A stretch of DNA of 64,000 nt from a virus (lineage: Duplodnaviria; Heunggongvirae; Uroviricota; Caudoviricetes). Where the stretch lies: IMG/VR virus record IMGVR_UViG_2775506858_000003, positions 1 to 64,000 of that record. The stretch is one strand, 5' to 3'. Within the stretch, counting starts at the first letter, position 1, and each line of letters starts with the position of its first letter. The position numbers were made by a program, and so were the translations under genes. Positions 1 through 64,000 of the stretch are shown here, piece after piece. The notes under the pieces are model-generated. The model was not told where the DNA came from. It saw only the letters and a program-made list of their open reading frames with translations, and ran no database searches.

Positions 1-81
1 TGCTGCTGACTGGTAGCCCGTGTTGGTTGCTGCTGAGTAGTAGCCCGTGTTGGTTGCTGCTGACTGGAAGCCAGTGTTTGA
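1..81. repeat. 27-bp tandem repeat, about 3 copies (TGCTGCTGACTGGTAGCCCGTGTTGGT-like; third copy diverged); may lie in an edge-truncated minus-strand ORF encoding a nonapeptide repeat
   Basis: Direct reading: units at 1-27, 28-54, 55-81 with few mismatches; contiguous, no spacers. Confidence 0.6.
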
Positions 82-513
82 TTCTTTGGCGGTATCCCAT
101 TTAATCTTTGATAAAATCAAATCAACAGCCTTGGAAATCAGAGTTGGCAAGCCTATCTCAGCTTTGATGTGAATACTCCCACACGCAATTTTTGAATCAC
201 TGTTACTTTCCTTGCTGATTTCGCCTGAGCATTCAACAATTGCAAATCGTGATGTTGGGTTGTAGTAGTTAAAGACATCCATCGGATTTTCACACGCATG
301 AAACCCTGAAGCGCAAGCCTCAACTTTGCCCTCGTGCGTGTATGTTTCACCAATTTGAAACTGAAAATCTCGGCAAGTTAAGTCAGCGTTAAAGCCTTTG
401 TAGGCGATGATTGGTTGTTGATTCATTTGAATACCTTTTTGTAGTGTTTTAGATAGAAGTATGGCGTTTTCAGGATTTCCCATGCGAGGCCGAGTAGGCA
501 GACGATTACGGGC

Positions 514-786
514 TTAGTCATACACTTCACCGTAATCCCCCGTCGCCCGCCGCGCCACCAAAGCAGCCTCAAGCGCGGCCTCATACTCCTTGGTTTCAGC
601 TTCAATGCGCAGCTTCGTTTGGTGCCATTCAATCATCGCGCGGCGTTGGTCAGCTTCAATCTGCAATAAGTCCAGTGCGGCCTGTGACGACTGCTGTAAC
701 GTGACATCGTGTCGGTCTGCTGTAGAGCCGCACGAGGCCAATAAAAAAGCGGCCAGTAGGCCGCATAGGGTGCGTTTGATTGTCAT
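514..786 (-). CDS. small lipoprotein (lipobox LLASC), coiled-coil rich
   Basis: Signal peptide plus L-A-S-C lipobox in translation; 90 aa. Confidence 0.45.
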   Translation of the reverse strand: MTIKRTLCGLLAAFLLASCGSTADRHDVTLQQSSQAALDLLQIEADQRRAMIEWHQTKLRIEAETKEYEAALEAALVARRATGDYGEVYD

Positions 787-1085
787 TTTTCCTGAGCCTC
801 GCTATTTGATTCCAAGCTTTGAATTTTTTCGAGCAAATCATATGCAGCATCATATGAAAACAACCATTCATCCATAAAGCCGCCACGAGTTAAATCTTCC
901 CATCTTGCGATTTCACCATTAAGATTAAGCCCAGCTACACCAAAGGACTTTTCAAAAAGTTCTTTTAAATCAAAAAACAATCTTTTTAAAGGTTTTTGTA
1001 ATTCTTTATTTTTACTCACTCTCAATCCCTTCGATTGTTGTAAGTGATGGGTACCGCAGGATAGCGCGTTACTTGTCGCGTCCAC
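783..1085 (-). CDS. hypothetical protein
   Basis: ORF with ATGA overlap to the downstream lipoprotein gene; start uncertain. Confidence 0.3.
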   Translation of the reverse strand: MDATSNALSCGTHHLQQSKGLRVSKNKELQKPLKRLFFDLKELFEKSFGVAGLNLNGEIARWEDLTRGGFMDEWLFSYDAAYDLLEKIQSLESNSEAQEK

Positions 1086-1231
1086 GTCAAATCCATGGCG
1101 CTGACCGCCTCACAGGCCGCTTCCATGGTTTTGTGAAAGCTGATGTGCTTCCCGTCTTTGGTTACTTCAAACCGCTTGCCTGCGGCCTTGGCGATTGCTG
1201 TCATCCTGTTTCTCCAAAAAAATACCCCCAT
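1022..1231 (-). CDS. possible HicA-like small protein (weak)
   Basis: Segment IAKAAGKRFEVTKDGKHISFHK resembles the HicA GSHxxFxH core; about 180-bp gap from the HicB-like gene reduces confidence. Confidence 0.25.
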   Translation of the reverse strand: MGVFFWRNRMTAIAKAAGKRFEVTKDGKHISFHKTMEAACEAVSAMDLTWTRQVTRYPAVPITYNNRRD

Positions 1232-1385
1232 TGCTGGGGGGTTAAGGGAGCGTACTCAGAAAAGGCGGCGGCTGGATGAAACTGCTTAAGCTTAGAAAAG
1301 TGGTTTCGCCACCGCCTTTGTTGAATACGCTATTGCCGGCTTCGCACTGGCTTGGTGGTTTTGTCGATGCCACTAACGCATTTTG

Positions 1386-1610
1386 TTATTTAACGCTTGT
1401 TGTTAACATACCAAGCTCAAAACTTCTAATACACATTCTCTGCGCCTGAACCGACTCTACAATGTCAGTAAGTTTCAAGTCTCCTATTGTTTTTTTAATT
1501 AAGCATCCAGTCACTTCGGATATTTCAGATGAAGTGACGCCGTCACAAACTAAGCTGGTTACCCATTTGCCGTCACTATTTTTGTGTGCTTCAATTTTAA
1601 AAGTAGCCAT
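1386..1610 (-). CDS. HicB-like (UPF0150) domain protein, N-terminal domain only
   Basis: KIEAHKNSDGKWVTSLVCDGVTSSEISEVTG matches the HicB/UPF0150 pattern (xExxDGxWxxSxPDxxGxxSxGxT). Confidence 0.45.
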   Translation of the reverse strand: MATFKIEAHKNSDGKWVTSLVCDGVTSSEISEVTGCLIKKTIGDLKLTDIVESVQAQRMCIRSFELGMLTTSVK

Positions 1611-2073
1611 ACATTTGCCTCCGCTAAAAATCCCATAATGAAGCGGCCTGTGTAAGCCGCTTGTTATGAAATCTTCCTTTACTGTCTATTTGATTGTGAA
1701 TAAACGAATCACCTTAATGATTCTAAAAATTAGCTTTAGAGTAATTAAGCTTGATAATATGCAGTTGGGTTTAAATTCCCTTGCCCCATTTTGCAATTCA
1801 GGAGGATGCCTAATGGGGCATAAAACCTATAGCAAATATTCCAATTGACTGATACTATCTGCTTGGTTTTAATTCCAATGCCCCTGTTTTCTGGGTCTCC
1901 AACTTCGGGTTTCAGGGGCATAAAACTGCCTATTTATTGAACATCTTCGCTAAGTCGCGAAAATGTTGCTTCATCGACAAACTGTCTATCAAGCTTCATC
2001 GACAAAGTGTCTATCGACCATTTTGCCGATGTCAGTAAAGTTGTTTGAACATCTTCGCTCTGTGAGGAAAATG

Positions 2074-2853
2074 TTATTGCTGTTTAAAAATTGTCACTGG
2101 CGTTTCACCATACAAAGGCGTTTTGCCATCCCATTTTTCAATAAATTGCTGTGTCAGCAGCTTGTCCGTTAAGCCATCTGAGCGTGCCTTGTTGGTCTCA
2201 GCTTCCAGCTTTGATAATTCCAAGCGCTTTTTCTGCTCTTCGATTTGCTGGTCTAATACCGCCAGATTTGTGTTGACTTCGTTACGTTTGTCGATGCGCT
2301 CAGACACCGACTTGCTAAACTCTAATTGAGAGCTGAATGTCATCAATTTAAGGCCGCGTGTTTCAAACTCCTTTGCAACCAAGTCTTGCACGCGCTTCTC
2401 AAATGCCAAGCTACCGCCTTTTTGCATCAACTCATCAGTTGTTTGTGAGCGTGAAGCCTCTTTCATAATGTCCAAGATTTTTGGCTCAAGAACATTGTCA
2501 CCAAGTGATGTAATAAACGCCTCGCCACCGCCCAACTGTTTGTTGTTGAAAACCACATCAATTGAGCGTTCTTTGATGACGTTGAATGAGTAAGTCGGCT
2601 TGGCTGTAAACTCAGTATTATCAGCAGCCTTTAATTTCACTGCCGATTCAAAGTTTTGACGCTGCTCCCACAATGGCACCTGATACAACTCAGTGCCTGG
2701 GGCGATAACCCACACACGGCCACTCACAACACTGAAGTCAGCCTTGCCATTGCGTCCGTAGTTTTCCATCAATACGCCAGCCTGATTTGGCTCAACGCGA
2801 CTGCAAGCGGCCAGTGTTGTTACAGCAGCCGCCAAAATTAAAAGCTTCTTCAT
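2074..2853 (-). CDS. SPFH/band-7-like lipoprotein with C-terminal coiled coil
   Basis: Lipobox LAACS; region AGVLMENYGRNGK...VIAPGTELYQVPLWEQRQNFE...KLKAADNTEFTAKPTYSFNV fits the SPFH fold signature; coiled-coil tail. Confidence 0.5.
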   Translation of the reverse strand: MKKLLILAAAVTTLAACSRVEPNQAGVLMENYGRNGKADFSVVSGRVWVIAPGTELYQVPLWEQRQNFESAVKLKAADNTEFTAKPTYSFNVIKERSIDVVFNNKQLGGGEAFITSLGDNVLEPKILDIMKEASRSQTTDELMQKGGSLAFEKRVQDLVAKEFETRGLKLMTFSSQLEFSKSVSERIDKRNEVNTNLAVLDQQIEEQKKRLELSKLEAETNKARSDGLTDKLLTQQFIEKWDGKTPLYGETPVTIFKQQ

Positions 2854-3050
2854 CCAATATCCTTTAAAAGTCTATAAACAATGTTAAACGGGTAGGCGAT
2901 GGCAATAAAAATGCCAACGATAGGGTATGGAAAATGATTAAATACCCACACACCAATGAAAAAGAGAGCCAGCACTAATGCGACTCTCGTTACAAGGTAC
3001 TTTGGCAATTGCCGCTCCTTATCTCTTTGAGATTTCAATCTGAGCAGCAC
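2850..3050 (-). CDS. small 2-TM membrane protein, start-stop overlap with SPFH gene
   Basis: Hydrophobic translation; ATGA overlap at 2850-2853. Confidence 0.35.
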   Translation of the reverse strand: MLLRLKSQRDKERQLPKYLVTRVALVLALFFIGVWVFNHFPYPIVGIFIAIAYPFNIVYRLLKDIG

Positions 3051-3549
3051 CCTAATGCTGCTCAGATTGAAATCTAGGTTGCTCGTCTTTCCGAGCTGTC
3101 ATACTTGCATCTCGCTCAAGTAAAACGCCTTGGCATCGCGGCAATGCAATGCTTTAGGTTCTCTGTGGTTAATTGATTGCGCTAAGAAGCTTCCACGCCT
3201 CAAGTCTTATGGGCTAAAGTAAGATGATGTCTGCCCCAAACGCCTCGCTCGCTGCTCAATGGCCAATGCCGCCATGTTTTGCCCTCACAAACATCAAATA
3301 TTGCACCACGCCAGCACCACCACCAGGGCAAGCAACCGCAAGGGATTGCTGCTTATTTAGCTCTGGTTAGCACCACCGTGGGGGTGTTGCTTGAACTAGT
3401 TCAAAAACTGTACTAGTTCGAGTTTGTTGCCATTTGTATTAAATCTAAAAAATCCACGCAGTTTTCAAGAGGGTGTCCATGCTTATCAGTAAACCCATAT
3501 TTAATAAAGTGGGCTATAATCTGATTCTCATCCATTTGATTTAAAGGGG

Positions 3550-3759
3550 TTGTTTTTGATTCGCTCTGTTGTCGCATCATCTAATTTACGCTCCGTTGGG
3601 TTTGAAGGAGGCACTTTAGAAATTGAATTCCACTCTGGCAGTGTTTATCAATATTTTAATGTACCTGAAAGTGTTTACTTGGGCTTATTGCGCGCATCAT
3701 CTAAAGGTCGATATCATCACACCTGCATAAAAGGTGTGTATCGTTATAAGAGAATCTGA
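3550..3759 (+). CDS. KTSC domain-containing protein
   Basis: SSNLRSVGFEGGTLEIEFHSGSVYQYFNVPESVYLGLLRASSKGRYHHTCIKGVYRY matches the KTSC family consensus. Confidence 0.7.
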   Translation: MFLIRSVVASSNLRSVGFEGGTLEIEFHSGSVYQYFNVPESVYLGLLRASSKGRYHHTCIKGVYRYKRI

Positions 3760-3782
3760 TAACGAAGTTTAAGCAAGCCCAT

Positions 3783-3809
3783 AAGCGCAGCGAAAGTTGC
3801 GCTTTTTTG
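3783..3809 (+). terminator. rho-independent terminator after KTSC gene
   Basis: Hairpin AGCGCAG-CGAAAG-TTGCGCT followed by TTTTTT. Confidence 0.55.
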
Positions 3810-4078
3810 TCCGTTTCTAGCCGACTTGCCGATTATCTGCACCGCTCTCTGCGTGTCCTTTAGACTATCTCCGCAGTTGCTGTCGTGCTTTGGGTCTACC
3901 TACGCCTGATAATGTTTCCGCGTTCCGTCACGCTAATATTGGCGTGCAAGCGTTTAACGTTCCTGTCTATTTGCCCTCACCATTCAGAGTAGGCCGCTTG
4001 CTTCGTTATTGGGTTTTTAAAGTTCACCGCACCAAGACCAACCCCTGTTCCGTGTGCTTCGTGAGTTGATGGGTGAAT

Positions 4079-4133
4079 ATTACCGCTAGTAATATATCAA
4101 GTAAATACCGCCAGTAATATTATTTGCGGTAAT
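4079..4133. promoter_or_regulatory. OL-like operator cluster: three sites TTACCGCTAGTAA / ATACCGCCAGTAA / (rc) TTACCGCAAATA
   Basis: Three 13-bp TTAC-N5-GTAA sites spaced about 25 bp; same consensus as three sites in the cI-cro intergenic region. Confidence 0.55.
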
Positions 4134-4189
4134 TTAATTAAGCAATTGTATTTAAATATAATTTATTTTAGATGAGTTTGTATGGACAA

Positions 4190-4220
4190 CAAAAAACCGC
4201 CTTTCGGCGGCATTGTTTTC
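4190..4220. terminator. bidirectional terminator-like hairpin (CCGCC-TTTC-GGCGG) flanked by A-run and T-run
   Basis: Read directly: AAAAAACCGCCTTTCGGCGGCATTGTTTT. Confidence 0.45.
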
Positions 4221-4659
4221 ATTGATTATTTGGATGGTTGATTGTTTTCCTGAGCTTTTTTCATTGCACGGAAAATATTAAGTCTACGTCTATGTTGCAT
4301 AGAGCTTGTCCTTTCTTATGTTGTTGCTGTTTTTATATTCTGTGGATCAAGCAGAAGTATTACAGAGGAGCCAATTGGCTGTTGAAACTAACAAGGCGAG
4401 GCTATTATAGCACAGAGCAGGGTAAGGGCTTGTTAAGACGGGGAAACCGCCATGAGGGCGGTTATTTTATACGGTTAGTGAAAAATGCTTACTACCATGT
4501 AAAATCAAAGGAATGCAAATGTGCTTGTGTAAAATTAAAAAACGTTTATAGGTATTTATTGTGTTTAGTAACTTCATAAGTTATACTTTGATTTAAGTGG
4601 ACTGGGGCGTTCCCCGATCGGCGCTGTGGCTCTGGGTTATCTCAGGGCCCTTCGCTTTT

Positions 4660-5580
4660 CTAGCTAGGAATAACCACCAATCCAATATCTTTATAGGATG
4701 CCTCAACCCCACAGAGTTCTCTACCCCCATTGCATAAAAACTTATGCTTTAGAGATTCAAAAGCTCTGTTCACATTTTTCCTACCCTCAATATTATCAAT
4801 TATGTGCCTTCCAATTGGCCGAGCGCATAAGTCTGCAAATTGCAATCCAGTAGAATTAGTAGCTTTCGATTTAATGAGAATCTCAAACGGAAGCTTAATT
4901 CTAAGTGGGTTTTGTCCATCGCAAATTCGTCTAAATTCTAACTCTAAATCTCGATCTTCCTTTTCTCCACGAGCCTCAACAACAATATATGTAATTTGGT
5001 GGTGGCAATTTTTTTCAATCATGAGCTTATAAAGGTTGATTAAGCACGGCTGTAGGGCTAAGTGGTATAAATTTTCCTGTTCCCTCGATATTTCATTCTT
5101 TTTAATCACTGTAGAAATGAGGATAAATTTTGTTTCATCCATTATAGAGCTTAATCTACTCAAGAAATTTCTATCTAGTTCTCTGCTTGAAAATCTAAAT
5201 GGAGGCTCATTTTTTCGAATTTCTTTTTCATGCAAAATAACTAAATCATGACCAAAGAAATTGAATTTTAAAGACTGAATTTCAGGAACTAATTGTGTGG
5301 TATATACATGCTTATAAAAAACACAGAAAGCCAAAACGAAAACAGGAAATGAACTTCGGTTACCAGGCTTATCAAAGTTAGCTGTCCCACTCTCATCAAC
5401 ATACACTATGAATGGGCTGAACTTATCAAAATACTCACTAGAAGTTGAGGGTTCTTGCTTTGGTGCATCAAAGTCTAATGATAACTGAGCCAAATCCATT
5501 AACTCAGTATCATTGCTCTGAGAAAGTTCCTCTAAATTACCTTCATTTTGGGTAGGTATTAATTTTGTTTTTTTGGCCAT
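4660..5580 (-). CDS. DUF3800 family protein (rex-position gene downstream of cI)
   Basis: FIVYVDESG... N-terminal signature typical of DUF3800; AT-rich; located between cI and the OL sites like lambda rexAB. Confidence 0.5.
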   Translation of the reverse strand: MAKKTKLIPTQNEGNLEELSQSNDTELMDLAQLSLDFDAPKQEPSTSSEYFDKFSPFIVYVDESGTANFDKPGNRSSFPVFVLAFCVFYKHVYTTQLVPEIQSLKFNFFGHDLVILHEKEIRKNEPPFRFSSRELDRNFLSRLSSIMDETKFILISTVIKKNEISREQENLYHLALQPCLINLYKLMIEKNCHHQITYIVVEARGEKEDRDLELEFRRICDGQNPLRIKLPFEILIKSKATNSTGLQFADLCARPIGRHIIDNIEGRKNVNRAFESLKHKFLCNGGRELCGVEASYKDIGLVVIPS

Positions 5581-5653
5581 ATTTATATTTAAATAAATCT
5601 GTTACTTTCATAATGAATGTTTTAACTTACCCCCGCCACGCTGAGAGTGGGGG

Positions 5654-6658
5654 TTATAAGCTATTCAGTGTCCAAGTGGCTGTGACTTTGGCGCAGATTT
5701 TTATATCGTTTAAGCTGTCTTTTGATAGCACTTCTGATTCATACAAGCTTTTATTGTCACTGATGATTTTTAAATCGCCATTGGTCATCACTTGAAGTCG
5801 TTTAACTTTTACGCCTCCAGCCGTTGCAATTACGTAAACACCTTCGTTGTCATAAAAATCTATTGATTTATCTACAAACAGCAAATCGCCGTCCGCGAAT
5901 GTTGGATGCATTGAGTCGCCAGAGGCGGTGATGATTGAAATGCGTTGCAGATTTTTCCCCAAGTGCTTACGCGCCCAGTCCTCTTGAACGTCTATGAGAC
6001 GCACATATTCAGGAAAGTCGATATTAAATCTGCCACTACCAGCAGCGGCAGAAATATCTAAAAGCTTCAGGCGAATATATCCATTAGGAACTTCATCTTG
6101 GTTTGAGAATGAATCCAAGTCATCATCATTAGCAGTTGCTCTAGGCCTGCCAATATAAGGAAGCGGTTGGCCTGAAAGTTCAGATATGCGCACCAGTACA
6201 TCAAAAGATGGTATTGATCGTCCAGCCTCCCACGCATGAACTGAGCCTCTGCCACTGTAGTTTAGTTTTTTCTCAAACTCTTCTACATCCAGACCCATTT
6301 TATTTCTAACCGATTCAATCCAATTTGGAATGTCATAGCGAGATGTTGTAACAATATCTGAACTAACATCATTGTTAACAATAACTGTACGCGCCATTTC
6401 CAATATTTCTTCTGCAAGAGATGAACTAAAGTCTTGAACGTTAACTTTTAATAAGCGAGCAAAGCCGCTAGCAATAGAGGGATTTAGGGCATTAATTCCC
6501 GAAAGATAGTGGTTTATTGCGCTTTGTGAAATTCCAAGTGCTTCAGCAACTGCATACTGATTTAAGCCAAGCTCTTTTTTCTTGGATTCATAAATCGATT
6601 TTAGTGCATTGCAATCCTGCTTTTGTGATTCAGTTAACTCTTTCTTTTTCCCTGACAT
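5654..6658 (-). CDS. cI: CI-like prophage repressor: two HTH (XRE) domains plus C-terminal S24 LexA-like peptidase
   Basis: HTH segments (LGLNQYAVAEALGISQSAINHYLSG; second HTH-like block); S24 motifs SGDSMHPTFADGDLLFVD and VKVKRL (Ser/Lys dyad). Confidence 0.85.
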   Translation of the reverse strand: MSGKKKELTESQKQDCNALKSIYESKKKELGLNQYAVAEALGISQSAINHYLSGINALNPSIASGFARLLKVNVQDFSSSLAEEILEMARTVIVNNDVSSDIVTTSRYDIPNWIESVRNKMGLDVEEFEKKLNYSGRGSVHAWEAGRSIPSFDVLVRISELSGQPLPYIGRPRATANDDDLDSFSNQDEVPNGYIRLKLLDISAAAGSGRFNIDFPEYVRLIDVQEDWARKHLGKNLQRISIITASGDSMHPTFADGDLLFVDKSIDFYDNEGVYVIATAGGVKVKRLQVMTNGDLKIISDNKSLYESEVLSKDSLNDIKICAKVTATWTLNSL

Positions 6659-6691
6659 AAATCTTAATTCCTATGCAATTGGCAAATGCTA

Positions 6692-6756
6692 TTACCAATG
6701 GTAATAAAACACAAACAACCGCAGGTATTGACTATTAAATTACTTGCGGTAATAAT
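6692..6756. promoter_or_regulatory. OR-like operators (TTACCAATGGTAA 6692-6704; AACCGCAGGTATT 6717-6729; TTACTTGCGGTAA 6740-6752) overlapping PR (-35 TTGACT 6728-6733, 17-bp spacer, -10 AATAAT 6751-6756)
   Basis: Direct reading; palindromic TTAC-N5-GTAA sites; sigma70-like hexamers upstream of cro ATG at 6786. Confidence 0.6.
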
Positions 6757-6785
6757 GTGTCATCAGCACTTAATAAAGGTTTGAA

Positions 6786-6989
6786 ATGGACAAAATCATT
6801 AAGGTGGCACTGCCTGATTTTGCTCTTGAGCATGGACAAAATAATGCAGCCAAGGCGCTCGGGGTTACTCAAGGAGCTATATGCAGAGCAATTAAATCAG
6901 GGCGGAATATTCAAGTGACAATTGAAAATGGAGTGATAAAAGCAGAGGAGCTGCGACCATTCCCAAACCAACCAAGAGACTTGCCATGA
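6786..6989 (+). CDS. cro: Cro-like HTH regulator (YdaS-like)
   Basis: 67 aa; ALGVTQGAICRAIKSGR HTH; divergent from cI. Confidence 0.6.
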   Translation: MDKIIKVALPDFALEHGQNNAAKALGVTQGAICRAIKSGRNIQVTIENGVIKAEELRPFPNQPRDLP

Positions 6990-7321
6990 CTGAATTATCA
7001 AATGAAGTGGCTGCAAGGTCACGCAAGATACAAGCAACAATCTTGCAGCGGTTTGCACAGATGAAAAATGCAAATGTGGCATTAAGAGCAGGGGTGCATG
7101 AGGGAACTATCAGTCGCTTTAACAATGAACGGCTTGAGAGTGTCGCAATTATTTTAGCGGCGGCAGGGCTTCAGGTGGTTTCAGCAGATGATCAAGTGAT
7201 TTCACGGCGTGAATTAAGAATGCTTAAAGAGATGTCGTTGAAGTATTTAGAGGCTGATTTGGCGCACGATGAAATTGTTGACGCTCAGCTTAAGAGTGCG
7301 GGCTGTGCAATTGATGAATGA
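6986..7321 (+). CDS. CII-like / YdaT-like regulatory protein
   Basis: Position after cro with ATGA overlap; central HTH (ALRAGVHEGTISRFNN); size and synteny with ydaS-ydaT-ydaU of the Rac prophage. Confidence 0.5.
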   Translation: MTELSNEVAARSRKIQATILQRFAQMKNANVALRAGVHEGTISRFNNERLESVAIILAAAGLQVVSADDQVISRRELRMLKEMSLKYLEADLAHDEIVDAQLKSAGCAIDE

Positions 7322-7493
7322 AGAAAAGCCAGCACCCGAAGGCACTGGCGATTCCACCTTTTTTGCATCGAAACACAGATGGGAAACAACTATGTCCGCT
7401 GAGAATACTAATAAATATTTGCTATTTGCGCAAGGCAAAAAAATGCCGCGAGTTGGAGAAAACGCGGCATTCAAGCTGTGCCCATCATGGTAA

Positions 7494-7775
7494 GTGAAGG
7501 CGAGACGCATTATGAATGAATACTCTATCAAAAGCAATGAGCAAAAGAAAAGCCACCGAGGGAAAGTCAGTGGCAATTCAAAACATCTACTGCTTGAAGG
7601 TGAATTGATTATGACCCAAGAGTTACAAGAAATCAAGATTATTCGCTTAGGTGCGGATTTGAGCAATTTGCAAAATAACAAATACCAAAGCGATTTACTT
7701 GCGCTCTCGATGCGAACGCAGTGCGAACGCAAAACAAACGCAGTGCAATCGACATGCAAGGATGCTGCAAGATGA
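7494..7775 (+). CDS. hypothetical protein (real start probably ATG 7512); 3' end overlaps the first iteron cluster
   Basis: ORF in early-right operon; overlaps start of the replication gene. Confidence 0.3.
   Translation: MKARRIMNEYSIKSNEQKKSHRGKVSGNSKHLLLEGELIMTQELQEIKIIRLGADLSNLQNNKYQSDLLALSMRTQCERKTNAVQSTCKDAAR
7711..7743. repeat. iteron cluster 1: 11-bp direct repeats TGCGAACGCAR x2-3 (period 11)
   Basis: tgcgaacgcag tgcgaacgcaa aacaaacgcag read directly, 30-60 bp upstream of ATG 7772. Confidence 0.6.
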
Positions 7776-8965
7776 ATTTTTATACATTCCATATCGGCGA
7801 TTACATCAGTAATACCCATTATTTGGACTTATACGAAGATTTGGCTTATCGCCGAATGATGGATTTGTATTACCAAAAAGAAGAACCGCTGCCGAACGAC
7901 ATTGAGAAAATCGCCAAGATGATACGCATGCGCGAACATATTGAAGCGGTCGAATCAATATTAAATGAGTTCTTCATCTTAGATGGCGGTGTGTGGCGCC
8001 ATACGCGCTGTGATGCTGAGCTGGCAAAGATATACGAGAAAAGCGAAAAGGCCAGAGCCAGTGCCAATGCGCGCCATTCACGCAATAAGCCAAAACAAAA
8101 GCCGACTGAAATTCCACAAGAAATCCCTGTCACGGATGATTCTGCCGACGATTTGCGAACGCAATGCGAACGCAGTGCGAACGGAATGCTACCCATAACC
8201 CAATACCCAATAAGAGAGATAGAGATACCGCACGCACCCGATTTCAATTCTGAGCCTGATTTGCCTGATGGCGGTATGTCGCAAAAACAGGTCATGGATT
8301 TTTTGCAGGCTCAGGGCGTTGACGTGATGCACGACGGCTTCTTGCCAAGCCATCCTGATTTGCAAGCGGCCTGTGCCACTGGCGTGACGGCCAGTGTGTT
8401 GCAATTTGCTTGGGACACGGTGCTGAGCAAGGGCAAGCAGCGCAATGGCGGCTATTTTTTCAGCGTGCTGGCTGGTAAGGCTGTGGACGCTGCGGCTGAA
8501 CAGGCCAACCCACCGACGCCGCAACGTCAAGGCCGTGGCAATGACATGGCGGCACAGGATGCTGACTTGCTGACACGCAACGGCGTTGACCCCGACAAGG
8601 CGCTGACGTTTGCTCAAGTTCGGGCCAGCAAGCGAGCAGGGTTGCTGACACAGGCCCAAATCGATTTTTGGAAGCTCGAAGGCAAGGTGGGGACGCTGGA
8701 CATGGGTTTGCCTGAGATTGTGAATCGCTGCCTTGAAAAAGGCTGGGCACGATTTGAGGCGGGGTTTGAGTTGGGCGACAAGGCTGTGGAGCAAGTGAAG
8801 CAGGCTGAGGCTGACAAAGCGCGCGTGGTCAAACAAATCAAAGCGGACGTAGAAAGCCGTGGCGAGACCAAGCCTGTGCGTAGTGGCAGGCCGCCTAACA
8901 AACTTTCTGACACGCTGAAACAGGCGCAGCAAGCGAATGCTGAGGCGGCGCATGAAATGCGATAA
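7772..8965 (+). CDS. replication initiation-like protein, N-terminal DUF1376 (YdaU-like)
   Basis: MNFYTFHIGDYISNTHYLDLYEDLAYRRMMDLYY matches the DUF1376 signature; iterons flank/inside; preferred start ATG 7772 (the track gives GTG 7721). Confidence 0.6.
   Translation: MNFYTFHIGDYISNTHYLDLYEDLAYRRMMDLYYQKEEPLPNDIEKIAKMIRMREHIEAVESILNEFFILDGGVWRHTRCDAELAKIYEKSEKARASANARHSRNKPKQKPTEIPQEIPVTDDSADDLRTQCERSANGMLPITQYPIREIEIPHAPDFNSEPDLPDGGMSQKQVMDFLQAQGVDVMHDGFLPSHPDLQAACATGVTASVLQFAWDTVLSKGKQRNGGYFFSVLAGKAVDAAAEQANPPTPQRQGRGNDMAAQDADLLTRNGVDPDKALTFAQVRASKRAGLLTQAQIDFWKLEGKVGTLDMGLPEIVNRCLEKGWARFEAGFELGDKAVEQVKQAEADKARVVKQIKADVESRGETKPVRSGRPPNKLSDTLKQAQQANAEAAHEMR
8154..8186. repeat. iteron cluster 2 inside the replication gene: TGCGAACGCAA TGCGAACGCAG TGCGAACGGAA
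   Basis: Direct reading; same 11-mer as cluster 1; produces a repeated RTQCER peptide in the protein. Confidence 0.6.
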
Positions 8966-9170
8966 CTGCCAGCACATGGATTACCAAGGCGCAGTGACTG
9001 GCATTCACAAGCCAAGAAACAAGGATGACCACCGAATGTTGTATTGGGGCCTGTGCAAAATCGGTAACGAGTGGGATTTTTTAGGGCGGATTTCAAGCTG
9101 TGACAGGTTTCAGCAGGCGGATGAAGAAACGATTGAAAAACGCAAGCAGTGGCTAGAGCAAAGGGACTGA
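8952..9170 (+). CDS. hypothetical Cys-rich small protein (MKCDNCQH...)
   Basis: ORF in nin-like region. Confidence 0.3.
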   Translation: MKCDNCQHMDYQGAVTGIHKPRNKDDHRMLYWGLCKIGNEWDFLGRISSCDRFQQADEETIEKRKQWLEQRD

Positions 9171-9263
9171 CATGGATTTACTGGATTTTATTGGGTATGC
9201 GTTCACTGTGGTGATTTCATTGCTGCTGTGTGTGTTGATTGAGTGGTATGTGGATGGGGGTGA

Positions 9264-9530
9264 GTGATGAGTATTGATGATTTGTTGTTGTACGCTTTTG
9301 TTGTATGGGCAACTTTCATGGCTGCTCAGTTGCTGCTGGCTTCGCAGGGTTTAATTCCGAAAGTCAAAGACATTGAAAATAAATACTTACGCCGCGTTGT
9401 TTTTGTTTTGCTGCTGCCAGTGATTTTAATGCTTGGGTTTGTTTTTTATGCGATTGAAAAAGTGCCTGTGGCTTTAAAAGATTTGGCTGATGGTTTCTAT
9501 CGTGTTTTCTCAGAAGTGTGGGGTGAGTGA
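9264..9530 (+). CDS. small membrane protein
   Basis: Two hydrophobic helices; overlapping start/stop with neighbours. Confidence 0.35.
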   Translation: MMSIDDLLLYAFVVWATFMAAQLLLASQGLIPKVKDIENKYLRRVVFVLLLPVILMLGFVFYAIEKVPVALKDLADGFYRVFSEVWGE

Positions 9531-9877
9531 TGAGTGAAGTAGAACAGGATGGTATGGTAACAATTAGACGTGCCCCTGTAGGATTTCAAAAAGCAATACA
9601 GGAACTGGCTCAAGCACAAGCCTCTAGACTAGCTCAAGCGCGCATTGGTCAAGTTTCCGATTCTGACGCAGTAAACAGCCCGTCGCACTACGCAAGCGGT
9701 GACATTGAGTGCATTGATGCCATACAGGCCAGCATGACCCCAGAAGCGTTCCAAGGCTACTTAAAAGGCAATGTGCAAAAGTACATGTGGCGCTATGAGA
9801 AGAAAGTGAATCCTGCCGAGGATTTGAAAAAGGCGCAGTGGTATTTGGCAAAGCTGATTGAGGATGTGAGTGCGTGA
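9527..9877 (+). CDS. DUF3310 family phage protein
   Basis: NSPSHYASGDIECIDAIQ...GNVQKYMWRYEKKVNPAEDLKKAQWYLAKL matches DUF3310. Confidence 0.6.
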   Translation: MMSEVEQDGMVTIRRAPVGFQKAIQELAQAQASRLAQARIGQVSDSDAVNSPSHYASGDIECIDAIQASMTPEAFQGYLKGNVQKYMWRYEKKVNPAEDLKKAQWYLAKLIEDVSA

Positions 9878-10230
9878 AAACTTACTTTTTACCTTACCCA
9901 ATAAGCACTAACCGCTACTGGCGTACATTCCGAAACCGAACAATAGCGTCAAAAGAGGCAATGGAATATCGACGCAAGGTTGCAGAGTTAGTGGGAGTTA
10001 TGCCAGTTAATGACCCTGTCTCCCTTTCAATTGAATTACACCCAAGGCTTACCAAGAACGGCAAAGCATCAAAGACATGCCTTGACCTCGATAACTGCCT
10101 AAAAGTCACGCTGGATGCATTACAGGGCTGCTTGTATGGCAATGACAATCAAGTTAAGAAAATAGCTTTGCAATATGGTGAGCCTGTCTTAAATGGCGGG
10201 CTGACAGTTTGCTGTGAGGTGATGCAATGA
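9874..10230 (+). CDS. rusA: RusA Holliday junction resolvase
   Basis: LPYPISTNRYWR N-terminal signature, 118 aa, acidic catalytic residues (LDLDN). Confidence 0.85.
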   Translation: MKTYFLPYPISTNRYWRTFRNRTIASKEAMEYRRKVAELVGVMPVNDPVSLSIELHPRLTKNGKASKTCLDLDNCLKVTLDALQGCLYGNDNQVKKIALQYGEPVLNGGLTVCCEVMQ

Positions 10231-10664
10231 AATTGGATTTCATCAAATTGCCAGGTGGCTCACTTGCTCCCGCGAATGACGAAACATCAGAAAGCATGAA
10301 GCGGTTTAAGAATAATGAGCAGATACAAGTTGATGTGACCATGCCACGCAATATTGATTTTCATCGCAAGGCGTTTGCACTAGCCAATAAAGCATTCGCT
10401 CACTGGTGCGCTGATGGCACAAAAGACCAGTACAAAACGCACAAGACGCAGTTTGAGAGCTTTCGTGAGCAATTGACGGTATTGGCAGGGTATTACGATG
10501 AAGTCTATGCAATCGATGGCTCAGTGCGCTTAATTGCAAAATCTTGGAGCTTTGGCAGTATGGATCAAGAGCAGTTTGAGCATTTTTACTCAGCACTGTG
10601 GCAAGCCATTGCAAACAATGTGGTGCAGTTTGATGAACATGAGCATTGGATGATGGAGTTTTAG
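10227..10664 (+). CDS. hypothetical protein (DUF1367-like, nin region)
   Basis: Synteny next to rusA; weak recollection of DUF1367. Confidence 0.35.
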   Translation: MKLDFIKLPGGSLAPANDETSESMKRFKNNEQIQVDVTMPRNIDFHRKAFALANKAFAHWCADGTKDQYKTHKTQFESFREQLTVLAGYYDEVYAIDGSVRLIAKSWSFGSMDQEQFEHFYSALWQAIANNVVQFDEHEHWMMEF

Positions 10665-10665
10665 A

Positions 10666-10962
10666 GTGAGCAAAATCACAGAATCAGCACGAGGCCAAGA
10701 ATGCCAAATCCGTTTGATAGGTATCTGCAATCACAACGATGAAACTACGGTATTTGCGCATTATCGCAAAGGTGGATTGGGCGGCATGGGCAAGAAACCG
10801 AGCGACTTGTTTGGGGCATACGCTTGCAGCAGTTGCCACGATGCTGTTGATGGCCGCACAAAAACACCGTTTTCACCTGCTGAGTTGGATGCCGACTTCA
10901 AAGATGCGGTGTTTAGAACACAGAATATTTTAATGACCAAAGGCTTAATAAAAGGGACATGA
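10666..10962 (+). CDS. ybcO: YbcO-like (DUF1364) Cys-rich putative nuclease
   Basis: ARGQECQIRLIGICNHNDETTVFAHYR...GKKPSDLFGAYACSSCHDAVDGR closely parallels E. coli DLP12 YbcO. Confidence 0.75.
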   Translation: MSKITESARGQECQIRLIGICNHNDETTVFAHYRKGGLGGMGKKPSDLFGAYACSSCHDAVDGRTKTPFSPAELDADFKDAVFRTQNILMTKGLIKGT

Positions 10963-10963
10963 T

Positions 10964-11551
10964 ATGCAAAAAAAAGAAGATGAACCGTTGTTTATGAGTT
11001 TGCAACATGCCCTGATTTGGTCATTTGTAGAGGCTGAGAAACAATTTACTGGTTACAGCAACACGGCCAGCATCATTCGACACTGTAAACAAAAAGGAGC
11101 AGGGGCGAGTACATCACCTGATGATTTGTCACCACAGGAGAAGAAAACACAGGCCATGTGGGTGTTGGACACGGTGCGCACGGCGTTAAATGAATTTGAA
11201 CAGGCTTTGATTGTGCTTAAGTACGGTCAAGGCTCTATTAACTTCGCGGATGCGTTTGTGCAAGTGGGTTTGGAATATCCGAAATATGAAGCCCATGTGG
11301 TGGATTTGATTTTGTGCAATATTTTCCAGTTTGACCAAACAGGCCGCAAATGGAATCATGGTTCGCGCGGGTGGCAAGACTACCCAACAGTGACACAAAT
11401 TGCTGACGTGGCAGGGATGAGCAGAAAAACTGCCACAAGATGGGTGGGAGAGATTCAAAAAGACATTCATGGGGCATTATTTGCCGCGGAGTTGGTCTTG
11501 AAATTCGAGCTTGAGCGGAGATTGATTTTAAAAATAAAAGCAGTTGCTTGA
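10964..11551 (+). CDS. putative late-gene antiterminator (Q-like) by position
   Basis: Last gene before a promoter plus hairpin and the late operon; no strong motif match. Confidence 0.35.
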   Translation: MQKKEDEPLFMSLQHALIWSFVEAEKQFTGYSNTASIIRHCKQKGAGASTSPDDLSPQEKKTQAMWVLDTVRTALNEFEQALIVLKYGQGSINFADAFVQVGLEYPKYEAHVVDLILCNIFQFDQTGRKWNHGSRGWQDYPTVTQIADVAGMSRKTATRWVGEIQKDIHGALFAAELVLKFELERRLILKIKAVA

Positions 11552-11620
11552 CAAAATGTCCCACTCGCTCCATGATATGGCTATAAACGGCAGCGCTTGC
11601 ATTCAAGGCTGCCGTTAACT
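11548..11620 (+). promoter_or_regulatory. candidate late promoter (TTGACA 11548-11553) plus stable 9-bp-stem hairpin AACGGCAGC...GCTGCCGTT (11587-11617); qut/tR'-like
   Basis: Read directly; hairpin lacks U-tract. Confidence 0.35.
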
Positions 11621-11640
11621 CATTCTGGATAAACTATTGC

Positions 11641-12039
11641 ATGAAAAAAATTGTATTCTTTTGTGTATTGAATTGGGTTATACAAGCTGACGCTTCCGAC
11701 AGGTGGCTTCAGTTGAATTTCAGTGATAGTAATCCCGTGATGTATTTGGATTTGCAAACATTAAAGAGTGATAAGTATTGGGTGAAGTATGTTTATAAGC
11801 ATCCAGAGAAAACTAGAGATTTAACATACAATATATCCTTTAATGAATATAGTTATTCATGCAAAAATGGTAGTGTCATACTTAATGCCAGTCATTTGTA
11901 TTATGAAACGAAGAATAGTAACAAATTTATTAAAACCATAACTTTTGACAATACTTTTTCTAAAATAGAAAGTGTTGTGCCAGGCTCTTTGGGCGAGTCT
12001 ATTTTGACTAAAGTCTGCCTGTTTACAAATCAAATATAA
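11641..12039 (+). CDS. AT-rich secreted protein (signal peptide), moron between late promoter and terminase
   Basis: N-terminal signal peptide; own terminator downstream; low GC. Confidence 0.5.
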   Translation: MKKIVFFCVLNWVIQADASDRWLQLNFSDSNPVMYLDLQTLKSDKYWVKYVYKHPEKTRDLTYNISFNEYSYSCKNGSVILNASHLYYETKNSNKFIKTITFDNTFSKIESVVPGSLGESILTKVCLFTNQI

Positions 12040-12048
12040 AAGAAATTA

Positions 12049-12074
12049 AAACCCGCCCGAGTGGCGGGTTTTTT
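12049..12074 (+). terminator. rho-independent terminator (CCCGCCCGAGTGGCGGG + T6)
   Basis: Direct reading. Confidence 0.75.
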
Positions 12075-12079
12075 CATGG

Positions 12080-12334
12080 GTGATTGGTATGAAACGAGCC
12101 AAGCAAAACGGCCTACAGCGTAAGCGTAATGTGCATTGTGTTGGTGACGGGCTTGGCATGAGGCATGTGTATCTTGATGGTGAAATTCAAGAGCATTGTA
12201 TTTGTGCCAATGTCCGCCGAGGTTTCATTATTCGGCACAAGAAAGGCCGAGATGGCCATTTGATTGTTGATTTTGCTACTGAGAGTTTGGTTACTGAAAA
12301 GGTGCGGGGCAAGGTTCGGGTTAAGTTTATTTGA
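12080..12334 (+). CDS. hypothetical Cys/His-rich small protein upstream of terS
   Basis: ORF; no confident family. Confidence 0.3.
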   Translation: MIGMKRAKQNGLQRKRNVHCVGDGLGMRHVYLDGEIQEHCICANVRRGFIIRHKKGRDGHLIVDFATESLVTEKVRGKVRVKFI

Positions 12335-12852
12335 AAGGAAGCAGTATGGCTGGAAAGGCTGCAAAGTCAGCCTCAAAGCAGGCTGCGCGTGGACGCCCAA
12401 CAAAGTATAAAGCGGAGTATGCGGAACAGGCGAGAAAGCTGTGCTTGTTGGGCGCAACTGATGTGGAAATGGCAGATTTCTTTGAGGTATCGGAGCTGAC
12501 AATTAACCGATGGAAGAAAGAACATCCCGAATTTTGTAAGTCCATAAAAAAGGGCAAGCTAATTGCCGATGCAGAGGTGGCAGACAAGCTTTACAACCGA
12601 GCCACTGGTTACGATGCTCCTGACACCGATATTCGAGTCATTGACCAGAAAATAGTGGAAACGCCGATTATCAAACATTATCCGCCTGACCCAGTCAGTG
12701 GCATATTTTGGCTTAAGAACCGGCAGCCTAAAAAATGGCGTGACAAACCTGACGAGGCACCACCTGAGAATCAAGTAACGCCGGTAAAAGTAGTGATTAA
12801 CGTACAGGACGCAAGGAAGCCAGGCAATGCAGAATCCGAGTCCGACGCTTAA
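12331..12852 (+). CDS. terS: terminase small subunit
   Basis: GRPTKYKAEYAEQARKLCLLGATDVEMADFFEVSELTINRWKKEHPEF is the typical terminase small-subunit N-terminus; precedes TerL. Confidence 0.8.
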   Translation: MKGSSMAGKAAKSASKQAARGRPTKYKAEYAEQARKLCLLGATDVEMADFFEVSELTINRWKKEHPEFCKSIKKGKLIADAEVADKLYNRATGYDAPDTDIRVIDQKIVETPIIKHYPPDPVSGIFWLKNRQPKKWRDKPDEAPPENQVTPVKVVINVQDARKPGNAESESDA

Positions 12853-14113
12853 TCTGCGCCAAGCCCAATTTATTGCACTTGAAAAGAAGTTCAAAGCGTT
12901 TGTGGGTGGCTTCGGTAGTGGTAAGACGTGGGTAGGGTGCGGTGGAATATGTAAGCATGTGTACGAACATCCAAACGTAAACGCTGGTTACTTTGCGCCG
13001 ACATACTCGCAGATTCGAGACATTTTCTTTCCCACGATTGATGAAGTGGCATTTGACTGGGGCTTGAATGTTGACATCAAAGAGAGCAACAAAGAAGTAC
13101 ACTTTTATAGTGGCGTGCAATACCGTGGCACCGTCATTTGTCGTTCGATGGATAAGCCAAGCACCATCGTGGGCTTCAAGATAGGCCATGCGTTGTGTGA
13201 TGAAATTGATGTAATGGCCAAGACTAAGGCCACACAAGCATGGCGCAAGATTATTGCCCGTATGCGTTACAACATCAGTAGCCTGAGAAACGGCATTGAC
13301 GTTACAACGACGCCAGAGGGCTTTCAATTTGTGTATGAGCAGTTTGTTAAAGAAGTGCGCAAAAAACCCGAGTTGGCGGCGCTTTATGGCATGGTGCAAG
13401 CAAGTACGTACGACAACGAACTGAACTTGCCAGACGACTACATACCGTCGCTGATGGCATCGTACCCACCACAATTGATTAAAGCCTATTTGCGCGGTGA
13501 GTTTGTGAACTTGACCAGCGGCGCGGTGTATTACGACTTTGACCGACAATTAAACCACACTGACGAAATGATTATGCCAAGCGATACATTGCACATCGGC
13601 ATGGACTTTAACGTGCTCAAAATGGCGGCTGTAGTCTATGTGGTGCGAGATGGCGCGCCGTTGGCTTTGGGCGAGTTGGTTAATTTGCGTGATACCCGTG
13701 AAATGGCTCTGGCAATCAAAGAGCGGTACCCGCGATTCAACATTGTGATTTACCCCGATGCCAGTGGTCAAAATACATCAAGCAAGAACGCATCTGAGTC
13801 TGATTTGACCATCTTGCGCCAAGCGGGTTTCACCGTGAATGTGGAGCCCTCCAACCCCGCCGTTAAAGACCGTATCAACTCTGTGAATGGCTTGATATGC
13901 AACAGCGAAGGGAAGCGCCGGCTTAAAGTGAACACGCACCTGTGTCCACACTTGACCGAGGGCTTGGAGCAGCAAGTATATGGCATCAGTGGACAGCCCG
14001 ACAAAACGGCTGGCGTTGACCACGTTAATGACGCCGCCGGTTATCCGCTTGTTAAGCTCTACCCGATTATCAGGCCAAGCATTGCCGCCACATCACTATC
14101 AGGATTTAGCTAA
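12827..14113 (+). CDS. terL: terminase large subunit
   Basis: Walker A GGFGSGKT, Walker B LCDEID, C-terminal nuclease-like acidic motifs; 428 aa. Confidence 0.9.
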   Translation: MQNPSPTLNLRQAQFIALEKKFKAFVGGFGSGKTWVGCGGICKHVYEHPNVNAGYFAPTYSQIRDIFFPTIDEVAFDWGLNVDIKESNKEVHFYSGVQYRGTVICRSMDKPSTIVGFKIGHALCDEIDVMAKTKATQAWRKIIARMRYNISSLRNGIDVTTTPEGFQFVYEQFVKEVRKKPELAALYGMVQASTYDNELNLPDDYIPSLMASYPPQLIKAYLRGEFVNLTSGAVYYDFDRQLNHTDEMIMPSDTLHIGMDFNVLKMAAVVYVVRDGAPLALGELVNLRDTREMALAIKERYPRFNIVIYPDASGQNTSSKNASESDLTILRQAGFTVNVEPSNPAVKDRINSVNGLICNSEGKRRLKVNTHLCPHLTEGLEQQVYGISGQPDKTAGVDHVNDAAGYPLVKLYPIIRPSIAATSLSGFS

Positions 14114-14133
14114 CCGCCGCTGGCGGTTTTTTA
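14112..14133 (+). terminator. terminator-like hairpin after terL (CCGCCGCTGGCGG + T6)
   Basis: Direct reading. Confidence 0.5.
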
Positions 14134-14147
14134 TTGAGTAAAAGACT

Positions 14148-15587
14148 ATGCCAGTATCTTCAAAACACAAGCAATATGAAGCCGCTCAGCCGCAATGGGA
14201 AAAGGTTCGTGACGCGCTTAAGGGCGAGGACCATATCAAGAGTCTAGGCGATAAGTATCTGCCGAAATCGTCAGGCATGCGCGCAATTGAATCAGACAAA
14301 AGTGTAAGTGCAACCATTACCAAAGCGCTGTATGACTCTTACAAGATGCGCGCTGATTATCCTGAGTGGACACGCGAGACACGTCGAACTGCCATAGGCT
14401 TGGTGTCCAAACTGAATCCGGTCATTACCGAGTTGCCGAAGTCGCTGGAACATTTACTGACCAACGCAACATGCGACGGCTTTGGCTTAGACCAGCTTTG
14501 GCTGCGAAACGCTGATGAGTTGTATTCTGTTGGCCGTGTTGTGCTCGTCGTGGATATGGACAGTAGCAGCAAGCCATATTTTGCAACTTATTCAGCAGAA
14601 TCGTTTATCAATTGGGACACCGAGATTGTAGATGGGCGCCGTGATTTGGTTTTGGCAGTGTTTGAGGAATCGGTAAACAACCCGAACAGCACAGACAGAT
14701 TTGCACACGAAACAGTGAAGCAATTTCGCGTGTATGAACTGATTGATGGTCAATGTAAGGTATCGGTTTATGACAAGGACGAAAAACTGGTGCCCGATAG
14801 CGAGGTATGGCTTAAAGGCCGTGGCGGGGTGCCATTGACCTACATACCGGTGGTGGTGGGTGGTGCACTGGTTAACTCGATAAACATCAACGAATCACCG
14901 TTGTTGGGGGTGGCGCAGGCCGCTGCCAAGGCGTATATGACCAGCGCTGACTATCACCAAGAGTTGCACCTTACCGCACATGCGCAGCCGGTTGTAACGG
15001 GAATGCAGACAACCTACAAAGATGGCAAAGAGATTAATCCCGAAATCAAGTACATTGGGCCACAAGCGGTAATTACTTTGCCCGTCGGTGCAGATTTCAA
15101 ATTTGTCGAGATTACAGGCAATGGCATTGAGGCCAAGCGCCAAGCCATCATGGACAAAAAGAACGCGGCGGCTGAGGTCGGTGCCAAAACCATCGACATC
15201 GGCGGCGTAGAGTCAGGCGATGCGCGCAATGCCCGACAGTCCGACCAACAGGCCAGTTTACAATCGGTGGTGACCAATTCGGCGTTGATGATTCAGCAAG
15301 GCACACGTTACGCGGCTGATATGGCTGGCGTCACTGAGGCGTTGGCAAACAAAATCTTGTTTACGGTTGATGCTGAGTTCAACCAAACCGTAGCTGATCC
15401 GCAAATGTTGACTGCGCTCAACAATGCTGTGAACGCAGAAACACTGCCGCTTGATGCTGTGTATGCATACGCAATCAAAACCAAGATGATAGACCCCGAA
15501 ACAACCATTGATGACTATCGGGGCATGATTGAGAACGGGGCTTCATATGTCAATACAGGCGCAAATAAACGAACAGACGATTCGTAA
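14148..15587 (+). CDS. portal protein
   Basis: 479 aa directly after terL, before MuF-like gene. Confidence 0.7.
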   Translation: MPVSSKHKQYEAAQPQWEKVRDALKGEDHIKSLGDKYLPKSSGMRAIESDKSVSATITKALYDSYKMRADYPEWTRETRRTAIGLVSKLNPVITELPKSLEHLLTNATCDGFGLDQLWLRNADELYSVGRVVLVVDMDSSSKPYFATYSAESFINWDTEIVDGRRDLVLAVFEESVNNPNSTDRFAHETVKQFRVYELIDGQCKVSVYDKDEKLVPDSEVWLKGRGGVPLTYIPVVVGGALVNSININESPLLGVAQAAAKAYMTSADYHQELHLTAHAQPVVTGMQTTYKDGKEINPEIKYIGPQAVITLPVGADFKFVEITGNGIEAKRQAIMDKKNAAAEVGAKTIDIGGVESGDARNARQSDQQASLQSVVTNSALMIQQGTRYAADMAGVTEALANKILFTVDAEFNQTVADPQMLTALNNAVNAETLPLDAVYAYAIKTKMIDPETTIDDYRGMIENGASYVNTGANKRTDDS

Positions 15588-16611
15588 TGCCGTCTTGCTC
15601 GAAGGTGTCAAAGAAGACCAAGTAGGCGCCATTTTGATGATGCTGGCTGTGTTGGATAAGCGCATCAAGGCCATGCTCAGCGGTGACGAATTGGTTGAAT
15701 TACCCCGTTCTGAATTGAAGCGGCTATTGTCGGAAGTGCGCGGCGAAGTCAAAGCGGTGTTGGGAGGCATGATTGAATCACTCGAAACCAATTTACTGGC
15801 GATTGCTGACCAACAGGCCGACTTCGAGGTGCACAACCTTGCAATTGTCGGCGTGGTGCCGATAAAGCCCAGCGAGGCCAAAATTCACAACGCAATGGAA
15901 AACAACCCTCTGGCCGCGCGCGGTATCAGTGGTGATGGTTTGCTCACATCATACTTTGCCGAAGTGAACCAGCGCGAACAAGACCGTGTTGTCTCAGTCA
16001 TCCGCCAAGGGGTGAGTCAAGGCTTAACAAATCAGCAAATGATTCAGCAAATCATTGGCACCAGGGCACATAAGTACAAAGACGGTATCTTGCAGATAAC
16101 ACGCAAGCAAGCAGAGGACATTGTTCGCACGTCAGTACAGCATGTACACGCGCAAGCACGCCAAGCTGTTTGGGTGGCTAATGACGATATTGTCGATGAA
16201 GTCGAGATGGTCGCCACACTGGACGGTAAAACGTCTGCAACATGTCGCTCAATGGACGGAATGCGGTTCAAAATCTATGAGGGGCCACGACCTCCATTCC
16301 ATTTGCGCTGTCGAACAACCACAGTGCCGGTCATAAACGAAAAATACGCGGGCAAGGGCAAGGATGTAAGTACGCGGGCAAGTATGAACGGCCAAGTGCC
16401 AAGTGGCATGAAGTATTACGACTGGCTGCTGACCCAATCAGTAGAGTTTCAAGATGAGGTGCTTGGGCCTACTCGCGGGAAGTTATTGCGCGATGGCGGC
16501 ATTACAGCGCAACAGTTTGCGAGCATGCAGCTTGACCGCAGTTTTCAACCGATTACGCTCGAACGGATGCGCGAACTGTATCCCGAGGTGTTCAGAAAGG
16601 CCGCAGCATGA
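15547..16611 (+). CDS. head morphogenesis protein (SPP1 gp7 / Mu F-like)
   Basis: Position after portal; MuF-like core (TSATCRSMDGMRF); preferred start ATG 15547. Confidence 0.7.
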   Translation: MSIQAQINEQTIRNAVLLEGVKEDQVGAILMMLAVLDKRIKAMLSGDELVELPRSELKRLLSEVRGEVKAVLGGMIESLETNLLAIADQQADFEVHNLAIVGVVPIKPSEAKIHNAMENNPLAARGISGDGLLTSYFAEVNQREQDRVVSVIRQGVSQGLTNQQMIQQIIGTRAHKYKDGILQITRKQAEDIVRTSVQHVHAQARQAVWVANDDIVDEVEMVATLDGKTSATCRSMDGMRFKIYEGPRPPFHLRCRTTTVPVINEKYAGKGKDVSTRASMNGQVPSGMKYYDWLLTQSVEFQDEVLGPTRGKLLRDGGITAQQFASMQLDRSFQPITLERMRELYPEVFRKAAA

Positions 16612-16763
16612 AGATATGGCACGTTATACCCATTGAGGACTTGAAAGAGCACGAGGAATCGCCAGAGTGCTGGTGCAACCCGACTGAGACGGAGGCGGTT
16701 TGGGTGCATAACGCGGCAGATGGGCGCGAAGCATACGAAACTGGTGTACGGCAATTGCATTAA
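16608..16763 (+). CDS. small Cys-containing protein (51 aa, below the track cutoff)
   Basis: ATGA overlap with the MuF gene; two terminators follow. Confidence 0.3.
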   Translation: MKIWHVIPIEDLKEHEESPECWCNPTETEAVWVHNAADGREAYETGVRQLH

Positions 16764-16766
16764 AAA

Positions 16767-16826
16767 GCGGGATTCTCCCGCATTAAATTTTTAAACATAG
16801 AAGACAGCTCAAGGCTGTCTTTTTTT
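16767..16826 (+). terminator. two tandem rho-independent terminators (GCGGGATTCTCCCGC...; AGACAGC-TCAA-GGCTGTCT + T7)
   Basis: Direct reading. Confidence 0.7.
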
Positions 16827-16864
16827 ATTTAAGTCCGCTAGGCGGCAACTCAAGGAGTTTTAGC

Positions 16865-17647
16865 ATGAAATTTCGCAATCAATGGATGAAGTATGGCTTC
16901 CGCAACGAATCTGGAAGCGACGGCGGCGATAGTGGCAGTGGCGGTCAAGGCAATGCCAAGACCTACACGGAAGAAGAATTACAGGCCGCAATCGAAGCCC
17001 AAACGTCTGGCCTCAAATCAAAACGTGATGAATTGTTGAATGCACAAAAGCAGCTCAAGGAGCAGCTCAAGCAATTCGATGGCATAGACCCCGAAGCAAC
17101 TCGCAATATGCTGAAACGCTTTGAAAACGATGAAGAAGCCAAACTGATTGCGGCGGGCAATGTTGATGAAGTGGTAAACCGCCGTGTTGACCGAATGCAG
17201 TCTGATTTCGATAAGAATTTGAAGATTGCACAGGCCGAAACGCAGAAATATCAACAAAAAGCCCAAAACTTGGAACAGACCGTCATCAATGGGCATGTGG
17301 CACAGGCCGCTGCCGCTGCGGGCGTGTTGCCCAATGCAATTGATGACATTGCCGCCTTATCCAAAGGCATGTTTGCGCTCAATGACCAAGGCCAAGCCTT
17401 ATTAATTGGGGCTGATGGCCAACCACAATATGCTGCCGACGGTAAAACGCCGATGACGGCGCATGACTGGGTAAGCAACATGAAAGAAACGAAGCCGTAC
17501 TTTTTCCCATCTGCCCAAGGTGGTGGCGCGCGTGGCAGCGATGGTGCGAGTGGCGGCAGCTTGAAGCGTTCGCAAATGAGCGCTGAGCAAGTTCACGAAT
17601 ATACACAAAAACATGGCCGTGCTGCTTATTTAGCACTGCCGAAATAA
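16865..17647 (+). CDS. capsid scaffolding protein
   Basis: Coiled-coil, Gly/Ser-rich termini, located between MuF and the capsid gene. Confidence 0.6.
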   Translation: MKFRNQWMKYGFRNESGSDGGDSGSGGQGNAKTYTEEELQAAIEAQTSGLKSKRDELLNAQKQLKEQLKQFDGIDPEATRNMLKRFENDEEAKLIAAGNVDEVVNRRVDRMQSDFDKNLKIAQAETQKYQQKAQNLEQTVINGHVAQAAAAAGVLPNAIDDIAALSKGMFALNDQGQALLIGADGQPQYAADGKTPMTAHDWVSNMKETKPYFFPSAQGGGARGSDGASGGSLKRSQMSAEQVHEYTQKHGRAAYLALPK

Positions 17648-17661
17648 TGAAAGGGCTTTAA

Positions 17662-18603
17662 ATGGCTACAACTTTAAACAGTGATGTAATCATCTACAAC
17701 GATTTGGCGCAAACAGCCTATTTGGAACGCCTCCAAGACAACTTGGATGTATTCAATACGGCCGCAAATGGCGCTATTTTGTTATCGGATGAAAACATCG
17801 AGGGCGATTTCCGTCAGCGCTCATTCTACAAAATTGGTGGCGCTGTCGAACATCGTGACGTCAACTCTGATGCCGATGCAGTGGCGAAGAAAATCGCAAT
17901 GGGCGAAATGGTCGGCGTGAAAGTGCCGTTCAAGTATGGCCCTTACGAAACCACTGAAGAAGCAATGAAGCGCCGTGCGCGAACTGTTGAAGAATTTTCT
18001 CAAGTGGTTGGTCAAGACTATGCCGATGCGTTGATGGCTTATTACTTCTCACATGCTTCTGCTGCCTTGGTGGGTGCAATTGGCACCAATGCAGCCATGC
18101 AGGTCAGCGCTACCTTTGCAACTCACGGCAAGAAAGTCTTGACCAAAGGCATGCGCACGTTTGGCGACAAGTTCGGTCGCATTGGCTTGTGGGTAATGGA
18201 TTCGGCCACTTACTTCGATTTGGTGGATGATGCCATCGGTGAAAAGCTGTTCGGTGAAATTGACCAAGTGATCTATGGCGGCACACCTGGCACGATGGGC
18301 AAACCAGTGTTGGTATCTGACCAAGTAAAAACAGATTCAATTTTCGGTCTGCAAGCGGGTGCAGTACAAATTACCAATTCTCAATTGCCGGCATTCCGTG
18401 GCTATCCAGTCAACGACAAAGAAAACTTGGGTATCGGCATTCGCGGTGAAGGTACATTTAACATTGATGTACTTGGCTATTCGTACAAACAAGCTGCGGG
18501 TGCCAATCCTAATTTGGCAACCATTGGAGCGGCGGCAAGTTGGGTGAAATACGCGACGAGTGATAAAAACACTGCTGGCGTATTGATTAACACTGGCCCA
18601 TAA
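17662..18603 (+). CDS. major capsid protein
   Basis: 313 aa after scaffold; strong RBS; synteny. Confidence 0.7.
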   Translation: MATTLNSDVIIYNDLAQTAYLERLQDNLDVFNTAANGAILLSDENIEGDFRQRSFYKIGGAVEHRDVNSDADAVAKKIAMGEMVGVKVPFKYGPYETTEEAMKRRARTVEEFSQVVGQDYADALMAYYFSHASAALVGAIGTNAAMQVSATFATHGKKVLTKGMRTFGDKFGRIGLWVMDSATYFDLVDDAIGEKLFGEIDQVIYGGTPGTMGKPVLVSDQVKTDSIFGLQAGAVQITNSQLPAFRGYPVNDKENLGIGIRGEGTFNIDVLGYSYKQAAGANPNLATIGAAASWVKYATSDKNTAGVLINTGP

Positions 18604-18663
18604 GCCAACAAACAGCGGCGCATCTGATTAAGGTGCGCCAATTTTGTACCTAAGGAGCAAAAC

Positions 18664-18981
18664 ATGGATTTGGTTTACACGAAAAACGGAATTGAAGCGG
18701 ATGGCATTACAGGCCAGTATCGCAATGCTGACTACTTTCAAAACCCTGAAACATTGCCTGAAGGCAGTAAAGTGGCCGTCATTGGTGATTACCCACACAT
18801 TGCAGAAGCATACAAAGCGGCCGGTGTCGAAGTGCTTTTTACCGAGGCTAAGCCTCAAAATGTGGATTTGTCTACATTGTCGGTAAAAGAGCTGCGCGAA
18901 CACTTGACCACTGCTGGTATTGAATTCCCTGCAAACGCATCAAAAGATGATCTTTTAAACTTGGCAAAACAGGGCGCTTAA
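18664..18981 (+). CDS. head-associated protein with C-terminal HeH/SAP-like motif
   Basis: LSVKELREHLTTAGIEFPANASKDDLLNL resembles Rho-N/HeH motif. Confidence 0.4.
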   Translation: MDLVYTKNGIEADGITGQYRNADYFQNPETLPEGSKVAVIGDYPHIAEAYKAAGVEVLFTEAKPQNVDLSTLSVKELREHLTTAGIEFPANASKDDLLNLAKQGA

Positions 18982-18983
18982 TC

Positions 18984-19361
18984 ATGGAAGCCTACATCAC
19001 AGTGACCTATGTTGATTCGGTGCTTGGTAGTGATTGGGCATCTGTAGCAGTTCCAAAAGAGCGCGCAGTGATGTTGGCTAATCTGTGGCTTAGCACTCAA
19101 AATCTGCAAAGCTTTGTAACGGTTCCTGATGCGGTCAAGATGGCGGGTATTGAACTGGTGCAATTGGCCGTTGATGACCAATTGTATCAAGACACGTCCA
19201 CAGGGGTGGTTTCCAAGCGCGTCAAGGCTGATTCTGTCGAAGTTGAGACCGAGTATAGCCAAACAGATAAGGGTTCGTCACAGCGCCTTAAAATCGCTCT
19301 AGACCTTATAGCGCCATTCGTGATGAAACAGAGCCTTGTCTCACTAATTTGGAAAATCTAA
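18984..19361 (+). CDS. head-tail connector (gp6-like)
   Basis: Size/position; gp6-like N-terminus. Confidence 0.45.
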   Translation: MEAYITVTYVDSVLGSDWASVAVPKERAVMLANLWLSTQNLQSFVTVPDAVKMAGIELVQLAVDDQLYQDTSTGVVSKRVKADSVEVETEYSQTDKGSSQRLKIALDLIAPFVMKQSLVSLIWKI

Positions 19362-19723
19362 TGCGCTCTGAAATTCAAACAGAACTCGCCGCTGCGATGA
19401 GTGATGATTTGGCAGATGCCGCCAAGCCTTTTACTTGCGTTCGCGAAACCTATGAACTCAACAAAATCACGGGCAAACAGACGCTTAAAGAACGCTTGGA
19501 ATATTCTGGCCGCGCCGTGTATCCACTCGGTTACAAGCGTGATGAAGCTGAAATGCTGAAAATTCAGGCGACTGATGCCAAGGCCATCATTTTGCAAAAC
19601 GAGTGTAGCGCTATACCGGCAGTGGATGACGAATTGGTGTTCGGTACTCAAAAGATGAAAGTGATTAATGTGAGGCAAGACCCAGTGGCCGCCACATGGT
19701 CGCTTCAACTGCGAAAGGTTTGA
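19349..19723 (+). CDS. head closure / head-tail adaptor
   Basis: Synteny. Confidence 0.4.
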   Translation: MENLMRSEIQTELAAAMSDDLADAAKPFTCVRETYELNKITGKQTLKERLEYSGRAVYPLGYKRDEAEMLKIQATDAKAIILQNECSAIPAVDDELVFGTQKMKVINVRQDPVAATWSLQLRKV

Positions 19724-19725
19724 TT

Positions 19726-20121
19726 ATGAGCGCATGGAGCATGCCGCCGGAGTTATTCGCTGATGTGATAGAAGAAGACATCGACAACACAGCAAGAGGC
19801 TTCGCATTGACCTGTTATCGCAACATTATCTTGGCATCGCCAGTTGATACAGGCCGCTTTCGCGCAAGTCATATTGTTAGCGTTAATGAGCCGTATTATA
19901 CGGTGACAGTGGCTGGCTCGATGATGATTGATTTAAGCCCTGAGCAATTGATTGAATTCGCAAGGCGCGCTGTTAATGTCAAACACAAGGGCAAACTTCG
20001 CAGCATCTACATTCAAACCAACGTGCCATATGCCGAAGCACTTGAGAACGGGCACTCAAAACAAGCTTCTGCTGGCGTGTATGGCCCCGCATTCAATGCC
20101 GCAGTGGTGAAATACTCATGA
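19726..20121 (+). CDS. HK97 gp10-family tail component
   Basis: SPVDTGRFRASH matches gp10 family PVDTGxLRxS; start ATG 19726 overlapping the upstream stop. Confidence 0.65.
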   Translation: MSAWSMPPELFADVIEEDIDNTARGFALTCYRNIILASPVDTGRFRASHIVSVNEPYYTVTVAGSMMIDLSPEQLIEFARRAVNVKHKGKLRSIYIQTNVPYAEALENGHSKQASAGVYGPAFNAAVVKYS

Positions 20122-20513
20122 CCCCATACGAAGCACAACAGGCGCTATTGGCGCATTTCTTTGCTGCCACATTCATCGATGTGGATGTGTTTGACACGCC
20201 GAATTCTGACTCATTTGCTCGTCCTGAAAAGGGAATTTGGGGCAGAGTGAACTTTAGCGGCGCGTTTGGGGCATTTGCCGGATTTGGCGATAACCCTCGC
20301 ACCAAGCAATCGGGCACGATGGTCGTGCAATTGTTTGTGCCCAAAGGTTCGGGATGGGGCGAATTGTCCGAGTTTGCGAGTCAACTGGCGGCCTATTTGT
20401 CTTGGCATGACTATGACCGGCTCGAAACGCATGCGGCCAGCATTATCGATGTGGGTGAGCGTGATGGGCAGTATCAATACAACGTGTCCTTGCCTTACAT
20501 CATCAAACCTTAA
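20118..20513 (+). CDS. tail completion / tail terminator-like protein
   Basis: Synteny before the major tail gene. Confidence 0.45.
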   Translation: MTPYEAQQALLAHFFAATFIDVDVFDTPNSDSFARPEKGIWGRVNFSGAFGAFAGFGDNPRTKQSGTMVVQLFVPKGSGWGELSEFASQLAAYLSWHDYDRLETHAASIIDVGERDGQYQYNVSLPYIIKP

Positions 20514-20517
20514 TACA

Positions 20518-20539
20518 AGCCGCCCGTGAGGCGGTTTTT
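20518..20539 (+). terminator. terminator-like hairpin (GCCGCC-CGTGA-GGCGG + T5) before the major tail gene
   Basis: Direct reading. Confidence 0.5.
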
Positions 20540-20554
20540 AATTGGAGAACACCC

Positions 20555-21463
20555 ATGTCTAGCGGTGCAAAACAGATACTTTACATTACCAAAGAAACGG
20601 TGGCTGGCACCACGCCAACGCCATTGACCTTAAACACTTTGCCATTTGTATCAACTTCACTTGATGCAAATACCAACATTACCGAATCAGACACGATCCG
20701 CGACAGTCGCATGAGCAGCGGTGGTCAAGTAACTGCCATGAGCGTGTCGGGTGATATTGTCGCGAATATGTCCTATGGCACCTATGACGACTTATTGGCC
20801 GCAGCCTTTTTTGGCGAGTGGGTTGCAAACAAACTGCAAATTGGCGAAACACGTCAGACTTTCACGGCTGTGCGTGGCTTTAAAGATGCTGGTGGTTACC
20901 ACTATTTCCGTGGGTTGCATGTGTCGCAATTTGGCTTGGAAATCCCTGAAGAGGGAAGCATTAAAGGCACATGGACTTTTGCTGGCTTAGACCGAAGCCA
21001 AAGCCCTGCAGCGCCAACGGCAACAATCACCCCCGCATCTACTGCAGAAGAATTTTCCAATGTGGGCGTGGGTGAGATTGAGCTTGATGGCACATCGCTT
21101 AAAGGTATTGCGTGCGTGACATCGTTCAAGTTTGATTTGAACAATAACCTGAAAGTGCAAAAGTGCCTTGGTGATGGTCTTGCTGTTGGTAAGCAAATCG
21201 AAACCAAAGTGGATATTAGCGGCTCGTTTGTCGCTGCATTTGGTGATAAAGCGGCTGAAATTTATGAGAAGCAATTTACCAATGGCAAGCTGAAGCTCGA
21301 AATTCCATTTGGTGATGGCGAGAACAATTACATTCTGACCATCCCGCGCCTGACTGTCACAGGCTCACTACCAAGTGGCTCAAGTACAGATCTGTTGCAA
21401 ATCACATTCAACTTCAAAGCCGAAGTTGAATCGCCGTACATCACGCGGGTACCTAAGCCGTAA
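20555..21463 (+). CDS. major tail tube protein
   Basis: 302 aa, strong RBS after terminator, Thr/Ser-rich, position before the chaperones and tape measure. Confidence 0.7.
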   Translation: MSSGAKQILYITKETVAGTTPTPLTLNTLPFVSTSLDANTNITESDTIRDSRMSSGGQVTAMSVSGDIVANMSYGTYDDLLAAAFFGEWVANKLQIGETRQTFTAVRGFKDAGGYHYFRGLHVSQFGLEIPEEGSIKGTWTFAGLDRSQSPAAPTATITPASTAEEFSNVGVGEIELDGTSLKGIACVTSFKFDLNNNLKVQKCLGDGLAVGKQIETKVDISGSFVAAFGDKAAEIYEKQFTNGKLKLEIPFGDGENNYILTIPRLTVTGSLPSGSSTDLLQITFNFKAEVESPYITRVPKP

Positions 21464-21546
21464 GGCTTGACTGCGTGCCGTCTTTTTTGTATAAAAACTG
21501 CTAATCTGTGGATTCCGTGCAGATAAGTGAAAAGTTTTCAGATTGA

Positions 21547-21570
21547 CCCGCCCCCAAGGCGGGTTTTTTC
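21547..21570 (+). terminator. rho-independent terminator (CCCGCC-CCCAA-GGCGGG + T7)
   Basis: Direct reading. Confidence 0.75.
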
Positions 21571-21620
21571 GTTTGCATCCGCTGTGAAGCGCTGCTGCTG
21601 TGCCGACTTGTAATTCAGTT

Positions 21621-21844
21621 GTGGTGATTTCCACCATATCTGGACCATGCTTGTTTTGGCTTGCCCATTGGGGCATTTGGCCCTAATGGTGAGTTGTGGT
21701 CATTTTGACCATGACTGAACCGTGGTGATTTCCACCATAGTTAAACAATGGTCATCTTGACCACGGTTAAACTGTCATGATTTCCGTGATGGTTGAACTA
21801 TTACGTTTTCCGTAACAGTTGAGTTATTACGATTTCCGTGATAA
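21621..21844. repeat. array of 7 short palindromes with T-rich centres: GTGGTGATTTCCACCAT (x2), GTGGTCATTTTGACCAT, ATGGTCATCTTGACCAC, CATGATTTCCGTGATG, TTACGTTTTCCGTAA, TTACGATTTCCGTGATAA
   Basis: Read directly at 21621-37, 21697-713, 21722-38, 21748-64, 21775-93, 21802-16, 21827-44; ORF-free 520-bp gap inside the tail operon. Confidence 0.65.
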
Positions 21845-21868
21845 CTGAAAACGCATGTAACACATACG

Positions 21869-21895
21869 CCCCGTTCATTTGAGCGGGGTTTTTCT
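21869..21895 (+). terminator. rho-independent terminator (CCCCG-TTCATTTGAG-CGGGG + T5)
   Basis: Direct reading. Confidence 0.6.
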
Positions 21896-21995
21896 TTTGG
21901 CAGCCCGCCCTATGCATGGGGTAGTGGGACCTTAAAAATTCTCCGATAGAGGTTTTGCGTGGGCTGCCACCCAATTATCGGAATGGAGAAAAGAT

Positions 21996-22529
21996 ATGAA
22001 TCAACAAATTGTTGTTGCAAATGAGGCTATCTTTGCAAAAGGAAATGACTTGTTAACGAATAGTCATTTTGTGGCCAAGGCATTTGGAAAATCACACCGT
22101 CACATCCTGCGTGATATTGATGAATTGATATTGAAACGCCCTGAATTTGCGTGCGCCCAATTTTGGGCTTACGTGGAAAATCGTAAAATTGGCGTGGCAA
22201 ATCGTGACATTCGTGGCTTTCAAATGACAAAAGATGGTTTCATGTTGCTTGTGATGGGCTTTACTGGCGAAAAGGCATTTGATGTAAAGATTGCTTATAT
22301 TGAGGCATTCAACCAAATGCAACGCCAAATTGATAATTTCAACACAGATTTGATGCAGAAACTTGTAATTGCACTGGAGGCCGAGAAGCAATCCTTTGCT
22401 ATTGCCAGCCTTGCTGCCAGAATCATGCGGAAACGGCGTGATGAAAAGCCTGTACATCAATCTGAAATACAAATGTTACAAAGTCAGTTACAGCCGCTTT
22501 TGACAAATTTACAACTCCCCGCCGCCTAG
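21996..22529 (+). CDS. rha: Rha-family phage regulatory protein (moron inside the tail module)
   Basis: N-terminus FAKGNDLLTNSHFVAKAFGKSHRHILRDIDEL matches the Phage_pRha signature. Confidence 0.7.
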   Translation: MNQQIVVANEAIFAKGNDLLTNSHFVAKAFGKSHRHILRDIDELILKRPEFACAQFWAYVENRKIGVANRDIRGFQMTKDGFMLLVMGFTGEKAFDVKIAYIEAFNQMQRQIDNFNTDLMQKLVIALEAEKQSFAIASLAARIMRKRRDEKPVHQSEIQMLQSQLQPLLTNLQLPAA

Positions 22530-22546
22530 AGCGGCATTTTTTATGG

Positions 22547-22969
22547 ATGATTGATATGGCATTACAAATCAAAAAACAGGGTGAGCAACGTCCTGAATCT
22601 TGGCGCGAATACCAAGGGGTGAAGTTCAGTATTCGGGGTTTGGATTACAAACCTTACCGTGTTGCTTTAGAACGTGCCGGCTCGGTTCAATTTCGCGATG
22701 GCTTGTCACTGAAAGGCATCGGCGAGGATGCAACTGTATGGTATGACTTACAGGCCGAAGCCGCAGGGCGTTACTTAATTGCGGGATGGGACCAAGACGG
22801 TATTACTAGCGAAGATGGCAAACCAATCCCTTACAGTCAAGACAGTGCTGTGGACTTATTACGCTCATCCGATATTGGTTATGATTTGTACAAATGGGTA
22901 TTAAAGCAGGCGGCAGAAATTCAGGCCGACGCAGACCAATTACGCGATGATGCGGTAAAAAAGTCTTAG
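22547..22969 (+). CDS. tail assembly chaperone (gpG-like)
   Basis: Position before tape measure; ends at slippery heptamer A_AAA_AAG (22957-22963). Confidence 0.55.
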   Translation: MIDMALQIKKQGEQRPESWREYQGVKFSIRGLDYKPYRVALERAGSVQFRDGLSLKGIGEDATVWYDLQAEAAGRYLIAGWDQDGITSEDGKPIPYSQDSAVDLLRSSDIGYDLYKWVLKQAAEIQADADQLRDDAVKKS

Positions 22970-23268
22970 AACTGTACAATTATTCGAGAATTGGTAATTC
23001 AGAGAAGACGCGTAAAATTTATGCGTATTTGAATAAAAAGATGCCAGACGAGCCAGTGTACAGTGAAGTTGCAAGCCAAATTATTGAGGCATTTTATGTT
23101 CTTGTCAGGGGGAGGCGGTATGAACAAGGGGTTATGCTCCCCTTATCCTTGCATGACATTGCCGCTTATTGTGACAGCTGCGAAATTGGCGTTACACGGC
23201 ATGAGTTCGACGCGGCAATATATGCTTTGGATAATTTGTATCTTGAGTTGAAAGCGGTCAAAAGATAG
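22547..23268 (+). CDS. tail assembly chaperone GT-like fusion via programmed -1 frameshift at A_AAA_AAG
   Basis: The -1 frame from 22957 is open (KKVLELYNYSRIGNSEKTRKIYAYLNKKMPDEP...) through to the stop at 23268. Confidence 0.5.
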
Positions 23269-23303
23269 AGTGTATATTTTACCTTTTAAAATAAGGGGGA
23301 GAT

Positions 23304-23948
23304 ATGCGCTTTATTTTTTTGGTCGCGCTACTGATTGCAGGGATTGCTCATGCAGATGAAATCAAAGGACTTGGCGATATTAAGATTGGTAGCAATTCAC
23401 AGCAAGTGAAAGCATTGATGAAAACCAAAAAAGCGCCTGTTTTTGTTACTGGTGCTGACTTTGGCACTTACCAAGGCGGTGGCTTTGGTGCTTACGAAAA
23501 AGTGAATATCACAAATTCAATTCAATTGGCGAAGGTGTCACTTTATTATCATGATAATTATTTATATTGGATTGATGCGGTAGACGATTTTGATGATGGT
23601 GATTTAAAAACATTGGTAGATGGGTTTAAGCACAAGTACAAATACTTGCCCGAAAATGATGAAATTGTTAGGGAAGAAGCCGCAAACCCATGTGATGAAA
23701 AACAGCAAATTGCGATTATCACAAAAAGTGAAACTTTCAATAAAGATGAAAAAATTGAAGCGAAATACTCAGAATCAATTTATTTAGACATTGAAACAAA
23801 TAAGCCTGTGAATGTATGTGGTCACTATGTGAATGCAAATTTCTCTGTTTACGATGTTGGGGTATTGAAAGCCGCAACTGAGAAACAAGAACAACAGGAC
23901 TCAAGTTTTGAACAAGAAGAACTGGATAGAAAATACGAAGGTTTGTAA
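23304..23948 (+). CDS. AT-rich secreted protein (signal peptide), moron between chaperones and tape measure
   Basis: Signal peptide MRFIFLVALLIAGIAHA; own terminator downstream. Confidence 0.5.
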   Translation: MRFIFLVALLIAGIAHADEIKGLGDIKIGSNSQQVKALMKTKKAPVFVTGADFGTYQGGGFGAYEKVNITNSIQLAKVSLYYHDNYLYWIDAVDDFDDGDLKTLVDGFKHKYKYLPENDEIVREEAANPCDEKQQIAIITKSETFNKDEKIEAKYSESIYLDIETNKPVNVCGHYVNANFSVYDVGVLKAATEKQEQQDSSFEQEELDRKYEGL

Positions 23949-23967
23949 TTTCGTCCAGGATTGAAAT

Positions 23968-23988
23968 GCGCCCAAACGGGCGCTTTTT
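23968..23988 (+). terminator. terminator (GCGCCC-AAAC-GGGCGC + T5)
   Basis: Direct reading. Confidence 0.65.
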
Positions 23989-24002
23989 ATTGGGCGAAAG
24001 AA

Positions 24003-26933
24003 ATGTCAGAACAACAAAGTCGCTTATCTGTCGTTATCAGCACAGAGCAAGCAAAGCGCAATGCTGAGGCGCTCAATAAAAGTTTGGCCGAAATGAACAA
24101 AAAAGGCGACGATGCAGCCAAGTCCGCCACTAATGTTGGTAAAAGTGCCGATGGCGCTAAAAGCGGCCTGAAATCTCACAAGGGCGCTGTTGATGATGTT
24201 GCCAAGTCATACTCGAACTGGTCAAGCCTCACTAAGACTACTATTGCCGGCGTAATCGCGGGCATTGGTAAGTCAGCGATTGACGTGGCCGCTTTTGCGA
24301 CCATGGCAACACTCATTGCCAAAACTGGCAAAGAAATGCAAGCCATGGCATATCAAAGCAACTCAACTGCCGAGGAATTACAAGGCTTTGTCTTTGCTGC
24401 AAAAAAGGTCAATGATACGTTCAACATGGATAAGGTTGGTGATGTATTCAAAGACGTTAACGATAAAATTGGCGATTATCTAACAGAGGGCGGCGGCGAA
24501 TTAAAGCAGTTTTTTGAAGAAATTGCACCCAAAGTTGGCGTGACTGCTGAGCAATTCCGCAATTTATCAGGCCCACAAGCATTGCAATTGTATGTATCCA
24601 CGCTCGAAAAAGCTGGCCTTTCTCAAACAGAGATGGTCACGCACATGGAGCGCATTGCAAACGATGCCACAGGTTTGTTGCCAATTTTGCAAGATAATGG
24701 CAAGGCTTGGAAAGAATTGGCCGAAAGTGCACAAGATGCAGGTTTGATTATGTCCAATGATGCTGCTGCAAGTGCTGCCGAATTGGATAATAAAATTAGC
24801 ATGTTGTCAGATTCAATCATCATTATGCGCAATTATTTTGCCGAAGAAATCATCCCAATTATCAATTCGTTTATTGATAACATGACACTTAGCTCTGATG
24901 GTACAAACACATTGCACCAAGATGTAAATGAATTCGCACAAGACGGGTCGTTTAAGCAATGGTTTATTGGGGTGGGGTATGCGATTGCCGGCGTAATTGA
25001 TGTGGCACGCTTAGCTGGTCAAATTGTTGATGCTTTGGGCAAAACCATAGCTTATGTGATGGTGCAAGGCTCGCGCTTTAACGCCTGGACTGACTCACTT
25101 AATCCATTTGGTGCAAAGAGTGATGATTTTGTTGCTAATGCCAAAAGTGAGTTAAATGCCTTAACTGGGGCAGCCAACGAGGCCAAAAAGGAAATGTCTA
25201 TTGCAATGAATAAGAAATTTGAGTTCACTGCAATAGATTCATGGGAAAAGGCGGCGAATGCTGGTGATAAGGCCGCAAAAACACAGCAACAATTAGCTGG
25301 ACTTGCCGATAAAACTCATAAGAGTATTGCCCAACAAGGATGGGAGCAAGCAAAGGCAGCAAAAGAAGCGGAAAAGGCCGCAAGAGCAAAAGAGCGTGAA
25401 GCAAAAGCAGCAAAAGTAGTTGAAGCTGCCTATTTGAGTCCATACAGCAATAAGTTTACTGCCGGCAGTCCGATGGGAGACCGTTTTCATCCGATTCAAA
25501 AAAAATGGAAATTTCACGCCGGTCGAGATGTACCCATGCCGGTTGGCAGTGATTTAAAAGCCATGACTTCAGGTGTGGTTGATTCTGTTGGACGTCGTGG
25601 CGGCTATGGTAACACCATCACTATCAAGCATGATGACGGCACTAAAGCGATGTATGCGCACTTGAGCACTGCACTTTTAAAAGCGGGTGAGCGTGTACAA
25701 GCGGGACAAGTGGTGGCGAAATCTGGTAACACCGGTGACAGCACTGGCCCACACGCGCACATTGAATTTTGGGACAAGCAAGGGCAGCGTCGTGAAGTGA
25801 CTAAGGTCATCGGCAAAAAGACCATTAACAAAGTTGGAGAAGCTTCAAAGTCAAACTATCTAGAACTGACAGAGCAAGAAAAAGACCTGGCACTTGAATA
25901 CAATGTCGCAATGCAAGAGCGCATGATTATGCTTGGCAAAGAAACAGAACTTCAAAAACTGAATGCCGAGATTGAACTTGGTAAATACGAATCTGTTGAG
26001 CCTGAGCGCATCAAACAGATGCAACAAATGGCAGAGCAATATGACAGTGCTGTTAAGGTCAATGAGCAACAAGAGCGTATGAATGCATTGATTGAAGATG
26101 CTACTGGAAGTGAGGCAGTCAAATCTTACTATCAAGATTGGGATATGCTCACACAGGCATTTAAAGAGGGCAAGATTAATGCAGAGCAGTACACTCTTGC
26201 ATTAGCAAAACTTAATGAATCAAAGCCGGATGCCTTGAAAACTGATTTTGAAAAAAATTGGGGAAGCACCAAGCAATGGATTGATGACGCTAATGATGTA
26301 CAAGCTCGGTTAGATCAGGGCATGGCTGGCTGGTTACAAAGTTCATCAGATGCACTGGCTGAGTTTGTTGCAACAGGTAAGATGAATTTCCGTGATTTAA
26401 CGGTTTCAATTCTGCAAGATTTGGCAAAAATTGCAATGCAGAAAGCAATTGCGGGCATTGCAGGTAGTTTGTTTGGCTATGGTGGGTCATCAGCGGCGGC
26501 GGGAGCTGGTTCCACAGCATTAGATTCTCTGTTTGCAACTGGTGGTGCATTTGGCCAAGGCGGTGTGCGTTACTTTGCCCAAGGCGGCACATTTACGAAC
26601 TCTGTTGTGGACAAGCCGACTATGTTCAAATCGGGCGGCATGTTGGGCGTAATGGGTGAAGCTGGCCCCGAAGCCATCCTGCCTTTGAAGCGTACATCAT
26701 CGGGCAATCTTGGTGTTGAAACAACCGGCGCGGGTGCGGCCGGCCAGCCTGTCGTCTACATCACCAATCACATTACGGTTGAAAGCAGTGGTGATTCTGA
26801 AAAAGATGGCGCTGCCATTGCCGATGGCATCAATAAGCAGTTAATCAGTACGATTGATGGGCGCATTAATGTCAAAATAGACAATGAATTGCGCCACAAT
26901 GGCAAGATTAGCAACGCAATTAAGGGGCGATAA
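24003..26933 (+). CDS. tail tape measure protein with embedded M23 (LytM) peptidase domain
   Basis: 976 aa, coiled-coil; M23 motifs FHAGRD...HAHIEF (around aa 500-590); Gly-rich C-terminus; start ATG 24003. Confidence 0.85.
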   Translation: MSEQQSRLSVVISTEQAKRNAEALNKSLAEMNKKGDDAAKSATNVGKSADGAKSGLKSHKGAVDDVAKSYSNWSSLTKTTIAGVIAGIGKSAIDVAAFATMATLIAKTGKEMQAMAYQSNSTAEELQGFVFAAKKVNDTFNMDKVGDVFKDVNDKIGDYLTEGGGELKQFFEEIAPKVGVTAEQFRNLSGPQALQLYVSTLEKAGLSQTEMVTHMERIANDATGLLPILQDNGKAWKELAESAQDAGLIMSNDAAASAAELDNKISMLSDSIIIMRNYFAEEIIPIINSFIDNMTLSSDGTNTLHQDVNEFAQDGSFKQWFIGVGYAIAGVIDVARLAGQIVDALGKTIAYVMVQGSRFNAWTDSLNPFGAKSDDFVANAKSELNALTGAANEAKKEMSIAMNKKFEFTAIDSWEKAANAGDKAAKTQQQLAGLADKTHKSIAQQGWEQAKAAKEAEKAARAKEREAKAAKVVEAAYLSPYSNKFTAGSPMGDRFHPIQKKWKFHAGRDVPMPVGSDLKAMTSGVVDSVGRRGGYGNTITIKHDDGTKAMYAHLSTALLKAGERVQAGQVVAKSGNTGDSTGPHAHIEFWDKQGQRREVTKVIGKKTINKVGEASKSNYLELTEQEKDLALEYNVAMQERMIMLGKETELQKLNAEIELGKYESVEPERIKQMQQMAEQYDSAVKVNEQQERMNALIEDATGSEAVKSYYQDWDMLTQAFKEGKINAEQYTLALAKLNESKPDALKTDFEKNWGSTKQWIDDANDVQARLDQGMAGWLQSSSDALAEFVATGKMNFRDLTVSILQDLAKIAMQKAIAGIAGSLFGYGGSSAAAGAGSTALDSLFATGGAFGQGGVRYFAQGGTFTNSVVDKPTMFKSGGMLGVMGEAGPEAILPLKRTSSGNLGVETTGAGAAGQPVVYITNHITVESSGDSEKDGAAIADGINKQLISTIDGRINVKIDNELRHNGKISNAIKGR

Positions 26934-26974
26934 AGAATAAAGAGCGCCAGAATAATGGCGCTTTTAGGAGGATA

Positions 26975-27496
26975 TTATGAAACACTTTGCAGAAAGCGAA
27001 TTAATGGTACAAGCTGCACCTCAACCTGTGTTTCAAATTCAGATGGAACGAAATAAACTGAATATGTCGGAACTGGATTACTGCCGTGAACACTGGTTGT
27101 CCGCAAATCCCAATCTATCTTTTGATATGCCGGAACATATGTGTCGCCAAATTCTTGAGAGATGTAGCTCAAAAACAATTCATCAAGTAATTCCGGCTTA
27201 AATGAATAAGAGTCTGAGTTTGGTCGAATACAAAATTCCAAATAACCTATAAAAAATGCTCCATTTTCAAATTCACTTTTACCAATCAAAAAGCCCAAGG
27301 TCATGAAAAGATTATTTTCAGTATTTAATTCTAAAATGGCTTGTTTGAGTTTTGGAGTACCATTAAATTCGTGAATTTCATCAATTCGATTAGGCTCAAG
27401 TGTTAAATCAATCCCGCCATTATTTGTACGACCATTTTCGTAATCTTTTCTATAGGGGAATACTGAATATGTTTCTCTATCTGGCGGCCCAATCAT
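26975..27496 (-). CDS. AT-rich hypothetical protein on opposite strand (moron)
   Basis: 173-aa ORF antisense to the late operon, low GC. Confidence 0.4.
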   Translation of the reverse strand: MIGPPDRETYSVFPYRKDYENGRTNNGGIDLTLEPNRIDEIHEFNGTPKLKQAILELNTENNLFMTLGFLIGKSEFENGAFFIGYLEFCIRPNSDSYSFKPELLDELFLSYISQEFGDTYVPAYQKIDWDLRTTSVHGSNPVPTYSVYFVPSEFETQVEVQLVPLIRFLQSVS

Positions 27497-27532
27497 TTGC
27501 TCTCCTTCAAATAAGACATTAAAAGGATAAGT

Positions 27533-27850
27533 ATGCCTGATTTTACTTGGGATGTTGAAATCGGCGCCTCTATTTCAACAGAATATCAATTGCGAGAGGT
27601 ACAGTTCGGTGATGGCTATGTGCAAACGCAAGCCAAATCACTCAAGCCAAAAAAACGAAAATGGAAAGTATCATTTTTCGACAAAGAGGCCATTATCAGT
27701 CAGATAGTGGCCTTTTTTGATGCCAAGCAGGGCAGAAAATTTACTTGGCAATCACCGTTCGGCTTGATGAATGTGCGAGTGAAAACGCACACATTAACGG
27801 AAATGGGCAACCATGTTTGGAAACTAGAATGGGAGTTTGAAGAAGTATGA
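27533..27850 (+). CDS. minor tail protein M (lambda gpM-like)
   Basis: FTWDVEIGASISTEYQLREVQFGDGYVQTQAK parallels lambda M. Confidence 0.8.
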   Translation: MPDFTWDVEIGASISTEYQLREVQFGDGYVQTQAKSLKPKKRKWKVSFFDKEAIISQIVAFFDAKQGRKFTWQSPFGLMNVRVKTHTLTEMGNHVWKLEWEFEEV

Positions 27851-28566
27851 ACAGCAGAATGAGCGGCCTGTCGGAAGACATGATTCAAGCCCTGTCTAAG
27901 CTTGAGCAAGATGCCAAGGTAGAACTGTGGGAAATTGACTTGCGCAGTAAAGGCGGCCAGTTGCACCGCTTTTGTAACCAAGTGAATGAGCTGGATGCTG
28001 CGGTGGTATGGCAGGGCAAAGAGTACACGCCATACCCAATCCAAGCCTCGGGCTTTGCAATGACTACGCAGGGCGCCAGCAATCGTCCTACGCTGACGGT
28101 TTCAAATCTGTTGGGCTTGGTCACCGGTGCGATTGAGCAATACGGCTCTTTGTCTGGTGCACGCGTGACACGCCGTGAGGTAATCGCGACATTTTTGGAT
28201 GCGGTGAATTTTGCCACCGGCAATCCGATGGCCGATAGCACACAGGAAATTGTCAGTCAGTATGTGCTTGAACAAGTCACCACGCTGACCACTGAAGCTG
28301 CAGTATTCACGCTTTCAGCGCCAAGTGATACCGAGGGAGCCATCATTCCAGCGCGCATCATGTTGGCCGATGTGTGTTCGTGGCAGTATCGCGGAGAGGG
28401 CTGTGGCTACACAGGCCGACCAGTAGCAGACCGTTATGACATGCCGACCAACGACCCAGACAAAGACGAATGCAGCAAATGCTTACTTGGGTGCCAAGCG
28501 CGCTTTGGCATCAATGCTGTGCTGCCGTATGGCGGGTTCCCTGCTGCAGATAAGGTTTTGCGTTAA
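27847..28566 (+). CDS. minor tail protein L (lambda gpL-like)
   Basis: WQYRGEGCGYTG...DECSKCLLGCQARFG Cys cluster and overall gpL similarity. Confidence 0.85.
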   Translation: MNSRMSGLSEDMIQALSKLEQDAKVELWEIDLRSKGGQLHRFCNQVNELDAAVVWQGKEYTPYPIQASGFAMTTQGASNRPTLTVSNLLGLVTGAIEQYGSLSGARVTRREVIATFLDAVNFATGNPMADSTQEIVSQYVLEQVTTLTTEAAVFTLSAPSDTEGAIIPARIMLADVCSWQYRGEGCGYTGRPVADRYDMPTNDPDKDECSKCLLGCQARFGINAVLPYGGFPAADKVLR

Positions 28567-28573
28567 TTCTGAA

Positions 28574-29140
28574 TTATTTATTCTCAAGTGCAGAAAGCAT
28601 CTTTTTGGAAATAATTGCGTTTAATGTTAATAATTTAAATGGCATTGGTAAGTTATTAAATAGAATTTTTTTAGAATTTGTAGTTTCAGGTTCAATCTCA
28701 ACTTCAAAGTCAGCGATGGGTTTATTTTCTTTAGGGTATTGATCTAGAAAAGTTATTGCTTCATTGATTGATTTTTCAATATCAACATCTTCTAAGCTAT
28801 GAGAAATATTATTTCTTAGAGCATTGAACTTTCCAATGGCTTTTTTAAGTTCTATCGGTAAGCCTAAATTTTCTGCAATTTCAAGCTTAGCATTAAACAT
28901 AATGATATTTTTTCTCTTAGATTGGTTATACAAGAACTCTTCAATACCACATACGTTATATATGAATGATTCTATCAAGTATTCGCAACTAAGATGGAAA
29001 ACTAAAAAAGCACTCAAATCATCTATGGTTTCTAATTGCTTTGTGACAGCTTTAGCAAATTGGTTTGAGGTAATTCGGTTATTAAAAATATCAGTATTCA
29101 TATTTTTTCTTTGAATGGAATCTAATAATGGAAACTTCAA
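28574..29140 (-). CDS. AT-rich protein with HEPN-like Rx4H motif (RNNISH), opposite strand
   Basis: Motif FNALRNNISHSL; 188 aa alpha-helical; low GC; inserted between L and K. Confidence 0.35.
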   Translation of the reverse strand: MKFPLLDSIQRKNMNTDIFNNRITSNQFAKAVTKQLETIDDLSAFLVFHLSCEYLIESFIYNVCGIEEFLYNQSKRKNIIMFNAKLEIAENLGLPIELKKAIGKFNALRNNISHSLEDVDIEKSINEAITFLDQYPKENKPIADFEVEIEPETTNSKKILFNNLPMPFKLLTLNAIISKKMLSALENK

Positions 29141-29511
29141 ATATTACGCCAAGTTTAGGTGGCAGTGGTATATCAAAAAGCAAACAAGCAATTTGTATTT
29201 ATGATGAAACAGGGAAATTGCGGTTGGTAATTGGAGAATTGAATTTTAAAAAAGGTGAAAGTATCAATTTGAATCCTGACTTTAAAAGTGCCCAAAGCAG
29301 TAAACCAAATGACACTCAGGAGAGAATTTTTGAAACAAATTATAGTGATTTCGAAATTTATAAAAATAAAAATGGTATTAAAGTGCAGATTAGGGATGAT
29401 GTAGATGATTACCCAAACTGGGCAATTGAAGAAATTTCAAATGAAAAAATACCTGACTTAATTTCTGCTCTGCAAAACTATTTATTGAGAGTTAGAAATG
29501 AAGCTGACTAA
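29128..29511 (+). CDS. AT-rich hypothetical protein, divergently overlapping the HEPN-like gene start
   Basis: 127-aa ORF, low GC, 13-bp head-to-head overlap with the 29140 minus-strand start. Confidence 0.4.
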   Translation: METSNITPSLGGSGISKSKQAICIYDETGKLRLVIGELNFKKGESINLNPDFKSAQSSKPNDTQERIFETNYSDFEIYKNKNGIKVQIRDDVDDYPNWAIEEISNEKIPDLISALQNYLLRVRNEAD

Positions 29512-30226
29512 ACAAACCCAATCAGACATATTGAAACACGCCAATGAAGCCGCACCGAATGAGAGTTGCGGCTTTGTTGTTTTGACTGGTCGCAAACAGT
29601 CGTATCACCCGTGCGAAAATGTCGCCACACTGCCGCAAGACACGTTTGAAATACCCGCTGATGCTTGGATAGGCATCGATGGCGATATTGTCGCAGTGGT
29701 GCACAGTCACCCACGCAATGAGCCGTTTCTATCCGGCGCTGACCGCAAGGCGCAGAACCAGTCTGAATTACCGTGGGCGCTGGCTACTGGCGGGGCGGTG
29801 AAACTATTTCGCTATGCACCGCTGTTGCGTGGTCGACAGTTTGTCTATGGAGCGGCTGATTGCTTCACGCTGATTCGCGATGCGTTCATGTTGTGCGGCA
29901 TTGAATTTCGGGACCATCCACGCAGCAACATCGATGACGATGCAGCGGCGGGTTCATTCGAGCAGAATTTACCCGATGGCGGTTTTATTCGAGTGCGCGC
30001 CGGCCTACAGGCCGGTGATGTGGTGTTGACTGCTCAAAATGGCATTGCCAATCACGCGGCCTTGTATTTGGGTGGCGGTGAGATGCTGCACCACGCTTTT
30101 GACCACTTAAGCCGCGTGGAGCCGTACAGCAAGTATTGGCAACGCATGACGCATTCGGTTTGGCGACATCAAGACTGGCAGCCTGAAATGTTGGAGGCCA
30201 TCAAAAACGATATATCGGTGATTTAA
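29498..30226 (+). CDS. minor tail protein K (JAB/MPN + NlpC/P60; lambda gpK-like)
   Basis: ESCGFVV...VVHSHP JAMM-like; C-terminal NlpC/P60-like Cys/His. Confidence 0.85.
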   Translation: MKLTKQTQSDILKHANEAAPNESCGFVVLTGRKQSYHPCENVATLPQDTFEIPADAWIGIDGDIVAVVHSHPRNEPFLSGADRKAQNQSELPWALATGGAVKLFRYAPLLRGRQFVYGAADCFTLIRDAFMLCGIEFRDHPRSNIDDDAAAGSFEQNLPDGGFIRVRAGLQAGDVVLTAQNGIANHAALYLGGGEMLHHAFDHLSRVEPYSKYWQRMTHSVWRHQDWQPEMLEAIKNDISVI

Positions 30227-30976
30227 ATGATTACAGTCAATTTTTACGGCGACCTGAGCAAATTCGGGCGCCGTTTTTCTTTGTACGCGGCAACACCGGC
30301 GGAGGCATTGCGGGCGTTGATGCTGCAAATTGATGGTTTGCGCGATCACATTGCTGCGGGCATGTACCAAGTGCGTTTTCAGAAACAAGACATGAACGAA
30401 GCCTCGCTGAAAGACGACATGAATCAAACTGGCGGGGGGGTTTTGCACATTGTGCCTCGAGTAACCGGTGCGGGTAAGTGGGGTCAGGTGATTGCGGGCG
30501 CTGTGTTGATTGTGGCGGGGTACTTTTTTTCAGGTCTGTCTTATGGGTGGGCCGCACCTGTTGGTGGCTTTATGGTCAAGATGGGTTTTGCGATGGTGGT
30601 GGGCGGTGTAGCGCAACTCCTGACCAAAACGCCCAACATGGATGCAAACCAAGACCGAGGTGAAAAGGCCAGCCGCAATACCTCGTTTTCAAATGTAGAC
30701 AACACCGTCGCGCAAGGCAGTCCGGTTCCACTGCTTTATGGAACCGGCTATGTCGGCAGCCGAGTGATTTCGCAGGGCATAGAATCGCGCCGCGTGGACA
30801 CCCAAAACGACCCTGTAATGGTTGACCCTGAAGCTGTCGATGTGTCGCTCGACATACAAAAAGTGTTCATTCAAGGCCAAGCGGCCAAAGCACCCAATGG
30901 CGTGTATTACAACACCGATTTTACCGATGACAGCGTGATTGCACGCAATTACAACGCGAAATTAATGAAAGTATGA
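30227..30976 (+). CDS. tail assembly protein I (lambda gpI-like)
   Basis: MITVNFYGDLSKFGRRF... N-terminus and Gly-rich membrane segment typical of gpI. Confidence 0.8.
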   Translation: MITVNFYGDLSKFGRRFSLYAATPAEALRALMLQIDGLRDHIAAGMYQVRFQKQDMNEASLKDDMNQTGGGVLHIVPRVTGAGKWGQVIAGAVLIVAGYFFSGLSYGWAAPVGGFMVKMGFAMVVGGVAQLLTKTPNMDANQDRGEKASRNTSFSNVDNTVAQGSPVPLLYGTGYVGSRVISQGIESRRVDTQNDPVMVDPEAVDVSLDIQKVFIQGQAAKAPNGVYYNTDFTDDSVIARNYNAKLMKV

Positions 30977-33900
30977 GCATGAGCAGTCAAAAATCAGGTG
31001 GCGGCAGCCGCACCCCTTACGAGGCGCCCAATACCCTATCGAGTGCACAGTTGTTGCGAGTGGTGGATGCTTTGTGCGAGGGCCCAATTGAAGGCTTTGC
31101 CAATGGTAATGAGTCACCGTTGAAATCTGTATTTTTGAGTGATACCCCGATTCAAAACAGTGATGGCACATACAATTTCAAGGGCGTGACCGGTTATTTC
31201 AATCGCGGCACGCCAGACCAAACCTATATACCAGGCTTCGATAAGACTGAACGTGTGGTAAACGTGGGCACAGCGGTCAAGAAAACCACCCCCATCACGC
31301 GCACCGTTTCTGATTCTATGATTGATGCGCTACGCGTGACTGTGGGTGTCGAGCGCAATGTGATGGTCAAAGACAATGGCGACACCTTGGCCGCACAAAC
31401 GCAATTACTCGTTGAATTGGTGCGTAACGATAGCACTACGCTGTTCCAATCGGTGACATTCAACGAAAAAGGCAGTGGCGCGTATTACCAAGATGTTGTT
31501 TTCACCGAATTGCCTGAAGCACCGTTTAATGTACGCGTGTCGCGTATCACGGCAGACAGCACAAGCGACAAAATCAGTAACAATACTTTTTTTGCGTCTT
31601 ACGTTGAGACCATCAATGCCAAGCTGTCATACCCAAATACCGCCATTTCGGCTTTGAAAATTGATTCTGACCAATTTGGTAGCAACAATCCGACTCGAAA
31701 TTTCTTGCTCAAGGGTAAGAATGACTTGTTGATTCCGACCAATTATGACCCAATCACTCGCAAATACACTGGCTTGTGGGATGGCAGCTTCAAAACAGGT
31801 TGGACTGATAACCCTGCTTGGATTGTGTACGATTTGGTGACCAATGACCGCTACAGCACCATTGCGACCAATTTGGGCTATGCCGATATCGACAAATGGA
31901 CTTTGTACAGCGTGGCCCAATGGTGTGATGAACTGGTCGATGATGGCATGGGCGGCAAAGAGCCGCGCTGTGTGTGCAATGCCAACATCAGCGACCAGCG
32001 CGAAGCTGGCGAGGTTTTGTCGTCAATCGCATCCATGTTCACGGGCTTTGTGCTGTGGAATGGTGAACAGCTTACTGTGACTGTCGATAAGCACAGCGAA
32101 CCGGTGGCGGTGTATACCAATGCGAACGTGGTCAATGGCCAATTTTCATACTCATTTGCTTCAGCCAAGGCCATACACACTGCTGTGCAAGTGACTTATT
32201 TGGATGAAACCGACAATTTTCGCCAAAAGACTGAATATGTTTCGGATGATGAGGCGATTAAGCAGTTTGGACTGAACATCAAACAAGTGACGGCTTTTGG
32301 CTGCTCACGGCGTGGTCAAGCGGTGCGATTTGGTGCATGGTTGTTGCAGACCGAGCTGCGCCAACAAGGCGCTGTCAGCTTCACCATAGGCCGCGAGGGG
32401 CTGAAACACTTGCCTTATGACGTGGTGCAAGTGGCCGATAACGATTATGCCGGCGTGCCATTTTCAGGCCGCTTGGTGGCTGCCGATGTTGACCGCATCA
32501 CACTTGACCGCCCAATTGAGAACGTGGCTATAGGCGCTTCGGTATATTTCGACGGTATCGATGGCACGCAGACTTCAAAAGTGGTCGAGCAAATCAGCCC
32601 AACCGAGTTGCGTCTTGAAGATGCGTTGCTGCTTGAGCCTGAAAACACGTTTGTGATTCACACCCAAGTTGCGTCCAGACTTTACCGTTGTATCAGCATC
32701 ACCGAGAACAGTGAAGACGGTACTTATACCATCGAAGCTTTACGCCACGATCCGACCAAATACGGCGTGGTCGACACTTGGGCAAACTTCCCTGTAACCG
32801 TGCAAAAAGAAACCCCGACTGTTGCCAATCCTGACGTGTCTACCGATGGCGGAGATGTGGTGGTGAAATGGGAGGGCTTAGGCGGCGATGGGGCGGTGTC
32901 ATACGACATCAAAGTGTATCGCAATGCGAAGCTATACAGCCACACACCTGACGCCAAGACACCCGAATTGCGTCTGCAAAATCTGCCCGATGGTGATTAT
33001 GTGGTCGAAATTCGCGCACGCAACGCAGCTGGGGTGCTGTCCGATCCTGTGACCAAAGCATTCAGCATCAATTACACAGTGACAGGCCTGAAAGCCACGC
33101 CTAAATTGTTTGCCATCGGTTTGGGCTGGACTTTGCCTGAAACGGTTGTGGCCACTGTGTATACCGAGGTTTGGTACGGCATTGAGGACAACATTGAACT
33201 TGCGAGCAAATTGGCCACGCTGCCACATCCGCAGTCACAATACACGCTGGACAATGTGGCGTTGGAAGAAGCGTTCTATTTTTGGGTGCGTTTGGTTGAT
33301 ACCAATGGCCGTGCTGGGGCGTTTACTGCTTCCGTTTTAGGTAAGTGCGACGATGACCCAAGTTTGATTTTGAAACAAATTGAGGGCCAAATCACCGGAA
33401 CCCAACTGCATCAAGACTTGGTAGACCAATGGCAGGGCAATATTGATTCTGCTGTGTATGCTGAAACACAGGCGCGCATTGCTGATGTGCTTGCACAAGC
33501 CAATGCCTTACAGACCGAGGCACAAACCCGTGCGGCCAACGATTTGGCCGAAGCCACAGCGCGTGCAAATGCGCTCAATGCTGAGGCCATTGCACGAACC
33601 AATGAGGTGCAACAGGCCGCACAACAGGCCGCTGATAATTTACTGGCTACGGCCACGCAACTGGGCACGCGAATCACCGTCACAGAAACGGTCAATGCGA
33701 CTCAGGCCACGCAAATCAGCACTGTGACTGCTGCTCAGGGTGCTACTGCTGCAGGTTTGCAGACGGAAACCAATGCACGCATCGCCGGCGATACTGCTGA
33801 AGCGACCGCACGCCAAACATTGGCCGCGCGTGTGGATGGTGCCCAAGCATCGATTACAGATTTGCAATCGACAGTTACCAACAACCAAAGTGCCACCACG

Positions 33901-36864
33901 ACCCAAATCAATGCGCTGAAATCAACGTTTGGCCAAGGTCAAAACCTGATTGCTGGTGGCAATATGGGTGATGCGGCGATGTGGCGTAGCCATTACGGTG
34001 CCGTTGCAAACATTGCCCGCCATTTTGTCAGTGATGCGACTGATGCACCATCAGCACCTAAAGCGTTCCGCATGGACTTTGCAGATGTGTACAAAGACGC
34101 AAACGGCAAAGGCTTGTGCTACAACTACAGCAATACCGCTGTGACCGTGGTTTCAGGACGCAAGTATCGTTTCAGGATGTGGGTGTCATTAACAGGTACT
34201 ACAGGCACTTGTGGTTTCAATTATTATCAATTGACCAAATCGACATATGCCTCTAAGTCAGTAACCATGACTGTTGGAGCCAAACAGTATTATGAATTGG
34301 TGATGGATGGCGCCGATTTTGGTGACGCGTCTATCAATCCCGGCTTTTACATTAATCACAACAGTACGGCAGGGGTTGCGGTCGTCGATGATTACCGTTT
34401 TGAAGATGTTACTGACATACTCAAAACCAATGCAGACTTGGCAAATGTATCATCGACTTTGACCACATTCCAAAGCACACAAGCGACGAAAGACGCGGCT
34501 CAAACAACCGACATACAGGCCGCATTATCGCAATCAGGCAATAACACTGCCGCCATCAACGGCATACAAACAACAGTAGCGAGCAACACTTCTGCAATTA
34601 CCGAAGTTGATACGCGCTTAAGTGCCAAAATTGATAATCTCAATTCGGACATGATAGACACCACACAGGTGACTAATGAGCTTATTAATGAAAATACAGG
34701 TGTTGTAACGGCGGCATCTGGTCACCGATTAACGCACTTTATGCCAGTTTATGAGGCTGTACCGTATATTTTTCGCACTACAGGTACAAATGCCAATGTT
34801 CGAGTAGTGTGGTTCACTGAAAGTAAGGCTTACATCTCAGGCGCTTTGACTGCATCAATTACAGGGAGCAAAACATTTACTGCGCCGACGAATGCCCGCT
34901 ATTTGCGTGTCAGTTATGGTTATTCTGCTACTGCAAAAGTGTCTATAACAGAAGTGGCAGCGGCGGCAGCGGCAGCAGTTTCAGCAGATTTGGAGAATTT
35001 TAAATCTGCTCAAGCAACCAAAGATGCAAGTCAAACCAGTGAAATTGACAGCGCCAAATCACGTTTGGGAACTGCTGAGGCAAGCATCACATCGATTCAA
35101 TCGACCAAAGCCAATAAGTCGGAAGTGGTGTCATTGGCGCAAACTGGCTTACAAAGCATTTGGAAAGGGGACATCAACACAGCAGTGGCACCGGTAAACA
35201 CTCGTGTAAGTACGGCTGAAAGCAACATTACAGCATTGCAAACTGCAGTGAGTAACAATGAATCAACTACTGCAACACAAATCAGTAATTTGAACAGTTT
35301 GATACTCAATGCAGATTATAAGGATACACGAGGTGTTGACAATCCACCAAGCTGGTACGTGACCAATTACCCACGCAAAACTTCAAAAGAGTTCAAGAAC
35401 AGTGCAGATATTGGTGTCGGATTGGCGAGCAATTGGGTTGTATTAATCACTGATAACCCCCAGACGAACTGGCAGCACATCGTTCAAACCGCCTACCCTC
35501 GCGGCATGAATAAAACCTATATCCGTCGGCCAACAACCGACTCAACATGGGGTACATGGGAGGAGCAAGAAACCAGTGCGGCGGCTCAAGCCAAAGCCGA
35601 TGCTGCCAAAGCGGCGGTAACTGCTGATTTGAACAGTTTCAAATCAACACAAGCCGCTGTTGATTCAGCTCAAACGGCTGAGATTAACAGCGCCAAATCA
35701 CGTTTGGGAACTGCTGAATCAAGCATTACATCGATTCAGTCAACCAAGGCAAACAAAACCGAAGTAGCAGCATTGGCTGAGACTGCTTTGAAATCAAAAT
35801 GGGAGGCGGCAGACGCGGCAGCAGTGGGGCCAGTGGCAACGCGCGTTTCCAGTACAGAAGCAAGCATTACCGCGCTGCAATCTACGGTGACCACACAAAA
35901 CAGTTCGATTGCATCGATGAATACGACATTGAGTGCAAAAATTGACGGTATTAATGTGACGGGCGGCATGGTTGCCGGTGGAGACTTTAAAAGCCCTGCG
36001 CTTTGGACAAGTCATTACAACGACAATATTGATGCCCGATTTATCAGTAGCATTGGAGGTAGTCCACCATCTCAATTCGCATACCGCGGCCCAGTTGGTA
36101 CGAACTACATTTACTCAACATCGGATGTGGTTTTTGAAGCGGGCCATACGTACCGGTTTGGGGCATGGTTTTACAATGCCGGTGGCGATGGCGTGTACGG
36201 TTTTAATATCAAGCACACGGGCAAATCAACAGGCTATCAAGGGTTCGCATTGACAGGCATTGGTGCTAGTTGGGTTTATCGTGAATTTACGATAAAAGCA
36301 GAGCAGGTCAATGATTTTCGTGGCCGCCCAGGCTTTTTCGCAAACCACAATAGTACGACTGGTTACTCGTTGGTTACTGGCTACCGCTTTGAAGACATTA
36401 CCTTTGAAAACAAAGTACAGGCAACTTACACCATCAAAGTTGAGGCGCATGGTGCCCGCAAAGCAGTGGCCGGTCTTGCAATCGGTGTTGATGGTCAAAC
36501 AGGTGATGCTGAATTTTTGATACTTGGCAACAAGTTCATGATAGCAGACCCGAACAATGGCACAGTCAAGCCAATGCTGAGTTTGGCTCCAGTCAACGGT
36601 GTGAATATGCTTGCACTAAACGGTAATTTAATTGCCGACGGTACAATTCTCGGTAGAAACATTAAGGCATATCAACAAATTGAAGCGCCAATTATCAACG
36701 GCGGGCAATTGAACATTGGTAATCGCTTTATTGTGGATTCAAGTGGGAAAGTAACCATACGTGAGAATGCCACAGGTACAAAAGGGCTGATTCTGACCAA
36801 TGACAGCATCAAAATCTACGATGAGACTGGTGCATTGCGCGTAACCATAGGGAAAATTGCATGA
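30973..36864 (+). CDS. host specificity / central tail fibre protein J (gpJ-like) with extended C-terminus carrying FN3-like, coiled-coil and duplicated beta-sandwich modules
   Basis: gpJ N-terminus (SRTPYEAPNTLSSAQLLRVVDALCEGPIEGF); internal repeats. Confidence 0.85.
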   Translation: MSMSSQKSGGGSRTPYEAPNTLSSAQLLRVVDALCEGPIEGFANGNESPLKSVFLSDTPIQNSDGTYNFKGVTGYFNRGTPDQTYIPGFDKTERVVNVGTAVKKTTPITRTVSDSMIDALRVTVGVERNVMVKDNGDTLAAQTQLLVELVRNDSTTLFQSVTFNEKGSGAYYQDVVFTELPEAPFNVRVSRITADSTSDKISNNTFFASYVETINAKLSYPNTAISALKIDSDQFGSNNPTRNFLLKGKNDLLIPTNYDPITRKYTGLWDGSFKTGWTDNPAWIVYDLVTNDRYSTIATNLGYADIDKWTLYSVAQWCDELVDDGMGGKEPRCVCNANISDQREAGEVLSSIASMFTGFVLWNGEQLTVTVDKHSEPVAVYTNANVVNGQFSYSFASAKAIHTAVQVTYLDETDNFRQKTEYVSDDEAIKQFGLNIKQVTAFGCSRRGQAVRFGAWLLQTELRQQGAVSFTIGREGLKHLPYDVVQVADNDYAGVPFSGRLVAADVDRITLDRPIENVAIGASVYFDGIDGTQTSKVVEQISPTELRLEDALLLEPENTFVIHTQVASRLYRCISITENSEDGTYTIEALRHDPTKYGVVDTWANFPVTVQKETPTVANPDVSTDGGDVVVKWEGLGGDGAVSYDIKVYRNAKLYSHTPDAKTPELRLQNLPDGDYVVEIRARNAAGVLSDPVTKAFSINYTVTGLKATPKLFAIGLGWTLPETVVATVYTEVWYGIEDNIELASKLATLPHPQSQYTLDNVALEEAFYFWVRLVDTNGRAGAFTASVLGKCDDDPSLILKQIEGQITGTQLHQDLVDQWQGNIDSAVYAETQARIADVLAQANALQTEAQTRAANDLAEATARANALNAEAIARTNEVQQAAQQAADNLLATATQLGTRITVTETVNATQATQISTVTAAQGATAAGLQTETNARIAGDTAEATARQTLAARVDGAQASITDLQSTVTNNQSATTTQINALKSTFGQGQNLIAGGNMGDAAMWRSHYGAVANIARHFVSDATDAPSAPKAFRMDFADVYKDANGKGLCYNYSNTAVTVVSGRKYRFRMWVSLTGTTGTCGFNYYQLTKSTYASKSVTMTVGAKQYYELVMDGADFGDASINPGFYINHNSTAGVAVVDDYRFEDVTDILKTNADLANVSSTLTTFQSTQATKDAAQTTDIQAALSQSGNNTAAINGIQTTVASNTSAITEVDTRLSAKIDNLNSDMIDTTQVTNELINENTGVVTAASGHRLTHFMPVYEAVPYIFRTTGTNANVRVVWFTESKAYISGALTASITGSKTFTAPTNARYLRVSYGYSATAKVSITEVAAAAAAAVSADLENFKSAQATKDASQTSEIDSAKSRLGTAEASITSIQSTKANKSEVVSLAQTGLQSIWKGDINTAVAPVNTRVSTAESNITALQTAVSNNESTTATQISNLNSLILNADYKDTRGVDNPPSWYVTNYPRKTSKEFKNSADIGVGLASNWVVLITDNPQTNWQHIVQTAYPRGMNKTYIRRPTTDSTWGTWEEQETSAAAQAKADAAKAAVTADLNSFKSTQAAVDSAQTAEINSAKSRLGTAESSITSIQSTKANKTEVAALAETALKSKWEAADAAAVGPVATRVSSTEASITALQSTVTTQNSSIASMNTTLSAKIDGINVTGGMVAGGDFKSPALWTSHYNDNIDARFISSIGGSPPSQFAYRGPVGTNYIYSTSDVVFEAGHTYRFGAWFYNAGGDGVYGFNIKHTGKSTGYQGFALTGIGASWVYREFTIKAEQVNDFRGRPGFFANHNSTTGYSLVTGYRFEDITFENKVQATYTIKVEAHGARKAVAGLAIGVDGQTGDAEFLILGNKFMIADPNNGTVKPMLSLAPVNGVNMLALNGNLIADGTILGRNIKAYQQIEAPIINGGQLNIGNRFIVDSSGKVTIRENATGTKGLILTNDSIKIYDETGALRVTIGKIA

Positions 36865-37337
36865 GTGAATATGGATTAAGCATGCGCATGGCCGATGGAG
36901 TGGAGGTGTTGAACACATCGAATTTTGGTGTGGGTTTCACCATTTTCACCAGTGCTGTGGCGCCGCAAACAGCAGTTAATGTGGACTACAGCAGCAGCCC
37001 CGCATCCCTCAGTCAAGTGGAGTGGGTGGATGTGGCAGCAGCGGCCAGCTTTGTGCCGACAGTTGCCGAAGATACCGTAGCGTTTCAAAACCAATGCTTG
37101 CGTGTGTCAGTTGGCCAATTTGTGGACATGGCGCGCATTGCCCAGACCAGTGCAACCAAGATTGATAAGACCAGTGTGGGCATGTATGTGGTCGATTACA
37201 CGCCAGACAATCAATTGCAATTGCATCAAGTTGGTGTTGAGCCAGCGTATACAAACGGGCATATGACATCTATAGCAATCAGCAAATATGTGGCACTGGA
37301 ACGGCTGTTTGTTTTAGGCTTGGAGAACAATGTATGA
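36861..37337 (+). CDS. tail-associated hypothetical protein
   Basis: ATGA overlap with J. Confidence 0.4.
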   Translation: MSEYGLSMRMADGVEVLNTSNFGVGFTIFTSAVAPQTAVNVDYSSSPASLSQVEWVDVAAAASFVPTVAEDTVAFQNQCLRVSVGQFVDMARIAQTSATKIDKTSVGMYVVDYTPDNQLQLHQVGVEPAYTNGHMTSIAISKYVALERLFVLGLENNV

Positions 37338-38179
37338 CTTACGGCATTGATGTGGCTGGCTCAACAATCAGGCATTTTTTGGAGGACACTTCTAAGCTGT
37401 ATGTGCTTCACAAGACTTATGTGCAAAACTTTCCAGTAACTGGCTCTTACAGCACCAACGACGCGACCATCAGACCGCGTTTTTTCCGTGTGGCTCTGCC
37501 AAATCCTGAGTGTATTGTGACTGTGCAATTAGCAGACCCATCGGGATATGGCACGAATTTGGGGGGCAATAGCTCGACGCAAGTCATCGCGAAGACATGG
37601 AAGGATGCAGTGTGTGAAGTTTACATGGTAAAGACGGCTTGCCCTGTGCGCGTTGCGGTTTACTCGCCCATCTCTATGCTGCCACGCACCGGTTCTTCGC
37701 TGTACGGTATCAAAATCAATGCGGTGAATGCATCGAGCTATTTAAGTACCGATGACGAGTTGTTATTTCCATATGCCGTTGGCCAACCTAATTTGGTAAA
37801 AGGGGTCTCTTACCCGCAAGCCGTTTCCGTAGCAATTTCGCGTGTGGGTGGAGTAGCAGCCATTGCTGCTGGCAATTACTACCAAGAGGGCAATAATTGG
37901 GATGGGACTACTACTCGCAACGAAGCGCGTTACAACTGGTTTACTGCGGTGTATTTCACTGATCAGTACACGCCAGTTGGCGATGCGGTGGCCATCGCGC
38001 AAACACCATATAGCCACCCAAGCGCTGGCTCGTGCGGCGTGACCATGTTCACGAAAGACCATGACGGCACGGGTAGCAATTGGACATTTCTCAAAAAATA
38101 CGGGCTTTGGCGGGAAAATAAACTTCCATCAGGCGCCATTTTGATTGCACGAGCACCAAATCTTACAACAGTAAAATAA
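37334..38179 (+). CDS. tail-associated hypothetical protein
   Basis: ATGA overlap with upstream. Confidence 0.4.
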   Translation: MTYGIDVAGSTIRHFLEDTSKLYVLHKTYVQNFPVTGSYSTNDATIRPRFFRVALPNPECIVTVQLADPSGYGTNLGGNSSTQVIAKTWKDAVCEVYMVKTACPVRVAVYSPISMLPRTGSSLYGIKINAVNASSYLSTDDELLFPYAVGQPNLVKGVSYPQAVSVAISRVGGVAAIAAGNYYQEGNNWDGTTTRNEARYNWFTAVYFTDQYTPVGDAVAIAQTPYSHPSAGSCGVTMFTKDHDGTGSNWTFLKKYGLWRENKLPSGAILIARAPNLTTVK

Positions 38180-38188
38180 TTCAACCAC

Positions 38189-38213
38189 ATCGCCTACCGG
38201 CGATTTTTTTTTA
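38189..38213 (+). terminator. rho-independent terminator (ATCGCC-TACC-GGCGAT + T9)
   Basis: Direct reading. Confidence 0.75.
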
Positions 38214-38232
38214 TTCGTAATGGAGTTTCATC

Positions 38233-38568
38233 ATGACAGTAATTGGCTTAAACAAAGAAATTGAAGACGCAGGCACAGGCGCCACAACCGAATTTCACCG
38301 AGTTTGTGTGATTCAAATCAATCGCAGAAATGGTGGTATTTCAGCCACGTTTGACAGCTATGTGACGCAATCAAAGTGGGAGCAAGGCCGTCAGCCGGTA
38401 ACTGTTATGCAGCAGACCAGCCTTGTCTTGGCTGAAAACGAAGCAATGGGCGAGATGGATTTGGATACTTGGATTTACAACGAGTCTGTCAAAGTCGAAA
38501 CAGACGTGTACGGCAACCACAATCCGTTATTTGGCGCCGTGTTGATGCCAAAGCCAGCAGAAGCTTAG
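38233..38568 (+). CDS. hypothetical protein
   Basis: ORF flanked by terminators. Confidence 0.35.
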   Translation: MTVIGLNKEIEDAGTGATTEFHRVCVIQINRRNGGISATFDSYVTQSKWEQGRQPVTVMQQTSLVLAENEAMGEMDLDTWIYNESVKVETDVYGNHNPLFGAVLMPKPAEA

Positions 38569-38601
38569 AAACAAAGAACGCGCCTAGAGCGCTATTTTTT
38601 T

Positions 38602-38630
38602 GCTCCCCGAAAGTGGGGAGCTTTGTTTTA
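38602..38630 (+). terminator. terminator (GCTCCCC-GAAA-GTGGGGAGC + TTTGTTTT)
   Basis: Direct reading. Confidence 0.6.
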
Positions 38631-38643
38631 TTTGGGAGGTTTT

Positions 38644-38991
38644 ATGCTCGATGGCTTAATGGAGTACAAGTCAATCATCGTGACGTGGCTCATGGTTATT
38701 GGCCTTTCAATGTTTGGAGGCTTGGCCGATGCAATCATGCGTTACCGACGCGAAGGCATACGGATGCCCATTCATTACTTTTTATTGAAAATTGGTTGCG
38801 ATTTATTTCTATCGGCTTTTGCTGGCGTGATCGCATATTTGGGCGCATGGCATTTTAGTTCAAGCCCTGAATTATCAGCAGCATCGGGAATTGCGATTGC
38901 GCTATCAGGTTATTTAGGCGGTAACGCAATCAATATTTTTGCGACGATTTGGGAAGCAATTTTGAAATCAAAAACTGGAGGCATGCAATGA
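38644..38991 (+). CDS. holin (3 predicted TM helices)
   Basis: Hydrophobic helices, charged C-terminus, directly upstream of and overlapping the endolysin. Confidence 0.55.
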   Translation: MLDGLMEYKSIIVTWLMVIGLSMFGGLADAIMRYRREGIRMPIHYFLLKIGCDLFLSAFAGVIAYLGAWHFSSSPELSAASGIAIALSGYLGGNAINIFATIWEAILKSKTGGMQ

Positions 38992-39506
38992 GCAAGCAAA
39001 CTGAATTGGCATGGATTGCCGAAGCACGTAAACACATAGGTTTATCAGAAGTCGTTGGCACCAAAGGGCACAACACAACCATTCTAGGTTGGCTGAAAAA
39101 ACTCGGTGCTTGGTGGGCTGAAGATGAAACTCCTTGGTGTGGGACATTTGTGGGCTACTGCTTACAGTTTACAGGCCGCTTTGTCGTGAAACATTGGTAT
39201 CGAGCAAAGGATTGGGTAAATGCCGGCACAAAATTGAGCAAACCTGCATATGGTTGCCTAGTGATTTTTAACCGTGCTGGTGGTGGCCATGTGGGTTTTG
39301 TGGTGGGCAAGGATGCGCGTGGCAATTTGATGGTATTGGGCGGCAATCAGAGTAATAAAGTATCGATTGCGCCGTTTTCTACTGATCGCGTGGTTGCGTA
39401 TGTGTGGCCTTCATTCGGTAACGGTGTGCCTTCTATACCGGACCCGAAGCGTTATGATTTACCAGTGCTTAACAGTAATGGCAAGGTGAGTACAAACGAG
39501 GCGTGA
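38988..39506 (+). CDS. endolysin, Cys/His peptidoglycan hydrolase (TIGR02594-like)
   Basis: ETPWCGTFVGYC...GGHVGFVVG Cys...His pattern; start ATG 38988. Confidence 0.7.
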   Translation: MSKQTELAWIAEARKHIGLSEVVGTKGHNTTILGWLKKLGAWWAEDETPWCGTFVGYCLQFTGRFVVKHWYRAKDWVNAGTKLSKPAYGCLVIFNRAGGGHVGFVVGKDARGNLMVLGGNQSNKVSIAPFSTDRVVAYVWPSFGNGVPSIPDPKRYDLPVLNSNGKVSTNEA

Positions 39507-39740
39507 TAAACGAACGGCCTGTAATTTCAGGCCATTCTGCAAAATAATCCAATCTTTACATTGTGCGGTGCGAAATAGGGTAAAACGTATAGGCGAAAAA
39601 ATAGCGCAAAACCTTTACAAAAGTTTGCGCTATAATGTTCTGAATTTCTTTGAGTTTTATCTCAAAAATCTGTGGATAAATCCACGCTTGGTACTAAATC
39701 GGTACTTATTTTTGTAAGTCTTTGATTTGTATATGCTGCT

Positions 39741-39764
39741 TGGTGCGGATGGAGAGACTCGAAC
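39741..39764 (-). other. tRNA 3'-end-like fragment (rc GTTCGAGTCTCTCCATCCGCACCA): T-loop + T-stem 3' half + acceptor 3' strand + CCA; candidate prophage att core
   Basis: Direct reading; the upstream half does not fold into a full cloverleaf, so fragment only. Confidence 0.35.
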
Positions 39765-39896
39765 AAGTCATGGAATTGAAGCAGTTACATACCCACTATC
39801 ACAAGTGCGTTGCAAAAAAATTTAGCGACATACAACAAATAATAACAAATTATATCAAATTAGAATTATTACAACACTTTTCCGATTCTAGTGCTT

Positions 39897-40208
39897 TTAA
39901 TTCATACTTTTGTTTCGCAAGTACCTTATGACTTCCCCTGCTATCCACCGACGCGCAGGTGCCCGACGTGTTGGCTTTGTCTTATTTGTAATTTTAACCG
40001 GAGATGGAAAATCAGGATGAGAAACAATTTCTTTGTATGCATGATGGTAACTGTGCCCAGTAAGTAAAGCAATCTCCTCAGTGTTCAGAAGGATTGAAGA
40101 TTGTTCTGTAAGAGTGCTTAGCCAGCCTTTTTGGCTTGACTCTTCAATTTTTGCCAATTTTTCTAGGATTTGCTTTGAAAGGTCTGATTGTATAATTGAT
40201 TCATTCAT
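39897..40208 (-). CDS. alpA: AlpA-family (excisionase-like HTH) regulator
   Basis: LLNTEEIALLTGHSYHHAYKEIV...FPSPVKI...RRWIAGEVIRYL matches the Phage_AlpA family. Confidence 0.65.
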   Translation of the reverse strand: MNESIIQSDLSKQILEKLAKIEESSQKGWLSTLTEQSSILLNTEEIALLTGHSYHHAYKEIVSHPDFPSPVKITNKTKPTRRAPARRWIAGEVIRYLRNKSMN

Positions 40209-40318
40209 ATTAAATCTCGCTTAAGTTCAACGAATGTAGATAATGATTTTGAAATTTAGAGATTCTGTTTAGAGATTTTAATTGAATTGGTTTGAGATTG
40301 AATCGATGTTCTAGTAGG

Positions 40319-41029
40319 TCAATTTCGTGATTTTTGTTGAATTACTTTAAATTCAATTACCCATACCCATGGATTCATTTCCCAACTTTTGGCACCATTA
40401 ATTTGCTCCCAAAGTCTTCTAAATGCTGACAATGGCTTGAAATACCAACCAATTTCAATGGCCGCTATGCTCTCCGAATGGTCACATCCTTCTGACTTCG
40501 CATCGCCTTCTGATATTTCGGTTAGGCGTTCAATTCGCACATTTGTTATTTCAAGAAGTATTCGTGAAGCCCAACGTGGCATGAATAAGCTAGGTCTCCA
40601 TTTAAGGTCTTGTATAGTAGATGAAGCTCTGTAGATGCAATGCTCAGGTTTTTGGAGTACTGGCGGAACATCTGCCAATCTGGAGCCGCAACCATCCCAT
40701 TCGTAATAGCTTAGATGGTGATTGTCCCAAGCTAAATCATCAGAACTTGGATTAGGTAAAAACGTTTCTCTTACCCAGAGAAAATCGCCAACGCCACCAT
40801 AAGGGCAGGGAATATGCTTTACCTCTGGAGAGTGTAAGTCTCGTTTAGCATTGTTGGCCAAAACACCCCATCGTCCTTTGATACCCTTAGGTGAGACTAC
40901 CCGACAAATATCTGTTTTGTGAATTTCGTAATCTTTTGGAATTTTGATGATTCGACGAGTTTGTGATTTGTTACTGCTGAGTAAGGCTTGAACCATTTCT
41001 TCACTAAATAATATTGGACGTTCTGTCAT
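40319..41029 (-). CDS. ASCH-domain-like phage protein
   Basis: N-terminus RPILFSEEMVQALLSSNKSQTRRI typical of ASCH/PUA-like phage proteins. Confidence 0.45.
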   Translation of the reverse strand: MTERPILFSEEMVQALLSSNKSQTRRIIKIPKDYEIHKTDICRVVSPKGIKGRWGVLANNAKRDLHSPEVKHIPCPYGGVGDFLWVRETFLPNPSSDDLAWDNHHLSYYEWDGCGSRLADVPPVLQKPEHCIYRASSTIQDLKWRPSLFMPRWASRILLEITNVRIERLTEISEGDAKSEGCDHSESIAAIEIGWYFKPLSAFRRLWEQINGAKSWEMNPWVWVIEFKVIQQKSRN

Positions 41030-41058
41030 TGATTGTTCCTATTTAAATGCTGAAAAAA

Positions 41059-41084
41059 TGCGGCCTGTAAATTTTTACAGGCCG
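41059..41084. terminator. bidirectional terminator hairpin (GCGGCCTGTAAA-TTTTTACAGGCCGC) flanked by A/T runs
   Basis: Direct reading. Confidence 0.6.
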
Positions 41085-41103
41085 CTTTCTACATATTTAA
41101 CTG

Positions 41104-41418
41104 CTATTTCAATTCTAAATTTTCAACACGTGGTTTCATCCAATCTTCAAGAGGAAATCTGTCATAAAACTCAAATTTTGATTTGCATGTTATGAATTTC
41201 CAACTCTCCAATTCAGGCCAGTCTTCTTTAACCTTATTGAATGCTTGTTCTTCAGAAACTGCTGATACCCATGCGCAAAGAATTGGCCAACCATCCGATT
41301 TAAATCCACTACACCACCAGCCTAATATATTTTCATTGGGCGGGTAGGTTAAAGGTCTATAATCATTTGATTTTTGCTCCCAACTGCACCAGAATAATTT
41401 CATGAGTTTTCCAATCAA
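41104..41418 (-). CDS. hypothetical protein (Trp-rich)
   Basis: ORF. Confidence 0.35.
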   Translation of the reverse strand: MIGKLMKLFWCSWEQKSNDYRPLTYPPNENILGWWCSGFKSDGWPILCAWVSAVSEEQAFNKVKEDWPELESWKFITCKSKFEFYDRFPLEDWMKPRVENLELK

Positions 41419-41433
41419 AAACAGCCTGAATTT

Positions 41434-41775
41434 TCAGGCCACTTGTGGTTTGTATTTTGAATTAAATTCAAGCCGCATCTGTTGAGCATCATCATATGCC
41501 ATTCTGAATTTATTTTGCTCTTTCAGCATCAAGTAGTACTGCTCGACATTTTCTACTATGCAATAAATAAATGCAGGCCGGCAATTGATTTTCATTTGAG
41601 TATCTTTGTTTAAAAGCACATAACGAGGTACTTTTTTATTGATACATACCACTTCAAATAGCATTTCTTTGAAAACTTCATTTCGTTTTGAAGAACGAAT
41701 GACCACCATTTTGCCAATCAAATTTTTATCAAGTAGTTGTTTTTGATGTGCATCATCATAATTTTTTGCTGACAT
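41434..41775 (-). CDS. hypothetical protein
   Basis: ORF. Confidence 0.35.
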   Translation of the reverse strand: MSAKNYDDAHQKQLLDKNLIGKMVVIRSSKRNEVFKEMLFEVVCINKKVPRYVLLNKDTQMKINCRPAFIYCIVENVEQYYLMLKEQNKFRMAYDDAQQMRLEFNSKYKPQVA

Positions 41776-42118
41776 TTGATTCTCCTAAGGTTGTCCAGTC
41801 ATCTTTAATCAATAACTGGCGCTTGAAATTGAAAGCGTTGTTTGGCATTGTGAGATAAATAGAGTGATAAACGAATTTGATAAAGCCACTTCCATATTCC
41901 CTTACAAGTGCTTCTATCACTGAGTTGTTAATCAGCACATCAACTGGAGTTCTTGCCGGTGTTGGCATTGGCTTTTCGCCAAATAATCGAAGATATTCTT
42001 GAAAGAAGCCTGGTTCATCTGCTGCCTCTTCCACAATACCCATTAAAATTTCAATTGATATTAGGTGGTCTCTGGTTGGAAGCTCTGGAATGAGCCATTC
42101 AATAGGTCTGCTATTCAT
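41756..42118 (-). CDS. hypothetical protein
   Basis: ORF. Confidence 0.35.
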   Translation of the reverse strand: MNSRPIEWLIPELPTRDHLISIEILMGIVEEAADEPGFFQEYLRLFGEKPMPTPARTPVDVLINNSVIEALVREYGSGFIKFVYHSIYLTMPNNAFNFKRQLLIKDDWTTLGESNVSKKL

Positions 42119-42291
42119 ACTGTGCCAATCGTTGCTTCAATTCATTGTTTTCTACTTCCAGTTTTGCGATTTGTTCAAATGCGTTATCCCACGATGCTCC
42201 TACGAAGCCGGGTGTGTAACTAAAAACTGAAAGCTGTTCAAAGTCAGGATGGTTTTCATCATAAACATGAGTCACATAACTGGTCATTAGT
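42116..42291 (-). CDS. small hypothetical protein (58 aa, MTSYVTHVYDENHPDFEQLS...), below the track cutoff
   Basis: Manual translation of the minus strand. Confidence 0.25.
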
Positions 42292-42486
42292 CTATTTCCT
42301 TTTCTGTCGATGGTGACGCTTTTTGAGGCTTTTTGATTTGGAGCGCTTATTAGGCTTTGAGTTTTTAATTCTGGAGTTAATCGAACTTAAACCAGCTTTG
42401 TTATTGCAAAATCTTTCTGATAAGTGACTGCAATTAGCTCCAGCCGCTAAAGATAAGGCTGCCGCCAAAAATGTAATCTCACGCAT
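42292..42486 (-). CDS. small basic protein with signal-like N-terminus
   Basis: ORF. Confidence 0.25.
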   Translation of the reverse strand: MREITFLAAALSLAAGANCSHLSERFCNNKAGLSSINSRIKNSKPNKRSKSKSLKKRHHRQKRK

Positions 42487-42608
42487 TTTTCATCTTCTGC
42501 AATGGCGGCAAAAAAATAACCGCCGGTGGCTTCGGCGGTTGGGTTGGTGGGGTGGGCTTGGGGGTGTTTAATAAGTCGCGTAGGGTGGCGTTGAGCTTGT
42601 CTATTGAG

Positions 42609-42953
42609 TTAATTTTTATTCTCCTTGCTGTTTATTGCCTTTTTTTCGCTCTGAATTTCAGCATCCAAAGCAATTACACTTTCACAAATTTTTTTAAGTG
42701 AATGAATAGATTTTATATCAGTGGAGTGGATACCAAAGTGAAGCATATTAGGTATGGAAGGGTTTTCACTTGTTGGCTTCTCCTTGAGGCCTGTAAAGCC
42801 AATCATATATTCGCCATCAGCCGCCATTCCTGAAATTGCACATTTATCTTCACCTAAAGATAAAATTAGTGTGCCATTTGGTAAAAAGTTTAGTGGGCTT
42901 TCAGCATGTTCATTGATTTCCTGAAACCATGGTTCTAAAGTATTTTGCATCAT
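42609..42953 (-). CDS. hypothetical protein
   Basis: ORF with ATGA overlap to rdgC. Confidence 0.35.
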   Translation of the reverse strand: MMQNTLEPWFQEINEHAESPLNFLPNGTLILSLGEDKCAISGMAADGEYMIGFTGLKEKPTSENPSIPNMLHFGIHSTDIKSIHSLKKICESVIALDAEIQSEKKAINSKENKN

Positions 42954-43852
42954 TGCACCTGTAATCCCTGTAAATGCTCGATTAACTCATGTATTAAGAG
43001 ACTCAAATTTTGGGTCATGATGATTTGGGATGCACTAAATAGTGTTTCCATATCATCGCCTTGATTTGCTGCTTCTTCTTGCAACATGTCCAGATATTGA
43101 ATGCGCTTGAAACTCAAATCGTCATTCAATATAAATCGAATTTGTTCATTCCAAACCAAACCTAATTGGGTGCATATTTTTCCATGTTCCAAGTGTTGTT
43201 TGACTTCTTCTGATGTTAAATCAGACTTACTCGCTTTAATAATTGGAGCTGCATCACCAACACCCATCAATTCACAATCACTGTCTAATTCAAAATTACC
43301 TGCAGCCTCACCTTGTTCTAACCATGTTGTCATTAAAGTGGTTGGAGCCTGTACTGTACGTGGTAATGTTGCCGGCAATCCTCCCAAGGCTTGGCGCAAT
43401 TGGCTGATAAAGTTTTCAGATTTATTGCTATTGCTTTGATTCACGATAATCAAGTTACCTGGTACATCAATAACTGCCTCACTGTAACGTGAGCGTGTGA
43501 ATGCGCGAGATAACAAATCGTCTGTGATTTGCTCTTTCAATTCCATTTTTTCTTTGCGGCCGACATTGCGACCATCGGTGGCTTGGATTTCGGCTACTTT
43601 TTCATCCAAGATTTCACGTATAACGCTTGCCGGTAATACTTTGTCCTCTTGTCGCAAACTCAAGCGCCAGCTATCTTGAGCATTGAATACCAAGTCTTCA
43701 CGAAACGGCATAGCACGTTCAAAGCCTTCGCTTTTCCAATCTAAACCTTGGCAAGGCTTGAAGCGTGATTCTTCCAATTTCATTTGGATATCATCCAAAT
43801 TCAATCCGGTATCTTGGGGTAATACAAAAAAGCTTGCTTGCTTAAACCACAT
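42950..43852 (-). CDS. rdgC: recombination-associated protein RdgC
   Basis: MWFKQASFFVL... N-terminus and ~300 aa length typical of RdgC. Confidence 0.8.
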   Translation of the reverse strand: MWFKQASFFVLPQDTGLNLDDIQMKLEESRFKPCQGLDWKSEGFERAMPFREDLVFNAQDSWRLSLRQEDKVLPASVIREILDEKVAEIQATDGRNVGRKEKMELKEQITDDLLSRAFTRSRYSEAVIDVPGNLIIVNQSNSNKSENFISQLRQALGGLPATLPRTVQAPTTLMTTWLEQGEAAGNFELDSDCELMGVGDAAPIIKASKSDLTSEEVKQHLEHGKICTQLGLVWNEQIRFILNDDLSFKRIQYLDMLQEEAANQGDDMETLFSASQIIMTQNLSLLIHELIEHLQGLQVQ

Positions 43853-43874
43853 TTCATTTCCTTAATAAAAAATA

Positions 43875-43900
43875 CCGCCTGTTGGCGGTGGGTTAAAAGT
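43875..43900 (-). terminator. terminator (CCGCC-AACA-GGCGG + T-run on minus strand)
   Basis: Direct reading. Confidence 0.55.
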
Positions 43901-43917
43901 CTTTAATTTAATGACCA

Positions 43918-44304
43918 TCAAGAACTGCGGTCATTCCAATGCTTATCAAATTCAGGTAAATGCATTGGGTGCCAGCACGTAATTTCATAGTTTTGGGCAT
44001 CTTTGCCGATAATTACTTTAGGTAACCATATTTGCTTTGTACGTATAACAATCAGTGAGTAGGAGTCAGGTGGTGTTTCACCATCCTCGGTGTATAGCCA
44101 ACCGTCTCCACGTTGATTGGCAATGTGCTCACATAAAGTGCTACCAACGTGTCCGTTTGCTGTTGAGTTCAGTTTCGTAAATGTGTAACCACTCAAGAGA
44201 TGCACAACATGAGTATCTTCATTTTTACAATGATGCAATTCCCACTTATTTATTTGGGTTTGTTTACCACTTGCATCAAAGCGGTTAATCCATACGCTTC
44301 TCAT
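43918..44304 (-). CDS. hypothetical protein
   Basis: ORF with ATGA overlap to the phosphatase. Confidence 0.35.
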   Translation of the reverse strand: MRSVWINRFDASGKQTQINKWELHHCKNEDTHVVHLLSGYTFTKLNSTANGHVGSTLCEHIANQRGDGWLYTEDGETPPDSYSLIVIRTKQIWLPKVIIGKDAQNYEITCWHPMHLPEFDKHWNDRSS

Positions 44305-45029
44305 GTCGCACCTTTCAAATATGAAATTTGGTGATACGTATCATCCTGAACGCAGTAGCATGTGAGTAATTGACCAAAAACCACACCTGTATCAATGAAG
44401 TATGTGTTTCCAAGTTGAACCACTTCTGAATTGACGGTATGCCCAAAGAAAATCTTATCAATGCCTTCAATGTTGAAAGTATCTTTATGTGAAATTCGGC
44501 TTCGACCCCAAATTGCAAGGATTTGAGAAGCACTCGACTGTTCTAGATTTCTCTTGAAACAATCCCAATAATAAGAATTGATATCGGCATGAACTACGCC
44601 AATATTTCCAGATGCGGTTTCAATTTCAATTGCATAAGGTAAGTCCTTGAGTAGGTCATATAAAATAAGGCCAGATTGTTCATCTAGCCTTGTTGCCCAT
44701 TCACCGCCGTTTTGGATATACAGTCCAATATCAAATAACCTTAATTGACATTGAATAAACATATTTTCATGGTTTCCCATCACACTGTAAAACCAAGGTT
44801 CTGTGAGTAATCTTGCGCATTTCAAACTATCCTTTCCTCGGTCAATTAAATCACCGCAAGCAATCATTCTATCTTTGCATTTATCAAACCCGATTTCAAT
44901 AAGCATCCTTTGAAACTGTTCATAGCAACCATGCAAATCACCAATGATGTAGTCTTTACCACTTTGATTTTGTGGGAGGTGTAAGGTTTTACTCATACGA
45001 TTTTCGTTCCCAATAGTTGACTGTAACAC
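44301..45029 (-). CDS. Ser/Thr protein phosphatase (lambda PP-like metallophosphoesterase)
   Basis: GDLHGCY, GDLIDRG, GNHE motifs. Confidence 0.85.
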   Translation of the reverse strand: MLQSTIGNENRMSKTLHLPQNQSGKDYIIGDLHGCYEQFQRMLIEIGFDKCKDRMIACGDLIDRGKDSLKCARLLTEPWFYSVMGNHENMFIQCQLRLFDIGLYIQNGGEWATRLDEQSGLILYDLLKDLPYAIEIETASGNIGVVHADINSYYWDCFKRNLEQSSASQILAIWGRSRISHKDTFNIEGIDKIFFGHTVNSEVVQLGNTYFIDTGVVFGQLLTCYCVQDDTYHQISYLKGAT

Positions 45030-45198
45030 CAGGTAAGCTAGGCTTTAAAACCTTCATCGCTGTGCAATTCCATTCTGAAAAATCTACAGTTGGGAAAAAC
45101 GTATCGCAGTGATAGTGCTTATCAAGGTTTGTTAGAACTAAGTGAGTCGCATGTGGTAAGAATTGCTCGTAAATGCTCGCTCCGCCAATGATGACCAA
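44989..45198 (-). pseudogene. folA: dihydrofolate reductase 3' fragment (C-terminal ~70 aa only)
   Basis: LVIIGGASIYEQFLPHATHLVLTNLDKHYHCDTFFPTVDFSEWN aligns with E. coli DHFR [45 protein letters not shown]; upstream part of the ORF is unrelated (antisense to terminase). Confidence 0.6.
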
Positions 45199-46293
45199 TT
45201 CTTCCGTTATTGGCAAATGATTATTGTCGATGAGGCATCTGGTGTAAGCGATGAGCATTACAACGTAATTACTGGTACGCAAACCCAAGACGGCAACAGG
45301 ACGCTTCTTTTCTCTCAAGGCACAAAAACAGTCGGCTATTTTTACGACACACACCACCGCCTTAGCTATATCAATACATCCATTCATGATGGTGGCTGGA
45401 TAAATCTACGTTTTAGTTCAGAAAATGCACCACATGTCACTCCGCAATGGTTAAGAGAGCGCCTAACGGAATGTGGTGGCCGTGATTCAAATGAATACAA
45501 AATTCGTGTGCTTGGGCTTTTTGCTGAAGACGATGAAAAAACACTGATTAATCGAGTGATTTTGAACCGTGCAATGGAGATGAAGTTACCGGCAATACGC
45601 GATGATGAGGCATGGGGATGGTTTTTACTCGTTGACGTTGCTGCTGGTGAGTACCGTGACTTCTCCGTGTGTGTATTAGCGCGTGTCATTGGTAATGGCG
45701 GAACATTTGAAGAAAACCCACGGCGAGTTGAATTTGTAGGCCTACCAATCTACAGCAATAGCATAGATGTAAAACAGTTCAAAGGCCGAATCATAGAAGA
45801 ATATAGCAAGCTATCAAATGCCCGAATCCTTGTTGATGCTGGTGGTACCGGCTTGCAGCTTTGCAAAGACCTTGAAGATGAAGGTGCTGATGTTGTCCGT
45901 GTTACATGGGGTAACCCGTGCTTCTTGAATGAAAATAAAAAGCGGTTCATAAATCTTCGCGCCCAAGCCATGGTAGGCCTACGCGATGCCATGCGTGATG
46001 GTTACTGTCGCTTCCCCCAAAACTTAGATAAAAAAGTGAGGGAAACACTGGAATTTCAAGCTACACACTTGCCGTATTCTTTCACTGAGCAAGTGCGGTA
46101 CCAAATGCTAAGCAAAGACAAGATGCGTGCTCAAGGAATTAAATCTCCCGACATCATCGATGCAATGTCTTTTGCGTTCCTTGAACGTATTTACTTCAAC
46201 GTAAGTGACCGGTCTGGGGTTGGTGGCGCAAAAGAAAAACGATTATCAGCACGCGAGCGATTGCAGCAAAAAATGGCAGAAGCGGCAAACTAG
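45163..46293 (+). pseudogene. terminase large subunit, N-terminally truncated (Walker B IIVDEAS at residue ~20, nuclease domain intact)
   Basis: Acidic nuclease-like motifs LLVDVAAG, ILVDAGGTG, IIDAMSF; no Walker A or upstream ORF. Confidence 0.55.
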
Positions 46294-46478
46294 GAGAGGC
46301 AATGATTAACCCTGTTTATTTGTATTTGTTTTGGGTTTCTTGGATGGTTTGGCTATAATTTTACAGATGGTATTTTTTTATTAAGATATTGATGGTCTAA
46401 ATTTAGAAGAGGTTGAAATTATTGTAGTTACAACTTATGATAAGTGCATTTACATAATTTATCATTAAGGTTAAATTA

Positions 46479-47081
46479 GTGGCATCCAAAAAATTCCCAA
46501 AAAATAAATCTGGAAATTCTTCTAATAATCCGGCTGAAAAACAAGCATCAACTTTAAAAATAGTTGTAGGATGTTTAGCAGCATTTATAGCATACGTTAT
46601 ATTGTCTGTTTGGAGCGATTGGGGTGAAGATAAGCCCAATACTGAATCGACTAGCCAACAAGTTAAACCTGTTCCTCAGGCTCCAGTGCAAGAAGTTAAC
46701 TCTGCTTCTGATAGTTCAAAATCCGTTGCTCCACCTGTAGTTAGTAAACCAGTTTTTTCAGATATTGAGATATGTAAGGCTACTAATGCAATTCTTTTTG
46801 GCAGAGATGTGAAAATAATGAAAGTAGCCAATGAAAAAGATTTAATCATTTACTATCTTCGACCTAATGATAATAGTAAATGGTCAAATCAATGTAAGAT
46901 TGAAGGAAATTCTATCGTTTGGCGTTCTGTCCAGCCAGATGGTTCGTTTGGTAGATGGAGAACTGATGCAGAAGATGAAAAACTAAGTTTTGTTATTGAA
47001 GGTGACAAAATTACGATTACGAAACAGTATTCGGATGGTTCAAATTCTGCAAAAACATATCAAAAGAAGCAGTTTAAGTAA
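46479..47081 (+). CDS. membrane-anchored hypothetical protein (GTG start), AT-rich
   Basis: TM helix aa 25-47, Pro/Ser-rich linker; terminator follows. Confidence 0.4.
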   Translation: MASKKFPKNKSGNSSNNPAEKQASTLKIVVGCLAAFIAYVILSVWSDWGEDKPNTESTSQQVKPVPQAPVQEVNSASDSSKSVAPPVVSKPVFSDIEICKATNAILFGRDVKIMKVANEKDLIIYYLRPNDNSKWSNQCKIEGNSIVWRSVQPDGSFGRWRTDAEDEKLSFVIEGDKITITKQYSDGSNSAKTYQKKQFK

Positions 47082-47083
47082 AC

Positions 47084-47113
47084 AAAAACACCACCAAATC
47101 GGTGGTGTTTTGC
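47084..47113 (+). terminator. terminator (CACCACC-AAAT-CGGTGGTG + TTTT)
   Basis: Direct reading. Confidence 0.65.
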
Positions 47114-47128
47114 TATTGTCGATTAATA

Positions 47129-47395
47129 TTAATTTAGTTGATAGTGTTTCGATAGATTGAAGAACTTTGAATCATTAAATGAATTTATTATGCGATGGTC
47201 TTGTATTGGTTGAATCCATTGCGATAACAATTCTTTAGATACTGTATCCAAAGAGTTCCACCAAGGGATTGAGAAATAGGTATTTTCAGAATGTTTAACT
47301 ATAAGTCCAATCAATATTTTTTCAATACTGTCAACTGATTGTGATATTAATTCTGAGAGCCAATTTTGGACAAAAGAATCATCATCTTCATCCAA
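47129..47395 (-). CDS. hypothetical AT-rich protein; region 47395-47890 looks degenerate
   Basis: ORF; downstream frames broken. Confidence 0.25.
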   Translation of the reverse strand: MDEDDDSFVQNWLSELISQSVDSIEKILIGLIVKHSENTYFSIPWWNSLDTVSKELLSQWIQPIQDHRIINSFNDSKFFNLSKHYQLN

Positions 47396-47891
47396 AAAAT
47401 TATTATGTATCGTTTATCAGATAAAGATATTGAATTTATTGAAACTGATATGACCAATTTATCATTAACAAAATCTTGAATTTTTGTATTTGTAAAGGAG
47501 TACTTAGGAAGCATTGCAAAACTAGTGAGAAGATTATTCTTACCTACACCCTAAAATATATAGTGTTTTATTTTTTCATGTTCATTTTTAATAAGAATAC
47601 TATCGTACTTATCTTTTTCTAAATTTTTGTCTATTAGCTTCTGATTGGAGCTTTCTCTAAAATTCTCAAAATTCTTGTGTTGCTCTGAATTAAGTTGCAT
47701 CTCTTGTGAAATTAACTGTAAAAACTCATCTTCATGTAAAACTGAGTTTTGAATTCTATACCATTCATTAACTACAGCTCTGTAAGATAATAAAAAACAT
47801 TGATTACTAGATAAAATAAATGGAGAGTTTTCAATTGGTGAGAATATTTGTGCATCATGGATAGAACAGAAGCCCTATATTGGGACAGTCA

Positions 47892-47944
47892 CACTTGCTT
47901 GCGGTTTGATTTGGTTGAAATTATGAATGTTCAACAGACCCTAG
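47892..47944. mobile_element. solo IS end remnant (53 bp, inverted copy of the left end of the IS at 49533)
   Basis: rc of 47892-47944 matches 49531-49583 with about 4 mismatches. Confidence 0.6.
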
Positions 47945-48008
47945 ATTTGCAAAAAAACTAAAATTATAATTCATACGTATTTTATAAAAAACTCTGGGAA
48001 AATTTTGT

Positions 48009-49382
48009 ATGAAAGAACAAATATACTTTACTTTTTTGTCGATAAAATCTTGTGCAACTTACAAAATAGAATTTAATCCTAATACATCAAACAATTCATT
48101 GATTTACTTTATACAAGATTTCATTCAAACCTTTAATGGACAAGTATGTTTAACGCCCGAAGGTAACAGATTGGAAATAAATTGCTATCAAAAAAATACT
48201 TTAGAACTTCAGGCTAAAGTTTTAAAATTAGTTAATCGCAACAAAAGTAACCAGCCTGTAATAAATAAGATAAATGATTTTATAAAAAAATTATCAATCA
48301 ATGAACATTTTTTTATTTTACCAGTTGATTCAGCATCTATTCCATTAAAAAATCAAATTATGATGGCAAATGAATTAATGAGTTTAAACAACCCATCTCT
48401 AGACTATAACGATTTAGAAAATAGCTTCAATAAATTATTTGGACATATTATTGAGAAATACAAGTCATTTAGCCCCTCAATAGAAAAGAAAACCAAAATT
48501 GGTAAAGGACTAAAAACAGATAGAGTCTGTCGTTTTTGTCATAAAGACTCATCTCAAACATCATTTAAGAAAATTGCTCACGCAATTCCAGAAGCACTTG
48601 GCAATAAAAATATAATTCTAAACGAAGAATGTGACATTTGTAATGAAAAATTCTCACAAACTCTAGAAAAAGATATTTTAGTTTATTTGAGGCTTTTCAA
48701 TACATTTTATCAAGTGAAAAATAAAAATAATAAAGTCCCAAAAATAAAACAAAGTAATTTTGAGATGGTACATATTAACCCTAGTCTTGAAGAGAATAAG
48801 GAAATAATTGAAAAGGCTAAAGAGATATCAGAACATCCGTTCAACCCTAACAATTTTTTTGTAATTGTTTCTAGACAGAATAAAGATTCTTCAGCGCTAA
48901 GTGATACTATCCATTTTAAACCACCTACTATTTCATTTGATTCTGACGAAAAAATTATCTTACAAAATATATATAAAGCTCTAGTAAAGTTTGCATTAAG
49001 TTGCATTAAAACAGAAGATCTAGAGGGCTTCAAAGAAACATTAAATTGGATTGCGGATGAAAATTTATTTAAAGAAAATTTACCAAAAGTAGCTGTCTTA
49101 TTAAATCCAGAAAAATTGGAATTACATCCAAGTATAACCATTCATATAAGAAATGATGATGACACCTCCTTACCATATGCAGTGGGTGAATTTCACTATA
49201 CTACCTTTGTATATGTTTTTATAATTCCAACATTTAATGGAAAAGAAATTGAATTTAATAAATTCAAAGATTTCTTTAGCTATTATCAATTTGATAAACT
49301 TCCTTGGGTTTTTAATGACTTTAATGATTCAACACCAAGAAAACTTTCTTTGAAAATAAACTTTGAAGAAAATAAGAAATAA
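48009..49382 (+). CDS. AT-rich orphan protein with central HNH-like nuclease motif (CxxC...HxIPxxxGNxN...CxxCN)
   Basis: RVCRFCHKDSSQTSFKKIAHAIPEALGNKNIILNEECDICNEKF around aa 170-215. Confidence 0.5.
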   Translation: MKEQIYFTFLSIKSCATYKIEFNPNTSNNSLIYFIQDFIQTFNGQVCLTPEGNRLEINCYQKNTLELQAKVLKLVNRNKSNQPVINKINDFIKKLSINEHFFILPVDSASIPLKNQIMMANELMSLNNPSLDYNDLENSFNKLFGHIIEKYKSFSPSIEKKTKIGKGLKTDRVCRFCHKDSSQTSFKKIAHAIPEALGNKNIILNEECDICNEKFSQTLEKDILVYLRLFNTFYQVKNKNNKVPKIKQSNFEMVHINPSLEENKEIIEKAKEISEHPFNPNNFFVIVSRQNKDSSALSDTIHFKPPTISFDSDEKIILQNIYKALVKFALSCIKTEDLEGFKETLNWIADENLFKENLPKVAVLLNPEKLELHPSITIHIRNDDDTSLPYAVGEFHYTTFVYVFIIPTFNGKEIEFNKFKDFFSYYQFDKLPWVFNDFNDSTPRKLSLKINFEENKK

Positions 49383-49547
49383 TTTAAAATCTGATAGCTA
49401 AACCAATAGCTATCAGATTTCTTAGAGTTCTATTGCTCACTAGAAATATATGAAAATAAATTTTCCCATCTATTCCAAATTTATTAAGTTTAATCTCACA
49501 GGATTATTGTTCAATAATTCGGTTCATAAATAGGGTCTGTTGAACAT

Positions 49548-50069
49548 TCATAATTTCAACCAAATAAAGCCACAAGCAAGTGCCTCAGTGCCAATGTAAC
49601 TATTCAACAGCTTGTCGTAACGGCTGGATAATGCACGGAAATGTTTTAAATTAGCAAATGTGTTTTCAACCACATGCCTTGTCTGATAAATCAACCAGTT
49701 CATATGGGAATTGCTGGTTTTGGCATTTTTCTTGCGCGGAATATTGGCTTGAACCCCTCGATAATGAATCAGCTCTCTAAACGCTTCAGAATCATAGCCT
49801 TTATCCGCATTTAATAACTCGGTATCTTTCAAATCCAAGAGTTGCAGCAGCATGGGCGCTATTTTAATATCGTGGGTGAGTCCGTCACTCACAATAAATT
49901 CAAGCGGATTACCATGTGCATCAACAGCCAAGTGTATTTTTGAGCTGTTGCCACCAACACTTTTGGCAATGCATTGATGGTCGCCACCTGCTGAGCCAGC
50001 GCTGCTCTGATGTGCTCGAACATGAGTGGCGTCAATTGAGATCCACTCCACATCAGAATTCTTAATCAA
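49548..50069 (-). CDS. IS5-family transposase OrfB (DDE domain)
   Basis: HLAVDAHGNPLEFIVSDGLTHD typical DDE_Tnp_1 region. Confidence 0.75.
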   Translation of the reverse strand: MIKNSDVEWISIDATHVRAHQSSAGSAGGDHQCIAKSVGGNSSKIHLAVDAHGNPLEFIVSDGLTHDIKIAPMLLQLLDLKDTELLNADKGYDSEAFRELIHYRGVQANIPRKKNAKTSNSHMNWLIYQTRHVVENTFANLKHFRALSSRYDKLLNSYIGTEALACGFIWLKL

Positions 50070-50302
50070 TCTTTTGAATAATCTGTAAATAACCCTGATG
50101 ATGACCAGCGTCTAACTGCTTTAAATACGGTATTGGGTTTGCCATAACAGCTGGGTAAATACCGCCACTCGCAGCCTGTTTTGAGGCGATAAATGATTCC
50201 TAAAAAGGTCTCTTTTAAACTGGGTTTGTCATAGACATTTAAATCTAGGAGAATGGGCTTTAGCTTCAGCCATTGCTCCTCTGTGATGATGGTTGTAAGC
50301 AT
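50066..50302 (-). CDS. IS5-family transposase OrfA (N-terminal HTH part; probable frameshift fusion with OrfB)
   Basis: YRLKTGCEWRYLP...FKAVRRWSSSGLF motif of IS5-family N-terminal domain. Confidence 0.7.
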   Translation of the reverse strand: MLTTIITEEQWLKLKPILLDLNVYDKPSLKETFLGIIYRLKTGCEWRYLPSCYGKPNTVFKAVRRWSSSGLFTDYSKD

Positions 50303-50506
50303 GGATAGAGGGTGTTGAAAAGATTGTTTGGCGATAAGATTTTAACGCTCTTTATCCACTCCATTCAAATGTTCAACAGACCCTACTTTAACAAATTATA
50401 TAAATTTTAAAAATTAAATTGCTACTTAAATAAGGGGAACAAGAAAAATTAGATGCCCTAAGCCAAAGATAATAAGCCCATTACAACAGTGTAGTGGGCT
50501 TTTTCA

Positions 50507-50995
50507 ATGGCTGATACCAATCCATTATTTACTTGGGATGAACTCAAGGACAACGAAAAAACCGCGCCTAAGAAATTGGTCACTGCGTTTAAACGCGCTG
50601 GTGCTGAAATCGCATCATCTTGGGTCGACGGCAAAATCAAACGTGAAAGCGGTATTTCGTACCGTGAAATCACTTTCGTATTGGCTGATAGTCAGCAAAT
50701 CACATTACGCGTAAAGCAAACTGGTGACGTTTACCAGGTACGCATGAACAACAAAGTTCTTCCAATTAAAGAACAAGACGATATTAAAGCGGCCTTGAGT
50801 GAGGTTGTGAAAGCATTGGATGCCAATGCCACCAAATACCAACGAACATTGGCTCGTCGAAAAGTTGAGCTGCCTAAAGGTATGCAATCAACGGTTAAAC
50901 GCAAAGAGGTCGCGCTTCAAGAACGCGAGTTTGAGTTGGACACCCGTATTGCAGAGGCACAAGCTGAACTAGTGGCCTTACAAGGTGGTGAATGA
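50507..50995 (+). CDS. hypothetical protein preceding the giant proteins
   Basis: ORF with ATGA overlap downstream. Confidence 0.4.
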   Translation: MADTNPLFTWDELKDNEKTAPKKLVTAFKRAGAEIASSWVDGKIKRESGISYREITFVLADSQQITLRVKQTGDVYQVRMNNKVLPIKEQDDIKAALSEVVKALDANATKYQRTLARRKVELPKGMQSTVKRKEVALQEREFELDTRIAEAQAELVALQGGE

Positions 50996-53922
50996 TGGCT
51001 ATTTTGCGTGATGACAATGGCAGAATAACCAACTTTCATGGCTTAAATATACAAACAGAAGTTCAAATGGGGCGGTACCGGCAAAAGGCTGGTAAGCGGC
51101 CTGTATTAATGGCCGCAGATTACGGTGAAATTACAGGCACGAATGGAGCAGACGGTGATGCAGTTGATTGCTACATCGGCGTATTTCCAGAGTGCTTGAA
51201 TGTCTACATCATCAACCAAACCAATTACACCGGCACATTTGATGAACACAAAGTAATGCTTGGATTTTTATCACAAGAAGATGCTGTAACAGCATATCAA
51301 TTAAGCACCTTTGGTAAAGAGCCAATGAGTGTAATTTCATGTACAGCCAGCCAGCTTCGATGGTGGCTTGAGCACGGGAATCTTAATGCACCAGTAACAG
51401 CAAATTCATTCCCTTTTGACCCAGAAAGCGATATAGCAATGAATCAAAACATATTTGATTGGAGTAATGAAGGTAGAGCGGTATCGCAAGCCTTGTATCA
51501 AATGCGCCATACCGATACCAGTGAGCAGCTCTTGGAGGCGGCCTCGTTTGATTCGGTGGTGTCTGAAATCATAGAGAATGAAAACGGTGAATTTGCTGTT
51601 TTTGACGCACTGGTCATTCAACAGGCGAAACTTAGCAAAACAGCGCAAATTATTGGCCGAACACTTAATCGCTTTGGCGGTGCCGAAATCCAAGTCGTTG
51701 AGAATGGTGTACAGGTTTCAGAACCATTCAAAAAGGCTGGTACTACGAATGTTGCGATGGTGTTTGAATTAAGCGATGGCCAAACCATTTCTTGCTTTCT
51801 ACATAATCCAGACAAGTCGCCCAACAAATTACAGGCCGATGATAACTTGGTTGCATGGCGTTGGAATCTGAACAAAAAAGATATCACCATTCTTGTTGCA
51901 AAAGAAAATGGCAAAGACCAAGAAATCACTCAAATTGCCAAACGCATTATGGCTTTTGCAGAGAAAAACAGCGCCCGATTTACCAAGGCAAATAACAAGC
52001 GTGCAGAGCGCCAAGCGGCCTTGGTAGAGGCGGAGGCTCGTATTGCTGAAAAAGAGCAGACTCTTGCTGATTTGGTGGCTCAAATAGATGCCATTAAGAA
52101 TGGAGGCAGTGTTCAAACAGAAGCAGAAGCTCAAAGCAACATCGAAGAAAATACTTCGACAGAGGCAAGTAATGAGCCTCTGGATACTAATCCATCAGCA
52201 AATAAAAAAACACCTTATTCACAGCCTTCTGAAGCAAGTGAAATAGACGATGACAGTGCTATGACGCAGCTGCCTGCTTATTTAGAAAAATCAGAAAGTA
52301 AGTTTGATGCAATACGCAATTACGTCAAAGAGAATCTTCAAGGTAAGTATGTCAACACAGTGATTGGCAAAGTATTTCTCTTGGGTTCAACATGGCAAAA
52401 AATGAAAAGTGGAGCTCATATTGATGATTTGAAGGTTGCGCTAATTCCATTGGTGCCCCAAATACTCAAAGGAGAGTATGAGAATCCAGAAGGAAATGAG
52501 AACTTAGGTGCTGCCTATAAACCTAGAGGGGAATACATCCGTTTCCATTCTTTCAAAAAAACAGTTGTTGTTGATGAGTTAAAAGTTGAGGCACGTGTTT
52601 TGGTGGGTGAGCGAAAAGACACTCATGAATTCGAGTTTGTCGCGTACTCATTGCATAAGGATGTGATGCGTCCTGAAATGAAAAAACCCTTAGAAGCTAT
52701 CGAGGAAATCGCCTCGGACTTGAAAGGGCTTAATCAGTCATCAGAAGATGACAATTCAAATGTACCTTCAGTTATGGACAGTGTCAATTCAGAAGGATGG
52801 AATATTCAAATTATCAGCGTAATTGATACAAGTGGTAACCATGTAACTGATTTGGAAGATAAACAAGCGCATGAAACGGCTGAGCAAGTTGAAAAAACCG
52901 ATGATAAGCATGGAATTAATTTAACTGGCAAAGAGCTTGGCGACTTCGATATTTCAACAAAAGATGGTATGGATGGCTTGCGTGATGCAGCGCATCAGTA
53001 TTTACGTACATTATTCACAAATCATGAAACGGTCTTTTGTCGAGCCATTAATGACGATGTGAATTTCAATTCTTCGGGTGCCAAAAAAATCAAAAAATTG
53101 AGTGTTAATCCTGTCAAAAATCAATTGGCCATTGCAATAAAACAAATTATTGCTGAAGGTAATTTGGTCAAAGGCAATATTCAAAGTTACAGCACTGAAG
53201 AACAAAAAATGGGCATTACATATGATGTTTTGCGAACAAAAGTTGTTGTGGACGGAGTTGAATATGGTGCTCGTACAGTATTGCGAAAATTACTTGATGG
53301 AAAATATCACTATGATTTGCAAGTAAAAGACAGTTTTGAAGCAATTATGGATGGTGTAAAAACAATGGGCGGACAATCCATGTCGGCTTACGAATCCGAT
53401 GTAATTGTGCGCCCAGTGTTGGGGTCAGAAGACCTTGAAATCAATACTACACATGATGATGATACTTCACAAGTATTTGATAAGGCAGATATTGAAACTG
53501 GTGCATTTGTGATGAATCTATTTGTTGATGTGAAAAATGAACAAGGTGAATGGGTTCCACTTTCTGATGCATTTGAACCTGATGAGCACAATGAATCTGA
53601 TGATACCCCATCAGCGCCAGTTTCTGAGCCTGTATCGATGCCACCGACGACACCTGAGCCTATGCCTGACGAAGCTGCAGAAAACGAGCCAGAGAGCGAT
53701 TCTGTTCAGGCAGAGCAAGAGCATTCTACCTCTGATGCCGATATTGAGTTCTTGAATGGAATTATTGCAGGAACGGAAAATATCATGGACAAAGAGTTCC
53801 ATGACCGTCTGGAGTCCGTGGCTGTGCGCATTAATGAAGGTGGCAAGGAAGAAATGATGGAATTGTTAGTGCAAGCAATTGATGCATATACAGCTAAATT
53901 AGACGAATTGAGCAAGGAATAA
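50992..53922 (+). CDS. giant (976 aa) acidic multi-domain protein, polyvalent-protein-like
   Basis: Long ORF with coiled-coil and acidic low-complexity linkers; no confident family. Confidence 0.45.
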   Translation: MMAILRDDNGRITNFHGLNIQTEVQMGRYRQKAGKRPVLMAADYGEITGTNGADGDAVDCYIGVFPECLNVYIINQTNYTGTFDEHKVMLGFLSQEDAVTAYQLSTFGKEPMSVISCTASQLRWWLEHGNLNAPVTANSFPFDPESDIAMNQNIFDWSNEGRAVSQALYQMRHTDTSEQLLEAASFDSVVSEIIENENGEFAVFDALVIQQAKLSKTAQIIGRTLNRFGGAEIQVVENGVQVSEPFKKAGTTNVAMVFELSDGQTISCFLHNPDKSPNKLQADDNLVAWRWNLNKKDITILVAKENGKDQEITQIAKRIMAFAEKNSARFTKANNKRAERQAALVEAEARIAEKEQTLADLVAQIDAIKNGGSVQTEAEAQSNIEENTSTEASNEPLDTNPSANKKTPYSQPSEASEIDDDSAMTQLPAYLEKSESKFDAIRNYVKENLQGKYVNTVIGKVFLLGSTWQKMKSGAHIDDLKVALIPLVPQILKGEYENPEGNENLGAAYKPRGEYIRFHSFKKTVVVDELKVEARVLVGERKDTHEFEFVAYSLHKDVMRPEMKKPLEAIEEIASDLKGLNQSSEDDNSNVPSVMDSVNSEGWNIQIISVIDTSGNHVTDLEDKQAHETAEQVEKTDDKHGINLTGKELGDFDISTKDGMDGLRDAAHQYLRTLFTNHETVFCRAINDDVNFNSSGAKKIKKLSVNPVKNQLAIAIKQIIAEGNLVKGNIQSYSTEEQKMGITYDVLRTKVVVDGVEYGARTVLRKLLDGKYHYDLQVKDSFEAIMDGVKTMGGQSMSAYESDVIVRPVLGSEDLEINTTHDDDTSQVFDKADIETGAFVMNLFVDVKNEQGEWVPLSDAFEPDEHNESDDTPSAPVSEPVSMPPTTPEPMPDEAAENEPESDSVQAEQEHSTSDADIEFLNGIIAGTENIMDKEFHDRLESVAVRINEGGKEEMMELLVQAIDAYTAKLDELSKE

Positions 53923-53924
53923 AC

Positions 53925-56072
53925 ATGACTGTTATTACACTAACTCCTATGGAAAAACTTCAATTAAACGGCCAATTAAAAAATGCCATTGATGCACGCA
54001 ATGCTGCTGAAGACCCAGTTGAACGCCTGTCATTGATTAAAACAGTACAGGAATTACGGGCAAAGCTTGGCTTAAGCAGCTCAATAGTCAATGAGCCAGA
54101 ACCAATTGCAGATACCAATGCAAAAGACGAAGAGCAGAAACAAGAACAGACCATCATTGATGAGGAGACTGAAACTAATGATGACTTATCGGATGTAACT
54201 ACTGCTGATAATTACCGGTGGCGTGATACCGCTTACATTGCTGGTGCACGCAAAGAGCTTGCTCAAAAATCCATATTACAGGCAAAGCGAGATGGTAAAA
54301 AATTGAATGTAAGTGACATCGATTGGGATGAGTTGGTAAGTGACCCACGCCTATCAGAATCATTGATTGTCAAAGAAAACATTTTTGGCCGTGTAGATTG
54401 GCCTGATTTGTCTGAAAAGGGTATGCCGTCTGAAGTTGCATATTTCATAAGCCGTGTGTATGCCAATATTGATAAAGTGCCATTAAATCCATTGCATCAA
54501 ACCAGCCAAAAAAACTATGTTCAGGCAGTTTCAAATATTCGAGAGCGCTTGGAAAGCTGTCGTACGTTTAAAGAAGTTGTAGAAGTGATGAATGATATTA
54601 TTCAAGCAATACCATCCTCCAAACTGATGAAAATGCTGTATGACGATGAATTGGCAACAGGTATTTCTCTACTCGAAAATATTGAAACCAACTATCAGCA
54701 TCTCAGCCAATCTACAAAGGATAAAGCACTATCTTACGAAGGGCAGATTTGGGCTGAACTTGGAGAGAAGTTTTCAAGCTGGCTTAGAAAATCTGTGAAT
54801 GTCACTTTGCGTAAGGCGCAGCGTGAAAGTAAATACAAGGAGTGGGCTAGTTGGTGTTCAGACTTCAAGAATGGAACCGATAGTGAAGGGAATCCCACAC
54901 CTGAAGGTGCCAAGCGTCCTAGAAAGCAGTCCTTTCAATTGGAAGCAGCAACCGATATTGAGCGAATTGGTGGGAAAGAAGTTGATTTACAATCTTCCAA
55001 ACAATTGGAGGAAATGTTCGGCTTTAAAGGCATTCAATCAGGTAATTGGGTTTTAAAAGATAAGTCTGCGGCTGAATTTCACATGAAAAACGCAGCCGCA
55101 GCGATGTTGGATATGTCAGATGTCTTGGGCATTGAGCCAAAATACCTGGGCTTAAAGGGCAACTTGGCATTGGCGTTTGGTGCACGTGGTAAAGCCGGTG
55201 CATTGGCTCATTATGAACCATCAACAAAGGTAATCAATATCACCAAGATGCGCGGCGGTGGCAGCTTGGGACATGAGTATTTTCATGCGATTGATAATTT
55301 GATTAAAGACCTATCTACTCAATCGGTTGGAAGTGCTAAATTCATGGGCACTTCAAATCCTGAAGAATTGCCAGACAAGGATTTATCAAGTGCATTTAAA
55401 GCACTACAAACAGCATTGAAAGTGCAAGAAAACGTTTTAGTTTATGACTTCAATAAGCATTACATTGAAGATGTTGATAATGTGAGTGATATCCGTAAGC
55501 GCACAATAGAAAGTCATGCCAGGTCAATCATGCGAATATCTGGTGTAGATGAAAAAACGGCTTCCATTGAGGAGATGAATCGTGGCTTGGCCAAAGGTGC
55601 GGCCAGTATGGTAGGGATGAATGCCTCATTACGCCCTCGTTATGCAGCGGCTGCTTTATTGTCACGATATTGGGCGCTAGGTGAGCAAAGTGGGGTAAGT
55701 ATTGTAGGTGGTGTGCTCACACATGAAATTGATGGATTCTCTGCTGATTCTGAGTTCGTTCAGGCTGCAATTGCATTGGATGAAGGTAAGGTAGATAAGT
55801 ACTGGTCAAAAGATTATGAGATGGCCGCACGTGCATTTTCCGCTTATCTGCAAGACCGGCTGGAAGAACAAGGCCGCAAGAATGATTATTTGGCTTATTC
55901 AACGAAGGGCGGCAATGGTAGAGCGGGCGAAATTGCATATCCACAAGGCCAAGAACGTTTGCGGATTAATGCGGCATTTGATGCTGTATTTGCGGTGATT
56001 CGTGAGAAAAAAGTGTTTGAAACGGCTAGTGAGAATACTGCTTTGATGGATTCGTTATTTAGTTCTAATTAA
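53925..56072 (+). CDS. large (715 aa) protein with HExxH zinc-metallopeptidase motif (GHEYFHAID)
   Basis: HEYFH motif at about aa 445. Confidence 0.45.
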   Translation: MTVITLTPMEKLQLNGQLKNAIDARNAAEDPVERLSLIKTVQELRAKLGLSSSIVNEPEPIADTNAKDEEQKQEQTIIDEETETNDDLSDVTTADNYRWRDTAYIAGARKELAQKSILQAKRDGKKLNVSDIDWDELVSDPRLSESLIVKENIFGRVDWPDLSEKGMPSEVAYFISRVYANIDKVPLNPLHQTSQKNYVQAVSNIRERLESCRTFKEVVEVMNDIIQAIPSSKLMKMLYDDELATGISLLENIETNYQHLSQSTKDKALSYEGQIWAELGEKFSSWLRKSVNVTLRKAQRESKYKEWASWCSDFKNGTDSEGNPTPEGAKRPRKQSFQLEAATDIERIGGKEVDLQSSKQLEEMFGFKGIQSGNWVLKDKSAAEFHMKNAAAAMLDMSDVLGIEPKYLGLKGNLALAFGARGKAGALAHYEPSTKVINITKMRGGGSLGHEYFHAIDNLIKDLSTQSVGSAKFMGTSNPEELPDKDLSSAFKALQTALKVQENVLVYDFNKHYIEDVDNVSDIRKRTIESHARSIMRISGVDEKTASIEEMNRGLAKGAASMVGMNASLRPRYAAAALLSRYWALGEQSGVSIVGGVLTHEIDGFSADSEFVQAAIALDEGKVDKYWSKDYEMAARAFSAYLQDRLEEQGRKNDYLAYSTKGGNGRAGEIAYPQGQERLRINAAFDAVFAVIREKKVFETASENTALMDSLFSSN

Positions 56073-56078
56073 AATATA

Positions 56079-56106
56079 TTTGCCGCAAATTTTGCGGCAA
56101 ATATTT
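56079..56106. terminator. bidirectional terminator (TTTGCCGCAAA-TTT-TGCGGCAAA) flanked by A/T runs
   Basis: Perfect 10-bp inverted repeat read directly. Confidence 0.75.
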
Positions 56107-56145
56107 ATAAAGAAAAACTTTCAATATGGAAAATATAGAAAAAAA

Positions 56146-57594
56146 TCAAATAGTTGCAATATTATTGAAGTCGGTCAAACGTGATAGGCTGATTGACTCA
56201 TACTGCCATTTAGGTACTGTTCTAGTACCTTTTTTTGCATCTTCAATTAAAGCCTTTAGATTTATATCTGGATTATTACCTAGAATACACTTCATGCTTT
56301 CGTAATATGATTTAGATTTTGATTTAGCAAAAATTTCAAATGGATAAAATGAGCGTGTATACATTAAAGTAGTTGGCCACCATTGTATAAAATATGTATC
56401 CGTAGAGTTAATTTCTGCTCTCAAATAAAGAATAAAATCGGCTTGCATCAAATCAATAAATTCAAGGTTTATTCCATTTGCTCTTTCCTTTAAAGTTGTT
56501 GCATGTAAATTAGCATATCCAAGGCTTAATCTTTGATTTCTAAATCCGAAAGACTCGCAATGCTGCTTAAATATTAAAAAAGAAGATAATGGTTCTCGAC
56601 TATCATGATGAAGAAAGTAGAAATTTTTATTCAAAAAATAATTTAATTCTTCAAATTTTTCATTTTTAATCATTAATGCAACAAAATACAAAAATAATTC
56701 ATTGATGATAAATTTGAAATTATCAAAGTCCCACCCTGCATAGGATGTAATATTTTCAGGCCTAAACAAATATCGAATGTTATTCTCAAAAAACTTATGA
56801 ATAATATTTATATATTTGTTACTTGATGAATACTGGATAAGTGCTGAAACTAATTGAATGAACTCATTTCTTGCAGGAAGAAAATCACTTATATTATTGA
56901 AAATTAAATCGTCTAATTCGATTTCTTTTTCACTAGCAAGAATATCACTTATTCTAAATTTTTCGAGATTAGTATTATAAAGATTTAAATAATCCGCTAA
57001 TAATCCATTAGTATTTGATTTATCATTCCGTATTGCATCTAAGCATCTTTTATAATGAGAAGTTGTATTTAAGGAGATGTGATTACCTTCATTTAAATAG
57101 GCAGGTAACATGCCTATTTCTGGTTTTTGATGTAATGGTTTATTGAAAATCCATCTAAGCAACTTTTCATACTCACCAAGATACTTTTCATCATTACTGC
57201 TTAAGTTTATATATATTTTCCCAGCATAATAGGTTGGTATAAATGCATTTCCGTTATCATCATATTCTCTAATTACAGCTACAAATTTTTCTTGAACTAC
57301 CTTGTTGTACAATTCTGAAGAAACTATTTGAGCTTCAATTCCAACACCACCAGCTCTTGCATTAGCCTTGGAAGCATAAGTTTTATCGCATATCAATAAT
57401 ACTTTTGTAATTTCTGGGTCATTTACCATTCTCTCCATAAAAGCAATAGAGTCATGACCTTCTTTTAAGTCCCATTTATCTAACATGGCATCAACGCCGT
57501 CTTGGCGAAGGCTTGTAGCTAACTCAAGAACCCAATCTTCATGTTCAGGGCTTGACCAACTGTAAGAAATAAATAATTTTGGTGGATTAGACAT
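56146..57594 (-). CDS. TIR-domain protein (N-terminal about 150 aa) with large uncharacterised C-terminal domain
   Basis: KLFISYSWSSPEHEDW... bacterial TIR signature; candidate catalytic Glu in GVGIEAQIV; about 35% GC. Confidence 0.55.
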   Translation of the reverse strand: MSNPPKLFISYSWSSPEHEDWVLELATSLRQDGVDAMLDKWDLKEGHDSIAFMERMVNDPEITKVLLICDKTYASKANARAGGVGIEAQIVSSELYNKVVQEKFVAVIREYDDNGNAFIPTYYAGKIYINLSSNDEKYLGEYEKLLRWIFNKPLHQKPEIGMLPAYLNEGNHISLNTTSHYKRCLDAIRNDKSNTNGLLADYLNLYNTNLEKFRISDILASEKEIELDDLIFNNISDFLPARNEFIQLVSALIQYSSSNKYINIIHKFFENNIRYLFRPENITSYAGWDFDNFKFIINELFLYFVALMIKNEKFEELNYFLNKNFYFLHHDSREPLSSFLIFKQHCESFGFRNQRLSLGYANLHATTLKERANGINLEFIDLMQADFILYLRAEINSTDTYFIQWWPTTLMYTRSFYPFEIFAKSKSKSYYESMKCILGNNPDINLKALIEDAKKGTRTVPKWQYESISLSRLTDFNNIATI

Positions 57595-57648
57595 ATTGAT
57601 TTACTTGAAAAATTACGGTTGTAGGAAATAGTTTTTAAAAAGTTAAAA

Positions 57649-58293
57649 TTAAGAAAGTTGCGGTTCATTTGAAACAGTTTGACTCGGTTTTTTGCTGTTA
57701 TTTTGAGCCAAATTCTGAAAATACAAACCGGTACTTTCATGTACTTTTTTAATAATAAAGTTGGAATATTTTTCAGTATTATCAAAACCAGCAGTATTCA
57801 CTCTCAAGCAAGTTATATCAGCATTTCGTAATATTAACTCTTTGTTGAAATCACTTTGTTTAGAATGACCACCGCCATCCACTTCAATGACAACAACAGG
57901 CTTTCTATCGTAATTGATTAATACAAAATCAACATAAAAACCTCCATGGAGGTCTTTAGGTTTTTCAGAGGCAGTTTGTTTAATAAAAGCTCGTAGTGGT
58001 ACTTGTGGGCAAACAATCAATTTTAATTTATGTTTTGAAATTATATGATTAAGCGTTAAATAGCAGTAAAACTCGCCCTTATTTATCAGTTCTGTTTGTT
58101 CATAAGTTGATTTAGAGATTGCCATTCCACGAGCAGTTGGATTCTCAAATAGCTGCTTTTCTTCAGAGGCCTTTCTCATTGCTTCAAATTTAGGGTTTGG
58201 TGTTTTCTTTTTGGTACCCTTATCATTAAGAAATATTACATACCCGACAATTGCGGCTATACAAACTATAGCGATACCTAAAATAATTTCCAC
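57649..58293 (-). CDS. membrane-anchored protein with DUF2726/Vsr-like PD-(D/E)xK nuclease-fold domain
   Basis: N-terminal TM helix; GGFYVDFVLINYDRKPVVVIEVDGGGHSKQSDFNKELILRNADITCLRV fits the DUF2726/DUF559 pattern. Confidence 0.5.
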   Translation of the reverse strand: MEIILGIAIVCIAAIVGYVIFLNDKGTKKKTPNPKFEAMRKASEEKQLFENPTARGMAISKSTYEQTELINKGEFYCYLTLNHIISKHKLKLIVCPQVPLRAFIKQTASEKPKDLHGGFYVDFVLINYDRKPVVVIEVDGGGHSKQSDFNKELILRNADITCLRVNTAGFDNTEKYSNFIIKKVHESTGLYFQNLAQNNSKKPSQTVSNEPQLS

Positions 58294-58475
58294 TTGAGTA
58301 TTCCCTTGTAATTATTAATATTGGTAGTTTTCAATAATTATACTGCATATTAGAGCATGTGCTATTGTTTTGAATGATAGAATAAATTGCTGCCAGAAAA
58401 GCGGTGATAACCTCGATACCGCAGCCTTCATTGAATGAGCGTGTGCAAGTGATTTCGAGCCTTGCCTGGTAGCAA

Positions 58476-58507
58476 TAAAAAAGGCCTCTAATGAGGCCTT
58501 TTTTTAA
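58476..58507. terminator. bidirectional terminator (AGGCCTC-TAAT-GAGGCCT) flanked by A7/T7
   Basis: Direct reading. Confidence 0.75.
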
Positions 58508-59139
58508 ATTGTTATGATGCTTCCATACAAATCAGCCATTTCATCTGCCAAATCTAAAGCGTATTCATTCGTTTGGTATTTCATAAAATAAAGGCAAGTT
58601 GCGAGAATGGCCATGTTGCCATTTGTGAGACCATCAACATCATATCGGAATTTGCCATTGTCGTTAATGCCGGCAATTTGAATGGTATCGCCGACCTGAT
58701 ACTTAAGTAATTCATCAGGAATATCAATGCAACCGGAGGCTTTGAGTTCGTTATAGGCCTGTAATGCTTCTGAAAACTGGTCAGGTGAAAACAAAACATT
58801 GAAATCGCGTCGGACAGGCGAATCTGAAATAACAGTGTATTTTTCTTTCCCTTCAAAATTGGTGGCGTCTTCTTCCATCAAATACAGGCACATATTGCCA
58901 TCATCATCTATTTCAATGCCTGATTTTATTGAAAGAGGTGTGCCTTGATATCGAGTAAATGTCGCACAAATCAGACCTGATTCATTATCGTTTTCTAAAT
59001 CCATATTTAATCCTATAGGAACATTGAAAATATTAGGGGTTTGACCGTCTATTATCAGTGCATCAAATACCGAATTATTTGGAGTTCCTATGCCTATTGA
59101 TGCCATCGCACTTGGTGTTGCATTCCGTGAGATAAGCAA
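58504..59139 (-). CDS. acidic hypothetical protein (start probably 59106), first gene of the minus-strand cassette
   Basis: ORF. Confidence 0.4.
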   Translation of the reverse strand: MLISRNATPSAMASIGIGTPNNSVFDALIIDGQTPNIFNVPIGLNMDLENDNESGLICATFTRYQGTPLSIKSGIEIDDDGNMCLYLMEEDATNFEGKEKYTVISDSPVRRDFNVLFSPDQFSEALQAYNELKASGCIDIPDELLKYQVGDTIQIAGINDNGKFRYDVDGLTNGNMAILATCLYFMKYQTNEYALDLADEMADLYGSIITI

Positions 59140-59401
59140 TGCCAGCAGAGATAAGAAGTCTTATGAAGTTCATTCAACGCATTATGTTCAGCCGCGTGAA
59201 ACCTTAGACCCAAGCCTTACCAATCAGCACGTGTACAAAAATCGTGCTGACTGGTTTGTTTCAGCTGCAATCAATGGTTTTGTAGATGTTGATGTGCCAG
59301 TTCAAACTGGTGGCCGGCGTTACATTCCTCTTGCTGAAGCCATCGCTTTGACAAGTCGAGCATTGGGTAAGAAGAAGAAAAATGGAATGAGGTTGTACTG
59401 A
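59090..59401 (+). CDS. possible small protein upstream of the SWIM gene (TGATATG overlap)
   Basis: ORF only. Confidence 0.25.
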   Translation: MPIDAIALGVAFREISNASRDKKSYEVHSTHYVQPRETLDPSLTNQHVYKNRADWFVSAAINGFVDVDVPVQTGGRRYIPLAEAIALTSRALGKKKKNGMRLY

Positions 59402-59402
59402 T

Positions 59403-60470
59403 ATGAAAAAGCAATCAATTACCCAAGATTTAAATCGTGTACATGCGCGTGAAGTCACTGCAGATAAGACACGTGAAAATGCATTAAACATTTTGAACTT
59501 GGGTAACGTGGCTAACATGCCCAAAACCCAAGCAGAAACGGTTCTAAATCGTATTAATCGCAATAGTGGTGCATTTGTTGAAAATATTGAGCTGGAAGAT
59601 TTATCCAAGTTCAGTAAGTCGATGAATGAGCTACAAGATGAATTCAATCGAACAAAGGTAAGAGGCGGCATTCATCCTAAAACGGTTATTAACATGAGCC
59701 GTAGAGAGGATATACAACGGTACCAACGTGAAATTAATGCTGCGTTACCGGCGAAAAAAGATAAGAATGGAGTTGTAATATTTCGTGTTAATGCCAGTGC
59801 TCAGTCAAATGTATCGCATCATATGGTTCAAGTTGAATTTTTGAATTTTCAGGCCGCCTTGTCAGGGGGGAAAATAACAAATAATTTGGCGGATGCTGTT
59901 TTACAAGGTGCAGTACGCTTTGATTGTGATTGTGGTCGTCATCGATTTTGGTACCGGTATATTGCCTCAGTTGGAAGTTTTGCATATGGGAAAGCAGAAA
60001 CAGGCTTTCCTAAAATAAGAAACCCAAATTTAAAAGGACTGGCCTGTAAACACGTTATTTTTGTAATGCGTATGCTGACACAATCGCAGTCAATGACTGG
60101 GTTTATGAAAAATTACCTATCTGAATTTCGTGAAAACCCGTTACAACGCAAGAAAACCTTATCAAATAAACAGGCTGATAAAATCGCGGCTGCAATAGCA
60201 AAAGAATCTTGGCGTAACATTAAAATTAGACGAACAAATAACAACGCATTGCCGAAAAACATCCGAGATGTGTTCTCAGCAAGCAGTAACAGCAGCATTC
60301 GTGGAACAGGTATAACGCCATCGCAATTGGCCAAAGCGAAAGCAAAAGACATTGCCCCACAAACAGCTGTTCGTGAGATTCAGCAAAAGCTGCAAAATCC
60401 TGATGTGCTTAATCAATTATCGCCGCAACAATTGGCGCAAATTCAACAAATATTAGGGGGTGATAAGTAA
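59403..60470 (+). CDS. SWIM zinc-finger-containing protein
   Basis: CDCGRHRFWYRYIAS...CKHVIFV = CxCxnCxH SWIM motif. Confidence 0.5.
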   Translation: MKKQSITQDLNRVHAREVTADKTRENALNILNLGNVANMPKTQAETVLNRINRNSGAFVENIELEDLSKFSKSMNELQDEFNRTKVRGGIHPKTVINMSRREDIQRYQREINAALPAKKDKNGVVIFRVNASAQSNVSHHMVQVEFLNFQAALSGGKITNNLADAVLQGAVRFDCDCGRHRFWYRYIASVGSFAYGKAETGFPKIRNPNLKGLACKHVIFVMRMLTQSQSMTGFMKNYLSEFRENPLQRKKTLSNKQADKIAAAIAKESWRNIKIRRTNNNALPKNIRDVFSASSNSSIRGTGITPSQLAKAKAKDIAPQTAVREIQQKLQNPDVLNQLSPQQLAQIQQILGGDK

Positions 60471-60970
60471 TGTCGTCACTATACGAAAATGGTAATCCAG
60501 TCACCGCTGCGGTCAATCGTGCTGTGAGAATGGTCACTTTAAATCATCCCTGGTCAATTGATGCGGTGGTGTATCGAAAAGAACGTGTTGTGCCAGCCGG
60601 TGAAGATAATAAATTGATTGGTGGAGCAGCAATATTGGGCGGTATCAGCGATGAAGCCGACTATGAAATCACCGTACAAGGAGCTTGTAAAGTCAAATTT
60701 ACAGGGCAATCAGAAGCCGCAAAACTTGCAGGAGACGGACTTTCATACACAATGCAGCCCGAAATTACAGCGATGATAGAACCAATCATTGAAAATGAGT
60801 TTGTAATTGAAAAATATGACCGCGTTTATTTGATTCTTCCGAATCTGTACATTGCCTATGAAGTAAGTGATATTAAATCGCCTGAAAATCTTCCAAATGG
60901 CCGCAGTTATTTGTATTACTTACAGCCTTTGGAGCAAGAAGCACAAACTGATTTAGATAATCTCATTTAA
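60470..60970 (+). CDS. hypothetical protein
   Basis: ORF, ATGT overlap with upstream. Confidence 0.4.
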   Translation: MSSLYENGNPVTAAVNRAVRMVTLNHPWSIDAVVYRKERVVPAGEDNKLIGGAAILGGISDEADYEITVQGACKVKFTGQSEAAKLAGDGLSYTMQPEITAMIEPIIENEFVIEKYDRVYLILPNLYIAYEVSDIKSPENLPNGRSYLYYLQPLEQEAQTDLDNLI

Positions 60971-61061
60971 CACGAGGGAACACCGCGAATTGCCCGTAGT
61001 AAGGCCACCGAAAATGTGAGCCACGCTACGGGATTTTTTCGTTTACCTTTGGAGATTATTT

Positions 61062-62798
61062 ATGCCTCAAGCAATTATTCCCACCACCAATGCGGCCGAT
61101 TTGCGCCCAGAGGTGCAATCACAAACTGCTCAATACTTCGCCCATGCAATGCAACAAGCTGGTGTACAAGAACAATCTGGCCGTGCTGCATTCGACAGTG
61201 TAAAGGCAAGCGAAGCATTACATGCGGAAAGTGCACCAGATGTTGTCGCATCATTGATTCAATCATTGCCAGAGCAAGTGACAGGCATTGGTGGTCGTTC
61301 TAAAGACACTGCAAGTATTGTAATGGATGCAGTTGCATCTTCAAGCATTGCATATAAAAAGGAACATGGCCGCCATGCTCCTGATTGGGTATTTGATACT
61401 GCAATTCGTCAAGCATTGACAATTGCGAACCCTGAATATGCCCGTCAAATTGGCCTTGGTGAATATGCTGGCAAAGCATCAGTATTTGATGATGTAGGCT
61501 CAGTTTCAGGTGGAGCGATGAAAATTGGCCAAGTATTGGTCGCTATCACCCAATCTTTCGCTGAAAACATTCCATTTGCCGGTAATATTGCATTAGGTAA
61601 TGGCTTAGAAGGCCGAATTTTCAATGTCGGTCATATTGCTGGTAACGATGTTGGTGCCTACAAACAGGGCGATAAACTGGATGGATTGTCAGGCGGCAAA
61701 TCGTTCATGCAATCTAAGCGTTTGGTTGATGGCGCATTAGACGCTGGCAAATATTCTGGTGTTGTAAAACATCAAGTAGGCGATGCAGACGGTTGTCCAA
61801 TTCGCCCAGATTCAATTGCAGTGCATGTGAATGGTTTATTGGTTGTATCTTCCGCCGTTTCTACCAGCCGAAACACCACCGCTGTATCAGCTTCAAGTGA
61901 TTTTAAACTGCCTTCAAGTGCCACTCCATATTCAGTCACATTACGCTGCCCAGATGTGACAAAAGGTGCAATGGAAGCCACATTTACTCCTGATTTACCA
62001 GCCGGTGCAGTTGTAGCATTTGCTGCTGATGTGGATTACGAACACAGTTCTATGATGAACGCAAACAAGCGTCCAATTGTTTCTGTAATTGCTGATTCTA
62101 AATCATTGCGAGCTCATTACATTTCAGGTCGTTATAAACGTACCCAAGAAGCAAAACATCAGTGGAGTGCAGATGTTGGCTTGGATTCTTCTTCTTTGGC
62201 TTCTTTGGCCTTGCGAAATCAATCTGGCGCTGAACGTCACAATATGGCTACCAAATTGATGTATCAAGTTGGTCGTGCTTTTCAAACCACGTTTAGCTTG
62301 AATTGGCCAACTCGCTTAGATGAGCGTTCGATGGCGAGTATTCTGGGTGATTTGACTTATGCATTAAGCGAAGCTGATACAGCAATGATTGCTCGTACTC
62401 AGGTTTCAAGCATAGGTGTTATCTATGTTGGTCAAGGTGCGGTACCGTACTTCGATTCAATGCCGCCTGAAGTATTCACACCAAGCAATATTCAACGACG
62501 AGCCGGTGTTTACCGTCTTGGTACTTTCTTGGGTCGATACGAAGTTTACTATTCACCAATTGAAGAATTGAATGTACCAAACACCGATGGCTTCCAAATG
62601 CTGTGTATTGGCCGCTCAAATCAAGTTGGTGCAAATCCGTTTATCGTTGGTGATGCATTAGGCGCTCAATTGCTGCCACAAAATATTAATGATGATGGTG
62701 AACAAGGCTCATTCTACTTCCAAGCATTGGGTGACACTGTAAACCCATGGACAGAGTTTGCGTGCGCCGCCGCAATCATCAATGTAACCAAACAATAA
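61062..62798 (+). CDS. large structural-like protein (578 aa), possibly capsid-related
   Basis: Strong RBS, high expression-like codon usage; no motif. Confidence 0.35.
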   Translation: MPQAIIPTTNAADLRPEVQSQTAQYFAHAMQQAGVQEQSGRAAFDSVKASEALHAESAPDVVASLIQSLPEQVTGIGGRSKDTASIVMDAVASSSIAYKKEHGRHAPDWVFDTAIRQALTIANPEYARQIGLGEYAGKASVFDDVGSVSGGAMKIGQVLVAITQSFAENIPFAGNIALGNGLEGRIFNVGHIAGNDVGAYKQGDKLDGLSGGKSFMQSKRLVDGALDAGKYSGVVKHQVGDADGCPIRPDSIAVHVNGLLVVSSAVSTSRNTTAVSASSDFKLPSSATPYSVTLRCPDVTKGAMEATFTPDLPAGAVVAFAADVDYEHSSMMNANKRPIVSVIADSKSLRAHYISGRYKRTQEAKHQWSADVGLDSSSLASLALRNQSGAERHNMATKLMYQVGRAFQTTFSLNWPTRLDERSMASILGDLTYALSEADTAMIARTQVSSIGVIYVGQGAVPYFDSMPPEVFTPSNIQRRAGVYRLGTFLGRYEVYYSPIEELNVPNTDGFQMLCIGRSNQVGANPFIVGDALGAQLLPQNINDDGEQGSFYFQALGDTVNPWTEFACAAAIINVTKQ

Positions 62799-62809
62799 CC
62801 TGAAAGGGG

Positions 62810-63247
62810 ATGAACATGGTAAGACCTAAAAAAGACACCACAACATCCCCTGCTGCAGAAGTTGCACAGGGGACAGTAGTGGGACAAAACGAAGTTGTTG
62901 AGGCTGTTACGCCTTTATCTAGTTCGGAAAGTGAATCAGTTGTTGATAGCTCTACAGGAGCAACAGAACAGACACAAGATGAAGAATCACCAATTCAACC
63001 AGAAGAACCTCGTATTTTGAGTTTCCCACGAAAAATGGTTGTTTCAAATTTATCACCAACTGCTTTTACCATTCCGCAGTTTTCCATTTTGGTACCAGCC
63101 GGTGAGCAAGGGCTTGAAGTGGTGGTTAAAAATGCAGACCAACTGAATTTAGCGAAATTGAATATTGGGACATTCAACTCCCTGAATCGTTGGGATGGTG
63201 TCCATGTTGGATTAATTTTGGAAGAAATGCAGGAGGACGTTGAATGA
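62810..63247 (+). CDS. hypothetical protein with acidic Ser-rich N-terminus
   Basis: ORF. Confidence 0.35.
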   Translation: MNMVRPKKDTTTSPAAEVAQGTVVGQNEVVEAVTPLSSSESESVVDSSTGATEQTQDEESPIQPEEPRILSFPRKMVVSNLSPTAFTIPQFSILVPAGEQGLEVVVKNADQLNLAKLNIGTFNSLNRWDGVHVGLILEEMQEDVE

Positions 63248-64000
63248 GCGGACAAAATATTTATCAAATGAGCCCATTAATTGGGCAGCAACCAGGCGTG
63301 CAAATTAACCCTGCTGTTGACCGCACAGACCGCCTTTTGCAAGAAAGTGGTGACCAAACATTTGCTATTGTTGCAAAGCTTTCTCGCGGCCGAATTGATA
63401 CGCCAATGCGCGTATCTGCTGACCGTTTGATTCGCTATTGTGGTCGTGCTGGTTCTTTACGTGTATCGGAATTAAACAGTTCCTACATTCAGATTGTGGA
63501 AGCAATTACCACCGGTGCAGCTGCTGTGGTGGTGTCACGCTTGGTAAGTGATGAAGCACTGAACCAATTCATGGTAATTAACCATGGCACCATTGATACC
63601 AATACACCGACTTCCATTGATGCCATTTTTACATTATCCGAAGAAGCCCCAACCGGTGCTGATTGGTTTGCACAAATCAAGGTGGCTGATTGTATCAATG
63701 AAGGTGTGATGGTTGAGTTGAGTAAAGGTAAATCCGCAGACCAACTGACCGTTAAAATTCGCGAACGCAAGTTCAATCGCGCTGGTAAGGATATTGCAAC
63801 CGGCGAAGTATTGTATGAAGTGACCGGTTCTACAAATGTTGATGCAGTAGATGACAGCAATCAATCTACTTACATTGGTGATGTGGCTGAAAAATATTAT
63901 GGTGATTGGTTGCAAATCGAAATCAATCAACAAAGCCATTTGATTTTAGCTTCTGATACTTTGGATGGACAGACTATTTCAAAAGAAATGTTGCCATTTT
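63244..64000 (+). CDS. hypothetical protein, runs off the window end
   Basis: Open frame from ATG 63244 (ATGA overlap) to the window end. Confidence 0.35.
   Translation, partial: MSGQNIYQMSPLIGQQPGVQINPAVDRTDRLLQESGDQTFAIVAKLSRGRIDTPMRVSADRLIRYCGRAGSLRVSELNSSYIQIVEAITTGAAAVVVSRLVSDEALNQFMVINHGTIDTNTPTSIDAIFTLSEEAPTGADWFAQIKVADCINEGVMVELSKGKSADQLTVKIRERKFNRAGKDIATGEVLYEVTGSTNVDAVDDSNQSTYIGDVAEKYYGDWLQIEINQQSHLILASDTLDGQTISKEMLPF

What the first reader, a model, noticed from the sequence alone, without database searches (positions are those of the whole stretch)
56079..59139. AT-rich three-gene minus-strand cassette: TIR-domain protein + membrane-anchored PD-(D/E)xK-like protein + acidic protein, inserted into a plus-strand phage/plasmid gene block
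Seen: three minus-strand ORFs (59139->58504, 58293->57649, 57594->56146) of clearly lower GC than their neighbours. The block is bracketed by two perfect bidirectional hairpin terminators (56079-56106, 58476-58507), with a third in-block hairpin between genes 1 and 2. The 482-aa protein begins KLFISYSWSSPEHEDW, the hallmark of bacterial TIR/DUF1863 domains, with a candidate catalytic Glu in GVGIEAQIV. Its roughly 330-aa C-terminal domain has no motif I recognise (no Walker A, no SLOG/STING-like features). The 214-aa protein has one N-terminal TM helix followed by ...YVDFVLINYDRKPVVVIEVDGGGHSKQSDFNKELILRNADITCLRV, which matches the DUF2726/DUF559 (Vsr-like restriction-endonuclease fold) pattern. 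Established: TIR domains act as NADase/signal-generating modules in Thoeris, CBASS, Pycsar and TIR-STING systems. Known Thoeris ThsA partners are SIR2-SLOG or TM-Macro, not TM plus PD-(D/E)xK. Inference: a TIR sensor/signal module paired with a membrane-tethered nuclease-fold effector, plus an upstream acidic protein, is not an architecture I can map to a described system. Embedded in mobile DNA, it is a strong candidate for a new defence or abortive-infection module.
Basis: partly seen in the sequence, partly recalled or inferred. Interest (0 to 1): 0.88.

Follow-up and report, generated by a model that had tools for sequence, protein, structure and literature searches.

The report
Prophage cargo: known bSEFIR defence gene
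The supposed new three-gene immune system is really a known single-gene anti-phage protein (bSEFIR, an NAD+-destroying enzyme) that sits, in a swappable cargo slot of a P1-like prophage, beside an unrelated, uncharacterised membrane-anchored nuclease-fold gene and an ordinary phage backbone gene.

Summary
The sequence features are real: three minus-strand ORFs, two strong hairpin terminators, low GC, a TIR-like N-terminus and a TM + DUF2726 protein. They do not form one system.

- **482-aa protein:** a full-length member of bSEFIR (PADLOC model E=1e-111; SEFIR scores above TIR in Pfam; PDB 5Y8E E=2e-43). The literature describes bSEFIR as a single-protein, NAD+-depleting defence.
- **No conserved partner:** in 80 genomic loci of its homologues, profile and BLAST searches found no DUF2726 gene within 6 kb.
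- **DUF2726 without bSEFIR:** the closest DUF2726 homologues (82-86% identical) have no bSEFIR downstream.
- **"Acidic protein":** really 166 aa (start at 59004). It is a phage backbone gene (phrog_4179), conserved next to the 103-aa and gp25-like genes. Downstream of it, related contigs carry different cargo (TPS secretion genes, a PilJ-domain gene).

Verdict: a new member of a known defence family in a prophage cargo slot. Interest is low to moderate.

The parts
56146..57594 (-). bSEFIR gene (482 aa). N-terminal SEFIR domain is residues ~1-150 (nt 57145-57594), with invariant D39 and E87. The all-alpha C-terminal domain is residues ~175-482 (nt 56149-57072).
57649..58293 (-). Gene for a small membrane-anchored DUF2726 (Vsr/DUF559-like PD-(D/E)xK fold) protein, 214 aa. 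TM helix is residues 2-24, the Lys-rich linker follows, and the nuclease-fold core is residues 72-166. An independent cargo gene of uncharacterised function.
57595..57648 (-). 54-nt AT-rich spacer (GC 0.20) between the DUF2726 and bSEFIR genes. No terminator, so co-transcription is possible. Homology with the closest DUF2726 loci ends just upstream, at ~57690-57698.
56076..56104 (.). Bidirectional intrinsic-terminator-like hairpin shared by the convergent 715-aa LPD1 gene (+) and bSEFIR (-). It marks the left edge of the low-GC cargo.
   Evidence: 13 pairs; I1.
58477..58504 (-). Perfect 12-bp hairpin with a T-run. It is the terminator of the acidic backbone gene and overlaps that gene's stop codon. 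It separates that gene from the cargo.
   Evidence: I5. The hairpin position is conserved in L109, L111 and L112.
58375..58476 (.). Conserved ~100-nt non-coding element at the right border of the cargo slot. It has a long-range inverted repeat ATTGCTACCAG...CTGGYAGCAAT and inner palindromes. Function unknown.
   Evidence: About 95% identical in 4 contigs whose coding DNA is ~80% identical. Homology to the different-cargo contigs stops at its edge. Fold z-scores are -2.6 and -2.1. No Rfam or tRNA match.
58337..58342 (-). Candidate -10 box (TATAAT on the minus strand), 44 nt upstream of the GTG start of the DUF2726 gene. An AAGGGA ribosome-binding site lies 9 nt before the start.
   Evidence: Read directly from the sequence. 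Conserved in L111 but not in the different-cargo contigs. Not reported by the consensus scan, so it is tentative.
58504..59004 (-). Acidic 166-aa phage backbone gene (phrog_4179, pI 4.05). It flanks the cargo slot and is not part of the defence genes.
   Evidence: phrog_4179 2.6e-18. Annotated length is 166 aa. Synteny with the 103-aa and 355-aa genes is kept in L111, while the downstream cargo differs in L109, L110, L112, L113 and L114.
59090..59401 (+). 103-aa backbone gene, divergent from the acidic gene and abutting the P1 gp25-like 355-aa gene (59403-60470).

Best explanation
The window comes from the chromosome of Vitreoscilla massiliensis. The region is a distant P1-like prophage. A Dar-type anti-restriction block (Hdf-like, DarA_N/InPase/LPD3 and LPD1 proteins) lies on one side. 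Head and tail genes (gp25-like, phrog_1014) lie on the other.

Between the LPD1 gene and the conserved acidic backbone gene lies a variable cargo ('moron') slot at ~56105-58375. In this phage it holds two independently acquired low-GC genes.

**Gene A: bSEFIR**
- It is a stand-alone abortive-infection protein.
- By homology with the characterised family, the all-alpha C-terminal domain keeps the N-terminal SEFIR domain inactive until a late product of an infecting phage is sensed. Capsid-protein escape mutants are reported.
- SEFIR-SEFIR association then builds an active NADase. D39 is the likely interface residue and the invariant E87 is the likely catalytic Glu.
- The NADase cleaves NAD+ to ADP-ribose and nicotinamide. 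This starves the infected lysogen and blocks the superinfecting phage.

**Gene B: the TM-DUF2726 protein**
- It is a solitary 214-aa protein with an N-out, C-in membrane anchor and a cytoplasmic Vsr/DUF559-like nuclease fold.
- It retains a plausible catalytic set (E74, D122, E137, H143, K151).
- It is not a partner of bSEFIR.
- Its most likely role is an independent accessory function of the lysogen, such as cutting incoming DNA at the inner membrane (superinfection exclusion). This role is a weak inference.

**The acidic 166-aa gene** belongs to the phage backbone and has its own terminator.

**Basis of each step**
- Shown here: homology, architecture, residue conservation, lack of co-occurrence, and slot variability.
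- Taken from the literature: defence, NAD+ depletion, and capsid escape.
- Inferred: activity in this host, the membrane topology, and the role of the nuclease.
For: **bSEFIR membership**
- PADLOC bSEFIR E=1.1e-111 over residues 1-481.
- Pfam SEFIR scores above TIR_2, and the domain is N-terminal. This is the selection rule quoted in Millman et al..
- PDB 5y8e BcSEFIR E=1.8e-43.
- More than 2000 homologues of ~478 aa are conserved along the whole length.

**Single-gene nature**
- The literature describes it so: bioRxiv 10.1101/2022.05.11.491447 and 10.1101/2024.02.11.579819.
- In 80 loci from more than 15 phyla, tblastn and a subfamily HMM find no DUF2726 within 6 kb.
- Of 148 clustered proteins (146 immediate neighbours plus the two window proteins), 135 are singletons.
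- The most frequent neighbour family is Phage_integrase, at 5 of 146.

**Independence of the DUF2726 gene**
- Homologues at 82-86% identity have no bSEFIR downstream.
- The last 78 nt of L111 and the first 78 nt of L002 are 100% identical. This suggests a sister phage with the order acidic gene, element, DUF2726, no bSEFIR.
- Subfamily members occur alone next to a filamentous prophage, a siphovirus head module, a Fic gene, and hfq/integrase.

**Backbone and slot**
-.
- Homologues of bSEFIR already occur in temperate phages.
Against: - The two cargo genes are co-oriented, 54 nt apart, with no terminator between them and similarly low GC. They may therefore be one transcription unit, and a local functional interaction cannot be excluded by genomics alone.
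- The PADLOC profile covers 350 positions against 481 residues, so this clade carries about 130 residues of insertions relative to that model.
- No experiment exists for this clade or this host.
- The sister-lineage 'empty site' is stitched from two short metagenomic contigs from different samples.
- The closest DUF2726 contigs are short: only 175-380 nt lie downstream of the gene.
- The proposed role of the DUF2726 protein has no direct support.
Confidence: 0.8

Rival explanations
1. One reading: the three genes, or at least TIR/SEFIR plus TM-DUF2726, form one cooperative defence system. The TIR-like protein senses or signals, and the membrane-tethered nuclease is the effector.
For: The genes are adjacent and share a strand. 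The gap is 54 nt with no intervening terminator. Both have low GC. TIR-plus-effector logic is known from Thoeris.
Against: - There is no co-occurrence in either direction.
- bSEFIR is itself the NADase effector and works as a single protein.
- The acidic gene has its own terminator and is backbone.
- DUF2726 has no PADLOC match.
Confidence: 0.06
2. The TM-DUF2726 gene is not a defence gene. It could be a selfish or homing-type endonuclease, or a phage lysogeny or host-DNA-processing function that merely rides in the slot.
For: The best structural matches include the homing endonuclease I-Bth0305I and DUF559 proteins. Steczkiewicz et al. note that DUF2726 is surrounded by mobile elements. The gene occurs next to IS110 and integrase genes.
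Against: A conserved N-terminal membrane anchor in all subfamily members is atypical for homing endonucleases. The gene is not inserted within another gene. It recurs as a stand-alone cargo gene on unrelated phage types.
Confidence: 0.3
3. The bSEFIR homologue is inactive or has been repurposed, for example as a protein-protein interaction scaffold, and provides no immunity here.
For: No experimental data exist for this clade. Before 2022, bacterial SEFIR domains were proposed to be general interaction domains (cited).
Against: The ORF is intact. All family-invariant residues are retained in both domains, including E87 and D39. The family is strongly conserved across phyla, which indicates selection.
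Confidence: 0.08

Closest known systems
bSEFIR (bacterial SEFIR single-gene defence; Millman et al. [quoted passage not shown]
   Same: N-terminal SEFIR domain plus a homologous C-terminal domain. The model matches over the full length (E=1e-111). Gene organisation is solitary. The Asp (D39) and Glu (E87) are conserved. Homologues also occur on prophages.
   Different: It is a Gram-negative (Neisseriaceae) prophage copy of the ~478-aa clade, with about 130 residues not covered by the PADLOC profile. It is untested experimentally. Here it lies directly downstream of an unrelated DUF2726 gene.
BcSEFIR domain structure (PDB 5Y8E/5Y8F, Bacillus cereus)
   Different: The crystal structure covers only the SEFIR domain. 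No solved structure matched the C-terminal alpha-helical domain.
Thoeris and other TIR-based systems (ThsB/ThsA, TIR-STING, TIR-SAVED)
   Same: STIR-clan fold. NAD+ is the substrate. The outcome is abortive infection.
   Different: Those systems are multi-component and signal-based. bSEFIR is a one-protein sensor and NADase. PADLOC TIR-related models scored only 0.0045-0.015.
Rst_2TM_1TM_TIR (Rousset et al. 2022, a phage and satellite hotspot system; recalled from memory)
   Same: A superficial resemblance: a TIR-like protein next to a single-TM protein in a prophage hotspot.
   Different: No PADLOC model other than bSEFIR matched the 482-aa protein significantly, and none matched the TM protein. 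There is no 2TM gene. The TM protein carries a nuclease fold.
DUF2726 / DUF559 / Vsr-like PD-(D/E)xK nucleases (Pfam PF10881; PDB 3HRL, 3R3P, 1CW0)
   Different: It is a small stand-alone protein with an N-terminal membrane anchor. Most metagenomic DUF2726 relatives recovered here are C-terminal domains of ~910-aa proteins. No function is known for any member.
Variable anti-defence and defence 'moron' hotspots of temperate phages (e.g. P2/P4 hotspots; the P1 dar operon)
   Same: Conserved flanks with interchangeable low-GC cargo. The slot is adjacent to a Dar-type anti-restriction block.
   Different: This is a different phage lineage and a different slot. It has a highly conserved ~100-nt structured non-coding element at its border.

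Membership tests
bSEFIR | SEFIR domain at the N-terminus, scoring higher than TIR (the selection rule in Millman et al. methods) | tested here: met
bSEFIR | Full-length match to the family HMM, including the C-terminal (sensor) domain | tested here: met
   PADLOC PDLC03957 E=1.1e-111, 372.6 bits, residues 1-481 against profile 35-384/412. The SEFIR domain alone gives ~150 bits, so the remainder comes from the C-terminal domain. phrog_11745 covers 3-472 of 482.
bSEFIR | Single-gene system with no conserved partner gene | tested here: met
   80 homologue loci were examined. 135 of the 148 clustered proteins (146 immediate neighbours plus the two window proteins) are singletons, and the top shared Pfam family covers 5 of 146 neighbours. 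There is no DUF2726 within 6 kb.
bSEFIR | Conserved Asp needed for SEFIR-SEFIR interaction (D40 in the validated protein) and a conserved Glu in the GGVGxE loop | tested here: inconclusive
   D39 (LDKWD) and E87 are invariant in 20 homologues.
bSEFIR | Phage defence with infection-triggered NAD+ depletion | not testable with these tools
   Known only from the literature for the Bacillus protein.
   Searches found no co-occurrence in 80 bSEFIR loci, 26 DUF2726 loci, or 4 annotated contexts of the small TM-DUF2726 subfamily.
DUF2726 (PD-(D/E)xK clan, Vsr-like) | Pfam PF10881 hit above the gathering score | tested here: met
   42.5 bits against a cut-off of 24.7, residues 68-180.
DUF2726 (PD-(D/E)xK clan, Vsr-like) | Restriction-endonuclease-like alpha/beta core with conserved acidic residues | tested here: met
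phrog_4179 (phage protein of unknown function) | Profile match and conserved position in related phage genomes | tested here: met
   E=2.6e-18, profile 7-149/169. Synteny with the 103-aa and 355-aa genes is kept in L111.

The most novel reading that the evidence does not exclude
The small membrane-anchored DUF2726 protein represents an undescribed, stand-alone, phage-borne defence or superinfection-exclusion gene. It would be a Vsr-like nuclease tethered to the cytoplasmic face of the inner membrane that cuts incoming foreign DNA. It would be carried as interchangeable cargo by unrelated prophages (P1-like, filamentous, siphovirus). The conserved ~100-nt element beside it would mark the cargo-exchange border.
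Probability: 0.2. Interest if true: 0.55.

Novelty: new member of a known kind. Interest (0 to 1): 0.24.

Why it matters
The main value is corrective. An apparently new TIR + membrane-nuclease architecture dissolves into a catalogued single-gene NADase defence (bSEFIR) plus unrelated neighbours. It should not be pursued as a new system.

Three modest positives remain:
1. It documents a prophage-borne bSEFIR in a P1-like phage of Neisseriaceae, sitting right next to the phage's own anti-restriction (Dar) block.
2. It defines a variable cargo slot with conserved flanks. That slot could be mined for further cargo genes in this phage lineage.
3. It flags a rare, uncharacterised family of membrane-anchored DUF2726 nuclease-fold proteins that recur on prophages. 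This family is a cheap candidate for a plaque-assay screen.

Tried and rejected
- **Megablast** of 50-64 kb against the phage collection: no match.
- **Five IMG/VR protein-based scans** (acidic, DUF2726, the A3 alignment, gp25-like, LPD1 proteins) and one exact 28-mer scan for the conserved element: nothing.
- **tblastn against phages:** the acidic and DUF2726 proteins gave no match. Against plasmids, the DUF2726 protein gave only two weak hits.
- **NCBIfam:** no meaningful hit for any of the three proteins.
- **Comparison with P1 itself and with Acinetobacter phage ABMM1:** too distant to define an empty site.
- **Metagenome scan:** it failed with the 12-sequence alignment. With 6 sequences it returned only distant relatives, mostly C-terminal domains of ~910-aa proteins.
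- **Direct repeats flanking bSEFIR** as an insertion signature: only short AT-rich chance matches.
- **Rfam and tRNA scans** of the cassette: only sub-threshold chance hits.
- **PADLOC on seven neighbouring proteins,** including the low-GC HNH protein: no hits.
- **Rejected idea:** that the acidic protein is a third component of the system. It has its own terminator, backbone-like GC and conserved synteny with structural genes.
Full report
**1. Observation**

The three minus-strand ORFs exist at 56146-57594 (482 aa), 57649-58293 (214 aa, GTG start) and 58504-59139 (211 aa from a TTG). All three have database relatives, so they are real genes rather than chance ORFs:
- 482 aa: PADLOC E=1e-111.
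- 214 aa: Pfam DUF2726 6.5e-11.
- Third ORF: phrog_4179 5e-18.

The two strong hairpins are present. One has its core at 56076-56104. The other is 58477-58504, with perfect 12-bp arms.

GC falls to 0.25-0.34 across 56000-58250. Per-gene values:

| Gene | GC | GC3 |
|---|---|---|
| SEFIR gene | 0.298 | 0.217 |
| DUF2726 gene | 0.330 | 0.237 |
| Acidic gene | 0.383 | 0.347 |
| Flanking genes | 0.40-0.45 | 0.31-0.41 |

Three corrections follow.
- The acidic ORF is over-extended. Its TTG-start extension overlaps a + strand 103-aa gene (59090-59401) that abuts the next structural gene. NCBI and an independent gene call start it at the ATG at 59004, giving 166 aa with pI 4.05. The PHROG profile then aligns from position 7.
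- The hairpin at 58477-58504 overlaps this gene's stop codon, so it is that gene's own terminator. The two 'bracketing' terminators therefore enclose only two genes.
- The acidic gene's GC is close to that of the backbone.

**2. Source and setting**

Exact matches identify the source as the Vitreoscilla massiliensis chromosome. The + strand genes around the cassette are:
- an Hdf-like anti-restriction protein (phrog_1620, 1e-43);
- a 976-aa InPase/DarA_N/LPD3 polyvalent protein;
- a 715-aa LPD1 protein;
- on the far side, a P1 gp25-like protein (36% identical to P1 gp25);
- a phrog_1014 578-aa protein.

This is a distant P1-like prophage. No close relative exists in the phage collection or IMG/VR.

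**3. The 482-aa protein is bSEFIR**
- It matches the PADLOC bSEFIR model at E=1.1e-111 (372.6 bits) over residues 1-481, and phrog_11745 at 6e-132 over its full length.
- Pfam scores SEFIR (60 bits) above TIR_2 (48 bits), and the domain is N-terminal. That is the selection rule Millman et al. used for this family.
- A profile of 20 homologues hits the Bacillus cereus SEFIR crystal structure 5Y8E at 1.8e-43.
- The SEFIR domain alone accounts for ~150 bits.
- The family is large: more than 2000 hits of ~478 aa at 45-51% identity, and 390 loci in the species-level genome collection, across many phyla and archaea.

According to the literature, SEFIR is a single-protein defence:
- It was validated for the Bacillus sp. 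NIO-1130 protein against phi29, and defence was abolished by D40A (10.1101/2022.05.11.491447).
- It depletes NAD+ to ADPR and nicotinamide through its N-terminal SEFIR domain, and is countered by the phage NARP1 pathway (10.1101/2024.02.11.579819).
- Phages escape it through capsid-protein mutations (10.1101/2022.08.27.505566).

Homologues already occur in temperate phages, such as Clostridium phage D-1873 and Klebsiella ST15-OXA48phi14.1.

**4. Do the genes co-occur? No.**

Starting from bSEFIR, I examined 80 loci of bSEFIR homologues with up to 6 kb on each side:
- tblastn with the DUF2726 and acidic proteins found nothing at E<=1.
- An HMM of the DUF2726 subfamily found nothing among 7128 stop-to-stop ORFs.
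- Clustering the 146 immediate neighbours together with the two window proteins left 135 of 148 as singletons.
- In Pfam, the most common neighbour family was Phage_integrase (5 of 146), and DUF2726 was not among the recurrent families.

Starting from DUF2726:
- The closest homologues (82-86% amino-acid identity; L001-L003) share DNA homology only across window ~57690-58322.
- They carry no bSEFIR N-terminus in any frame in the 175-380 nt downstream.
- A bSEFIR HMM found nothing in 26 DUF2726 loci.

**5. The acidic gene is backbone, and it flanks a variable slot**
- L111 is 79% identical to window 58240-60924. It keeps the order 355-aa, 103-aa, (divergent) acidic gene, spacer, start of the DUF2726 gene.
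- In L109, L110 and L112 homology covers only 58375-58880. Downstream lie a ShlB/POTRA transporter with an 812-aa exoprotein, or a different 546-aa gene.
- In L113 and L114 a PilJ-domain gene follows.
- The slot between the LPD1 gene's terminator (~56105) and ~58375 therefore carries different cargo in related phages.
- The last 78 nt of L111 are 100% identical to the first 78 nt of L002. This suggests a sister lineage with the order acidic gene, element, DUF2726, ~240 nt of AT-rich non-coding DNA, then an unrelated convergent gene. That is DUF2726 without bSEFIR. This stitching of two contigs is an inference.

**6. The TM-DUF2726 protein**
- An exhaustive HMMER search of 1.84 billion representatives found only 41 relatives (9 at E<=1e-10). 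All are 170-210 aa.
- The 12 aligned members show a hydrophobic N-terminal helix, a basic stretch and a DUF2726 core. N71, E74, Q97, D122, F123, G140, G142 and H143 are invariant. R55, E137, D148 and K151 are nearly invariant.
- The AlphaFold model (pLDDT 89) shows a TM helix at 2-24 and an alpha/beta core at 72-166.
- The Lys-rich segment after the helix predicts a cytoplasmic nuclease domain. This is an inference from the positive-inside rule.
- No PADLOC, PHROG or NCBIfam model matches it. The literature lists DUF2726 only as a predicted REase-fold domain of unknown function, often near mobile elements.
- Subfamily members occur alone next to a Neisseria-type filamentous prophage plus IS110 (L118), after a siphovirus head module and a SocA_Panacea gene (L120), before a Fic gene (L117), and between hfq and a tyrosine recombinase (L116).
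- It therefore looks like a solitary accessory gene found on prophages in at least three of the six contexts examined. A defence or exclusion role is plausible but unsupported by any test.

**7. Mechanism**

The cassette is best read as two independent cargo genes.
- bSEFIR acts as a one-protein sensor and NADase abortive-infection module that protects the lysogen from other phages.
- The DUF2726 gene acts separately.
- The two may still be co-transcribed. The gap is 54 nt with no terminator. A TATAAT lies 44 nt upstream of the DUF2726 start. A promoter-like site at 57807-57778 could serve bSEFIR alone.

**8. Conserved non-coding element**
- Directly after the acidic gene's terminator, window 58375-58476 is about 95% identical in four contigs whose coding DNA is ~80% identical. 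Homology to the different-cargo contigs ends at its edge.
- It contains an 11-bp long-range inverted repeat and inner palindromes. One palindrome differs between lineages by symmetric changes.
- Predicted folding is only moderately better than shuffles (z -2.6 on the + strand, -2.1 on the - strand).
- It has no Rfam family, is not a tRNA, occurs once in the window, and has no exact 28-mer match in IMG/VR.
- Its function is unknown.

**9. Verdict**
- The interpretation as a new three-gene architecture is not supported.
- The defence gene is a new member of a known single-gene family. The acidic gene is phage backbone.
- The only possibly new item is the rare membrane-anchored DUF2726 family.

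Noticed in passing
window 58375-58476: A ~100-nt non-coding element is more conserved (~95%) than the neighbouring coding DNA (~80%) across four related contigs. It has a long-range inverted repeat and palindromes, and it sits exactly at the border where the cargo differs between phages. It matches no Rfam family or tRNA.
   Followed up: partly
window 48009-49382 (+) and 49548-50069 (-): A second low-GC island (GC 0.267, GC3 0.20) in the same prophage encodes a 457-aa protein with an HNH_5 domain (phrog_26663). No PADLOC model matches it. A DDE transposase fragment or IS lies next to it. This may be another cargo or defence candidate.
   Followed up: partly
window 50507-56072 (+): A Dar-type anti-restriction block: an Hdf-like protein (phrog_1620), a 976-aa InPase/DarA_N/LPD3 polyvalent protein and a 715-aa LPD1 protein. 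The phage's counter-defence genes therefore sit directly beside its defence cargo.
   Followed up: partly
window ~12800-39500 (+): A separate lambda-like siphovirus structural module: portal at 14148-15587, tape-measure protein at 23961-26933, and a 1963-aa J-like central tail fibre at 30973-36864. It lies upstream of the P1-like region, which suggests two adjacent or mosaic prophages.
   Followed up: no
window 45163-46293 (+): A 376-aa ORF matches only part of terminase large-subunit profiles (phrog_2 positions 365-596 of 807). It may be a truncated or remnant terL at the junction between the two phage regions.
   Followed up: no
L109 1647-5761; L110: In a related phage lineage, the same cargo slot holds a two-partner-secretion pair: a ShlB/POTRA transporter plus an 812-aa protein with Glug, MBG_2 and YDG domains. 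This is unusual phage cargo.
   Followed up: no
L115 7126-8192 (same strain, other assembly): The 355-aa gp25-like gene of the window is called as two genes (157 + 194 aa) in another assembly of the same strain. This suggests a frameshift difference or an assembly error.
   Followed up: no
L118 276-6570: A relative of the small TM-DUF2726 protein lies at the end of a Neisseria-type filamentous prophage (Rep_trans, Zot, TspB, DUF2523), next to an IS110 transposase. The family therefore rides on very different phage types.
   Followed up: partly
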